A DNA stretch of 32,000 bases, taken from Candidatus Methylomirabilis oxygeniifera. GTDB lineage: Bacteria; Methylomirabilota; Methylomirabilia; Methylomirabilales; Methylomirabilaceae. Below are positions 1-32,000 of the stretch, piece by piece. A program made the position numbers and the translations under genes. Within the stretch, counting starts at the first letter, position 1. The number at the start of each line of letters is the position of its first letter. Below the pieces are notes generated by a model that made no database searches, had not been told where the DNA came from, and was given only the letters and a program-made list of their open reading frames with translations. Where the stretch lies: positions 2,220,001 through 2,252,000 of the forward strand of contig FP565575.1 of NCBI GenBank assembly GCA_000091165.1. The letters are read 5' to 3'.

Positions 1-454
1 TGCCGGTCGAAGGCGGCATCTCCGGAATGCGGTCCAGCTTGTGCTCACGCTCGTAGTCCGCCACAAACCGCTCCAGATTGCCGATACCAACCGGATCGTT
101 CTTCTTGCCCACCACGCAGACCGCCTCGCATTGCTTATCCTGGGGACAGACACGGCCGCAGGCGGCGGGAAGAAAGTTGGTTTCACGAATCTTCTTGGCC
201 GCACCGGCGACGTCCCCCTCCTCAACAAGCTTAATGAAGGCGGGGATGTTGATGCCTACAGGACACGCGGGTACGCATTCAGGCTTCTTACACTGAATGC
301 ACCGTATTGCCTCGTCCTGGGCCTGCTCCATCGAGTAGCCGATGGGCACCTCCTCCCAGCTAAGAATGCGCAACCCTGCCTCATGTAGCGGCATGTGGTT
401 GCGTGGCTTCTGCATCCGCTCCTTTGCACTGAGTCCCTTGCGTACTTCTGCCAT
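1..454 (-). CDS. Glutamate synthase small-subunit-like / NfnB-type Fe-S flavoprotein, N-terminal part (gene runs off the window start)
   Basis: Absent from the ORF track because it is open at the window edge. My reverse-strand translation from the ATG at 454-452 reads MAEVRKGLSAKERMQKPRNHMPLHEAGLRILSWEEVPIGYSMEQAQDEAIRCIQCKKPECVPACPVGINIPAFIKLVEEGDVAGAAKKIRETNFLPAACGRVCPQDKQCEAVCVVGKK... The CxxCx3Cx3CP and ACGRVCP..CE..C motifs match the GltD/NfnB N-terminus. GGGAGAGG lies 7 nt upstream of the ATG. The start is 15 nt after the stop of the upstream partner gene. Confidence 0.75.
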   Translation of the reverse strand, partial: MAEVRKGLSAKERMQKPRNHMPLHEAGLRILSWEEVPIGYSMEQAQDEAIRCIQCKKPECVPACPVGINIPAFIKLVEEGDVAGAAKKIRETNFLPAACGRVCPQDKQCEAVCVVGKKNDPVGIGNLERFVADYEREHKLDRIPEMPPSTG

Positions 455-469
455 CTCGACGCCTCTCCC

Positions 470-2116
470 TTATCGCTGCATCGCCTCGAAGGCGATCTTT
501 TCTTGCTCGACAAACATCCTCTGGCGCTTTATCAACTCATCGAAGTTCACCTGGTGGGCGTTGAAATCGGGTCCATGGTAGCAGGCGAACCGGGTTTTGC
601 CGCCTACGCTCACCCGGCAGGCGCCGCACATGCCGGTGCCGTCCACCATGATGGCATTCAACGACACCCACGTCTCGACCCCTTTTCCCTCTGTCATCTT
701 CGCAACGGCCATCATCATCGGCACGGGACCGACCGCCAATGCCATGGACACCTTCTCTTGCGCCATAATCTGTTCCAGCGCATGGGTGACAAAACCTTGA
801 ATCCCGACCGAGCCGTCATTGGTGGTGACGAACACCTCATCGCACACCGCCTTGAGCTCGTCAACCAGGATTAACAGGTCCTTCGTGCGGGCGCCCACCA
901 CGCCGTAGACCTTATTGCCAAGCGCCCTCAAATCCCGCGCCGTGGGGATGACGGCGCCGGTGCCGTAACCGCCTCCGAGCACCACACAGGCGCCCTCGTA
1001 TTTGGCGACGTGGGAACGTTGACCCAGCGGCCCGACGACGTCATGAAAGCTGTCGCCCACGTTCTTCTGCGTAGCCTCAGTGGACGTCCTGCCCGCAGCC
1101 ATGATGACGATCTCGATGTATCCCTTCTCTCTGTCCCATCCGGCGATGGAGAGCGGAATGCGCTCGCTGTCGTAATTGGGACGCATGATGATGAACTGTC
1201 CGGCTTGTATCTTCCTAGCCAGAAGCGGCGCGTTCACCTTAAAGTAGTAGGTGTTGGGGCACAGTTCCCGCTTTTCGAGGATCGAAAAATCCTGGTGATA
1301 TTTGCCCCTGGGCGTGGTCTCCTTTTCAGCCAGGCCGTGCCGGCAGTAATGCAACTGATATTCGGCTTCGCTGCGGACAATAAAGGCATCATCCCAATCG
1401 AAGTGATCCATCCCGAGAATGGCCCGGAAGGCGTTGTGACTTTTCTCTACCTGCTCCGGCGCGAAATAGGAGTTGCGAACCCCTTTGCCTATAGCGCGCA
1501 CCGCGTGCCTGCGGACAAGGGGGGACGGATCTGAGAGACCGGCAAACAGCGTGTCAAACAGCGTCGATCGATCCGCGTCGCCAACCGCCTCAGAGGGAAT
1601 ACGTTTGAAGATCCTCCCCACGCAGTAAAAGGCCGCGGACTTCACCTGTTTGTTGGTAGATTCCGTACACCTCAAAGCCTCCGGCAGGATCCTGGCAATA
1701 GCCGGATCAGTGAAACGCCCCGCTGCCAACAGGAGGTTGATCCTGGCGTAGTCGTCGCTTCGGCTCCTATCGAACCACGAACGAAGCAGGTCCACGACAG
1801 GCGCGCCGATCTGCGCCAAGGCGCCGGCGAAATGCTCCGCCGATTCCGCATCAGCCTCAACGAGTTGCTCGATCATCCATTCGGCGACCTCCGGACCCAG
1901 GGAGGCCAGGACCGACTCACTCTGATCGATGAGTTGAGCCAGCTCCTCATCGCCGGCGTGGTCGCGATAGAAGGTGGTGGAAAGCGCCGCCGCCAACTCC
2001 CGCTTCTCTTCGGAAGAAAGGTCGGAAAGCGTCGACACCTCCGCAAGGGCAGCCTTCAACTGCTCAGTATCCTGGGACGACATTTTGCCTGTAATGCTCT
2101 TGATCCTATTTGTCAT
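470..2116 (-). CDS. HEAT-repeat domain fused to an NfnA/PyrK-type FAD + [2Fe-2S] electron-transfer subunit
   Basis: The C-terminal ~280 aa has an FAD/NAD(P)-binding fold (VVLGGGYGTGAV) and the terminal 2Fe-2S motif DGTGMCGACRV..GKTRFACYHGPDF. The N-terminal ~270 aa has HEAT/PBS-lyase-like repeats (LSDPSPLVRRHAVRAIGK). I prefer the ATG at 2116, preceded by GGAGGA. The track start at 2146 is a GTG. Confidence 0.75.
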   Translation of the reverse strand: MTNRIKSITGKMSSQDTEQLKAALAEVSTLSDLSSEEKRELAAALSTTFYRDHAGDEELAQLIDQSESVLASLGPEVAEWMIEQLVEADAESAEHFAGALAQIGAPVVDLLRSWFDRSRSDDYARINLLLAAGRFTDPAIARILPEALRCTESTNKQVKSAAFYCVGRIFKRIPSEAVGDADRSTLFDTLFAGLSDPSPLVRRHAVRAIGKGVRNSYFAPEQVEKSHNAFRAILGMDHFDWDDAFIVRSEAEYQLHYCRHGLAEKETTPRGKYHQDFSILEKRELCPNTYYFKVNAPLLARKIQAGQFIIMRPNYDSERIPLSIAGWDREKGYIEIVIMAAGRTSTEATQKNVGDSFHDVVGPLGQRSHVAKYEGACVVLGGGYGTGAVIPTARDLRALGNKVYGVVGARTKDLLILVDELKAVCDEVFVTTNDGSVGIQGFVTHALEQIMAQEKVSMALAVGPVPMMMAVAKMTEGKGVETWVSLNAIMVDGTGMCGACRVSVGGKTRFACYHGPDFNAHQVNFDELIKRQRMFVEQEKIAFEAMQR

Positions 2117-2448
2117 CGGAACCTGCTTCCTCCAAAGGTCCTTCACCTCTTATACACTTGCCGTGCTTGGGTAAAACACGCTTTTTATGATACACAAAAT
2201 CTTACCACCTTACAACTAAATCCGCAATCCCAGAGGTGACCCTACGTAGTTGTAGCAGGAACCCGTGACATGGTCAGATGTCAACCTGCGACCAATATTG
2301 AGAAAGCACTTGACAGCCCCCACATTCCGCATCGATAGTGCAGGCGACTCGCACGTAAAGTCGATATCTACCGTTTCATCGTGTTGTCAGTATCGGCGAC
2401 ATCCCGGTACGTGGCTGAGTCCGGCAGTGATCGAGCGTGGGGGTGCAG

Positions 2449-3165
2449 ATGGTTCGCAAGAAGGCGGGATATGTTCCGGCGTTGGGCTGGGATATCCTCA
2501 CCCCGCTCTACGATCCTCTCGTTCGCGTGACGACGCGCGAGATGGGCTTCAAAAGTCGCCTCCTGGATGAAGCAGGCATCGATCAGGCCGGTCGGATCCT
2601 GGATGTGGGATGCGGGACGGGGACACTGCTCCTGTTGGCGAGGCGCAGGTCAAAATCTTTGTTGGCTATTGGCCTGGATGGTGATATGAACGTGCTGGAC
2701 ATTGCACGGTCAAAGGCTCGTAGAGATGTCGAGCAGATCGCGCTGATCCAGGCGTTCTGCTTTGATATTCCTTTTGCCGACGGCGCATTCGATCGAGTGC
2801 TCTCGAGCCTAATGCTGCACCATCTGACACGATCCGAGAAGGCCCGGACGCTGCAGGAGGTCTTTCGCGTTTTGCGTCCGGGAGGCGAGTTGCATGTCGC
2901 CGACTGGGGACAACCCCATAACCTGCTGATGCGCATGCTGGCTTTCTCTGTACGCCTCGGCGACAGTTTCGCCAGGACCGCGGATAACGTGAAGGGGCGC
3001 CTGCCTGCGCTCTTTCGAGACGCCGGGTTCGAGAAGGTCTCAGAGACGGCCCGGTTTGCGACACTGTTCGGCACGTTGTCGCTGTACAAGGCGTATAAGC
3101 CGCTCACGGCTGCCGCCCATCGGCGCAGCGGCAGCACATCCGGACATTCGCTGATGGGAGTATGA
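2449..3165 (+). CDS. Class I SAM-dependent methyltransferase (Methyltransf_11/UbiE-like)
   Basis: SAM motif I ILDVGCGTGTLL, then VLSSLMLHHL and LRPGGEL. The ATG at 2449 follows GGGGGT. The track start at 2437 is a GTG. Confidence 0.8.
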   Translation: MVRKKAGYVPALGWDILTPLYDPLVRVTTREMGFKSRLLDEAGIDQAGRILDVGCGTGTLLLLARRRSKSLLAIGLDGDMNVLDIARSKARRDVEQIALIQAFCFDIPFADGAFDRVLSSLMLHHLTRSEKARTLQEVFRVLRPGGELHVADWGQPHNLLMRMLAFSVRLGDSFARTADNVKGRLPALFRDAGFEKVSETARFATLFGTLSLYKAYKPLTAAAHRRSGSTSGHSLMGV

Positions 3166-3349
3166 GGCTATCATTACACAGCAGGTGCCCGATGAACGCA
3201 TGAGATCGAAGCAGCAGAGAGACTACCATGACGCGTACGCGATCGTCGTCTGCCTGTCAAACAGTACTTGCATACAGGACGCCACTCCCTTTTTAACGGC
3301 CGGACCGTCGTAGGCCTGGGTGTGGGAGGAGGAACCCTGGGAGGTTAAC

Positions 3350-3817
3350 ATGGCTGCAGTGACCGCTATCATTTTTGTGGTGATAGCCTTGTTTGGTTTG
3401 GCGTGGCCCTTTCTCTACACGTACAGACTCAAGTGGAGAAGAATCGCTCTGGATAAGGAGATTCAGTACTTCCAGAATCGGGTGATTATCGTCACCGAGA
3501 ACGCTATTCCCGGCAGGGCAACAGAACAAGTCCTGGGGCCAGCCACAGGGATCTCGCGTATACCTGCTTCAAATGACGACGAGCGAAAGCTGGCTGAACG
3601 AGAGGCGATGCACAGCCTTATTAAACAGGCGCTCCAGATGGGCGCAAACGCGATCCTCGATCTGAAAATGGTCGAAGAAAGTTACGAGCACACGGACCCG
3701 AAGAAGTTGCTTGTCCTCCCTGCCGTCACGTTTACGGCTACGAAGGTGACATATGCAGGAACATCTGCGAAAGTAGCCTTGACGGATTCTCCGTCTGAGG
3801 GACAAAGAGGCGTCTGA
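3350..3817 (+). CDS. Membrane-anchored YbjQ/UPF0145-like (putative heavy-metal-binding fold) protein
   Basis: N-terminal TM helix AAVTAIIFVVIALFGLAWPFLY. The remainder resembles the YbjQ pattern (IIVTENAIPG..VLGPATG.., LQMGANAILDL, GTSAKV). A strong GGGAGG lies 5 nt before the ATG at 3350. Confidence 0.45.
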   Translation: MAAVTAIIFVVIALFGLAWPFLYTYRLKWRRIALDKEIQYFQNRVIIVTENAIPGRATEQVLGPATGISRIPASNDDERKLAEREAMHSLIKQALQMGANAILDLKMVEESYEHTDPKKLLVLPAVTFTATKVTYAGTSAKVALTDSPSEGQRGV

Positions 3818-3938
3818 CAGGAATGGTATCAACTGCACGGTTTCTACTGAACGTCTTTCCAGGTCCGCCTGCGCGCCCCTCTCGGCGCCACACAAAGACA
3901 AGGCGGCGATCCGTTGTGCGTATCCGAGGAGCGAGCGG

Positions 3939-5210
3939 ATGATCTCACGTCACCGAGTCATCGCAGTTGTCTTGCTGATCCTCTGGATTGGAGGCGTCGC
4001 CCCTTCTGTTGAGGCTTCGGATCTCAAGAATACCATCAGGAATCTTTACGGAAGCCAGGGGATTCTCCTCGAGCCGAGCCCTCTCCCTTTCTTCACCCAG
4101 GAGTCGCGCTTTCAGGCATCGTCACTTCAGGGGCTTGACCAACTCAATACCCAGTTGACCTCCGCAATAGGGCTCCCCTCATTCGGCTCTTCGGTGACCG
4201 GTTTTACCTTCGATCTGGAGCGCGGGATTCCGGTCCGAACGACCGAGAGCCTCGGCCCTCTACTGACGGAGCGCGCCACCACCCTTGGCGCGCGCAAGCT
4301 CGATGTCACCCTCGCCTACACTCGACTGAACTTTACTAAGCTGCAAGGCAAAGACCTTAACAACCTGGATCTGGTGTTCCGGCGTGGCGATATCAATGGA
4401 AACGGAATCCGGGATACCAGCGGCCCGTTCAGCTTTGAGAGCGATATTATTCGCGCCAGATTCAAGGTCGATCTGAACGAAGATATTATTGCCTTCATCG
4501 CGACATACGGTGTTACCCCCGTATGGGACGTCGGGCTCGTTGTCCCCATCATCCATGTTCGACTCAAAGCCAGAGCGTCGGCTGCCGTCTTCGATCAGTT
4601 CGGCAATCCCGGCGGGACGAGAATCGGCGACCTCCCGATCCATCGGTTTGGGCCTCACTCCAACTGCCGCCTGCCCATCGACTCAGACTCTTGCGCCGCC
4701 CGCGGAGGTGGTGAGGAGACCGGCGTTGGGGATATCATCCTTCGAACGAAATACAACTTCGTGCGCAACGCGGGCGGCCTTACTCCGGACTTGGCATTTC
4801 TGTTCGAAGTAAAGCTTCCAACGGGGGATGAGGGACGACTTCTGGGAACCGGTGGGACTGACCTGGGCGGTCTCTTCATCGCCTCCAAAACCTATGGGCG
4901 ATGGTTCACGCCTCACGTGAACGTCGGCTACGAGATTAATACCAAAGAGCTTGAGCAGAACAGTATCAGATATGCCCTCGGTTTTGACGCCCGTCTTCTG
5001 TCAAAGCTGTCATTTGACGCCGACGTCATCGGTCGCTTCAAGCCGGCCGGGAACGAAACCGGGGAGCATATTCACGATCTGTCGCTCGGCGTAAAATGGA
5101 ATCCTCTGAGCGCCTGGATCGTCCGGACGAACATCCAGATTCCGCTGGATAAAAACAGCGGCCTTCGAGCCGATGTGATTCCCACAGTAGGGGTCGAGTA
5201 TCTTTTCTAA
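3939..5210 (+). CDS. Outer-membrane beta-barrel protein (possibly Phenol_MetA_deg-type transporter family)
   Basis: Signal peptide VIAVVLLILWIGGVAPSVEA. Alternating amphipathic strands. C-terminal OMP signature ...TVGVEYLF ending in Phe. GAGGAG lies 7 nt upstream of the start. Confidence 0.55.
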   Translation: MISRHRVIAVVLLILWIGGVAPSVEASDLKNTIRNLYGSQGILLEPSPLPFFTQESRFQASSLQGLDQLNTQLTSAIGLPSFGSSVTGFTFDLERGIPVRTTESLGPLLTERATTLGARKLDVTLAYTRLNFTKLQGKDLNNLDLVFRRGDINGNGIRDTSGPFSFESDIIRARFKVDLNEDIIAFIATYGVTPVWDVGLVVPIIHVRLKARASAAVFDQFGNPGGTRIGDLPIHRFGPHSNCRLPIDSDSCAARGGGEETGVGDIILRTKYNFVRNAGGLTPDLAFLFEVKLPTGDEGRLLGTGGTDLGGLFIASKTYGRWFTPHVNVGYEINTKELEQNSIRYALGFDARLLSKLSFDADVIGRFKPAGNETGEHIHDLSLGVKWNPLSAWIVRTNIQIPLDKNSGLRADVIPTVGVEYLF

Positions 5211-5237
5211 GGTCTTAAGAGTCTTGGGATCGCCTGA

Positions 5238-6185
5238 ATGTCACTCCTGACAAGTCGTCTTACTCCCTTCATCGTTGCGGCTTGCGTTGTCGTTGGAGCA
5301 ATGGTCTGCGCCTCGACATCGGCAGAGGCGGCAAAGATCATCGCGCTGAAGAGCGCCGATGTCGATGTCTACAATGAGGCGTTGGAGGGGTTCAAGAGCG
5401 GTTCGCAGGGATCGACCGTCATCGAGTACGATATGGAGGGGGACCTCCAGAAGGGCAAAAAGTTTCTGGCGCGACTCAAATCCGGCTCGAAGCCTGACCT
5501 CATCCTTGCGGTGGGGATCTGGGCCTTACAGATTGTAGCTGAGGAGATACAAGACATCCCGGTCGTCTTTGCCATGGTGTTGAACCCGACCACAGTGATC
5601 GGGCAAGAGACTCGCAATATCACCGGCGCCAGCATGAATGTTCCGATCGAGCAACAACTTGCCTTGCTGAAAAAAATCTCACCCCAGGTCAGGAGAATCG
5701 GCGTCATTTATGATCCCTCGAAGACCGGGTGGTTGGTGAAGCAGGCTGAGCGGCTCGCCAAAGATCAGGGTATCAGGCTCGTCACTAAGGCCGTTGCCTC
5801 ACCAAAGGACTCGTTTGCCGCCCTGGATGCCATGCAGGACGAGATCGACGCCCTTTGGATTGTGCCGGATCTGACCGTTCTGGCGCCTGAATCGGTTCAG
5901 TACATGCTGCTCTTCTCCTTCAGACACAAGATCCCCGTTCTTGGCCTCTCAGAGAATCAGGCCAGAATGGGCGCCCTCCTCGGCCTCTCTTTTGAAAGCG
6001 GATGGGATATCGGGAGCCAGGCCGCTGAGTTGGCGAACGGGATCCTTTCCGGCAAGAGCATTGAAGAGATCCCGTTCACGACAGCGAGAAAGACGCGGTT
6101 GACGGTGAATCTGAAGAGTGCCGGCAAGCTCGGGGTGCATATCCCCAAGGAGATTCTCGACCGGGCCGACGTGGTGATTCGATAG
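5238..6185 (+). CDS. Periplasmic ABC_sub_bind (COG2984/PF04392) substrate-binding protein
   Basis: Signal peptide. Family-typical blocks KPDLILAVG, DIPVVFAMVLNP, NITGAS, RRIGVIYDPS, DALWIVPD, KIPVLG, RLTVNLKSAGKLGVHIPKEIL. Confidence 0.85.
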   Translation: MSLLTSRLTPFIVAACVVVGAMVCASTSAEAAKIIALKSADVDVYNEALEGFKSGSQGSTVIEYDMEGDLQKGKKFLARLKSGSKPDLILAVGIWALQIVAEEIQDIPVVFAMVLNPTTVIGQETRNITGASMNVPIEQQLALLKKISPQVRRIGVIYDPSKTGWLVKQAERLAKDQGIRLVTKAVASPKDSFAALDAMQDEIDALWIVPDLTVLAPESVQYMLLFSFRHKIPVLGLSENQARMGALLGLSFESGWDIGSQAAELANGILSGKSIEEIPFTTARKTRLTVNLKSAGKLGVHIPKEILDRADVVIR

Positions 6186-6222
6186 CTCGAGAGGGGCCAG
6201 GCTGAGTCGCAAGGATGAACGG

Positions 6223-7938
6223 ATGAGAATCGGACAGATAACCAGATTCCGGACAAAGGTGCTGCTGTCGATCATTCCGATGATTCTGGCCCTCTGTGTC
6301 CTCTTCGGTGGGATGTCGCTGTATCAACATAACAGGTTACTGCATAGCGAGTTTGTGAAACGCGGCAAGGCTCTCGCCAGCAATCTGGCCGCCAGCGGTG
6401 AGCTCGGCGTCTTCAGTGAGGACGAGCGGCTTCTGAATGCCGCGTTACGAGGGATTACCGGTGAAGAGGATGTCGCCTACGTCTTCATTTACAACGATGC
6501 CGGGAAGCGTCTCATCGGCGGGGGCAAGGCCCTGACCCAACCCGGCCTTGGACCGACCACCGAAACGTTGAATCACGAGATCCGCGCACAAATGTTGACC
6601 GACCATCAACCTGCCAGCAGAACCGTTAAGGAGACCGGGGCGGAGTCGTTTCTGGAGTTTTACGCACCGATCGTCTCTGCCGAAGTCCGCCTGGTTGAAG
6701 AACAATACTTCGGGATGCCTCGATCGACTCCAGGTCTCAGTGAGGACCGGAGCCGTGTTATCGGGATTGCAAGGGTCGGCCTGTCGATGCGGAACATCGA
6801 TGCCCATTCAGCCTACCTGATCAAGCTCTGGGCCATTCTATCCGTCGTCTTTCTGGCCGGCGGCGCGCTCGCCGCGTATGCCCTCTCCCGAAGGATCACC
6901 CAGCCGATTACTCGGTTGACGGAGTCTACCGCGCGGATGGCCGAGGGGCAGATTGATCAGGAAATCTCAGTCGATTCTCTGGATGAGCTCGGGACGTTGG
7001 CAACAACCTACAACAAGATGGCTAAGGCATTAACGTATACCTTGGATGAACGGGCGAGAGTGGCCAGAGAGCTTCGGGACCTGAACCGGAGTCTGGAGGA
7101 TCGGATTCGCGAACGGACCTCTCAACTGGAAGAGACCAACCGAGACCTCTCGCGGGCGAGTCGTCACAAATCAGAGTTCCTGGCCAATATGAGTCATGAG
7201 TTGCGAACGCCCTTAAACGCGATTCTGGGGTTTACCGACCTGATTATTGATGGGATCTACGGTCAGGTCCCGAATGAGTTGCGCGAATCGATGGAAGACA
7301 TCCGCATTAACGGCCGACATTTACTCAGGCTCATCAACGATGTATTGGATCTCTCGAAAATTGAAGCTGGACAAATGCGATTGAATCTGGGTGAATACTC
7401 TCTTCAATCGTTGATCGACTCTGTGATCTCAGCAACGCGATCGCTGGCGACGGAAAAGCGACTGGAGCTGGTCGCCCGAGTTGAGGCGGATCTGCCGCCC
7501 GCGTTGGGCGACAGCAAGCGCATGACCCAGGTCCTGATGAACCTCGTCGGCAATGCCATTAAATTCACCCCAGGGGGCGGTTCCGTAAACGTCACGGCAA
7601 AGTCCGTTTCGAGTTCTGAGTTTCAAGTTTCCAGTTCTCAACCCGAAACCCGAAACCCGAAACCCGAAACACCGACATCACCAGATTTCATAGAAATTTC
7701 GGTCGCGGATACGGGAATCGGTATTCCTGCCGAAGAGCTAAAAAGTATTTTCGGTGAATTTCGCCAAGTTGACAGCTCCATCACCAGAGAATACGGCGGA
7801 AGCGGTCTTGGTCTCAGCATCGCGAAGCGACTGGTTGAGATGCATAGAGGGTCTATCTGGGCGGACAGTCAGGTTGGAAGGGGATCAACTTTCTACGTCC
7901 GCATTCCGCTCCGGACTCAGTGGGAGGGGAGCCTGTGA
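6223..7938 (+). CDS. Sensor histidine kinase (2 TM, periplasmic domain, HAMP, HisKA, HATPase_c)
   Basis: H-box SHELRTPLNAILGF, N-box MNLVGNAIKFT, G1 DTGIGI, G2 GGSGLGLSI. HAMP segment RRITQPITRLTESTARMAEGQ. Confidence 0.9.
   Translation: MRIGQITRFRTKVLLSIIPMILALCVLFGGMSLYQHNRLLHSEFVKRGKALASNLAASGELGVFSEDERLLNAALRGITGEEDVAYVFIYNDAGKRLIGGGKALTQPGLGPTTETLNHEIRAQMLTDHQPASRTVKETGAESFLEFYAPIVSAEVRLVEEQYFGMPRSTPGLSEDRSRVIGIARVGLSMRNIDAHSAYLIKLWAILSVVFLAGGALAAYALSRRITQPITRLTESTARMAEGQIDQEISVDSLDELGTLATTYNKMAKALTYTLDERARVARELRDLNRSLEDRIRERTSQLEETNRDLSRASRHKSEFLANMSHELRTPLNAILGFTDLIIDGIYGQVPNELRESMEDIRINGRHLLRLINDVLDLSKIEAGQMRLNLGEYSLQSLIDSVISATRSLATEKRLELVARVEADLPPALGDSKRMTQVLMNLVGNAIKFTPGGGSVNVTAKSVSSSEFQVSSSQPETRNPKPETPTSPDFIEISVADTGIGIPAEELKSIFGEFRQVDSSITREYGGSGLGLSIAKRLVEMHRGSIWADSQVGRGSTFYVRIPLRTQWEGSL
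7606..7670. repeat. Heptamer-periodic inverted array inside the kinase CDS: GTTTCNN-like units followed by (AACCCGA)x4
   Basis: Read directly: GTTTCGA GTTCTGA GTTTCAA GTTTCCA GTTCTCA, then AACCCGA x4 at 7640-7667. GTTTC is the reverse complement of GAAAC in the second arm. Confidence 0.85.
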
Positions 7939-8306
7939 GCGGGAATCTGATCTTGCATGTTGAGGATAACCAATACAATCGGAAGATTATCAGGGACCTT
8001 CTCTCCAAACACAACTATGAGATCATGGAGGCTCATAATGGGGAGGCCGCGCTCGACGCGCTGGCACGCCGGCGACCTGACCTCATCTTGATGGATATTC
8101 AGTTGCCGAAGCTTTCCGGCCTTGAAGTTACTCGGAGAATCAGGGCCGATCCCTCACTCGCCCAGATCCCGATCATCGCCATCACCTCATTTGCCCTGAG
8201 TGGCGATGAGCGCACAGCCTTTGAGGCGGGTTGCAGCGCCTATATCGCAAAGCCTTTCAGGCCGCGAGATCTCCTGGAGATGATCCAACGCTTCTTGGGT
8301 CCGTAA
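7935..8306 (+). CDS. Single-domain CheY-like response regulator receiver
   Basis: ILHVEDN, PDLILMDIQLPKLSG, IPIIAITS, YIAKP. The GTG at 7935 overlaps the kinase stop as GTGA, which suggests translational coupling. Confidence 0.85.
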   Translation: MSGNLILHVEDNQYNRKIIRDLLSKHNYEIMEAHNGEAALDALARRRPDLILMDIQLPKLSGLEVTRRIRADPSLAQIPIIAITSFALSGDERTAFEAGCSAYIAKPFRPRDLLEMIQRFLGP

Positions 8307-8336
8307 GCGCCTCTATTGGGGGGGAAGAGATAGGGA

Positions 8337-8360
8337 TCGACAGGACACCGATGCTGTCGA
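8337..8360 (+). other. 7-bp inverted repeat TCGACAG-N10-CTGTCGA between the receiver gene and the EBP gene
   Basis: Read directly. No U-tract follows, so it is not a classical terminator. Confidence 0.5.
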
Positions 8361-8390
8361 GCATGAGAAGAGCGGTATGTCGGAGGAGAG

Positions 8391-9776
8391 ATGGACACGT
8401 ATCGAACGAAAGTGCTGATCGTTGACGATGATCCATCGGCCAGGAAGATCCTTCAGGGCCGGCTGCGGATTATGAACGTTCAGGCGCTTATTGCATCCAG
8501 CGGCTCTGAGGCGCTCGAACAGATCCGTCGGGAGACACCCGGGGTTGTCCTGCTGGACCTGCAGATGCCGAAGATGTCAGGCATTGACGTTCTCAGGTCG
8601 TTGAAGCGCGAAGGACTGGAACCGACCGTGATTGTTGTGACCGCGCACGCAACCGTCGAAGCCGCTGTCGAGGCAATGAAGGAGGGTGCATACGACTTTA
8701 TCACCAAACCTGTTGATTCACAACATCTGGAGATCGTCCTGGGAAAGGCATTCGAGCGCGAGTCGTTGCGGGCGCAAAGTCGCTGCTTGCAGACGGAAAT
8801 GGCGGATCGCCTGGTCCAGGTTATAGCGGACAACCCAATCATGAAACAGTTGCTGCAGCTCGCCCGTCGCGCCGCCGACAGCAATTCAACCATCCTGCTC
8901 CTGGGAGAGAGCGGGACCGGAAAAGAGGTCTTGGCCAGAAGCATTCACCAGTGGAGTTCTCGGGCACACTATCCATTCACTGTGGTGAATTGCGTGGCCA
9001 TTCCGGAGCAGTTACTGGAAAGCGAGCTGTTTGGTCATGAACGAGGGGCCTTCACTGGCGCGCATCAGCTCAAAAGAGGCAGGTTCGAGATTGCGGAGCA
9101 CGGTACGGTCTTTCTCGACGAAATCGGGGAGGTCCCGGCCGGTATTCAGACAAAACTCCTCCGAGTGTTGCAACACCACGAGTTTGAGCGAGTTGGGGGA
9201 ACCCGTGCGATCAAGGCGGACATCCGCGTGATTGCCGCCACCAACAGCGACCTCGAACGGGCTGTACAAGAGGGCCGCTTCCGGGAAGACCTCTACTATC
9301 GACTAAACGTCGTCAGTATCAAGCTGCCACCGTTAAGGGAGCGAAAAGAGGATATTCCTGCACTGGTCGACTACTTCCTGAGAAAGTACGCAGGCGAGCT
9401 GAAAAAACCTTTGAAGCGACTTGCCCTCGGTACGATGGATGACTTGATGGCCTATCATTGGCCGGGAAACGTGCGCGAGCTGGAGAACGTTGTTGAGCGA
9501 GCTATGGTCTTGAGTATAGGGGATCAGATCGGCCAGGAGGATCTGCCGCTCCAGGTCACCACGGGGCTACGCCGTGAGTCGTTCAGAGCAAAAGAGTTCC
9601 ACGAGGCCGTCACGGAGTTCAAGCGGTGGGTGATTCATGATGCGCTCAAGCGTTCGCAGGGCAATCAGACCAAGGCGGCGGAGCTTCTCGGACTTCAGCG
9701 CACCTATCTCGCTAAGCTGATCCGGCTACTGGAGATCAAATCGGATGCAAATCCCACCGAGAAGAACCGCCTTTGA
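8391..9776 (+). CDS. Sigma-54-dependent Fis-family response regulator (NtrC/LuxO/GlrR class enhancer-binding protein)
   Basis: Receiver domain (VLLDLQMPKMSG). AAA+ Walker A GESGTGKE. GAFTGA sigma-54 contact motif. C-terminal Fis-type HTH QTKAAELLGLQRTYLAKLI. GGAGGAG SD. Confidence 0.92.
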   Translation: MDTYRTKVLIVDDDPSARKILQGRLRIMNVQALIASSGSEALEQIRRETPGVVLLDLQMPKMSGIDVLRSLKREGLEPTVIVVTAHATVEAAVEAMKEGAYDFITKPVDSQHLEIVLGKAFERESLRAQSRCLQTEMADRLVQVIADNPIMKQLLQLARRAADSNSTILLLGESGTGKEVLARSIHQWSSRAHYPFTVVNCVAIPEQLLESELFGHERGAFTGAHQLKRGRFEIAEHGTVFLDEIGEVPAGIQTKLLRVLQHHEFERVGGTRAIKADIRVIAATNSDLERAVQEGRFREDLYYRLNVVSIKLPPLRERKEDIPALVDYFLRKYAGELKKPLKRLALGTMDDLMAYHWPGNVRELENVVERAMVLSIGDQIGQEDLPLQVTTGLRRESFRAKEFHEAVTEFKRWVIHDALKRSQGNQTKAAELLGLQRTYLAKLIRLLEIKSDANPTEKNRL

Positions 9777-9967
9777 TGCAGCGATGAGATCGCATTCCGT
9801 GTATCGCTTTCGATCCTATGTTGTATTCTATTAGGTACTATCCTCTGACGTATCGCTTGAGCCGGTCAGATTTTATCCTTCCGTCAAAATGGTCTTTATG
9901 CAAATAAATCAATATGTTTGCCTCTTACATTGTGCCACGCGAACGGTTGAGCCATCGAGGGATGATG

Positions 9968-9983
9968 TGGCACGCTTGTTGCT
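9968..9983 (+). promoter_or_regulatory. Sigma-54 (-24/-12) promoter TGGCACG-CTTG-TTGCT
   Basis: Exact match to the TGGCACG-N4-TTGCW core (GG at 9969-9970, GC at 9981-9982). It lies 192 nt downstream of the EBP gene. An IHF-like AATCAATATGTTT sits at 9907-9919. Confidence 0.6.
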
Positions 9984-9993
9984 TACTCTCTAT

Positions 9994-10170
9994 GGTAGGG
10001 TCGTTTGCTTGGCGACCGTTTCTAGAACTCACGTCGTGTCCAAGGGGCTATAAAGAGGAGAGCCCATCCGCTACCCCCCGGAGGGCTCTCCTCTCGTACC
10101 CCACCTTCTCAGCTATTCATCTATTATTACCCCCCTCCATAGATCGGCCCGACGGTCGGGTTCTTGCTCT
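9994..10170 (+). ncRNA. Candidate sigma-54-dependent small RNA (hypothetical; ends not determined)
   Basis: Lies downstream of the -24/-12 element. Contains a hairpin GGTCG-N9-CGACC (9999-10017). Contains a perfect 12-bp stem AGAGGAGAGCCC/GGGCTCTCCTCT (10054-10065 / 10083-10094) with a C6 loop. Single-stranded C-rich runs: ACCCCACC at 10098-10105 and CCCCCCTCC at 10130-10138. A weak terminator-like CCCGA-CGG-TCGGG + TTCTTGCTCT sits at 10148-10170. Confidence 0.3.
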
Positions 10171-10514
10171 ACTGACCTGAGTGAGCGCAGATATCTTCCA
10201 AGAAAATGGCCCTCGTGACTCCCCCCATCGTATTCCAACCGACTCAGAGCTTCCTCATTCTTTCTTGACTCCCGTGACTCAGTTTGTCTAAAGTTCATAT
10301 GCACTAACTGATTGATTTAATTAGGGACAATCATGTTCAGGTGTGCGGTGAGCGCAGGCTGTCATTTCCGATTAAACGAATGCGCCGACCGCCGAGTCAT
10401 AAGTAGCAAGTGAGCGCATAACTTGACAAGTCGGAGCAGTTGTTCGGCCGCTGCAATGTAACAACAGCCCTTGTATGATTCGAGTATATAGAACATCGCC
10501 TATGAGGGGAAAAT

Positions 10515-10784
10515 ATGGCTACAATTATCGAGTATACTGACCAAAAAAGGCCGGCTAATCATTATCCAAAGCGGATTGTCTCGCCCCTTTCGTCGGGCCC
10601 ATGCTGTTGCTCTAAAATGGAGCAGATCGGCGTGGAACAGCACGAAGAAGCCTGGAGCTTCATCTATAAGCGCTGTAAGCAGTGCGGGTTTGCCGTACGT
10701 CACGTAACGGCTCGAACCCTGCAACTCCCAACGAAGACAAGTTCTCGATTCGAACACCGGGAGTTAATCGGCTCCCACACCTAA
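10515..10784 (+). CDS. Hypothetical small Cys-rich protein (possible zinc-ribbon), orphan in an A/T-rich gap
   Basis: GAGGGG SD 5 nt before the ATG. Cys pattern GPCCCS...CKQCGF. I recognise no family. Confidence 0.4.
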   Translation: MATIIEYTDQKRPANHYPKRIVSPLSSGPCCCSKMEQIGVEQHEEAWSFIYKRCKQCGFAVRHVTARTLQLPTKTSSRFEHRELIGSHT

Positions 10785-11008
10785 AACGACTCAACACTCA
10801 CTCTCTGCATTCTGCTCCACCTGTGCTATACTTGATTGTCACGCAAAACACCGCACCATAGGGACCCGGTCCTACAGACTTCCGTTCACCCTTCGACGGG
10901 CCCAGGGCAAACGGTATGGGCATTGAAAAGAAGGACGTGTTCCCGTTCGTGGTGAGCCGGTCGAACCACGGCAGATGGCTTGCGGGGGAGACACATAGGA
11001 GTTGAGAG

Positions 11009-11971
11009 ATGAACGTCGGCGGTCTTGTTGAAGATATTGAGGTGAGCGCCCTGCTTGATCTCGAAGAAGAGATCAAGCAGCTGAAAAAAGCGTTGCATGC
11101 GGTGGTGTTAGCACACTACTACCAGGAGTCTGAAATTCAGGATGTGGCCGATTTCGTCGGCGACAGTCTGCAACTAGCCCAACAGGCCGCAAAAACGAGC
11201 GCTGAGGTGATTGTTTTTGCCGGCGTTCACTTTATGGCGGAGACGGCGAAGATCCTGAATCCCTCGAAGCAGGTGCTGCTCCCCGATTTGGCGGCCGGTT
11301 GTTCGCTGGCAGAAGGGTGCCCGGCGCCTCTCTTCAGACGCTTCAAAGAAAAATATCCGGATCACATCGTGATCAGCTACATTAATTGCAGTGCCGAGGT
11401 CAAGGCGATGAGCGATATCATCTGCACCTCGAGCAACGCCGAAAAGCTCATCAACCAGATCCCGAAAGAGCAGCCAATCCTTTTTGCGCCCGATCAGAAC
11501 CTGGGTCGCTACCTTATCAAAAAGACCGGCCGTGATCTGACGCTGTGGCCCGGCACCTGTACCGTACACGAGACGTTCTCTGAAAAGAAGCTTGTGCAGT
11601 TGATGCTGTACTATCCTCACGCCAAGGTGCTTGCGCATCCTGAGTGCGAAGCCGGCGTGCTTCAGCATGCCGACTACATCGGCTCAACAAGCGGACTGCT
11701 GGGTTATGTCAAGCAAAGTACGGATACCGAATTCATTATTGCGACCGAGCCCGGCATCATTCATCAGATGGAGAAGGCCTGCCGGGACAAGACGTTTATC
11801 CCGGCCCCACCGGACGGAGATTGCGCCTGCAACCAGTGCCCCCACATGCGGCTTAACACTCTGGAGAAACTGTACCTGTGCATGAAACACCGGGCGCCGG
11901 AAATTACGCTTGATGAAGAGCTGCGGCTTCTTGCGTTACGTCCGATCCAGCGTATGCTGGAGATGAGCTAG
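11009..11971 (+). CDS. nadA: Quinolinate synthase
   Basis: [31 protein letters not shown], the three-domain repeat pattern, and the Fe-S Cys residues. AGGAG SD. Confidence 0.93.
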
Positions 11972-11992
11972 GACTGTCTCTCCCTTACCCCC

Positions 11993-12856
11993 ATGCCCCT
12001 ATCCCTCGTTCGAATCAGCCGCCTGGAGGCCCTCAAGAGATTCCTTGAGGAAGACATCGGTCGGGGCGACGTCACGACCCTTGCGATTGTGCCGTCCGAT
12101 CAAAAGGCGATCGGGCATTTTATGGCCAAGGCGCCTCTGGTGTTGGCTGGGATCGAGTTGGTCATCGATGTCCTCACCCTGTTGGATGAAGGTGTCGTGG
12201 TTGAACATCGCCGTCATGATGGTGATGAGCTGCGTGAGGGCGATCGAGCGGCGTCTGTCCGTGGTCAGGCCAGGGCGCTGCTGACCGGCGAGCGCGTCGC
12301 GACAAACCTGCTCCAGCGGCTTTGCGGGATCGCGACACTGACGCAACGGTTTGTTGAGGCCGTCCGCGGGACACAAGCAAAGATTCTGGACACACGCAAA
12401 ACAACGCCGGGGCTGCGGGTGTTTGAAAAGTACGCAGTGACCGTCGGCGGCGGCATCAATCACCGCTTTGGACTTGATGACGCGATCTTGGTCAAGGATA
12501 ACCATATCAGGCTGGCCGGCGGGATCAGCGCAGCCATTGAAGCAGCTCGACAACATGAGAGTCGCTCGCACCGGTTTGAGGTGGAGGTCACCACACTCGA
12601 GGAGTTGCAGGAGGCCCTCCGGTATGATCTTGACGCCGTCCTCCTCGATAACATGCATCCCGAGATGGTCCGACAGGCGGTAGCCTGTGTACGCACTCAC
12701 GAGCGCGGTCGCAAGATCACCGTCGAAGCGTCAGGTGGAATGACCCTCGACAATGTGCGGACCTTCGCGGAGGCCGGCGTCGATTGGATTTCCATCGGAG
12801 CCTTGACCCATGCCGCCCCGGCCCCCGACATGAGTTTCAAGATTTACCCTGCATGA
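11993..12856 (+). CDS. nadC: Nicotinate-nucleotide pyrophosphorylase (carboxylating)
   Basis: LEEDIGRGDVTT, GERVATNLLQRLCGIATLT, DTRKTTPGLR, KYAVTVGGGINHRFGLDDAILVKDNH, LLDNM. Confidence 0.9.
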   Translation: MPLSLVRISRLEALKRFLEEDIGRGDVTTLAIVPSDQKAIGHFMAKAPLVLAGIELVIDVLTLLDEGVVVEHRRHDGDELREGDRAASVRGQARALLTGERVATNLLQRLCGIATLTQRFVEAVRGTQAKILDTRKTTPGLRVFEKYAVTVGGGINHRFGLDDAILVKDNHIRLAGGISAAIEAARQHESRSHRFEVEVTTLEELQEALRYDLDAVLLDNMHPEMVRQAVACVRTHERGRKITVEASGGMTLDNVRTFAEAGVDWISIGALTHAAPAPDMSFKIYPA

Positions 12857-14406
12857 AGACAGACATCCTGATCATCGGTAGCGGTCTCGCAGGATATGCC
12901 GCAGCACTGGCGGCCGCCAAACAGGACGTGGAGGTGACGCTGCTCACACGGTCGCCTCACCCGGAGGAGAGCAGCACCTTCTGGGCCCAAGGCGGCATTA
13001 TCTATCAGGGAGCGAACGACTCGCCTCAAAAGCTGGTGGCTGATATCGTCACCGCCGGTGCAGGTCTCAGTTCGCCTGAGGCGGCAGCGCTGGTCAGTCG
13101 CGAAGGCCCACGGCTGGTGAAAGAGATTCTCATCGATGAGCTTGGGGTCCCGTTCGATGAATCCTCTGAGGATTCAGCCCGATGGGATCTGACCGCCGAG
13201 GCCGCGCATTCGCTCCCGCGTATCCTGCACCATAAGGATCAGACCGGATCGGCAATCCAGCGCGCGTTCATCGAACGGATCGCGTCGTATCCGAGGGTCA
13301 AACTGCTCTGTGGAACCACCGCGGTCGATCTGCTCACAATCTCACACCATTCGGTCGAACCGCTTGATGTTTATAAGCCTCAGACGTGCATTGGGGCGTA
13401 CGCGTTGGATCAGGCGAGCGGCGAGATCTTTCCCATCCTCGCGAAAGAGACGATTCTGGCGACCGGTGGGCTTGGTCGTGTCTTTCTGCATACCACCAAT
13501 CCTGCCGGCGCTCGTGGCGATGGCATTGCGATGGCCTACCGGGCCGGCGCCCGTTGCATCAATATGCAATACGTGCAGTTCCATCCCACCACGCTCTTCC
13601 ATCCCAGCGGCCGGTTTCTCATCTCCGAAGCGATGCGAGGCGAAGGCGCCCGTCTGGTGGATGGAAAGGGCCGGGAATTTATGACCGATTATCACCCCGA
13701 TGGATCGCTGGCACCGCGGGACGTTGTCGCGCGCGGCATTCACCAGATGATGCTGGAATCGGGCGAGCCGTACGCCTATCTCGACATCTCCCACAAACCG
13801 GCCGATCAGGTCTGCGAGCGATTTCCGGGGATTTATGCGCACTGCTTGAAGTACGGAATTGACATGACCAAAGAACCCATCCCCGTCGTCCCGGCCGCGC
13901 ACTACAGTTGCGGCGGTATTGCCGTTGATGAGTGGGGACAATCAAGTCTGCATCGTCTGCGCGCCGTGGGTGAGGTCGCCTGTTCGGGGTTGCATGGCGC
14001 CAATCGTCTGGCCAGTACGTCCTTGCTGGAATGTCTGGTGTGGGGAACCCGGGCAGGCGCTCAGGCCGCAGCGTTCATCACTCATGGCGACGAGTATTAT
14101 TTTCCTCAGATTGCGCCCTGGCGGTATGAACGTGAATCGGTTGATCCGGCGCTGATCGCGCAGGACTGGCTCAGCATCCAGCAGACCATGTGGAATTACG
14201 TAGGTCTCGTTCGCAGCGCAAAGCGGCTGAACCGCGCCCATGAGATCCTGCGGGAGTTGCACCTGGAGATCTTGAGATTCTATGAAAAGGCCGAGGTGAC
14301 TGACGCCATGGTCGGCCTTCGCAACGGCATTCAAACCGCGTTGGTCATCCTGCTGGCCGCCATGGAATGTCGCAACAGCCGCGGCTGCCACTATCGGATC
14401 GACTAG
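12853..14406 (+). CDS. nadB: L-aspartate oxidase
   Basis: FAD fold DILIIGSGLAGYAAAL, FHPT, HYSCGGI, GLHGANRLASTSLLECLVWG. The ATG at 12853 overlaps the nadC stop as ATGA. The track start at 12784 lies inside nadC. Confidence 0.93.
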   Translation: MKTDILIIGSGLAGYAAALAAAKQDVEVTLLTRSPHPEESSTFWAQGGIIYQGANDSPQKLVADIVTAGAGLSSPEAAALVSREGPRLVKEILIDELGVPFDESSEDSARWDLTAEAAHSLPRILHHKDQTGSAIQRAFIERIASYPRVKLLCGTTAVDLLTISHHSVEPLDVYKPQTCIGAYALDQASGEIFPILAKETILATGGLGRVFLHTTNPAGARGDGIAMAYRAGARCINMQYVQFHPTTLFHPSGRFLISEAMRGEGARLVDGKGREFMTDYHPDGSLAPRDVVARGIHQMMLESGEPYAYLDISHKPADQVCERFPGIYAHCLKYGIDMTKEPIPVVPAAHYSCGGIAVDEWGQSSLHRLRAVGEVACSGLHGANRLASTSLLECLVWGTRAGAQAAAFITHGDEYYFPQIAPWRYERESVDPALIAQDWLSIQQTMWNYVGLVRSAKRLNRAHEILRELHLEILRFYEKAEVTDAMVGLRNGIQTALVILLAAMECRNSRGCHYRID

Positions 14407-14420
14407 AACGCTTCAGTTCC

Positions 14421-14450
14421 GAGTGTTGAGAGTGTCGAGTGTCGGGTTGT
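14421..14450. repeat. Short heptamer tandem GAGTGTT GA GAGTGTC GAGTGTC GGGTTGT in the nadB-downstream spacer
   Basis: Read directly. Confidence 0.7.
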
Positions 14451-14499
14451 TCACGACAGGGCTGACAAGGGCCGCTCTCTTCGAGCAGGGAGGTGAGTC

Positions 14500-15531
14500 A
14501 TGAAGGCGGTGCGATTTCATGAGCACGGCGGGCCAGAGGTTCTTCGGTACGAAGATGCCCCCGACCCCATCATCGCCCCCCATGAAGTGCTGGTGAAGGT
14601 CAAGGCCTGTGCCTTGAATCACCTGGATCTCTGGTGCCGAAAAGGGATGCTGGGGATGCAGATTCCCCTCCCCCATATTTCCGGTTCCGATGTCGCCGGT
14701 GAGGTAGCGGCGGTTGGAAGTGTCGCGACCCGCATCACGCTCGGTCAACGGGTCGTTGTCTCACCGGGGATAAGCTGTGGCCAGTGCGCCTGCTGCCTGT
14801 CTGGCCGCGACAACCTCTGCCGCTCTTACGAAATCGTCGGCGGCTACCGGATCGACGGCGGATACGCGGAGTACGTGAAGGTCCCCGAGGTCAACATCCT
14901 GCCGATACCGGAGGAGATGGACTTCGAGGCAGCGGCGGCGTTCCCGCTCACCTTTCTGACCGCCTGGAACATGCTGGTGAATCTCGCGCATGTCAAGCGG
15001 GGCGATGAGGTGCTGGTGATGGGGGCAGGCAGCGGGGTTGGAACCGCCGCCATCCAGATCGCCAAGCTGTTCGGCGCCCGCGTCATCGCCGCCGCCGGGA
15101 GCGACGACAAGCTTGGCAAGGCGAAGGGGCTTGGCGCCGACGACGGAATCAACTATGCCGACCAGGATCTGGTTATCGAGGCGCGGCGTCTCACGGCCAA
15201 GCGAGGGGTGGATGTGATCTTCGAGCATGTAGGGGGCGCTGTATTCGAGAAGCTGATTCCGGCCTTGGCCACCGGTGGCCGCCTGGTAACGTGCGGCGCC
15301 ACAGCCGGCCACCTGGCCCAGACCGATATCCGATACCTCTTCATGCGACAGGCGTCGATCATGGGTGGCTTTATGGGCCCCAAGGCCGATCTCTTGCAGA
15401 TCGTACGGGAGATGGCGCGCGGGACGCTCAAACCGGTCGTGGATCGGCTCTTCCCGCTCAAGGAGGCCGCTGCGGCGCAATGTGCGATGGAGGACCGGAC
15501 GCTGTTCGGCAAGCTGGTCCTGGTCATCTAG
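14500..15531 (+). CDS. Zinc-type MDR alcohol dehydrogenase / quinone oxidoreductase family protein
   Basis: GroES-like N-terminus. Structural-Zn cluster CGQCACCLSGRDNLC. Rossmann motif VMGAGSGVGTAAIQ. GGAGG SD. Confidence 0.85.
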   Translation: MKAVRFHEHGGPEVLRYEDAPDPIIAPHEVLVKVKACALNHLDLWCRKGMLGMQIPLPHISGSDVAGEVAAVGSVATRITLGQRVVVSPGISCGQCACCLSGRDNLCRSYEIVGGYRIDGGYAEYVKVPEVNILPIPEEMDFEAAAAFPLTFLTAWNMLVNLAHVKRGDEVLVMGAGSGVGTAAIQIAKLFGARVIAAAGSDDKLGKAKGLGADDGINYADQDLVIEARRLTAKRGVDVIFEHVGGAVFEKLIPALATGGRLVTCGATAGHLAQTDIRYLFMRQASIMGGFMGPKADLLQIVREMARGTLKPVVDRLFPLKEAAAAQCAMEDRTLFGKLVLVI

Positions 15532-15567
15532 CGCCATACCGTAAAACGTGAGATCAGGAGGAGGATC

Positions 15568-16335
15568 ATGACGCTGAACGTCGCACATCGAGGGGCCTCG
15601 GCGGTGGCGCCGGAGAATACGATGGCGGCCTTTGAGAAGGCGGTCGAGTTGGGGGCCGACGCTATCGAGCTGGACCTGCACGTCAGTCACGATGGCGAAC
15701 TGGTCATCATTCACGATGACACGCTGGATCGGACCACCGATGGCCAGGGACCGGTCCATACGCGCAGCCTGCATGAGCTTAAGCAGCTTGATGCCGGTCG
15801 CTGGTTCAGCGAGCGCTTTGCCGGTCAACAGATCCCGACCCTTGTGGAGGTCCTGGATCGTTTTGCCGGAAAGGTCCCGCTCGCGCTTGAGGTCAAGGCC
15901 GGTTCGGCCTTCTTTCCCGGCATCGAGGAGCGGGTGGTATCGGTCCTGCGTGAGCATCAGGTCATCTCGCAGGTGGCGGTCGCCTCGTTCGACCACCACG
16001 CATTACTAAGGCTGAAGGAATTGGAGCCGTCCCTTCGGACCGCCGCGCTTCTCGTAGGACGACCGGTGTCGATGCCGGTGATTGCGGAAGCGTGTAAGAC
16101 CGATGCCATGGCCATGGAGTGCAGTCTTATCACGAAAACAGAGGTTGATGCCTGCCGTGCCGCCGGGCTTCAGCTTGTGGTGTGGGTGGTCAACGAGCCT
16201 GCCCGGATGCGCGACTTTATCGATCTGGGAGTCGACGGGATCATCACCGACAGACCGGACCTTTTACGTCATGCCCTGGCAGAACGCAGTGCGTCCCGCC
16301 CAACTCTCACACGCTGGAAGTCAGTAGTCTCCTGA
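15568..16335 (+). CDS. ugpQ: Cytoplasmic glycerophosphodiester phosphodiesterase (UgpQ-like)
   Basis: AHRGAS..APENT, IELDLHVSHDGELVIIHDDTLDRTT, WVVN, GVDGIITDRPD. No signal peptide. Confidence 0.85.
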   Translation: MTLNVAHRGASAVAPENTMAAFEKAVELGADAIELDLHVSHDGELVIIHDDTLDRTTDGQGPVHTRSLHELKQLDAGRWFSERFAGQQIPTLVEVLDRFAGKVPLALEVKAGSAFFPGIEERVVSVLREHQVISQVAVASFDHHALLRLKELEPSLRTAALLVGRPVSMPVIAEACKTDAMAMECSLITKTEVDACRAAGLQLVVWVVNEPARMRDFIDLGVDGIITDRPDLLRHALAERSASRPTLTRWKSVVS

Positions 16336-16369
16336 GACCAGCCTTCATGCCCCCGATTAACGGATAGTT

Positions 16370-16483
16370 ATGGCTTTTGGTTCCACACCCAACGATCCGA
16401 ACCGGACCGCTTGGCCCTTTATCCTCTTGATCGCAGCAATCGCCGCTGTCATCGTAGCCACAATCCTCGTGTTTGTCGCCTGA
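16370..16483 (+). CDS. Possible 37-aa single-pass membrane peptide (below the ORF-track length cutoff)
   Basis: My translation: MAFGSTPNDPNRTAWPFILLIAAIAAVIVATILVFVA*. This is a polar head followed by a ~20-aa hydrophobic helix. No clear SD. Confidence 0.25.
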   Translation: MAFGSTPNDPNRTAWPFILLIAAIAAVIVATILVFVA

Positions 16484-16785
16484 TCGTGACGAGCGGACGT
16501 CAGGGACGAGCTTCACATGCCTGATTCTGACGCTTGCGGTACCGTATTTCCCGTTGCGAAGCCGCGCAGCTATACGATATACTTCAGTTCTACCGCATAC
16601 CAATCCTGAGTCCGTCAACATCTACATCTGTTGAGGGGGCGGTATGATTCCGGAACCTACTGGTCGCTTCTGAGGATCCTCAATATTTTCCAATAAGGCC
16701 TTAATACGACTCATAGACTTCGTATCCCAGACGCAGTCATGCCATCAGCAGGAAAAGAGGCCACTGGACGTTAAAGGAGTGCGGA

Positions 16786-18543
16786 ATGGCGAGCACAGAT
16801 GCTGCCACGAATCAAGGCCTTGATCGCCCTTGGTTCGCCTACTATGATCCGTGGGTTCCAACGCGCATCGAGTACCCGGATATCCCGCTCCATCGTTTCC
16901 TGTCGATCTCCGCCCGGAAGTATCCGGACCGAACCGCCATCATCTTCTATGGAACGAAACTGACCTATCGCGCCCTGGACGAGGCCGCCACACGATTTGC
17001 AGCCGCCCTCACAGAGCGCGGACTGGCAAAGGGTGACAGGGTCTCACTCTTTCTCCCGAATTGTCCCCAGATGGTCATCGCCTATTACGGCACGTTGCGG
17101 GCCGGAGGGCTCGCGGTCTCGACCAGCCCGCTCTACTCTACACGAGAGCTGGAGTATCAACTGAATGATTCCGGCGCGGAGACCATCGTGGTGTTGTCGA
17201 AACTCTACCCGCTCGTGAGAGAGGTCGCCCCAAAAACCGGCCTCAAGCGGATCATCGTAACGAATATCAAGGAGTATTTTCCGCCCATGCTCCGGTTACT
17301 GTTCACCCTCTTCAAGGAAAAGCCGCAGGGGCACCGACCCGTAGTGGAGCAAAGGCCGGGAACGGAGTGGTTTTCGGAGGCGCTGGCCTCCGCCCCCGCG
17401 AAGCCCCCCGCTACTACGGTCGGCTCGGATGACCCGGCGCTGCTGCAGTACACCGGGGGTACGACAGGCCTGGCTAAGGGGGCGATGCTCACACACAGGA
17501 ATCTGGTGGCCAACACCATACAAACAGGCGCGTGGCTGGTAAAACCTGCCTCGAGCCCTGCCGAAGGGCCTGCCGGGGACTCGGTCGAAGGAGAGCGCAG
17601 CGAAGCCGAGGTCTTCCTTGGGGCGATCCCGTTCTTCCATGTCTATGGGATGACGGTCGTCATGAATCTCTGCATATCGCTGGGCCACACAATGGTACTC
17701 TTGCCGCAATTCAAGACGCAGGAAGTCCTGGATACGATCGCGAAATACCGACCCACCTTCTTCCCCGGCGTCCCGACGATGTATGTCGCCATCAATAATT
17801 ACCCGGAGGTCGGTAGATACAATCTCCATTCGATCAAGGCCTGCTTGAGTGGAGCAGCGCCACTACCTCTCGAGGTGGCCAACAGGTTTGAAGCGTTAAC
17901 CGGTGCGCGCCTTGTGGAGGGGTACGGTCTGACTGAGACCTCCCCGGTTACGCACGCCAATCCGCTTTTTGGTGCCAGGAAGGCGGGGACGATCGGCATA
18001 CCGCTCCCGGACACCGACGCCAGGATCGTGGATCTGGAGACCGGGGAACGGACGCTGCCGCTACGGGAAATCGGCGAGGTGGTAGTCAAAGGTCCCCAGG
18101 TGATGGCCGGGTATTGGAATCAGCCTGGCGAGACCGCCATGGTGCTCCGAGATGGATGGTTGTACACAGGCGACATCGGCTATATGGATGAGCAGGGTTA
18201 TTTCACCATCGTAGACCGCAAGAAAGAGATGATCATCGCGGGCGGCTTCAACGTCTATCCCCGGGAGGTTGAAGAACCGCTGTATGAGCATCCGAGGATT
18301 AAAGAGGCCGTTGCAGTGGGTCTGCCTGACCCATACCGTGGAGAGACGGTCAAGGTCTATATCGTGCTGAAGGAGGGGGAGCGCGCCACCGAGCAGGAGA
18401 TCATCGACTTTTGCAAGCAGCGGATGGCAAAGCACAAGGTGCCTACCCTGGTCGAGTTCAGACAGGAGCTACCGAAGACGCTCGTAGGGAAAGTGCTCCG
18501 TCGCACCTTGCGCGAAGAGGAGATGGCCAAACGGACGTCATGA
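16786..18543 (+). CDS. fadD: Long-chain fatty acid-CoA ligase (AMP-binding superfamily)
   Basis: YTGGTTGLAKGAMLTHRN, EGYGLTETSP, YTGDIGYMDEQGYFTIVDRKKEMI, and the terminal PKTLVGKVLRR. AAAGGAG SD. Confidence 0.9.
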   Translation: MASTDAATNQGLDRPWFAYYDPWVPTRIEYPDIPLHRFLSISARKYPDRTAIIFYGTKLTYRALDEAATRFAAALTERGLAKGDRVSLFLPNCPQMVIAYYGTLRAGGLAVSTSPLYSTRELEYQLNDSGAETIVVLSKLYPLVREVAPKTGLKRIIVTNIKEYFPPMLRLLFTLFKEKPQGHRPVVEQRPGTEWFSEALASAPAKPPATTVGSDDPALLQYTGGTTGLAKGAMLTHRNLVANTIQTGAWLVKPASSPAEGPAGDSVEGERSEAEVFLGAIPFFHVYGMTVVMNLCISLGHTMVLLPQFKTQEVLDTIAKYRPTFFPGVPTMYVAINNYPEVGRYNLHSIKACLSGAAPLPLEVANRFEALTGARLVEGYGLTETSPVTHANPLFGARKAGTIGIPLPDTDARIVDLETGERTLPLREIGEVVVKGPQVMAGYWNQPGETAMVLRDGWLYTGDIGYMDEQGYFTIVDRKKEMIIAGGFNVYPREVEEPLYEHPRIKEAVAVGLPDPYRGETVKVYIVLKEGERATEQEIIDFCKQRMAKHKVPTLVEFRQELPKTLVGKVLRRTLREEEMAKRTS

Positions 18544-18628
18544 GACACTTGAAGCGGTTTGGATACCGGAGGCCGGCCCATGGAGTTCGCCGGACATGCG
18601 CGGTCACACCCCGTGTGAGGCCCGCCGG

Positions 18629-21502
18629 ATGAGTCTTCGAAAACTGTTATCTCACACGGTACTCGCCTACCCCAGAACTACACTAGTTGTCGCGGTGCTG
18701 CTTACGCTGCTCTCGGTCTGGGTGGCGATTGCGCGGTTGCGCTTTACCTCTACGCATCAGGCGATGTCCTCTCTTAGCGGTAGGGTCGGCCAGGTTCAGG
18801 AACGCTACAATCAGGCGTTCGGCGACCCGGACCAGGTCGTGATCGTCGTAGAGGCCGCGGATCAGGAACAGGCCAAGCGCTACGCCGCTGTCCTTGCAGG
18901 ACGACTGGAGGCTTCGGCGGATATCGAGGAGGCTATCTATCGCTTTGATCTTACGTCCCTGGAAGATCATTTTCTGATGTACCTGACCCCGCAGCAGCTC
19001 AACGACCTGCGGGATAAGCTTGAGGAACATGCCTCGCTCCTCGAGGAGCTGTCGGCCAAGCCAGGCATCAATCGCCTCTTTCAACTGATCCATCGCGAGA
19101 TCAGTTCGGCGTTGGTCGGTCGGCTGTTTACCGGCTTCCTGGGCGAAGAAGAAGAGGGCGAGGTCAAGCGCCCTGTAGAGCTTCAGCCGCTTATCGCGCT
19201 GCTGACGCAGCTCGAGGCGTGGGCGAGCGGTCCCAGGAGCTACACCTCGCCGTGGAAGCAGTTCATGGTCGAGGCCGACGAGAACGGCGACCGGGAAGGT
19301 TACCTGTGGTCCGACAACAAACAGCTCCTCTTCATCCTGGCCACCGTGAGGGCGGATCCGACAAGCCTGCACAAGTTTGAGCGGCCGATTCAATCGATCC
19401 GTGGGGAAATCCGGTCGCTGCAATCCCGCTATCCCGGGGTCAAAGCCGGGGTCACAGGAGGTCCCGCCCTCGAATACGATGAGGTGACCGCCGCACAACG
19501 GGATTCCGGGCTGATGACCTTCATCTCTCTCGGCGGTGTCACCCTGTTGGTAGCGGCAGTCTTTCGCGGCGTGCTCAGGCCGCTCATGGGTATGATAGCG
19601 CTCGTCATGGGGGTCTGTTGGGCTTTCGGGTTTGCCGCCGTAACGGTCGGTCATCTGAACATGATGTCGATGGTGTTGGCGCCGATGCTGATCGGCATCG
19701 GGATGGACTATGGGATCCATCTCGTGGCCAGGTACGAAGAGGAACGGGGCGCAGGCCATACCATTCAGGAGTCGCTGGAACAGGCCTTCGAAGGCGCCGG
19801 TCCCGGGATTCTGCACGCGGCCATCACGACCTCCGTCGCTCTCTTTGCCCTTCTACTCACAGGAGTCAGTGTGTTGCAGGAGCTGGGTCTGATCACCGGG
19901 TTCGGCCTGCTGCTGACGCTGGTTTCGACCTTTGTCGTGTTGCCCCCACTGCTGTTGTTATGGGATAGGCGACCTGCCACGGATGGTTCGGCGGAGAACG
20001 CCGCAGCGACCGTCAAAGGGCATGTCATGAGAGGGAAGGTCGGCGACATCCGCTGGCCGCTGCCATACTTGCCGAAGCCCCCGGATTTTATGGAATTCTG
20101 GTATCGCCGGCCCCGCACCGTCCTGCTCCTGTCGGCGATCGGGACGCTGGCAGCCTTGTATGCGATGAGTCGCATCGAATTCGACGGCAACGTCCTCCAT
20201 CTTCAGGCGGAAGGCACCGAATCGGTAGACTGGGAGCTGAAGATTATCCGGCAGTCTGAGCGTTCGACCATCTATGGGGTGATCCTGGCTGAGAACCTCG
20301 AGGAGGTAAGAACCAAGACGAAAGCCCTCGAAGCCCTCGCCTCAGTGAGCAAGGTGGAGAGTATCGCAATGCTCATCCCGGAGGACCAAGAGCGCAAGCT
20401 CCGATTGGCTCACGATCTCAGACCGCTCCTGGCCAAGGCGGACCTCTCGACACTGCCCCAGCCGGGACCGGTTGATCTCGATGAGCTGCTGAATACGCTA
20501 CAGCGGATCAAGGCCAAGATGTTGACGGCCGAGGATGCGGAGAAGTGGACCGGGAAGGACAAACCGCCCCTGGAGCAGATGACGCAAGTACGACGCCTGG
20601 TCGATCGGTTTGAGCGGCGGATCCAGCAACGTGGCTACGCAGAGGTTCGTCGTAGGCTTGCCGTCTTCCAGGATAAACTGTTCGACGATTTCTCTGATAA
20701 GATGTCGCTCCTCGGCAGGGCGGTCGCCTCCGGTCCGGTCGAGCTCGATGATGTGCCGAACGATCTGAAAAAGCAGTTTGTGGGGCGGGACGGGTCGTAC
20801 CTGATTCGGGTCTACCCCAAAGGCGACCCGTGGGAGTTTGCCTCGCAGATTACGTTTGTCCGCGAGTTACGATCAGTGGATCCAGACGCCGTCGGCGACC
20901 CGGTCAAGGGGTTCGAGGTGATCTCGGCGATGAAGCGCGGGTATCAGCAGGTGGCGATCTATGCCTTGATCGGAGTGGCAGCGCTGTTCTTGCTGAATCT
21001 ACGAGATCTACGCTACTTCCTGCTGGCGAAGGTTCCGCTGTTGATCGGAGCCATCTGGATCGCCGGCCTGATGGAACTCTTTCATTTGAAGTTCAATCTG
21101 GCCAACCTGATCATCATTCCGCTGATTGTGGCGCCCGGGGTGGAGAACGGCCTGTTGATCATCCACCGCTTCCGAGAAGAGGGAGAAGCCGCCATACTGC
21201 CAAAGAGCATCGGGAAGGGCGTAGTGCTCTCATCGCTGACAACCATGATCGGCTTCGGCAGCCTCCTTATGGCTCACCACCGCGGCGCATACAGCATCGG
21301 TCTTTTGGTGACGCTGGGGGTGGGGGCCGTCCTGCTGGTCTCGGTGGTGGTGCTGCCGGCCCTCCTCACTGTTGTTGCCAGACACCCATCAAAAGAGGCG
21401 ATTTCAGGCTCCGGGCTCCTGGCTGAAGGTGCTCCCGGACAACTTGAACCGAGCGCTCAGAATATAGAACAGGACACGATATTCAACTCAAAGGAGAAGT
21501 AA
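18629..21502 (+). CDS. MMPL/RND-superfamily lipid exporter (HpnN-like architecture)
   Basis: Two repeats, each a TM helix plus a large soluble domain plus a 5-TM bundle (e.g. GFAAVTVGHLNMMSMVLAPMLIGIGMDYGIHL and LIIIPLIVAPGVENGLLIIHRF). The start is uncertain: ATG at 18629 with GAGG 8 nt upstream, or ATG at 18596. Confidence 0.8.
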   Translation: MSLRKLLSHTVLAYPRTTLVVAVLLTLLSVWVAIARLRFTSTHQAMSSLSGRVGQVQERYNQAFGDPDQVVIVVEAADQEQAKRYAAVLAGRLEASADIEEAIYRFDLTSLEDHFLMYLTPQQLNDLRDKLEEHASLLEELSAKPGINRLFQLIHREISSALVGRLFTGFLGEEEEGEVKRPVELQPLIALLTQLEAWASGPRSYTSPWKQFMVEADENGDREGYLWSDNKQLLFILATVRADPTSLHKFERPIQSIRGEIRSLQSRYPGVKAGVTGGPALEYDEVTAAQRDSGLMTFISLGGVTLLVAAVFRGVLRPLMGMIALVMGVCWAFGFAAVTVGHLNMMSMVLAPMLIGIGMDYGIHLVARYEEERGAGHTIQESLEQAFEGAGPGILHAAITTSVALFALLLTGVSVLQELGLITGFGLLLTLVSTFVVLPPLLLLWDRRPATDGSAENAAATVKGHVMRGKVGDIRWPLPYLPKPPDFMEFWYRRPRTVLLLSAIGTLAALYAMSRIEFDGNVLHLQAEGTESVDWELKIIRQSERSTIYGVILAENLEEVRTKTKALEALASVSKVESIAMLIPEDQERKLRLAHDLRPLLAKADLSTLPQPGPVDLDELLNTLQRIKAKMLTAEDAEKWTGKDKPPLEQMTQVRRLVDRFERRIQQRGYAEVRRRLAVFQDKLFDDFSDKMSLLGRAVASGPVELDDVPNDLKKQFVGRDGSYLIRVYPKGDPWEFASQITFVRELRSVDPDAVGDPVKGFEVISAMKRGYQQVAIYALIGVAALFLLNLRDLRYFLLAKVPLLIGAIWIAGLMELFHLKFNLANLIIIPLIVAPGVENGLLIIHRFREEGEAAILPKSIGKGVVLSSLTTMIGFGSLLMAHHRGAYSIGLLVTLGVGAVLLVSVVVLPALLTVVARHPSKEAISGSGLLAEGAPGQLEPSAQNIEQDTIFNSKEK

Positions 21503-21503
21503 C

Positions 21504-22160
21504 ATGTCAAGCGCGATGAGGGTATCCGTGCGAACAGGACTGCTGAGTGGAATGCTGACCCTGGGATTGTCGGTCTTTGCGGGGTTCGCCTTCGCGAGCG
21601 GAACCACCGATCAGGTGAAGACCGAACTGGATCACCTTACCGCTATCGTACAGGACCCCTCCTTACAAGAGAAGGAAAAAGAAGCGGCAAGGAAGTCGAT
21701 GGTGAAGGAGCGGATCCTGCGCTGGTTCGACCTGCAGGAGATGGCGCGCCGCTCGCTGGCCAACCACTGGACGAAGCGATCAGGTCAGGAACGGAAGGAT
21801 TTCGTCGAGCTGTTCGGGGATCTGTTTGTAGAATCTTACACTACATTGGTGGTCGATCATCTTGGCGACCAGCAGGTGACCTACCTCTCGGAACAGATCG
21901 ATACGCAAGACGCCATCGTCAAGACCAAGTTCCTCTCGAAACGGAACGAGCCCACCTTTGTTGACTTTACCCTCCTTCGTCGAGGCAACGCCTGGGTTCC
22001 GTACGATGTCGTGATCGACGAGGTCAGCATCGTGGGCAATTACCGCGTCCAGTTCGATAAGGTCATCCGGGATCAGTCATACGAAGCCCTCGTCAAGAAG
22101 ATGCGGCTCAAGCGAGAGTCGGAGGGGTTGGGATCGACGGCAAAGAAGAAGTCGATGTAG
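21504..22160 (+). CDS. mlaC: MlaC/Ttg2D-family periplasmic lipid-binding protein
   Basis: Signal peptide. Family-like blocks RRSLANHW, ERKDFVELFGDLFVESYT, VPYDVVIDEVSIVGNYRVQFDKVI. The start is 1 nt after the MMPL stop. Confidence 0.75.
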   Translation: MSSAMRVSVRTGLLSGMLTLGLSVFAGFAFASGTTDQVKTELDHLTAIVQDPSLQEKEKEAARKSMVKERILRWFDLQEMARRSLANHWTKRSGQERKDFVELFGDLFVESYTTLVVDHLGDQQVTYLSEQIDTQDAIVKTKFLSKRNEPTFVDFTLLRRGNAWVPYDVVIDEVSIVGNYRVQFDKVIRDQSYEALVKKMRLKRESEGLGSTAKKKSM

Positions 22161-22194
22161 CCGTGCTGCCCCTTCGATGAAACTCAGGACAGGC

Positions 22195-23568
22195 TCAAGC
22201 TCCGCCCATGCCCGTTCGATAGGCATCTCCCGATTCGTAGTAATCAAGTCCGGAGTGGTCAAGCACTTCTTCCCCGACCAGGATGCGCAAGGTGTTGGTC
22301 AGCTTCAGGTGCTGGATGAACAGGTCATGCTCCGGCTTCAGATCGGCTCGGGCCATCGGAGACTTAAAGTAGAACGACAGCCACTCCTGAATACCCGATA
22401 ATCCGGCCCGTTGCGCCAGGTCCAGAAACAGAGCCAGATCGAGAACCACCGGCGCCGCCAGGATGGAATCCCGACAGAGGAAGTTGATCTTGATCTGCAT
22501 CGGCTGGCCGAGCCAACCGAAGATATCGATGTTATCCCACCCCTCCTTAGCATCACCGCGAGGCGGATAATACTCAATGCGGACCTTGTGGAAGACCTGT
22601 CCATACAGTTCCGGATAGAGCTCCGGCTGCACAATTGCCTCCAGCACCGAGCCCTTACTGACCTCTTTGGTTCTGAACGATCCCTGATCGTCCAACACCT
22701 CACCGTCCCGGTTTCCCAGGATGTTGGTAGAAAACCAGCCGCTCAACCCCAGCATCTTGGCCTTCAACCCGGGCGCGACCACGGTTTTCAGAAAGGTCTG
22801 GCCAGTCTTGAAATCCTTTCCGGCGATCGGAACGTGGCGCTGATGAGCGAATTCGACCAGCGCCGGGATATCTACCGTCAAACTGGGTGAGCCGTTCGCA
22901 AAGGGGACACCGGCTGAGATGGCGGCATAGGCATAGATCATGCTTGAGGAAATTTCCGGAGCGTTTGCCTTCAGGCCGGCCTCAAAGGCTTCAATAGTCT
23001 CGTGTACCGGAGCCGGCTGCATGAAGACCTCTGTCGATCCGCACCAGATCATGACGACCCGCTGCGTCCCCTCACTTCGGCGAAATGCCTCGATATCTTC
23101 GATCAGCATATCTGCTAGGTGCTTCTTGCTGAGACCTGACTTCAGGTTCGTCCCCGAGAGCCTTCGCACATAGGCTTGGTCAAAGACTGCCGGCCATGGT
23201 CTCACCGCTTCCAGTTGGTCTTTGACCTGGTCCAGCAACTCTTTGGGTAGAACCCCGGCATGGCACGCGGTCTGATAGGCGTCCTCGGGAAAAATATCCC
23301 AGCCGCCGAAGACCAGATTGTCCAGGTCGGCGAGGGGAACGACCTCCTTAATAGGCGCATAGCGAGGACTGGTCCGCTTGCCCAGGCGCATTCGCTGCAT
23401 CTGCGTGAGGGAGCCATACGGTTGAGACAGCCCCTTGTTGATCAAGTGGACTCCTGCAATGAGCGTAGTGGCCACCGCCCCCAACCCTGGGATCAGTACA
23501 CCCAACTTGCCCTGAGGAGACGCAATCTCTCGCTTTAATTCTGGATAGAATGAACTCCTTTGGCTCAT
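22195..23568 (-). CDS. ino1: myo-Inositol-1-phosphate (inositol-3-phosphate) synthase
   Basis: GLGAVATT Rossmann, GKDFKTGQT, STNILGNRDG, FLCRDSILAAPVVLDL. The start overlaps the upstream stop as ATGA. Confidence 0.9.
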   Translation of the reverse strand: MSQRSSFYPELKREIASPQGKLGVLIPGLGAVATTLIAGVHLINKGLSQPYGSLTQMQRMRLGKRTSPRYAPIKEVVPLADLDNLVFGGWDIFPEDAYQTACHAGVLPKELLDQVKDQLEAVRPWPAVFDQAYVRRLSGTNLKSGLSKKHLADMLIEDIEAFRRSEGTQRVVMIWCGSTEVFMQPAPVHETIEAFEAGLKANAPEISSSMIYAYAAISAGVPFANGSPSLTVDIPALVEFAHQRHVPIAGKDFKTGQTFLKTVVAPGLKAKMLGLSGWFSTNILGNRDGEVLDDQGSFRTKEVSKGSVLEAIVQPELYPELYGQVFHKVRIEYYPPRGDAKEGWDNIDIFGWLGQPMQIKINFLCRDSILAAPVVLDLALFLDLAQRAGLSGIQEWLSFYFKSPMARADLKPEHDLFIQHLKLTNTLRILVGEEVLDHSGLDYYESGDAYRTGMGGA

Positions 23569-24764
23569 GCCTGTACCCCTTCCCTATATGAGTTCCACAA
23601 TACGACTATGAAAAAGATCGGCGCTCCGATCGCCGAAAGCATCAGAAACCAATGTGCCTTTCCAAACGCTGAGACAATCACCACGAGGTAGATGAAATCC
23701 CGCCTCGCAAGGGCATCGGCAAGCATAGAGACGCGGGATGGGGCTTCGGAGGTGGTGGTGGACGTAAAAAGCGGCCCTTCGGCGGTTTTGTGCCGCATGG
23801 TCTGTCGATAGACGAATCCAGCCGACAGAAGGCCTCCCGCCGTTGCCGAACAGGCCAGCAGCAGGGGTAACCGCGCCCCGTCAGCCATCCACCATCCCAG
23901 ACCGATGCACACAAATACCGCCGAGTGAACGACATTATCCCCCCAGAAATCCAGGAGACCGCCAAAACGGGATTCCAGATATTTGAGTCTGGCAATCTCT
24001 CCGTCACAACCGTCCAGAATCGAATGCAGGAGGAACAGCAGCGCGCCGACCAGTTGATACGCAGGCGCAGATGAGAAGAAGAACAGCGCCCCCACGACAC
24101 CGATTGCCACGCTCACGGCGGTCATCTGGTTCGGGGTGATACCAGTGCCCACGATGCGCCGCGTGACCGCCAGTGAGATCTTCCGTTCGACATGCCTCGA
24201 CATAAAGCCTTCCGTATCTTTCACCAAGCCCTGCAGGAGCCACCGCTCGGCATAAGGGAGATCCGCTCGACTCGAGACCCTGACCCAGCGTCCGTCATCC
24301 ATGAGGATGCCCACTCTTTGGTAGGTCCGCTCCAGTTCGGAGAACAGGGACAGGTCGTCGTTCGCACGCTCGATCACTGACAGAAGGGTCTTCGGGTCCG
24401 CCGTCTCAACGGCAGCGATCCCGCTGGTGGGGGCACATATCGCCTCAGCATGTAACGGCATCTCGATTAGATGCGTCAGCAGCGAGGGCTGGGGAAGGAG
24501 GCGAGCAGTCAGCACCAGGATACGACCAAGGGGTTGATGACCGGTCAACCTGGCTGGAGGCAGTAGCACCGCCTTCGTTCCCTCCAGCAGCTTCCCACAC
24601 TCGAATGATCCATTATCCACAACCAGGATATCCTGACAGCCGGCACGAGAGGCTACCAGAACAATCCGTCGAAGCAACGGCAGGCCCAATACCACCGTAT
24701 CCGGGCCAACCTCACCCGAGCCCTTTGAGATCACGATTATGACTGTGGCTGCCTGCTTGCCCAT
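23565..24764 (-). CDS. IPCT/DIPPS-like protein: degenerate nucleotidyltransferase-like N-domain fused to a CDP-alcohol phosphotransferase
   Basis: Exact D-G-x2-A-R-x8-G-x3-D-x3-D signature in DGEIARLKYLESRFGGLLDFWGDNVVH. Six predicted TM helices. The soluble N-domain (~170 aa) lacks the GxGxR(L) NTP loop and reads ISKGSGE instead. Confidence 0.8.
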   Translation of the reverse strand: MGKQAATVIIVISKGSGEVGPDTVVLGLPLLRRIVLVASRAGCQDILVVDNGSFECGKLLEGTKAVLLPPARLTGHQPLGRILVLTARLLPQPSLLTHLIEMPLHAEAICAPTSGIAAVETADPKTLLSVIERANDDLSLFSELERTYQRVGILMDDGRWVRVSSRADLPYAERWLLQGLVKDTEGFMSRHVERKISLAVTRRIVGTGITPNQMTAVSVAIGVVGALFFFSSAPAYQLVGALLFLLHSILDGCDGEIARLKYLESRFGGLLDFWGDNVVHSAVFVCIGLGWWMADGARLPLLLACSATAGGLLSAGFVYRQTMRHKTAEGPLFTSTTTSEAPSRVSMLADALARRDFIYLVVIVSAFGKAHWFLMLSAIGAPIFFIVVLWNSYREGVQA

Positions 24765-24778
24765 CCGAAAGAAAGCGT

Positions 24779-24814
24779 TCAGCGATCAGCCATCAGCTCT
24801 TCGCTGATCGCTGA
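24779..24814. repeat. Perfect 12-bp inverted repeat TCAGCGATCAGC-N12-GCTGATCGCTGA spanning the dehydrogenase stop codon
   Basis: Read directly. The stop (24786-24788) lies in the left arm. The next start codon is at 24764. Confidence 0.85.
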
Positions 24815-25868
24815 CGGCTAACACCTTACTCCCCTGGCTGTGCGATTCCTTGGCGAGGTGCAGAAGCTGCACGCAGCGCGACGCCATGGTCAGATTCTCC
24901 CCGCCTCGTTCAGCAACCGACATCTCCCGCAGAAAATCGTCCCTCACCTGGCGAAACCACTCCGGGTGATGGGAACCCTGCGAGAGCGGCTGCTCAAATG
25001 TCCAACGCTGCTCGCCCCCTTCGCGTTTCAGCACCAGAGTGCCGTCCTCTATCCGGATAGTCCCACAGGTTCCTTCGATAACAGCGCAATTACTCCGTGA
25101 AGACGAGGCCCACGTCAAAAGAATATTAGCTTCGGCTGCAGACGACCTCAGTTGAACGCTCGCCGTATCCTCAACCGGCCATTCCGGATGCCGGCGCTTT
25201 TCCAGCGTCGCAGTGATCGTCCGAGGCTCCTCCCCAAGCCAATCCAACACGATATACAGCGCGTGGTAGCCGTGATCGAGCAGGATGCCGCCGCCGGCGA
25301 TAGCCGGATCCAGCCGCCAGTTGCCCGTCCCAAGCATCGTCGAAGGATCGGGTGTGGCGCTTTCGACGGGACTTGGGAGCGACTGCACCGCGATCGACGG
25401 TTCGCGTCTGTAAACGTGCCAGCTTACATACTGCACAGTCCCGATCTGTCCTTGCCGGATCAGTGTCGTCGCCTGCATGACAATCGGAGCATACCGCCAG
25501 TTGTGGACCGTATAGAGAATACGGCCGCTTTCCGCCCGGGCATCTCGCACCAGCCGCAGCTCGTCCGGGGTGAGCACGAGCGGCTTTTCGCACAGCACAT
25601 GCAACCCTCGGCTTAAAGCCAGCCGTATCAGGGATGCGTGCGTTCCAGGGGGTGTACAGATATCGACGAAATCGATGGCCTCGGCAGCCAACATCGCCGA
25701 CACGTCGGTGTAGAGCCTGGCCCCTGGAAGACGCGATTGCTCCTGAGCGAGCCTGGATTCAACGGCGTCAGCGGCGGCAATAATCCGGGCCCGGTCGCAT
25801 CCTTCCCATCCAGGCAGATGCCCGTTCACCGCCACATTGCCCAGACCGATAATAGCGCCGTTCAACAT
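24786..25868 (-). CDS. Gfo/Idh/MocA-family NAD(P)-dependent oxidoreductase (inositol-dehydrogenase-like)
   Basis: N-terminal IIGLGNVA Rossmann motif, the CEKPL motif, and the family's C-terminal alpha/beta domain. Confidence 0.85.
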   Translation of the reverse strand: MLNGAIIGLGNVAVNGHLPGWEGCDRARIIAAADAVESRLAQEQSRLPGARLYTDVSAMLAAEAIDFVDICTPPGTHASLIRLALSRGLHVLCEKPLVLTPDELRLVRDARAESGRILYTVHNWRYAPIVMQATTLIRQGQIGTVQYVSWHVYRREPSIAVQSLPSPVESATPDPSTMLGTGNWRLDPAIAGGGILLDHGYHALYIVLDWLGEEPRTITATLEKRRHPEWPVEDTASVQLRSSAAEANILLTWASSSRSNCAVIEGTCGTIRIEDGTLVLKREGGEQRWTFEQPLSQGSHHPEWFRQVRDDFLREMSVAERGGENLTMASRCVQLLHLAKESHSQGSKVLAVSDQRRADG

Positions 25869-25884
25869 GCTTAAAAACAGGGTC

Positions 25885-25966
25885 TAGGGTGTAGAGAAAA
25901 ACCGGCGATTCTTCTCACTCCTCTACCCTCTACCCTAAACCCTCTCTTCATCCCCTATACCCTGTC
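25885..25966. repeat. Heptamer-periodic inverted array (TAGGGTGTAG ... CTCTACC CTCTACC CTAAACC ... CCCCTATACCCT)
   Basis: Read directly. It shares the 10-mer TAGGGTGTAG and the 12-mer CCCCTATACCCT with the element at 28184-28267. The right end overlaps the last codons and stop of the aminotransferase. Confidence 0.8.
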
Positions 25967-27273
25967 TTATTGAGCTCGGCAAAGGCCTGATCGAGGATAG
26001 CCAGACCTTCCAATGCCTGCTGTTCAGTGATGATGAGAGGCGGGTTGATCCGGATGTTGTAGGAATAGCACATGGCCAGCAGCCCCCGTTTGAGGCAGCT
26101 CTGAAACAGCTTCTGGGTGAGAGATTTCGGAAGCGGCTCCTTGGTCTGCCTGTCCTTGACCAGTTCTATGCCAAGTAAGAGCCCTCGACCACGCACATCG
26201 CCGATAAACGGGTATTTCTCCTTCATTGCTTCCAGTTGCTTCAGCATGACCGCGCCGACACGCTTGGCATTCGCGACAAGCCGTTCCTTCAAGATGACCT
26301 CGAGGGCAGCGAGTCCGGCTGTTGCGGCAAGCGGATTGCCTCCATAGCTTGAGGAACTTCCGCTCGGATTGCTGAAGGGTTTGTTCGCCATCAGTTCCTG
26401 TGTCGAGATCACCCCGCTGACCGGGAACCCGCCGCCCATTCCCTTTCCCACTGTCATCACGTCCGGCACCATCGGCTCGTGATCGCACCCCCACATCGAA
26501 CCGGTGCGGCCGAAGCCCGTCAGCATCTCATCGGCAATCAATAGGGCACCGCACTCCTTGGCAATCGTCTGCACCGCGCTCAAGAATCCTGGGGGCGGAA
26601 TGACGTTTCCGGCAGTCCCCTGAATCGGCTCCACGATGATCGCAGCGATCTCACCCTGGGTCTGATAGCGGATCACCTCGCGCAAGAAGTCCGCACAGGC
26701 AAGACCGCAATCGGGATAGCGAAGCTTCAAGGGACAGCGATAGCAGTTGGCGTATGGGGCGCTGTAGAGGCCGGGTACGAACGGTCCCAACTGCTTCTTA
26801 AAATCATCCCCCAGCAGCCCCAGGACCCCGCCTGTCTTACCATGAAACGCGCCCCAAAACCCGACGAACTCGAACTTCTTCGTGGCCGACTTGGCCAGTC
26901 GGAAGGCAGCCTCGACCGCCTCCGCCCCACCGGAAAACATCTGGATCCGCTTCAGCCGTCCCGGTGTGATCGATGCCAGCAGCGTGAGAAACCGGGCCCG
27001 GTTTTCGGTGGTGAAGCTGCCGAACGTCAGCCGTTCGATCTGGGCCTTCATGGCCTCGACATAGTGCGGGTGCGTATACCCGATACTCCCCACACCGATT
27101 CCGGCCATGAAATCGAGGTATCGGTTGCCGTCCTCATCGGTCAGGGTACACCCTTCCCCTCTCGCCATCGCCAACCCGGAATACAGCGCTATCGACTGTA
27201 GGCCCGGCGCCATATGGCGTTGCTCGCGGGCAACAATCGCCTTCGACCGTTTTCCAGGAATGTGTCGCTTCAT
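25948..27273 (-). CDS. Class III PLP-dependent aminotransferase
   Basis: DEMLTGFGRTG, and the PLP lysine in MTVGKGMGGGFP. The fold resembles GABA/omega-aminotransferases. The ATG at 27273 overlaps the upstream stop as ATGA. The track start at 27309 lies inside the upstream gene. Confidence 0.9.
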   Translation of the reverse strand: MKRHIPGKRSKAIVAREQRHMAPGLQSIALYSGLAMARGEGCTLTDEDGNRYLDFMAGIGVGSIGYTHPHYVEAMKAQIERLTFGSFTTENRARFLTLLASITPGRLKRIQMFSGGAEAVEAAFRLAKSATKKFEFVGFWGAFHGKTGGVLGLLGDDFKKQLGPFVPGLYSAPYANCYRCPLKLRYPDCGLACADFLREVIRYQTQGEIAAIIVEPIQGTAGNVIPPPGFLSAVQTIAKECGALLIADEMLTGFGRTGSMWGCDHEPMVPDVMTVGKGMGGGFPVSGVISTQELMANKPFSNPSGSSSSYGGNPLAATAGLAALEVILKERLVANAKRVGAVMLKQLEAMKEKYPFIGDVRGRGLLLGIELVKDRQTKEPLPKSLTQKLFQSCLKRGLLAMCYSYNIRINPPLIITEQQALEGLAILDQAFAELNKTGYRG

Positions 27274-28157
27274 TGGAGCGCTCCCCTCCTTACGCGATGC
27301 AGCAGCCATGTGGCGATCCGGGAAGCAGCCTCCTCGCGAAACAACGCAAACGACGGCCAGGCATTGATGTCGATGAGGAATATCTCCCCGCGAGGCGTGA
27401 CGATGGCATCGCCTCCATACACCTCCAGACTAAGGGCTAGTGCCGCACGCTGGGTAATGGCCTGCAAGGCCTCTTCAGAAAATGGGTACCTGTTGAGCTC
27501 CTGGTCTCGATGGTAGAACCAGCGAAACCATCGCTCCTGCCGATTCTCACAGTCTGGTCCGCCTACCCCGTAAAACTTGATCAGATCTCCAGGAACGTGT
27601 CGCTGCAGAACGGCACGAGCAATCCCCCTGGTGTTGAGCGCGACTAGCCTGTCCTGCAACTCCTCTGAAGATCGTATCAATTCAACATCCCCCGTTTGGG
27701 TATTGTGCACGTCGGCCCGCTTAACCCAGATCGGGAAGAGGTCCGGCCAACGCTCGATCGGCGACGGATCCCGCTCGGATGGGTTGCACGAAATGACCTG
27801 ACTCTCCGGGATCGGAGTTCCTGATGCGGTCAGCAGGGTGATCATCCGATCTCGATAGGTGTTCAGGACAGCCTCCAAAGGATTGACGTGCGGGATACCT
27901 CTCATCTCCAGCGGCCCAAGTACGCGAAGGGCCTCCAGCCGCTCGCACATCAGGAACACGAGCGACGGCAAAGGGTCTGCCATGAGTACGGCCCCTGGGT
28001 CGCCGGCCTCGCCGAGTTCGTCCGGCCCCTTGAGGCTGACCTGGTAGCCGGCCGCCTCGATATGCTTAGCGACGAGCCGCAGGATCTCCGTATCGTCGAA
28101 CTCCCGACCCGGCGAGTGTTGCCGTTCTCGAAATATCCCCAAAAGGTGTGGTATCAT
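27270..28157 (-). CDS. ATP-grasp protein, ITPK1 (inositol-tris/tetrakisphosphate kinase)-like rather than RimK-like
   Basis: FPIWVKRADVHNTQTGDVELI, DLIKFYGVGG, LSLEVYGGDAIVTPRGEIFLIDINAWPSF. The ATG at 28157 is preceded by GGAGG at 9 nt. The track start at 28160 is a TTG. Confidence 0.7.
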   Translation of the reverse strand: MIPHLLGIFRERQHSPGREFDDTEILRLVAKHIEAAGYQVSLKGPDELGEAGDPGAVLMADPLPSLVFLMCERLEALRVLGPLEMRGIPHVNPLEAVLNTYRDRMITLLTASGTPIPESQVISCNPSERDPSPIERWPDLFPIWVKRADVHNTQTGDVELIRSSEELQDRLVALNTRGIARAVLQRHVPGDLIKFYGVGGPDCENRQERWFRWFYHRDQELNRYPFSEEALQAITQRAALALSLEVYGGDAIVTPRGEIFLIDINAWPSFALFREEAASRIATWLLHRVRRGALQ

Positions 28158-28183
28158 CAAGCACTGCCTCCGCGCACAAAGCA

Positions 28184-28267
28184 GGGTTTAGGGTGTAGCG
28201 TGGCGGGTGGCGGGAAAAGCAAGGATTTTAGGACCATCCTTCTACCCGAACCCCTATACCCTACACC
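28184..28267. repeat. 84-nt element of 12 phased heptamers forming an inverted array
   Basis: Read directly: GGGTTTA GGGTGTA GCGTGGC GGGTGGC GGGAAAA GCAAGGA TTTTAGG ACCATCC TTCTACC CGAACCC CTATACC CTACACC. The outer arms pair at 13 of 15 positions. There is an inner AAGGAT/ATCCTT stem. The right end overlaps the nucleotidyltransferase stop. Confidence 0.85.
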
Positions 28268-28970
28268 CTTCTTTACGTAGAAGGGCTTCAGCCAATTGAA
28301 GGTCCTCGGCCCGATCGACATCGATGACCCGATCTATCACTACCCCATAGACCGGCTCCCCCTCGGTGACCAGCCACGTCAAAAAGTCACGAAGCCGGCC
28401 CAGCGTAGAAGGGTGGGGAGCCTGCGAAAAAATGGCGCCGGATACCAGATAGAGTCCGGCGGTCACCACATCACCCGAGGCGCCACCGATGGCCGTCACG
28501 CGCCCGGAAGGATCGAGGTTCACCCAGAGGGGCTTCTCGTCGGCTACGAACGGTGTAACGGCAAGGACGACAGAAGCTTGACGGCATGATATCGCTTGAT
28601 CGACAAATCGGTGAAACGCCGGCTCCGGACAGATCCAGTCCACAGTGGACATAAGAACACGGCCCGGACCGGATCGCCTGCCAACCTCCCAGAAGCTTTC
28701 ATACGACGAGCGTGTCGTTTTTACGATGCACTGAATATCAAGGCTCGGGAAACGCTCCCGGACAAATGTCGCGCACTCCCGATCGTCCTCGTTGAAGATG
28801 ATCCGTAGCTGCGTAATACCGGTCTTCACAAAATTGCTTACCACCCGCTCAATCAGCGGGATATCGGCAATGGGTACCATCGACTTCGGCATCCTCAAAC
28901 CGTCCCGTTTCAACCGGGACCCTTCCCCTGCCGCAATAATGCCCCCCGTTATGGTTGTGGGCGCGTTCAC
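28254..28970 (-). CDS. Nucleotidyltransferase (NTP_transferase/MobA-like; candidate cytidylyltransferase)
   Basis: Intact GGIIAAGEGSRL...MPKSMVPI signature. The GTG start overlaps the HAD stop as GTGA. Confidence 0.8.
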   Translation of the reverse strand: MNAPTTITGGIIAAGEGSRLKRDGLRMPKSMVPIADIPLIERVVSNFVKTGITQLRIIFNEDDRECATFVRERFPSLDIQCIVKTTRSSYESFWEVGRRSGPGRVLMSTVDWICPEPAFHRFVDQAISCRQASVVLAVTPFVADEKPLWVNLDPSGRVTAIGGASGDVVTAGLYLVSGAIFSQAPHPSTLGRLRDFLTWLVTEGEPVYGVVIDRVIDVDRAEDLQLAEALLRKEGCRV

Positions 28971-29659
28971 AGGAGTATCTCTCGAAGATCCGCGAAGGAC
29001 TTGATCGCAAGGTCATCGGGGCAGCAGGGCGCAAGAGGGCCGGAGTGGTCTGAGACCAGCCAGATATGGGGCATCCCCAGACCCTTCGCCCCCTTCATAT
29101 CTCGAGGCAACGAGTCTCCGACGAATATCGCCTCTTGCGGGTCCAGTTGCAACGCCGTCAGCGCAACCTGGAAGATTCTTGGGTCCGGTTTGGTGAACCC
29201 GACGCAGGCCGAGTCGACCATGACGCTCATCAATGAGGCGACTCCTGTCTCGATGCAGACCTGTTCAAGATTTCCGTAGAAGTTCGAGACGATGCCGAGC
29301 CGAAATCGCGCCGACAGCTCGCGCAGTGTCTCAAGATTGGCGCGAATCTTATCCAACGAGTCCTGCATAAACCGGTCGCACAGACGCGACGCCAATTCCG
29401 GATCAGCAATATTCAATGCGTCCAGCACGCCGGTGGCCAGGAGCAAGACGCTCTCCTGAAACGAGCAGCCTGAAAGCCTCCGCGCCACCAGTGCATCATC
29501 GGCAGCATAGAACGCCCGATCGTATCGATCCCGGCCTACCCTCACATATTCCGCGAGGTAGAGCGGATAGAATCTGTCTTTCCAGGGGATTCCATCGGCA
29601 TCAAGGGTGCCTCCGAAGTCGAGCAGGACCGCCTTCGTCGAGCTGTGGACGGCCATCAT
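28967..29659 (-). CDS. HAD-superfamily subfamily IA hydrolase
   Basis: Motif I LLDFGGTLD, motif II LGIVSN, motif III TKPD, motif IV FVGDSLPRD. The ATG at 29659 overlaps the upstream stop as ATGA. Confidence 0.8.
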   Translation of the reverse strand: MMAVHSSTKAVLLDFGGTLDADGIPWKDRFYPLYLAEYVRVGRDRYDRAFYAADDALVARRLSGCSFQESVLLLATGVLDALNIADPELASRLCDRFMQDSLDKIRANLETLRELSARFRLGIVSNFYGNLEQVCIETGVASLMSVMVDSACVGFTKPDPRIFQVALTALQLDPQEAIFVGDSLPRDMKGAKGLGMPHIWLVSDHSGPLAPCCPDDLAIKSFADLREILL

Positions 29660-30672
29660 CCCGCAACCTCCCCCGGCGCTCTCCCGATTCCCAGCTTTAT
29701 TGCAAGCAGGATGAGCAGGCCGGGAATAGCCCATGTCACCTCTCTTCCCCGGCGAATAATACTATAGACGGCGCCCTGCGCAGCGGGCAACCCCAAGACT
29801 GAGAAGACCGCGACTCGCACTGTTTCAGCGCTTCCGACCCGCCCCGGGATAAAGAAGATGATCGTATTCAGCGTCATTGCCAGACTTTCTACCGCCACTG
29901 CCGTCCCAAGGCTCGGCTCTGCCGACAGTAACTGCAGTACGACGTACGTCTCGAGCAGACCTCCACACCAGCCCAGCAAACAGAAAAACGTCGCCCAGTA
30001 GAATACCGGCATACGGGTCTTATAGAAGAGTGCAAGCCACCGATCCAACGACGCAGTAGCATGCCATTCGGGCTTGATCTGCTCCGGCTTGATCCCGATT
30101 TTTACCAACCCGCGGATCAATGCCCCGAAGGCTCGCCTCTTCAGTGCCCAGAAGGCGGCCACAACGACGGCCCCCATCCCCGCCGGCAGTGCAAGCGCGG
30201 CAACCCACAGTCCCGTAGGAAGCGCGAACTGGGCCACAGCAATACTCAGACCCAGGCTGAGGAATAAGACCTGCGCCACGATTTCCGCATGCTTGTGGAC
30301 CATGATCGAGGTCACCGACCGGCTGAATCCGACCGACCTGCTGAGCAGATGGGCCTTAACAGGTTCTCCGGCCAGGTTGGCAGGCGGCACAAAATAGTTG
30401 ATAGAATCTCCAACAAGATAGACGCCGAACATCCGCCAATATCCGATCCGTCTGGCCCTCGAGCCGATCACGACCCACCATCCGGCCATGAAGGCCATCT
30501 GCGCAAAGAGGTACAGGACAACCAACAGAAAGAACCATTTCCCGATCACCGCGATATTCGCCCGAATCGCGGGCCACCCGATCTTCCCGCATAGCCAGAC
30601 GATTCCGACAAGCCCGGTAAGGATGAGCAGGGATCGCAGTGCAGGCTTCAGCCGTTGCAGGCTGCTTGTCAT
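29656..30672 (-). CDS. UPF0104 / LPG_synthase_TM (MprF flippase-domain-like) integral membrane protein
   Basis: About 8 TM helices. Family-like GDSINYFVPPANLAGEPVKA and IPGRVGSAE loops. The start is uncertain: ATG at 30672 (preferred, no overlap) or 30744 (32-nt overlap with the upstream gene). Confidence 0.7.
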   Translation of the reverse strand: MTSSLQRLKPALRSLLILTGLVGIVWLCGKIGWPAIRANIAVIGKWFFLLVVLYLFAQMAFMAGWWVVIGSRARRIGYWRMFGVYLVGDSINYFVPPANLAGEPVKAHLLSRSVGFSRSVTSIMVHKHAEIVAQVLFLSLGLSIAVAQFALPTGLWVAALALPAGMGAVVVAAFWALKRRAFGALIRGLVKIGIKPEQIKPEWHATASLDRWLALFYKTRMPVFYWATFFCLLGWCGGLLETYVVLQLLSAEPSLGTAVAVESLAMTLNTIIFFIPGRVGSAETVRVAVFSVLGLPAAQGAVYSIIRRGREVTWAIPGLLILLAIKLGIGRAPGEVAG

Positions 30673-30712
30673 CGGGGGTACTGTAGTTGCAGGATATTCA
30701 CGCGTACACCGC

Positions 30713-32000
30713 TTACAGTTGCTCCATGAAGGCGGCAATCTCATCGAGCTTCACATTGCGTACGACGATCTCAGGCGTATAGATAACCTCGTCTGCCGCC
30801 CAGACCAAGGTCCCCTTGACCTCCTTGCCGACCGCGACAATGTGAGAGAGGATCGAGTGGATATTGTCGTTGATTCGCACCGTGTTCGGTTTCAGCGGCG
30901 CTGCGATCCGCCCGTCCTTGATAATGTACGAGTCGCCGACGACGGTGCAGGTGAAGTCACCCTCCCGCAGCCCATTGATGGGATACGTATACCAGATCCG
31001 ACCGATCAGCAGACCGTCTTTGACGGTGGCGATCAACTCCTCGAGGCTCTGGTCCCCACCCTGTACGACAGCGTTGGTGGAGGCAATACCGGGCTGGACA
31101 CCGAACTGCCGGCCGCCCCCTGCCCAGAACCGAAAACCGTTTCGCGGCACGATGGCGCTGCCGTACTGATTCGGGTCTGCCCCCAGTTTCTCGGTACTCC
31201 TGGGATCTTTGACGATCCGCTGATGCTCGTAATAGTTCGCTAACAGCCCGACCAGCTTACCCCGCTGGATCAGCCGTGTTTTCCCGGTTGGTAGTCCTTC
31301 GCAGGTGATCCCCTTGCTGCCCATCAGCCCGCGCTGCGCACCGTGATCGTACAGCGTCAACTGCTTCGACGCAACGCGCTTGCCGAGTCGTCCCATGAAC
31401 GCGGAGCTGTCGCTGTAAAAGTTGCCGAGGCTGAGGGAGGGCAGGATCAGATTATTCAGGAGGTCGGCTACTGGTTGACGTCCAAAGATGACCGTATACT
31501 CCCCACCCTTGATCCGCTCCCCGCCAATCGCCGCAAGGGCGTTCTGTGCGGCCTCTACACCGGCGTCGTCAGTAAACTGATCCAGGCGGGTACCGGCAGA
31601 ACAGCCGCTGCCCTTGGAAGCTTTGGCCTCCACCATAGCGGTAATGAAGGCCATGATCAGCGTTGATTCGTCGGTCTGGACCTCCGGCATGGCCGTTGAG
31701 GCGATAGCAATTCGCTCCTGCTGGATGGTCACGTCGCCGCCGACGATGAGGCCCAACTCCCTGATCCGCGTCTCGTCGCCCGCCAGCTCCTGTAGTCTGG
31801 GAGAGTTGAGAAACGTCTTCAGGCTCCCTCGCAACACCCGCCAGCCGACCTCCACCAACTCCTCATCCCGGATCTTCATGAGTTTCGGATCATGGTAGCG
31901 ACGGAGCCTTCTCCGCTCACCCGTGGGTCTCGGCAGCGACGAGAATTCAGGATCGGCAACAGCGCCGCGCCTGGCCTTCTCAAGGGCCCTTTTGACCCCC
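30713..32000 (-). CDS. TldD/PmbA-family metalloprotease-like protein (N-terminus beyond the window end)
   Basis: The C-terminal half is typical of the family (GLLIGRIWYTYPINGLREGDFTC, ITCEGLPTGK). My translation upstream of the track Met stays open to position 32000 (...VKRALEKARRGAVADPEFSSLPRPTGERRRLRRYHDPKLMKIRDEE...). The gene is therefore 5'-truncated by the window. Confidence 0.75.
   Translation of the reverse strand, partial: GVKRALEKARRGAVADPEFSSLPRPTGERRRLRRYHDPKLMKIRDEELVEVGWRVLRGSLKTFLNSPRLQELAGDETRIRELGLIVGGDVTIQQERIAIASTAMPEVQTDESTLIMAFITAMVEAKASKGSGCSAGTRLDQFTDDAGVEAAQNALAAIGGERIKGGEYTVIFGRQPVADLLNNLILPSLSLGNFYSDSSAFMGRLGKRVASKQLTLYDHGAQRGLMGSKGITCEGLPTGKTRLIQRGKLVGLLANYYEHQRIVKDPRSTEKLGADPNQYGSAIVPRNGFRFWAGGGRQFGVQPGIASTNAVVQGGDQSLEELIATVKDGLLIGRIWYTYPINGLREGDFTCTVVGDSYIIKDGRIAAPLKPNTVRINDNIHSILSHIVAVGKEVKGTLVWAADEVIYTPEIVVRNVKLDEIAAFMEQL

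Follow-up and report, generated by a model that had tools for sequence, protein, structure and literature searches.

A gap of 1.2 kb separates a signalling operon of Candidatus Methylomirabilis oxygeniifera from a block formed by an 89-aa open reading frame (ORF) and the nad genes, and within this gap, behind the gene of an NtrC-family regulator, lies a sequence that reads as a sigma-54 promoter. The question raised by the locus is what such a promoter would transcribe, i.e. the leader of the downstream genes, the relic of a gene that has been lost, or an RNA that acts as such. The comparison of orthologous loci described here makes it, in our judgement, fairly probable that the promoter heads a small sigma-54-dependent transcription unit of the upstream two-component system, and that the product of this unit, for which the gap is the site, is a functional, regulatory RNA. 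The organism belongs to NC10, the phylum of the nitrite-dependent methane oxidisers, in which no regulatory RNA has been described, and full-text literature searches returned nothing relevant that links Methylomirabilis to small RNAs or to sigma-54 regulation. If functional, the RNA would provide a first handle on post-transcriptional control in NC10, would constitute the output of an otherwise uncharacterised two-component system, and would offer an unusually clean natural series that leads from a small-protein mRNA to a non-coding RNA. The window, to which all coordinates refer (Table 1), is the whole stretch of 32,000 nucleotides that was analysed; L numbers denote individual loci.

Orthologous loci with enough downstream DNA were gathered from species-representative genomes, JGI metagenomes and exact-protein look-ups: 29 loci came from the genus Methylomirabilis, in which the sigma-54 enhancer-binding response regulator (EBP) is 73-98% identical, and a further six belong to NC10 lineages at a greater distance (58-61% and 48%). 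The EBP orthologues form 68 clusters of 73-98% identity, followed by a gap down to 58% or less; the nearest are 98% (Logan contigs), 85% (M. lanthanidiphila) and 78% identical (a M. oxyfera-type MAG). Two sets recur below, namely an ORF-bearing set of 12 loci, in which a 49-codon ORF follows the promoter, and an ORF-less set of 10 distinct sequences that includes the window. Selection was measured as the mean pairwise identity inside the ORF-less clade, and the 4-fold degenerate sites of the adjacent EBP gene served as the neutral yardstick.

The EBP, which is the presumed activator, carries the Pfam domains Response_reg, Sigma54_activat, AAA_lid_14 and HTH_8, and it scores under the cut-off of every one of the named NCBIfam equivalogs. 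In the ORF-less clade the ribosome-binding site of its gene is GGAGGAGAG.

Table 1. Features of the locus, in window coordinates, from the signalling unit to the nad block
Feature	Position	Strand	Remarks
ABC_sub_bind periplasmic protein	5238-6185		First gene of signalling unit
HAMP histidine kinase	6223-7938		Signalling unit
Single-domain response regulator	7920-8306		Signalling unit
NtrC-family sigma-54 enhancer-binding response regulator (EBP), presumed activator	8391..9776	+	Last gene of signalling unit
Candidate upstream activator sites	9801..9840	+	About 130-165 nt before promoter
GTATC-N6-GATCC dyad	9801-9816	+	Candidate activator site
TGTATT-N6-GGTACT dyad	9822-9840	+	Candidate activator site
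A/T-rich IHF-like element AATCAATATGTTT	9907..9919	+	Between upstream sites and promoter
Sigma-54 promoter TGGCAC-GCTTG-TTGCT (TGGCACGCTTGTTGCT)	9968..9983	+	-24 GG at 9969-9970, -12 GC at 9981-9982
H1, 7-bp 5' hairpin GGUCGUU / GGCGACC	9999..10017	+	Folds in 9/10 ORF-less sequences; predicted by alifold
Linker …ACGUCGUGUCCAA	10018..10043	+	Corresponds by homology to codons 39-48 of the relatives' 49-aa ORF; no usable ORF left
H2, extended hairpin	10044..10102	+	Basal GGGG/CCCC below 12 bp, then a bulged A and 4 bp; apical loop of 8 nt, CUACCCCC
C/U-rich, G-poor stretch including CCCCCCTCC (10130-10138)	10103..10147	+	Composition kept, sequence poorly conserved
3' domain: short hairpin CCCGA/UCGGG (10148-10160), then tail GUUCUUGCUCUACUGACCUGA	10148..10180	+	Likely 3' boundary of the unit
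Sigma-70-like promoter TTGACT-N18-TAAAGT with palindromic operator	10265..10294	+	From scan; start of next transcription unit
89-aa Cys-rich ORF	10515-10784		Followed by nadA-nadC-nadB; same strand as sigma-54 promoter

The promoter fits TGGCAC-N5-TTGCW exactly and is the sole exact match on both strands of the 32-kb window, where shuffled sequences give an expectation of 0.05. It is located 192 nt past the EBP stop codon (9776). None of the 29 genus loci lacks it, the spacing to the EBP stop being 184-193 nt where this was measured, and the distant NC10 loci L004 and L091-L095 have it as well; in L109 the -12 element reads ATGC. Pairwise identity of the promoter within the ORF-less clade amounts to 0.98. 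Of the upstream dyads, the one at 9822-9840 takes the form GTAC-N8-GTAC in relatives and is a perfect 16-bp palindrome in L109; the dyad motif is kept in 21 of the 21 Methylomirabilis-genus sequences inspected, with a pairwise identity of 0.84 in the ORF-less clade versus 0.58 at neutral sites, and would be where the EBP binds. The A/T-rich element between the dyads and the promoter is a near match to WATCAANNNNTTR, of which AAATCAATA is kept in most relatives, and makes a weak candidate for an IHF site. Judged by sequence and spacing, dyads, IHF-like element and promoter together have the classical UAS / bend / -24/-12 layout. As every orthologous locus has the promoter, at a constant spacing from the EBP gene and preceded by a conserved palindrome, it is real in the comparative sense, and from the usual promoter spacing the start site is predicted at about 9993 +/- 2. 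An earlier, sequence-only reading of this DNA had taken as its starting point a near-consensus sigma-54 promoter 192 nt downstream of a sigma-54 EBP gene and followed by about 520 nt without a convincing coding sequence, and all of this is borne out: the match is exact and unique, the upstream gene has the Response_reg, Sigma54_activat and HTH_8 domains, and no conserved coding sequence follows the promoter before 10515, nor is a gene called in the gap in any locus.

The predicted transcript (9994-10180, 187 nt) folds with an MFE z-score of -3.3, and 0 of 200 shuffles fold as well. Its principal structure, hairpin H2, contains the 12-bp stem extendable by 4 bp that had been noticed at the outset (10054-10065/10083-10094 and 10067-10070/10079-10082, respectively), with A10066 bulged between the two parts and the 8-nt loop at 10071-10078. 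Single-sequence folding returns the same 20-22-bp H2 stem in every species, at -35 to -45 kcal/mol. A covariance model (R1) built from ten sequences matches the plus strand of 22 distinct genus loci once each, with 65-106 bits; on the plus strand of 28 control loci it matches nothing, and the window has no further copy. The loop motif CCG-N2-3-C5-6-GG has a single occurrence in every genus locus, invariably 3' of the promoter. The check on homologous loci that the sequence-only reading had proposed for promoter and hairpin thus recovers the promoter in 29/29 genus loci and H2 in 22/22 distinct ones, with covariation. Standard pairs make up 96.7% of the cells over 16 pairs, and double changes occur at 9 of these 16, counted on an alignment that was fitted to the covariance model and therefore leans towards the structure; 0 of 500 shuffles reach the observed covariation score, and slid partners give 43-54% pairing. 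The arms vary among species (GAGGAGAGCC, GGAGGGGGACC, GGAUGGGGGCC, GCGGAGAGCUC etc.), the 3' arm matching each, whereas hardly any variation is seen in the inner 4 bp and the loop; in the ORF-less clade identity is 0.80 for H2 and 0.88 for the inner stem plus loop. By these comparative measures H2 is a selected, conserved RNA structure with covariation, and the compensated pairing and near-invariant loop, taken together, exceed the needs of a terminator or a stabiliser stem.

Two other identities of H2 were considered and rejected. As an intrinsic terminator it lacks the U-run, the G+C-rich stem being followed by CGUACCCCACCUUCUC, and the terminator scan does not call it; as an operator palindrome at the DNA level its arms should stay fixed instead of covarying, and its invariant centre is asymmetric. 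The 5' arm of H2 is also a strong Shine-Dalgarno (SD) look-alike (10053-10062 in the window; e.g. 4961-4975 in L001), which reads AAGGAGG directly past the stop codon in the ORF-bearing species and AGAGGAGAG in the window, and which pairs with the anti-SD-like 3' arm.

The other parts of the transcript are preserved to different extents. H1 is paired in 87% of the cells, versus 20-69% with slid partners, its covariation is not better than that of shuffles, and it is a plausible but weakly supported 5' hairpin; an alternative helix H1b (GCGAC/GTCGC), predicted by alifold on the all-species alignment, was set aside, as compensatory changes are lacking and coding constraint confounds the signal. 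The linker has an identity of 0.78 in the ORF-less clade. In the C/U-rich stretch identity falls to 0.49, and the C:G ratio is 1.4-3.4 in 20 of 20 species. The 3' domain ends in a 21-nt tail (GUUCUYGCUCUGCUGACCUGA) whose identity in the ORF-less clade is 0.80, dropping to 0.31 immediately past it; alifold gives an alternative stem for this domain, GGGUU/UGACC. The weak terminator-like hairpin that the sequence-only reading had pointed out does exist, at 10144-10159 with the tail GTTCTTGCTC, but 1.2 such sites are expected by chance in the scan, and this hairpin (H3) was set aside as a conserved element, its register in the window being kept only in the three closest relatives. Scanning 9993-10515 revealed no canonical intrinsic terminator. 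On the pattern of conservation, 10148-10180 likely marks the predicted 3' boundary of the transcript. Rfam, with Qrr, GlmY/GlmZ, CrcZ, NrsZ and RsaE among the families considered, gave 0 matches over the whole window at gathering thresholds, and at E <= 10 over 9700-11100 it gave only chance microRNA-like hairpin matches with E >= 1.

The origin of the unit becomes apparent from the relatives. In 12 of them the promoter is followed by a leader of about 75 nt, an SD (GAGG) 8-10 nt before an ATG or GTG, and a 49-codon ORF of which the stop codon lies inside the 5' arm of H2 (e.g. L001 4815-4964, L003 5680-5829, and 10 other loci). The encoded peptide, (M/V)YPTAIAVLLLFPWSLVxIAAIxCLRQRGGRRxAQPATVSPTRSSRPQG, consists of one hydrophobic helix and a basic, polar tail, with an invariant FPWSL motif and an ATVSPTRSSRP tail. 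Its length, frame (with a 3-nt insertion in L110) and residues are kept, and the 49-aa ORF is therefore a real, unannotated gene; none of the six ORF-bearing loci with listed gene calls (L105-L110) has it called, and searches of a 5.8-billion-protein collection, of Pfam and of NCBIfam brought up no homologue of the peptide. Since the synonymous sites of codons 37-47, the homologue of the linker, are nearly invariant in the ORF-bearing species, the comparison suggests that constraint at the RNA level predates the loss of the ORF.

That loss can be followed in steps. SD and start codon are gone and the frame is still open in L083 and L099 (M. lanthanidiphila type), the frame is disrupted in L086, L098, L101 and L111, the middle of the ORF is deleted in L082, and nearly the whole ORF is deleted in the window, L081 and L096, where about 14 last codons' worth of ORF sequence is left between the start site and H2; concurrently, the distance from promoter to loop shrinks from 243-261 via 162-172 and 129 to 98-102 nt. 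In a neighbour-joining tree of the EBP the 10 ORF-less sequences form one clade nested among ORF-bearing lineages, and the ORF was therefore lost once and decayed afterwards. The window, L081 and L096 retain no usable ORF, in agreement with the claim of the sequence-only reading that the transcript does not code for protein in this genome; a translated small ORF occurs only in the 12 relatives, so that dual function does not apply to the window element itself. The frame at 9914-10180/9992-10180 was rejected as a gene, being interrupted in L081 and having no family match. By its homology, the RNA is the surviving 3' part of a small-protein mRNA. In L083 (4400-4500) GGGTCGTT occurs twice as a direct repeat, at former codons 14-16 and 32-34, and of these two the window (9997-10017) retains one, a pattern that points to an origin of the large deletion between the GGGTCGTT direct repeats.

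What lies 3' of the unit varies between loci: a TetR-family gene, nadA behind the 89-aa ORF, remains of transposases next to convergent genes, or the gene of a guanylate cyclase. The unit itself is constant at all loci despite these varying neighbours and, judged from this distribution, travels with the activator gene and not with the downstream genes. The sigma-70-like promoter with its operator-like palindrome (10265-10413) is kept in relatives and there precedes a TetR-family gene of 194-201 aa. The TetR coding sequence is absent in the window, L096 and L081, where only ATGT… and a 26-codon unrelated frame are present and tblastn gives no match; on this comparison the TetR gene served by the promoter at 10265-10294 has been lost from this genome by deletion. 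The 89-aa Cys-rich ORF has a weak match to RNHCP/zinc-ribbon (E = 0.0011, below cut-off) and recurs with unchanged length in L096, L101, L110 and L111, either ahead of nadA or behind TetR.

Within the ORF-less clade, the identities of the promoter, H2, the linker and the tail (0.98, 0.80, 0.78 and 0.80) compare with 0.58 at the 4-fold degenerate sites of the EBP gene and 0.31-0.61 in other spacer segments. By this measure purifying selection has kept these four parts well beyond the loss of the ORF, a retention seen after one phylogenetic event and in one clade, comprising 10 distinct sequences, of which two (L083 and L099) still have an open, SD-less frame. As these parts were kept after the ORF had gone, the RNA itself is most likely functional. 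The same values weigh on a reading that we consider unlikely, namely that promoter and hairpin are the non-functional relic of a decaying small-protein gene, the hairpin having been its terminator or mRNA stabiliser and the present RNA being idle. The ORF is indeed clearly ancestral and decays in the window clade with deletions of different extent, the neighbouring TetR gene was deleted in the window lineage as well, so that the region is eroding, and no target was found in the 32-kb window. Nevertheless, at least three independent deletion variants removed the body of the ORF yet stopped short of promoter, H2, linker and tail, and the pairing of H2 is upheld by compensatory changes around a near-invariant loop that a mere terminator does not need. 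Quite improbable, in our view, is a leader or read-through, in which the sigma-54 promoter would serve the 89-aa ORF (10515-10784) and nadA-nadC-nadB and the structured RNA would be their 5' leader or attenuator. These genes share the strand of the promoter, no canonical terminator intervenes between 9993 and 10515, and H2 has no U-tract, but the downstream genes differ between loci, L099 (M. lanthanidiphila-type) having a transposase fragment and convergent genes and the ORF-bearing clade a guanylate cyclase about 700 nt away; moreover, in the window clade a separate, conserved sigma-70-like promoter with operator stands between the RNA and the downstream genes, and identity collapses to 0.31 directly past the tail. 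The conserved remnant, the varied neighbours and the intervening sigma-70-like promoter together argue against neutral relic and leader alike.

A further alternative accepts a functional RNA and dispenses with anti-SD pairing: the C-rich stretch behind H2 would be a Rho-loading (rut-like) region that ends an untranslated transcript, and H2 a protein-binding or stability element that, for instance, titrates an RNA-binding protein. It is in keeping with the C:G ratio of 1.4-3.4 that is maintained in 20/20 species where the sequence is not (identity 0.49), with the ACCCCA run being paired, with the best anti-SD-like sequence (CUCUCCUCU) being locked in the H2 stem, and with the failure to find SD-specific pairing; by its composition, rich in C and poor in G, the stretch fits Rho loading no less well than an anti-SD role. 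On the other hand, the invariant loop CUACCCCC is exposed and is the type of element that known sRNAs pair with, and NrsZ acts via a conserved loop motif (PMC4253122), and as a whole we rate this alternative as rather unlikely.

The sequence-only reading had been more specific on the mechanism, proposing that two unpaired C-runs, complementary to the SD sequences of genes in the window, make this an anti-SD-type RNA, and here it fared less well. The first run, ACCCCACC, is not unpaired, as CCCC at 10099-10102 pairs with GGGG at 10044-10047 in the MFE structure and in both alifold consensus structures. The second, CCCCCCTCC, sits in the loop of AUCUAU/AUAGAU in the window MFE and is part of the least conserved portion of the RNA (identity 0.49). 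Specific or conserved pairing with the SD sequences of window genes was not found, and the anti-SD mechanism has no support beyond composition. A search for exact 8-mer complementarity over the 32-kb window produced two matches versus about one expected; one of them, to the start codon of the EBP gene, was rejected as a target, being at chance level and not kept even in the 98%-identical relative. RNAduplex runs against 26 translation-initiation regions gave meaningless long duplexes and were discarded.

For the preferred reading, a regulatory RNA of the two-component system, a consistent course of events can be proposed, in which activation by the EBP, the transcript ends and any regulatory activity are what we infer from conservation. 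The phosphorylated NtrC-type activator would bind the GTAC-containing dyads at 9801-9840 and turn on sigma-54 RNA polymerase at 9968-9983, so that a short RNA would begin near 9993. Ancestrally, and to this day in 12 sister lineages, the RNA serves as mRNA for a membrane peptide of 49 aa with a single helix, and this mRNA closes with a highly stable hairpin whose apical loop is rich in C. The lineage to which the window belongs lost the ribosome-binding site of the peptide gene and afterwards most of the gene itself, so that a predicted RNA of about 110-190 nt is left, made up of the 5' hairpin, the conserved linker, H2 and the conserved tail. As a regulatory RNA it might pair with G-rich RNA or bind a protein via the invariant loop CUACCCCC, possibly also via linker or tail; regulatory activity through this loop, be it pairing or protein binding, is our best guess by analogy. 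A more far-reaching version, which we put forward tentatively and would not yet bet on, holds that the riboregulator began as a dual-function RNA and in most species still is one, combining the 49-aa membrane peptide with a regulatory 3' hairpin; the window clade would then record the transition from mRNA to pure sRNA through loss of the SD, disruption of the frame and deletion between the GGGTCGTT repeats, the GAF domain of the kinase having been lost in the same clade.

Concerning this kinase, it measures about 732-746 aa and has a GAF domain in all ORF-bearing loci compared (L105-L110), and 556-571 aa without GAF in all ORF-less loci (window, L096-L104). The loss of the 49-aa peptide gene coincides with that of the GAF domain, in one clade and as a single event, a hint of a possible action of the peptide on the kinase, comparable to that of MgrB.

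Small-RNA genes next to genes of their regulators are known from other bacteria: crcZ adjoins cbrB, qrr1 adjoins luxO, and glmY adjoins glrK/glrR. With Qrr (LuxO) and GlmY (GlrR) the present unit shares a sigma-54 promoter, the vicinity of an EBP gene and a predicted product that is short, structured and non-coding; the covariance models of both families fail to match it, and architecture, phylum and origin differ. RsaE/RoxS of Firmicutes are C-rich-motif sRNAs, in which exposed C-runs can pair with G-rich ribosome-binding sites. The RNA described here likewise has exposed C-runs that could do so, but in contrast to RsaE/RoxS only the C-run of the H2 loop is conserved, Rfam gives no match and no SD-type target was found in the window.

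Two characterised systems resemble the unit more closely in particular respects. The sequence-only reading had invoked activator-adjacent sigma-54 sRNAs as a precedent, aptly so, as NrsZ of Pseudomonas aeruginosa is an RpoN/NtrC-dependent sRNA encoded in the ntrC-PA5126 spacer (PMC4253122). In both cases the (candidate) sRNA gene lies directly 3' of, and co-directional with, the gene for an NtrC-family activator, behind a TGGCAC-N5-TTGC-type promoter, and the function of NrsZ rests on a conserved hairpin-loop motif (PMC4253122), to which the conserved loop found here may correspond in function by analogy. There is, however, no similarity to NrsZ in sequence or in Rfam; NrsZ is modular, with repeated stem-loops, and is processed, whereas here a single hairpin dominates, and the RNA described here, from phylum NC10, descends from a peptide-coding mRNA. 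For that descent SgrS offers a parallel: in Y. pestis it is 5'-truncated and without sgrT, the 3' regulatory part having been kept (PMC2760806). As with SgrS/SgrT, a small-protein RNA appears to have lost its 5' coding part in some lineages and to have kept its conserved 3' part, with a dedicated transcription factor encoded in the vicinity. The differences are that base pairing has been demonstrated for SgrS and is inferred here, that SgrS is sigma-70/SgrR dependent and not a sigma-54 unit, and that the SgrS ORF is located upstream of the pairing region, whereas here the conserved RNA overlaps the last codons and the stop of the ORF. The locus therefore presents a candidate for a new sigma-54-associated, activator-adjacent small RNA, analogous to NrsZ and to the SgrS of Yersinia.

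In more distant NC10 lineages, where the EBP is 58-61% identical, the equivalent promoter is associated with a different small gene. In L004 (5703-6007), L091, L092 and L093 it drives a small exported protein of about 74 aa (MKRILGILGIV…, with a C-terminal Cys), the gene of which sits behind a conserved leader hairpin, and the upstream palindrome of these loci differs as well, reading TGGATGC-N4-GCATCCA.

Follow-up and report, generated by a model that had tools for sequence, protein, structure and literature searches.

What product is made by an operon that joins a gene for inositol phosphate synthesis to genes for a dehydrogenase, an aminotransferase, an ATP-grasp enzyme, a nucleotidyltransferase, a CDP-alcohol phosphotransferase and a flippase-like membrane protein? 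The question is raised by positions 22195-30672 of a 32,000-nucleotide stretch of DNA (the window) from the methane oxidizer Candidatus Methylomirabilis oxyfera, where eight open reading frames, all confirmed, lie on the minus strand. They are labeled G1 to G8 in minus-strand order, from 30672 down to 22195 (Table 1). The best explanation, to which we give a probability of about 0.45, is that G1-G8 form one cassette whose product is an aminocyclitol phospho-head group, most likely carried on a membrane lipid.

Table 1. Genes, spacers and convergent neighbors of the operon in the window
Feature	Position	Strand	Size	Family match or remark
G1, flippase-like membrane protein, HpnL-like	29656-30672	-	338 aa	PF03706 1.9e-29
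G2, HAD-IA family protein	28967-29659	-	230 aa	PF00702 8.6e-16
G3, small nucleotidyltransferase	28254-28970	-	238 aa	PF12804 1.1e-6; GTG start
G3-G4 spacer	28158-28253	-		REP-like palindrome of TAGGGTn heptads; element spans 28182-28270
G4, ATP-grasp enzyme, unnamed family	27270-28157	-	295 aa	profile search and fold
G5, class III PLP aminotransferase	25948-27273	-	441 aa	PF00202 2.7e-103
G5-G6 spacer	25869-25947	-		second REP-like palindrome; element spans 25878-25964
G6, Gfo/Idh/MocA NAD(P) oxidoreductase	24786-25868	-	360 aa	PF01408 1.2e-20; PF22725 1.8e-19
G7, two-domain CDP-alcohol phosphotransferase	23565-24764	-	399 aa	CDP-OH_P_transf 6.2e-12
G8, myo-inositol-1-phosphate (inositol-3-phosphate) synthase (MIPS)	22195-23568	-	457 aa	PF07994 2.7e-97; PF01658 1.1e-29
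HpnN-like RND/MMPL lipid transporter	18596-21502	+		TIGR03480 9.7e-163; convergent neighbor
MlaC-like periplasmic lipid-binding protein	21504-22160	+		PF05494 2.4e-36; convergent neighbor

Arrangement and conservation of the cassette

The initial annotation described eight minus-strand genes with four start-stop overlaps, and all four were found again: ATGA at 29656-29659 (G1-G2), GTGA at 28967-28970 (G2-G3), and ATGA at both 27270-27273 (G4-G5) and 23565-23568 (G7-G8), each on the minus strand and each joining the stop of one gene to the start of the next. The short structured spacers reported there are likewise present, as gaps of 96 nt (G3-G4), 79 nt (G5-G6) and 21 nt (G6-G7); the two larger ones contain hairpin repeats with folding energies of -46.7 kcal/mol (z = -2.2) and -32.8 kcal/mol (z = -3.7). 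In most other lineages the G3-G4 junction is a 4-nt overlap, in contrast to the palindrome-bearing spacer found here. The coupled starts of G1 (30672), G2 (29659) and G5 (27273) fit the N-termini of homologs, and the G1 ATG lies 40 nt past the TldD stop. For G4 the ORF lister gave a TTG at 28160, but the gene starts at the ATG at 28157. Terminator-like sites within the operon were at chance level, with 9 found and 7.9 expected.

Cassette loci occur in Methylomirabilota/Rokubacteria, Nitrospirae, Elusimicrobia, Verrucomicrobia and Acidobacteriota, and 60-71 loci, representing at least six phylum-level groups, keep the order G2-G3-G4-G5-G6-G7. The gene arrangement is far beyond chance: other phyla show the same order and, for the most part, the same 4-nt overlaps. 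The HAD and nucleotidyltransferase genes adjoin the ATP-grasp gene wherever the region is visible (71/71 loci), and the aminotransferase, dehydrogenase and CDP-alcohol transferase genes come next in 60 of 61, so that the co-occurrence on which the initial annotation had staked its pathway extends well outside this genome. MIPS co-occurrence beyond the source genome is also usual, across five further phylum-level groups: overall, 23 of 48 loci have the gene attached, but nearly all of those from Nitrospirae, Elusimicrobia, Verrucomicrobia and Acidobacteriota do, and there it directly follows G7. In Rokubacteria-type loci a second, short-type MIPS gene adjoins G7.

The ATP-grasp gene also stays with the HAD, nucleotidyltransferase and transferase genes in two variant loci, L019 and L081, that lack those for the dehydrogenase and aminotransferase. 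Hence amination is an added step, and the ATP-grasp enzyme need not act on an amine. Natural fusions bind the cassette genes into a single pathway. Nucleotidyltransferase-ATP-grasp (G3-G4) fusions occur in L033, L037, L039 and L063 and, at 50% identity, in at least 8 separate clusters, and HAD-nucleotidyltransferase-ATP-grasp (P0265) and ATP-grasp-CDP-alcohol transferase (P0250) fusions were also found. The single-cassette reading thus draws on the four overlaps, terminators no commoner than chance, the conserved order, the fusions, and the catalytic motifs of G3, G4 and G7, which are intact.

These observations bear on the least likely of the readings considered, namely that the product is plain di-myo-inositol phosphate (DIP) or phosphatidylinositol, with the dehydrogenase, aminotransferase and ATP-grasp genes as unrelated co-residents. 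MIPS, nucleotidyltransferase, transferase and HAD alone would suffice for DIP-type chemistry, and G7 is annotated in UniRef and by JGI as 'CDP-L-myo-inositol myo-inositolphosphotransferase'. However, the three extra genes sit between those for the nucleotidyltransferase and the transferase, a position conserved across phyla in 60 of 61 loci. Many lineages have the ATP-grasp gene fused to that for the nucleotidyltransferase, the HAD protein or the transferase, and G7 scores only 98 bits on the DIPPS equivalog NF041135, against a cut-off of 580 bits.

Predicted functions of the enzymes

Checks with HMMs and structures upheld the initial family assignments gene by gene, except for the ITPK1-like label of the ATP-grasp protein. 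G8 (69-77% identical to its counterparts in other phyla) is shown by family membership to be a MIPS, predicted to convert glucose-6-phosphate to 1L-myo-inositol-1-phosphate. G2 had been proposed to dephosphorylate this product. Its HAD membership stands, but motif I reads DFGGTLD rather than DxDxT in 14 of 14 aligned orthologs, in which D14, G16, G17, T18, S125, K157, D182 and D187 are invariant. Because the Asp+2 general acid/base is replaced by Gly in all of them, a role as a plain inositol-phosphate phosphatase is uncertain.

G3 retains the GxGxRL...K signature, and its family profile can be aligned from end to end with the IPCT structures 2xme (2.6e-6), 4mnd (1.2e-5) and 4jd0. Family membership marks it as a small nucleotidyltransferase whose catalytic motifs are intact, comparable in size and layout to inositol-1-phosphate cytidylyltransferases. 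G7 combines a degenerate nucleotidyltransferase-fold N-domain, which has lost the GxGxR motif, with six TM helices, and carries the DxxDGxxAR...GxxxDxxxD signature, P-N-x-x-T, and invariant R355 and K369. Its sequence matches in the PDB are 4o6m (1.9e-21) and 4mnd (1e-18), and its AlphaFold2 model (pLDDT 84) ranks 4mnd above AF2299 and AF2299 above the PIP synthases. By family membership, G7 can be assigned to the membrane CDP-alcohol phosphotransferases of the IPCT-DIPPS/AF2299 type. On the bifunctional IPCT/DIPPS model NF041135, G3 covers positions 5-219 and G7 covers 177-413, so that between them the two tile it.

G4 has no Pfam match and is recognized only through profile search and fold; its homologs number 2136 at 90% clustering and form 423 clusters at 50% identity (E <= 1e-30). 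The ITPK1-like description fared poorly: about 200 residues of the family profile match RimK, at 1e-6, whereas the match to ITPK1 covers 43 residues and reaches only 0.006, and the best Foldseek matches of the AlphaFold2 model (pLDDT 83) are D-Ala-D-Ala ligases and ArgX. By profile and modeled fold, then, G4 is nearer to RimK and the D-Ala-D-Ala ligases than to ITPK1. Its ATP/Mg residues K146, D250, D263 and N265 are invariant.

G6 finds its best NCBIfam match in inositol 2-dehydrogenase, but scores 74 bits where the cut-off is 355. G5, 61-78% identical between phyla, is nearest to GABA-, putrescine- and omega-type transaminases among solved structures. The inosose amination of aminoglycoside pathways uses a DegT-type aminotransferase; the initial caveat that G5 belongs instead to class III agrees with its PF00202 match.

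Lipid or soluble product

According to the best explanation, the cassette would carry out CDP-inositol (DIP-type) chemistry with an added tailoring branch. The DIP-type core is suggested by the joint tiling of NF041135 and by the whole-chain fold match of G7 to IPCT-DIPPS. Acting on inositol or inositol phosphate, G6 would oxidize one hydroxyl of the ring, and G5 would transaminate the resulting ketone to an inosamine. G4 might use ATP in one of two ways: it could restore a phosphate to the free aminocyclitol, which G3 would then accept, or it could join a carboxylate or an amino acid to the newly introduced amine. G3 would yield a CDP-activated cyclitol, G7 would form the phosphodiester, and G2 would act on an intermediate or product that carries phosphate. 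The outcome would be a new phosphodiester-linked aminocyclitol head group. G1 would move the predicted lipid across the inner membrane, and in Methylomirabilota/Rokubacteria the lipid would then be passed to HpnN/Mla-type envelope lipid transport.

The hints of a lipid come from several sources. To our knowledge, lipid flipping is the sole characterized role of PF03706 proteins, and a PF03706 gene is translationally coupled to the cassette here and is present in 31 of the 48 loci with enough flank and in the minimal variant L081. Some loci have HpnN, MlaC, MlaEF, a PagL-like gene or squalene-hopene cyclase as neighbors, and five gene kinds are common to a predicted inositol-lipid cluster of Bacteroides vulgatus (see below). 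Against the best explanation stand the Asp+2 missing from G2, the class III rather than DegT-type aminotransferase, the variants L019 and L081 that do without dehydrogenase and aminotransferase, and the distribution of PF03706, which was not seen adjoining any Elusimicrobia cassette and adjoins just one of six in Verrucomicrobia.

The architecture of G7 is a further difficulty. The initial annotation had the transferase coupling to diacylglycerol or a second polyol, and the family survives scrutiny better than the first of these acceptors. The six-TM, two-domain architecture marks CDP-alcohol transferases with soluble acceptors (PMC4634129), and simple diacylglycerol transfer is therefore not the default reading for G7. 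CDP-diacylglycerol as donor would also make G3 superfluous, and G3 occurs in 71 of 71 loci. The enzymes nearest to G7 in sequence and fold, IPCT-DIPPS and AF2299, do not act on lipids, which favors a soluble acceptor and possibly a soluble product. Such a product, which we consider rather unlikely overall, would be a DIP-like phosphodiester, inosaminyl-phospho-inositol, serving as a zwitterionic compatible solute: G3 would make the CDP-(amino)cyclitol, G7 would transfer it to G8-derived inositol-1-phosphate as DIPPS does, G2 would remove the terminal phosphate, and G1 would be an accessory protein or exporter. The constant presence of a dedicated soluble nucleotidyltransferase fits this scheme, as does the translational coupling of G7 and G8 here and in most phyla, and R355 and K369 in TM5/6 of G7 could bind an acceptor phosphate. 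The same scheme has to contend with the PF03706 gene, with the lipid-transport and hopanoid genes that adjoin some loci, with a G2 that is not a canonical phosphatase, and with hosts from soil and groundwater, unlike the (hyper)thermophiles that are the only producers of DIP-type solutes we know of.

The neighboring genes also raise the very unlikely possibility of hopanoid modification, in which a cyclitol or aminocyclitol phospho-head group is placed on bacteriohopanepolyol or another non-glycerol lipid; G1 would then be an HpnL-type protein, and export would fall to HpnN. HpnL is the best NCBIfam match of G1 (TIGR03476, 2e-36), but its 126 bits are well under the 196-bit cut-off. The HpnN-like and MlaC-like genes that flank the operon in the window (18596-22160) are possibly associated with it, and four loci (L008, L009, L010 and L014) have the one-strand order MlaC-HpnN-MlaC-PagL-like-squalene-hopene cyclase-G1...G8, with the cyclase nearby in L067 as well. 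This linkage is nevertheless confined to Methylomirabilota/Rokubacteria, with the cyclase at five loci and HpnN or MlaC homologs at 10 of 38 full-flank loci. Six-TM CDP-alcohol transferases have no known lipid acceptors, and we know of no phospho-linked hopanoid that could serve as a precedent.

Relation to known systems

The initial statement that no characterized pathway has this combination of genes applies to the full set, in that a literature search found no paper connecting it with any product; it does not extend to a five-gene subset. Bacteroides vulgatus makes inositol lipids, and MIPS, NTP transferase, CDP-alcohol transferase and HAD genes with a nearby PF03706 gene constitute an alternative inositol-lipid cluster predicted in this species and Prevotella, for which a CDP-inositol route was proposed (Heaver et al. 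2022; PMC9246714). The five shared gene kinds are likened as kinds and not by sequence orthology; the Bacteroides/Prevotella cluster lacks the dehydrogenase, aminotransferase and ATP-grasp genes, and its own function is a prediction.

The DIP pathway of hyperthermophiles consists of MIPS, IPCT, DIPPS and DIPP phosphatase, with the Archaeoglobus fulgidus IPCT-DIPPS available as PDB 4mnd. The operon resembles it in having MIPS, a small IPCT-like nucleotidyltransferase, a G7 membrane domain with the full CDP-alcohol signature and IPCT-DIPPS as best structural match, and a hydrolase gene that could serve for a terminal phosphate. It differs in that the nucleotidyltransferase is a separate gene, the G7 N-domain lacks GxGxR and G7 falls far under the equivalog cut-off, the hosts are mesophilic, and dehydrogenase, class III aminotransferase, ATP-grasp and PF03706 genes are added. 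AF2299 of A. fulgidus (PDB 4o6m), a CDP-alcohol phosphotransferase with a cytidylyltransferase-like domain and the top PDB sequence match of G7, shares the two-domain layout, six TM helices and a conserved juxtamembrane segment, although identity is only about 20% and AF2299 has no known physiological substrates. The PIP synthase and PIP phosphatase system of Mycobacterium and Bacteroides thetaiotaomicron also has a six-TM CDP-alcohol transferase, which takes inositol phosphate as its acceptor and whose product is then dephosphorylated. PIP synthase structures are the third-best fold matches of G7; these enzymes, however, use CDP-diacylglycerol, need no dedicated nucleotidyltransferase and lack the cytosolic N-domain.

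Kanosamine is made by NtdC, NtdA and NtdB, and scyllo-inosamine by an inositol dehydrogenase and a StsC-type aminotransferase. The operon similarly pairs a Gfo/Idh/MocA dehydrogenase with a PLP aminotransferase and, like the Ntd system with its HAD enzyme acting on a phosphorylated substrate, includes a HAD protein. In contrast to these routes, its aminotransferase is of the GABA/omega-amine class III rather than DegT/StsC type, and it has no glycosyltransferases or other antibiotic-pathway genes.

In MprF a PF03706 flippase is joined to an aminoacyl-phosphatidylglycerol synthase, and in the operon a PF03706 protein is genetically coupled to head-group-modifying enzymes. Unlike MprF, G1 stands alone, there is no tRNA-dependent synthase domain, and the predicted ATP-grasp chemistry would be tRNA-independent. 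The cassette is a real, widespread and undescribed variant of CDP-inositol chemistry, and if G4 is an amino-acid ligase it would follow a logic analogous to that of MprF, in which modification of a head group is followed by flipping of the lipid.

Organization of the operon

Eight genes succeed one another on the minus strand, in the order PF03706 flippase-like protein (G1), HAD enzyme (G2), small nucleotidyltransferase (G3), ATP-grasp enzyme (G4), class III aminotransferase (G5), Gfo/Idh/MocA dehydrogenase (G6), CDP-alcohol phosphotransferase (G7) and inositol-phosphate synthase (MIPS, G8). The initial annotation had described them as one operon with four start/stop overlaps, and all four are present: ATGA at G1/G2, G4/G5 and G7/G8, and GTGA at G2/G3. 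The N-termini of homologues agree with the coupled start codons. The other junctions are gaps of 96 nt (G3-G4), 79 nt (G5-G6) and 21 nt (G6-G7). Terminator-like sites within the operon occurred at chance level, and the promoter and terminator scans were uninformative.

Strong hairpins are predicted in both longer spacers. Each of these spacers carries a REP-like palindrome of TAGGGTn heptads, a pattern that has 9 matches against 0.18 expected and that occurs in the window only at these two places. Most other lineages have a 4-nt overlap or a very short gap at the same junctions, which suggests lineage-specific insertion of the palindromes; an effect on mRNA stability or attenuation is possible.

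Database entries CBE69680-CBE69684 of Candidatus Methylomirabilis oxyfera are identical to the window sequences, and the ATP-grasp entry is annotated there as a "conserved protein of unknown function". Composition gave no indication of recent horizontal acquisition, with GC content at 0.56-0.60 throughout. The adjacent TldD/PmbA gene was rejected as an operon member, since beyond close relatives of Methylomirabilis it does not adjoin the cassette. Scans of the window against Rfam and for tRNAs gave no match, including in a 1.2-kb segment that also lacks any ORF of at least 150 aa.

Coordinates of features in the window and in homologous loci (L numbers) fetched from other genomes
Sequence	Coordinates	Feature
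Window	9777-11008	Segment from sigma-54 response regulator gene to nadA
Window	15568-18543	Glycerophosphodiester phosphodiesterase (GDPD) gene and AMP-forming acyl-CoA-synthetase-like gene, just upstream of HpnN-like gene
Window	22195-30672	Operon G1 to G8, minus strand
Window	25878-25964	REP-like element, extending into final codons of G5
Window	28157	ATG start codon of G4
Window	28182-28270	REP-like element, extending into final codons of G3
Window	28967-29659	G2, HAD enzyme
Window	30713-31879	TldD/PmbA gene
L012	14365-15939	Gene for 523-aa membrane protein
L013 (Elusimicrobia)	7463-8578	GT4 glycosyltransferase gene, 39 nt upstream of HAD gene
L019	8554-12092	Four-gene cassette
L081	3902-6004	ATP-grasp-CDP-alcohol transferase fusion gene (protein P0250)
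L008, L009, L010, L014	~4300-7300	Region with squalene-hopene cyclase gene
L067	3-1604	Squalene-hopene cyclase gene
L037, L039, L063, L067	~2200-7300	Second module, directly upstream of G7

Conservation, fusions and variant loci

A scan at the species level, with one genome per species, identified 259 carriers of the cassette, and 80 loci were fetched and compared by tblastn with the window proteins; the locus counts below refer to loci with enough flanking sequence to tell. At 90% clustering the G4 family comprises 2136 members, and at 50% clustering 423 clusters have E <= 1e-30. The HAD and nucleotidyltransferase genes lie beside the ATP-grasp gene in 71/71 loci, and the aminotransferase, dehydrogenase and transferase genes follow it in 60 of 61, so the gene neighbourhood is conserved across phyla. 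Furthermore, the 4-nt overlaps were found again in other phyla. The PF03706 gene is present in 31/48 loci and MIPS in 23/48, the latter including all visible Nitrospirae and Elusimicrobia loci, 5/6 from Verrucomicrobia and 3/4 from Acidobacteriota.

Several of these genes have become fused. Nucleotidyltransferase-ATP-grasp fusions occur in at least 8 distinct 50%-identity clusters, among them L033, with a 35-aa linker, and L037, L039 and L063, with a short one. One protein, P0265, is a HAD-nucleotidyltransferase-ATP-grasp triple fusion, and P0250 joins the ATP-grasp domain to a CDP-alcohol transferase, on a soil contig with a cassette made up only of the PF03706 gene, the HAD gene and the fusion gene. 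The minimal cassette of L019 has HAD, nucleotidyltransferase, ATP-grasp and transferase genes without dehydrogenase or aminotransferase; P0250 and P0265 likewise belong to variants that lack these two genes. These fusions and minimal variants argue that the invariant core is HAD, nucleotidyltransferase, ATP-grasp and transferase, and that dehydrogenase, aminotransferase and MIPS are a very common extension.

Rokubacteria-type loci have a CopD-like membrane protein and the PF03706 gene instead of the long MIPS. In L012 and 31 other loci of this type the gene after G7, at the place that MIPS occupies elsewhere, always encodes a membrane protein of 523 aa. Its N-terminal domain is CopD-like and its C-terminal half unassigned, and it has no counterpart in the window. 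The second module found in four loci directly upstream of G7 consists of a second nucleotidyltransferase, a second CDP-alcohol transferase (~30% identical to G7), a PF03706 protein and a short-type MIPS of 356 aa; these genomes therefore hold two CDP-alcohol systems in tandem.

The GT4 gene of L013 stands at the PF03706 place, a hint that Elusimicrobia glycosylate the product. The cassette was also seen on contigs labelled "Patescibacteria group bacterium" (L001, 96-97% identical to the window proteins) and "Nitrosotalea sp." (L036), most likely mis-binned contigs of Methylomirabilota/Rokubacteria. In two phyla, 10 loci have the alaS gene close to the cassette; its side and strand differ among them, and it was taken as chance synteny rather than as a functional partner.

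The enzymes and their nearest relatives

Pfam and NCBIfam assign seven of the proteins to the families named in the initial annotation, the exception being its "ITPK1-like" label for G4. G8 matches both MIPS domains (PF07994, 2.7e-97; PF01658, 1.1e-29). G1 is a PF03706 protein, HpnL-like with a score under the HpnL cut-off; MprF fuses this flippase domain to an aminoacyl-PG synthase, whereas G1 has PF03706 alone and no aminoacyl-PG synthase domain was found in the operon. The scyllo-inosamine route of aminoglycoside and rhizopine chemistry uses an inositol dehydrogenase and a DegT/StsC-type aminotransferase, the latter being of fold type I and class V-like. The cassette differs on both counts: G6 reaches 74 bits where the iolG equivalog requires 355, and G5 matches PF00202 at 2.7e-103, in keeping with the earlier caveat that it is a class III enzyme and not of the DegT type.

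The HAD-IA enzyme G2 keeps motifs II-IV (S125, K157, GDxxxD), but its motif I reads D-F-G-G-T-L-D in 14/14 aligned orthologues, with glycine at the Asp+2 general acid/base position of the HAD-phosphatase motif DxDx(T/V). Because this substitution is found in all 14, a phosphatase role for G2 is an assumption. Near the C-terminus, residues 212-213 form a nearly invariant Cys-Cys pair (PCCPxD), unusual among HAD-IA enzymes.

G4 had no match in a Pfam search. Its family profile matched RimK at 1e-6 over ~200 residues and, at 2e-5, the graspetide ligase entry 7drm. The match to ITPK1 reached only 0.006 and covered 43 residues; PF05770, the ITPK1 family, was matched by one of 12 family members (0.0019). 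The folds nearest to the AlphaFold2 model (pLDDT 83) are D-Ala-D-Ala ligases (Ddl) and ArgX (~1e-14, TM-scores 0.65-0.74), and ITPK1 is absent from the top 50. The family label ITPK1-like accordingly finds no support. A score of 20 bits on TIGR00768 lies well under the 143-bit cut-off, and G4 has no recognisable substrate residues in common with RimK/LysX/Ddl-type ligases. Since the ATP/Mg residues K146, D250, D263 and N265 are invariant, G4 is predicted to be an active ATP-grasp enzyme, a kinase or a ligase, that is not specifically ITPK1-like.

The transferase G7 resembles AF2299 and the cytidylyltransferase/DIPP synthase (IPCT-DIPPS) of the di-myo-inositol phosphate (DIP) pathway. Its membrane half matches AF2299 at 1.9e-21 and the A. 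fulgidus IPCT-DIPPS at 1e-18, and whole-chain fold ranking of its AlphaFold2 model (pLDDT 84) places IPCT-DIPPS (4mnd) best, then AF2299 (4o6m), then PIP synthases. The model has a beta/alpha domain (residues 1-177) with a fold matching nucleotidyltransferases, including RmlA and MurU, followed by six long helices to residue 397 and none after; G7 thus shares with AF2299 and IPCT-DIPPS both the N-domain fold with six TM helices and the family signature. That signature, D1xxD2GxxAR...GxxxD3xxxD4 with P(D/N)xx(T/S) at TM1, appears as DGCDGEIAR...GGLLDFWGD and PNQMT and is invariant in 13 orthologues. The GxGxR motif is missing from the G7 N-domain; G3 keeps a catalytic GxGxRL...K signature and aligns full-length to the IPCTs 2xme, 4mnd and 4jd0. 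The two proteins jointly tile the bifunctional IPCT/DIPPS model. The IPCT scores of G3 (~30 bits; 27 against the 580-bit cut-off of NF041135) are no better than its scores to sugar-1-phosphate nucleotidyltransferases. PIP synthase binds inositol phosphate through the arginines R153 and R191 (PMC4634129); sequence alignments of G7 with PIP synthase end before TM4, and within G7 R355 and K369 are conserved.

With G8 the operon holds the MIPS of the DIP pathway. G7 scores 98 bits against the 580-bit cut-off of NF041135, the DIPP synthase equivalog, although the CDP-alcohol signature and fold are there, and plain DIP or PI is the least probable product we considered. Clarke et al. noted that six TM helices are common to family members whose acceptor, for example inositol phosphate, is soluble, that lipid-acceptor enzymes have three or four additional helices, and that AF2299 and DIPPS do not process lipids (PMC4634129). 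A soluble, DIP-like amino-phosphodiester would fit the G7 architecture and the ever-present nucleotidyltransferase better than a lipid would; we regard it as a possible but rather unlikely product.

The product and its significance

The data support a single pathway in which CDP-inositol chemistry is extended by oxidation, transamination and an ATP-grasp step. From the gene families, intact catalytic motifs, coupling, cross-phylum conservation and fusions observed here, we infer its substrates, step order and product. The closest described system is the alternative inositol-lipid cluster predicted in Bacteroides and Prevotella by Heaver et al. 2022. There, genes for MIPS, for NTP and CDP-alcohol transferases and for a HAD hydrolase lie close to an LPG-synthase-like gene, and the hosts make inositol sphingolipids without PIP synthase (PMC9246714). 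Compared by domain content with the description of the Bacteroides vulgatus-type cluster, the window has all four of these genes and a nearby PF03706 gene. The literature searched yielded no paper combining MIPS, aminotransferase, ATP-grasp and CDP-alcohol transferase, none joining inosamine with CDP-alcohol, and nothing relevant on Methylomirabilis plus inositol, which agrees with the initial remark that no characterised pathway is known to have this gene combination.

The window has two genes convergent to the operon, which encode an HpnN-like RND transporter and a homologue of MlaC. L008, L009, L010 and L014 have the single-strand order MlaC-HpnN-MlaC-PagL-like-squalene-hopene cyclase-G1...G8, and L067 has the cyclase, MlaE, MlaF and MlaC upstream and HpnN downstream. 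HpnN/MlaC linkage was found only in Methylomirabilota/Rokubacteria, in 10/38 loci. In all five loci the cyclase gene directly precedes the cassette and shares its strand; the PagL-like gene encodes an outer-membrane protein. The GDPD and acyl-CoA-synthetase-like genes of the window may belong to a lipid-related neighbourhood, and in L074 an acyl-CoA-synthetase-like ligase gene likewise adjoins HpnN. Modification of hopanoids themselves is very improbable; it ranks, with plain DIP or PI, below the soluble and lipid-linked products.

A lipid-linked aminocyclitol phospho-head group is the product we favour, at a probability of about 0.45, because the PF03706 partner is persistent, envelope-lipid genes lie nearby and the Bacteroides cluster offers an analogy. 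The scheme of the initial annotation remains a reasonable member of the candidate set, its weakest links being the ITPK1 label, the phosphatase step and the diacylglycerol acceptor. A more elaborate and distinctly doubtful version of the lipid-linked product is a widespread new class of envelope lipid, with an inosamine formed from the head group of an inositol phospholipid. An ATP-grasp ligase would next acylate this amine with an amino acid, as a tRNA-independent functional analogue of MprF-type aminoacylation, and the PF03706 and HpnN/Mla-like proteins would export the lipid. If this version were true, such lipids would occur widely in Methylomirabilota/Rokubacteria, Nitrospirota, Acidobacteriota, Verrucomicrobiota and Elusimicrobiota.

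The cassette is present in at least 259 species-level genomes, and at 90% clustering its ATP-grasp marker counts over 2000 homologues, most of them from abundant, barely cultivated phyla of soil, groundwater and methane-cycling environments. Candidatus Methylomirabilis oxyfera, the source of the window, is kept in enrichment culture, and the question of the product is therefore directly testable. Identifying it would give bacterial biochemistry a novel head group or solute derived from inositol, would provide a function for a sizeable unnamed ATP-grasp family and for AF2299-type transferases, and would possibly yield a lipid biomarker containing N and P for nitrite-dependent methane oxidisers of the Methylomirabilis type.
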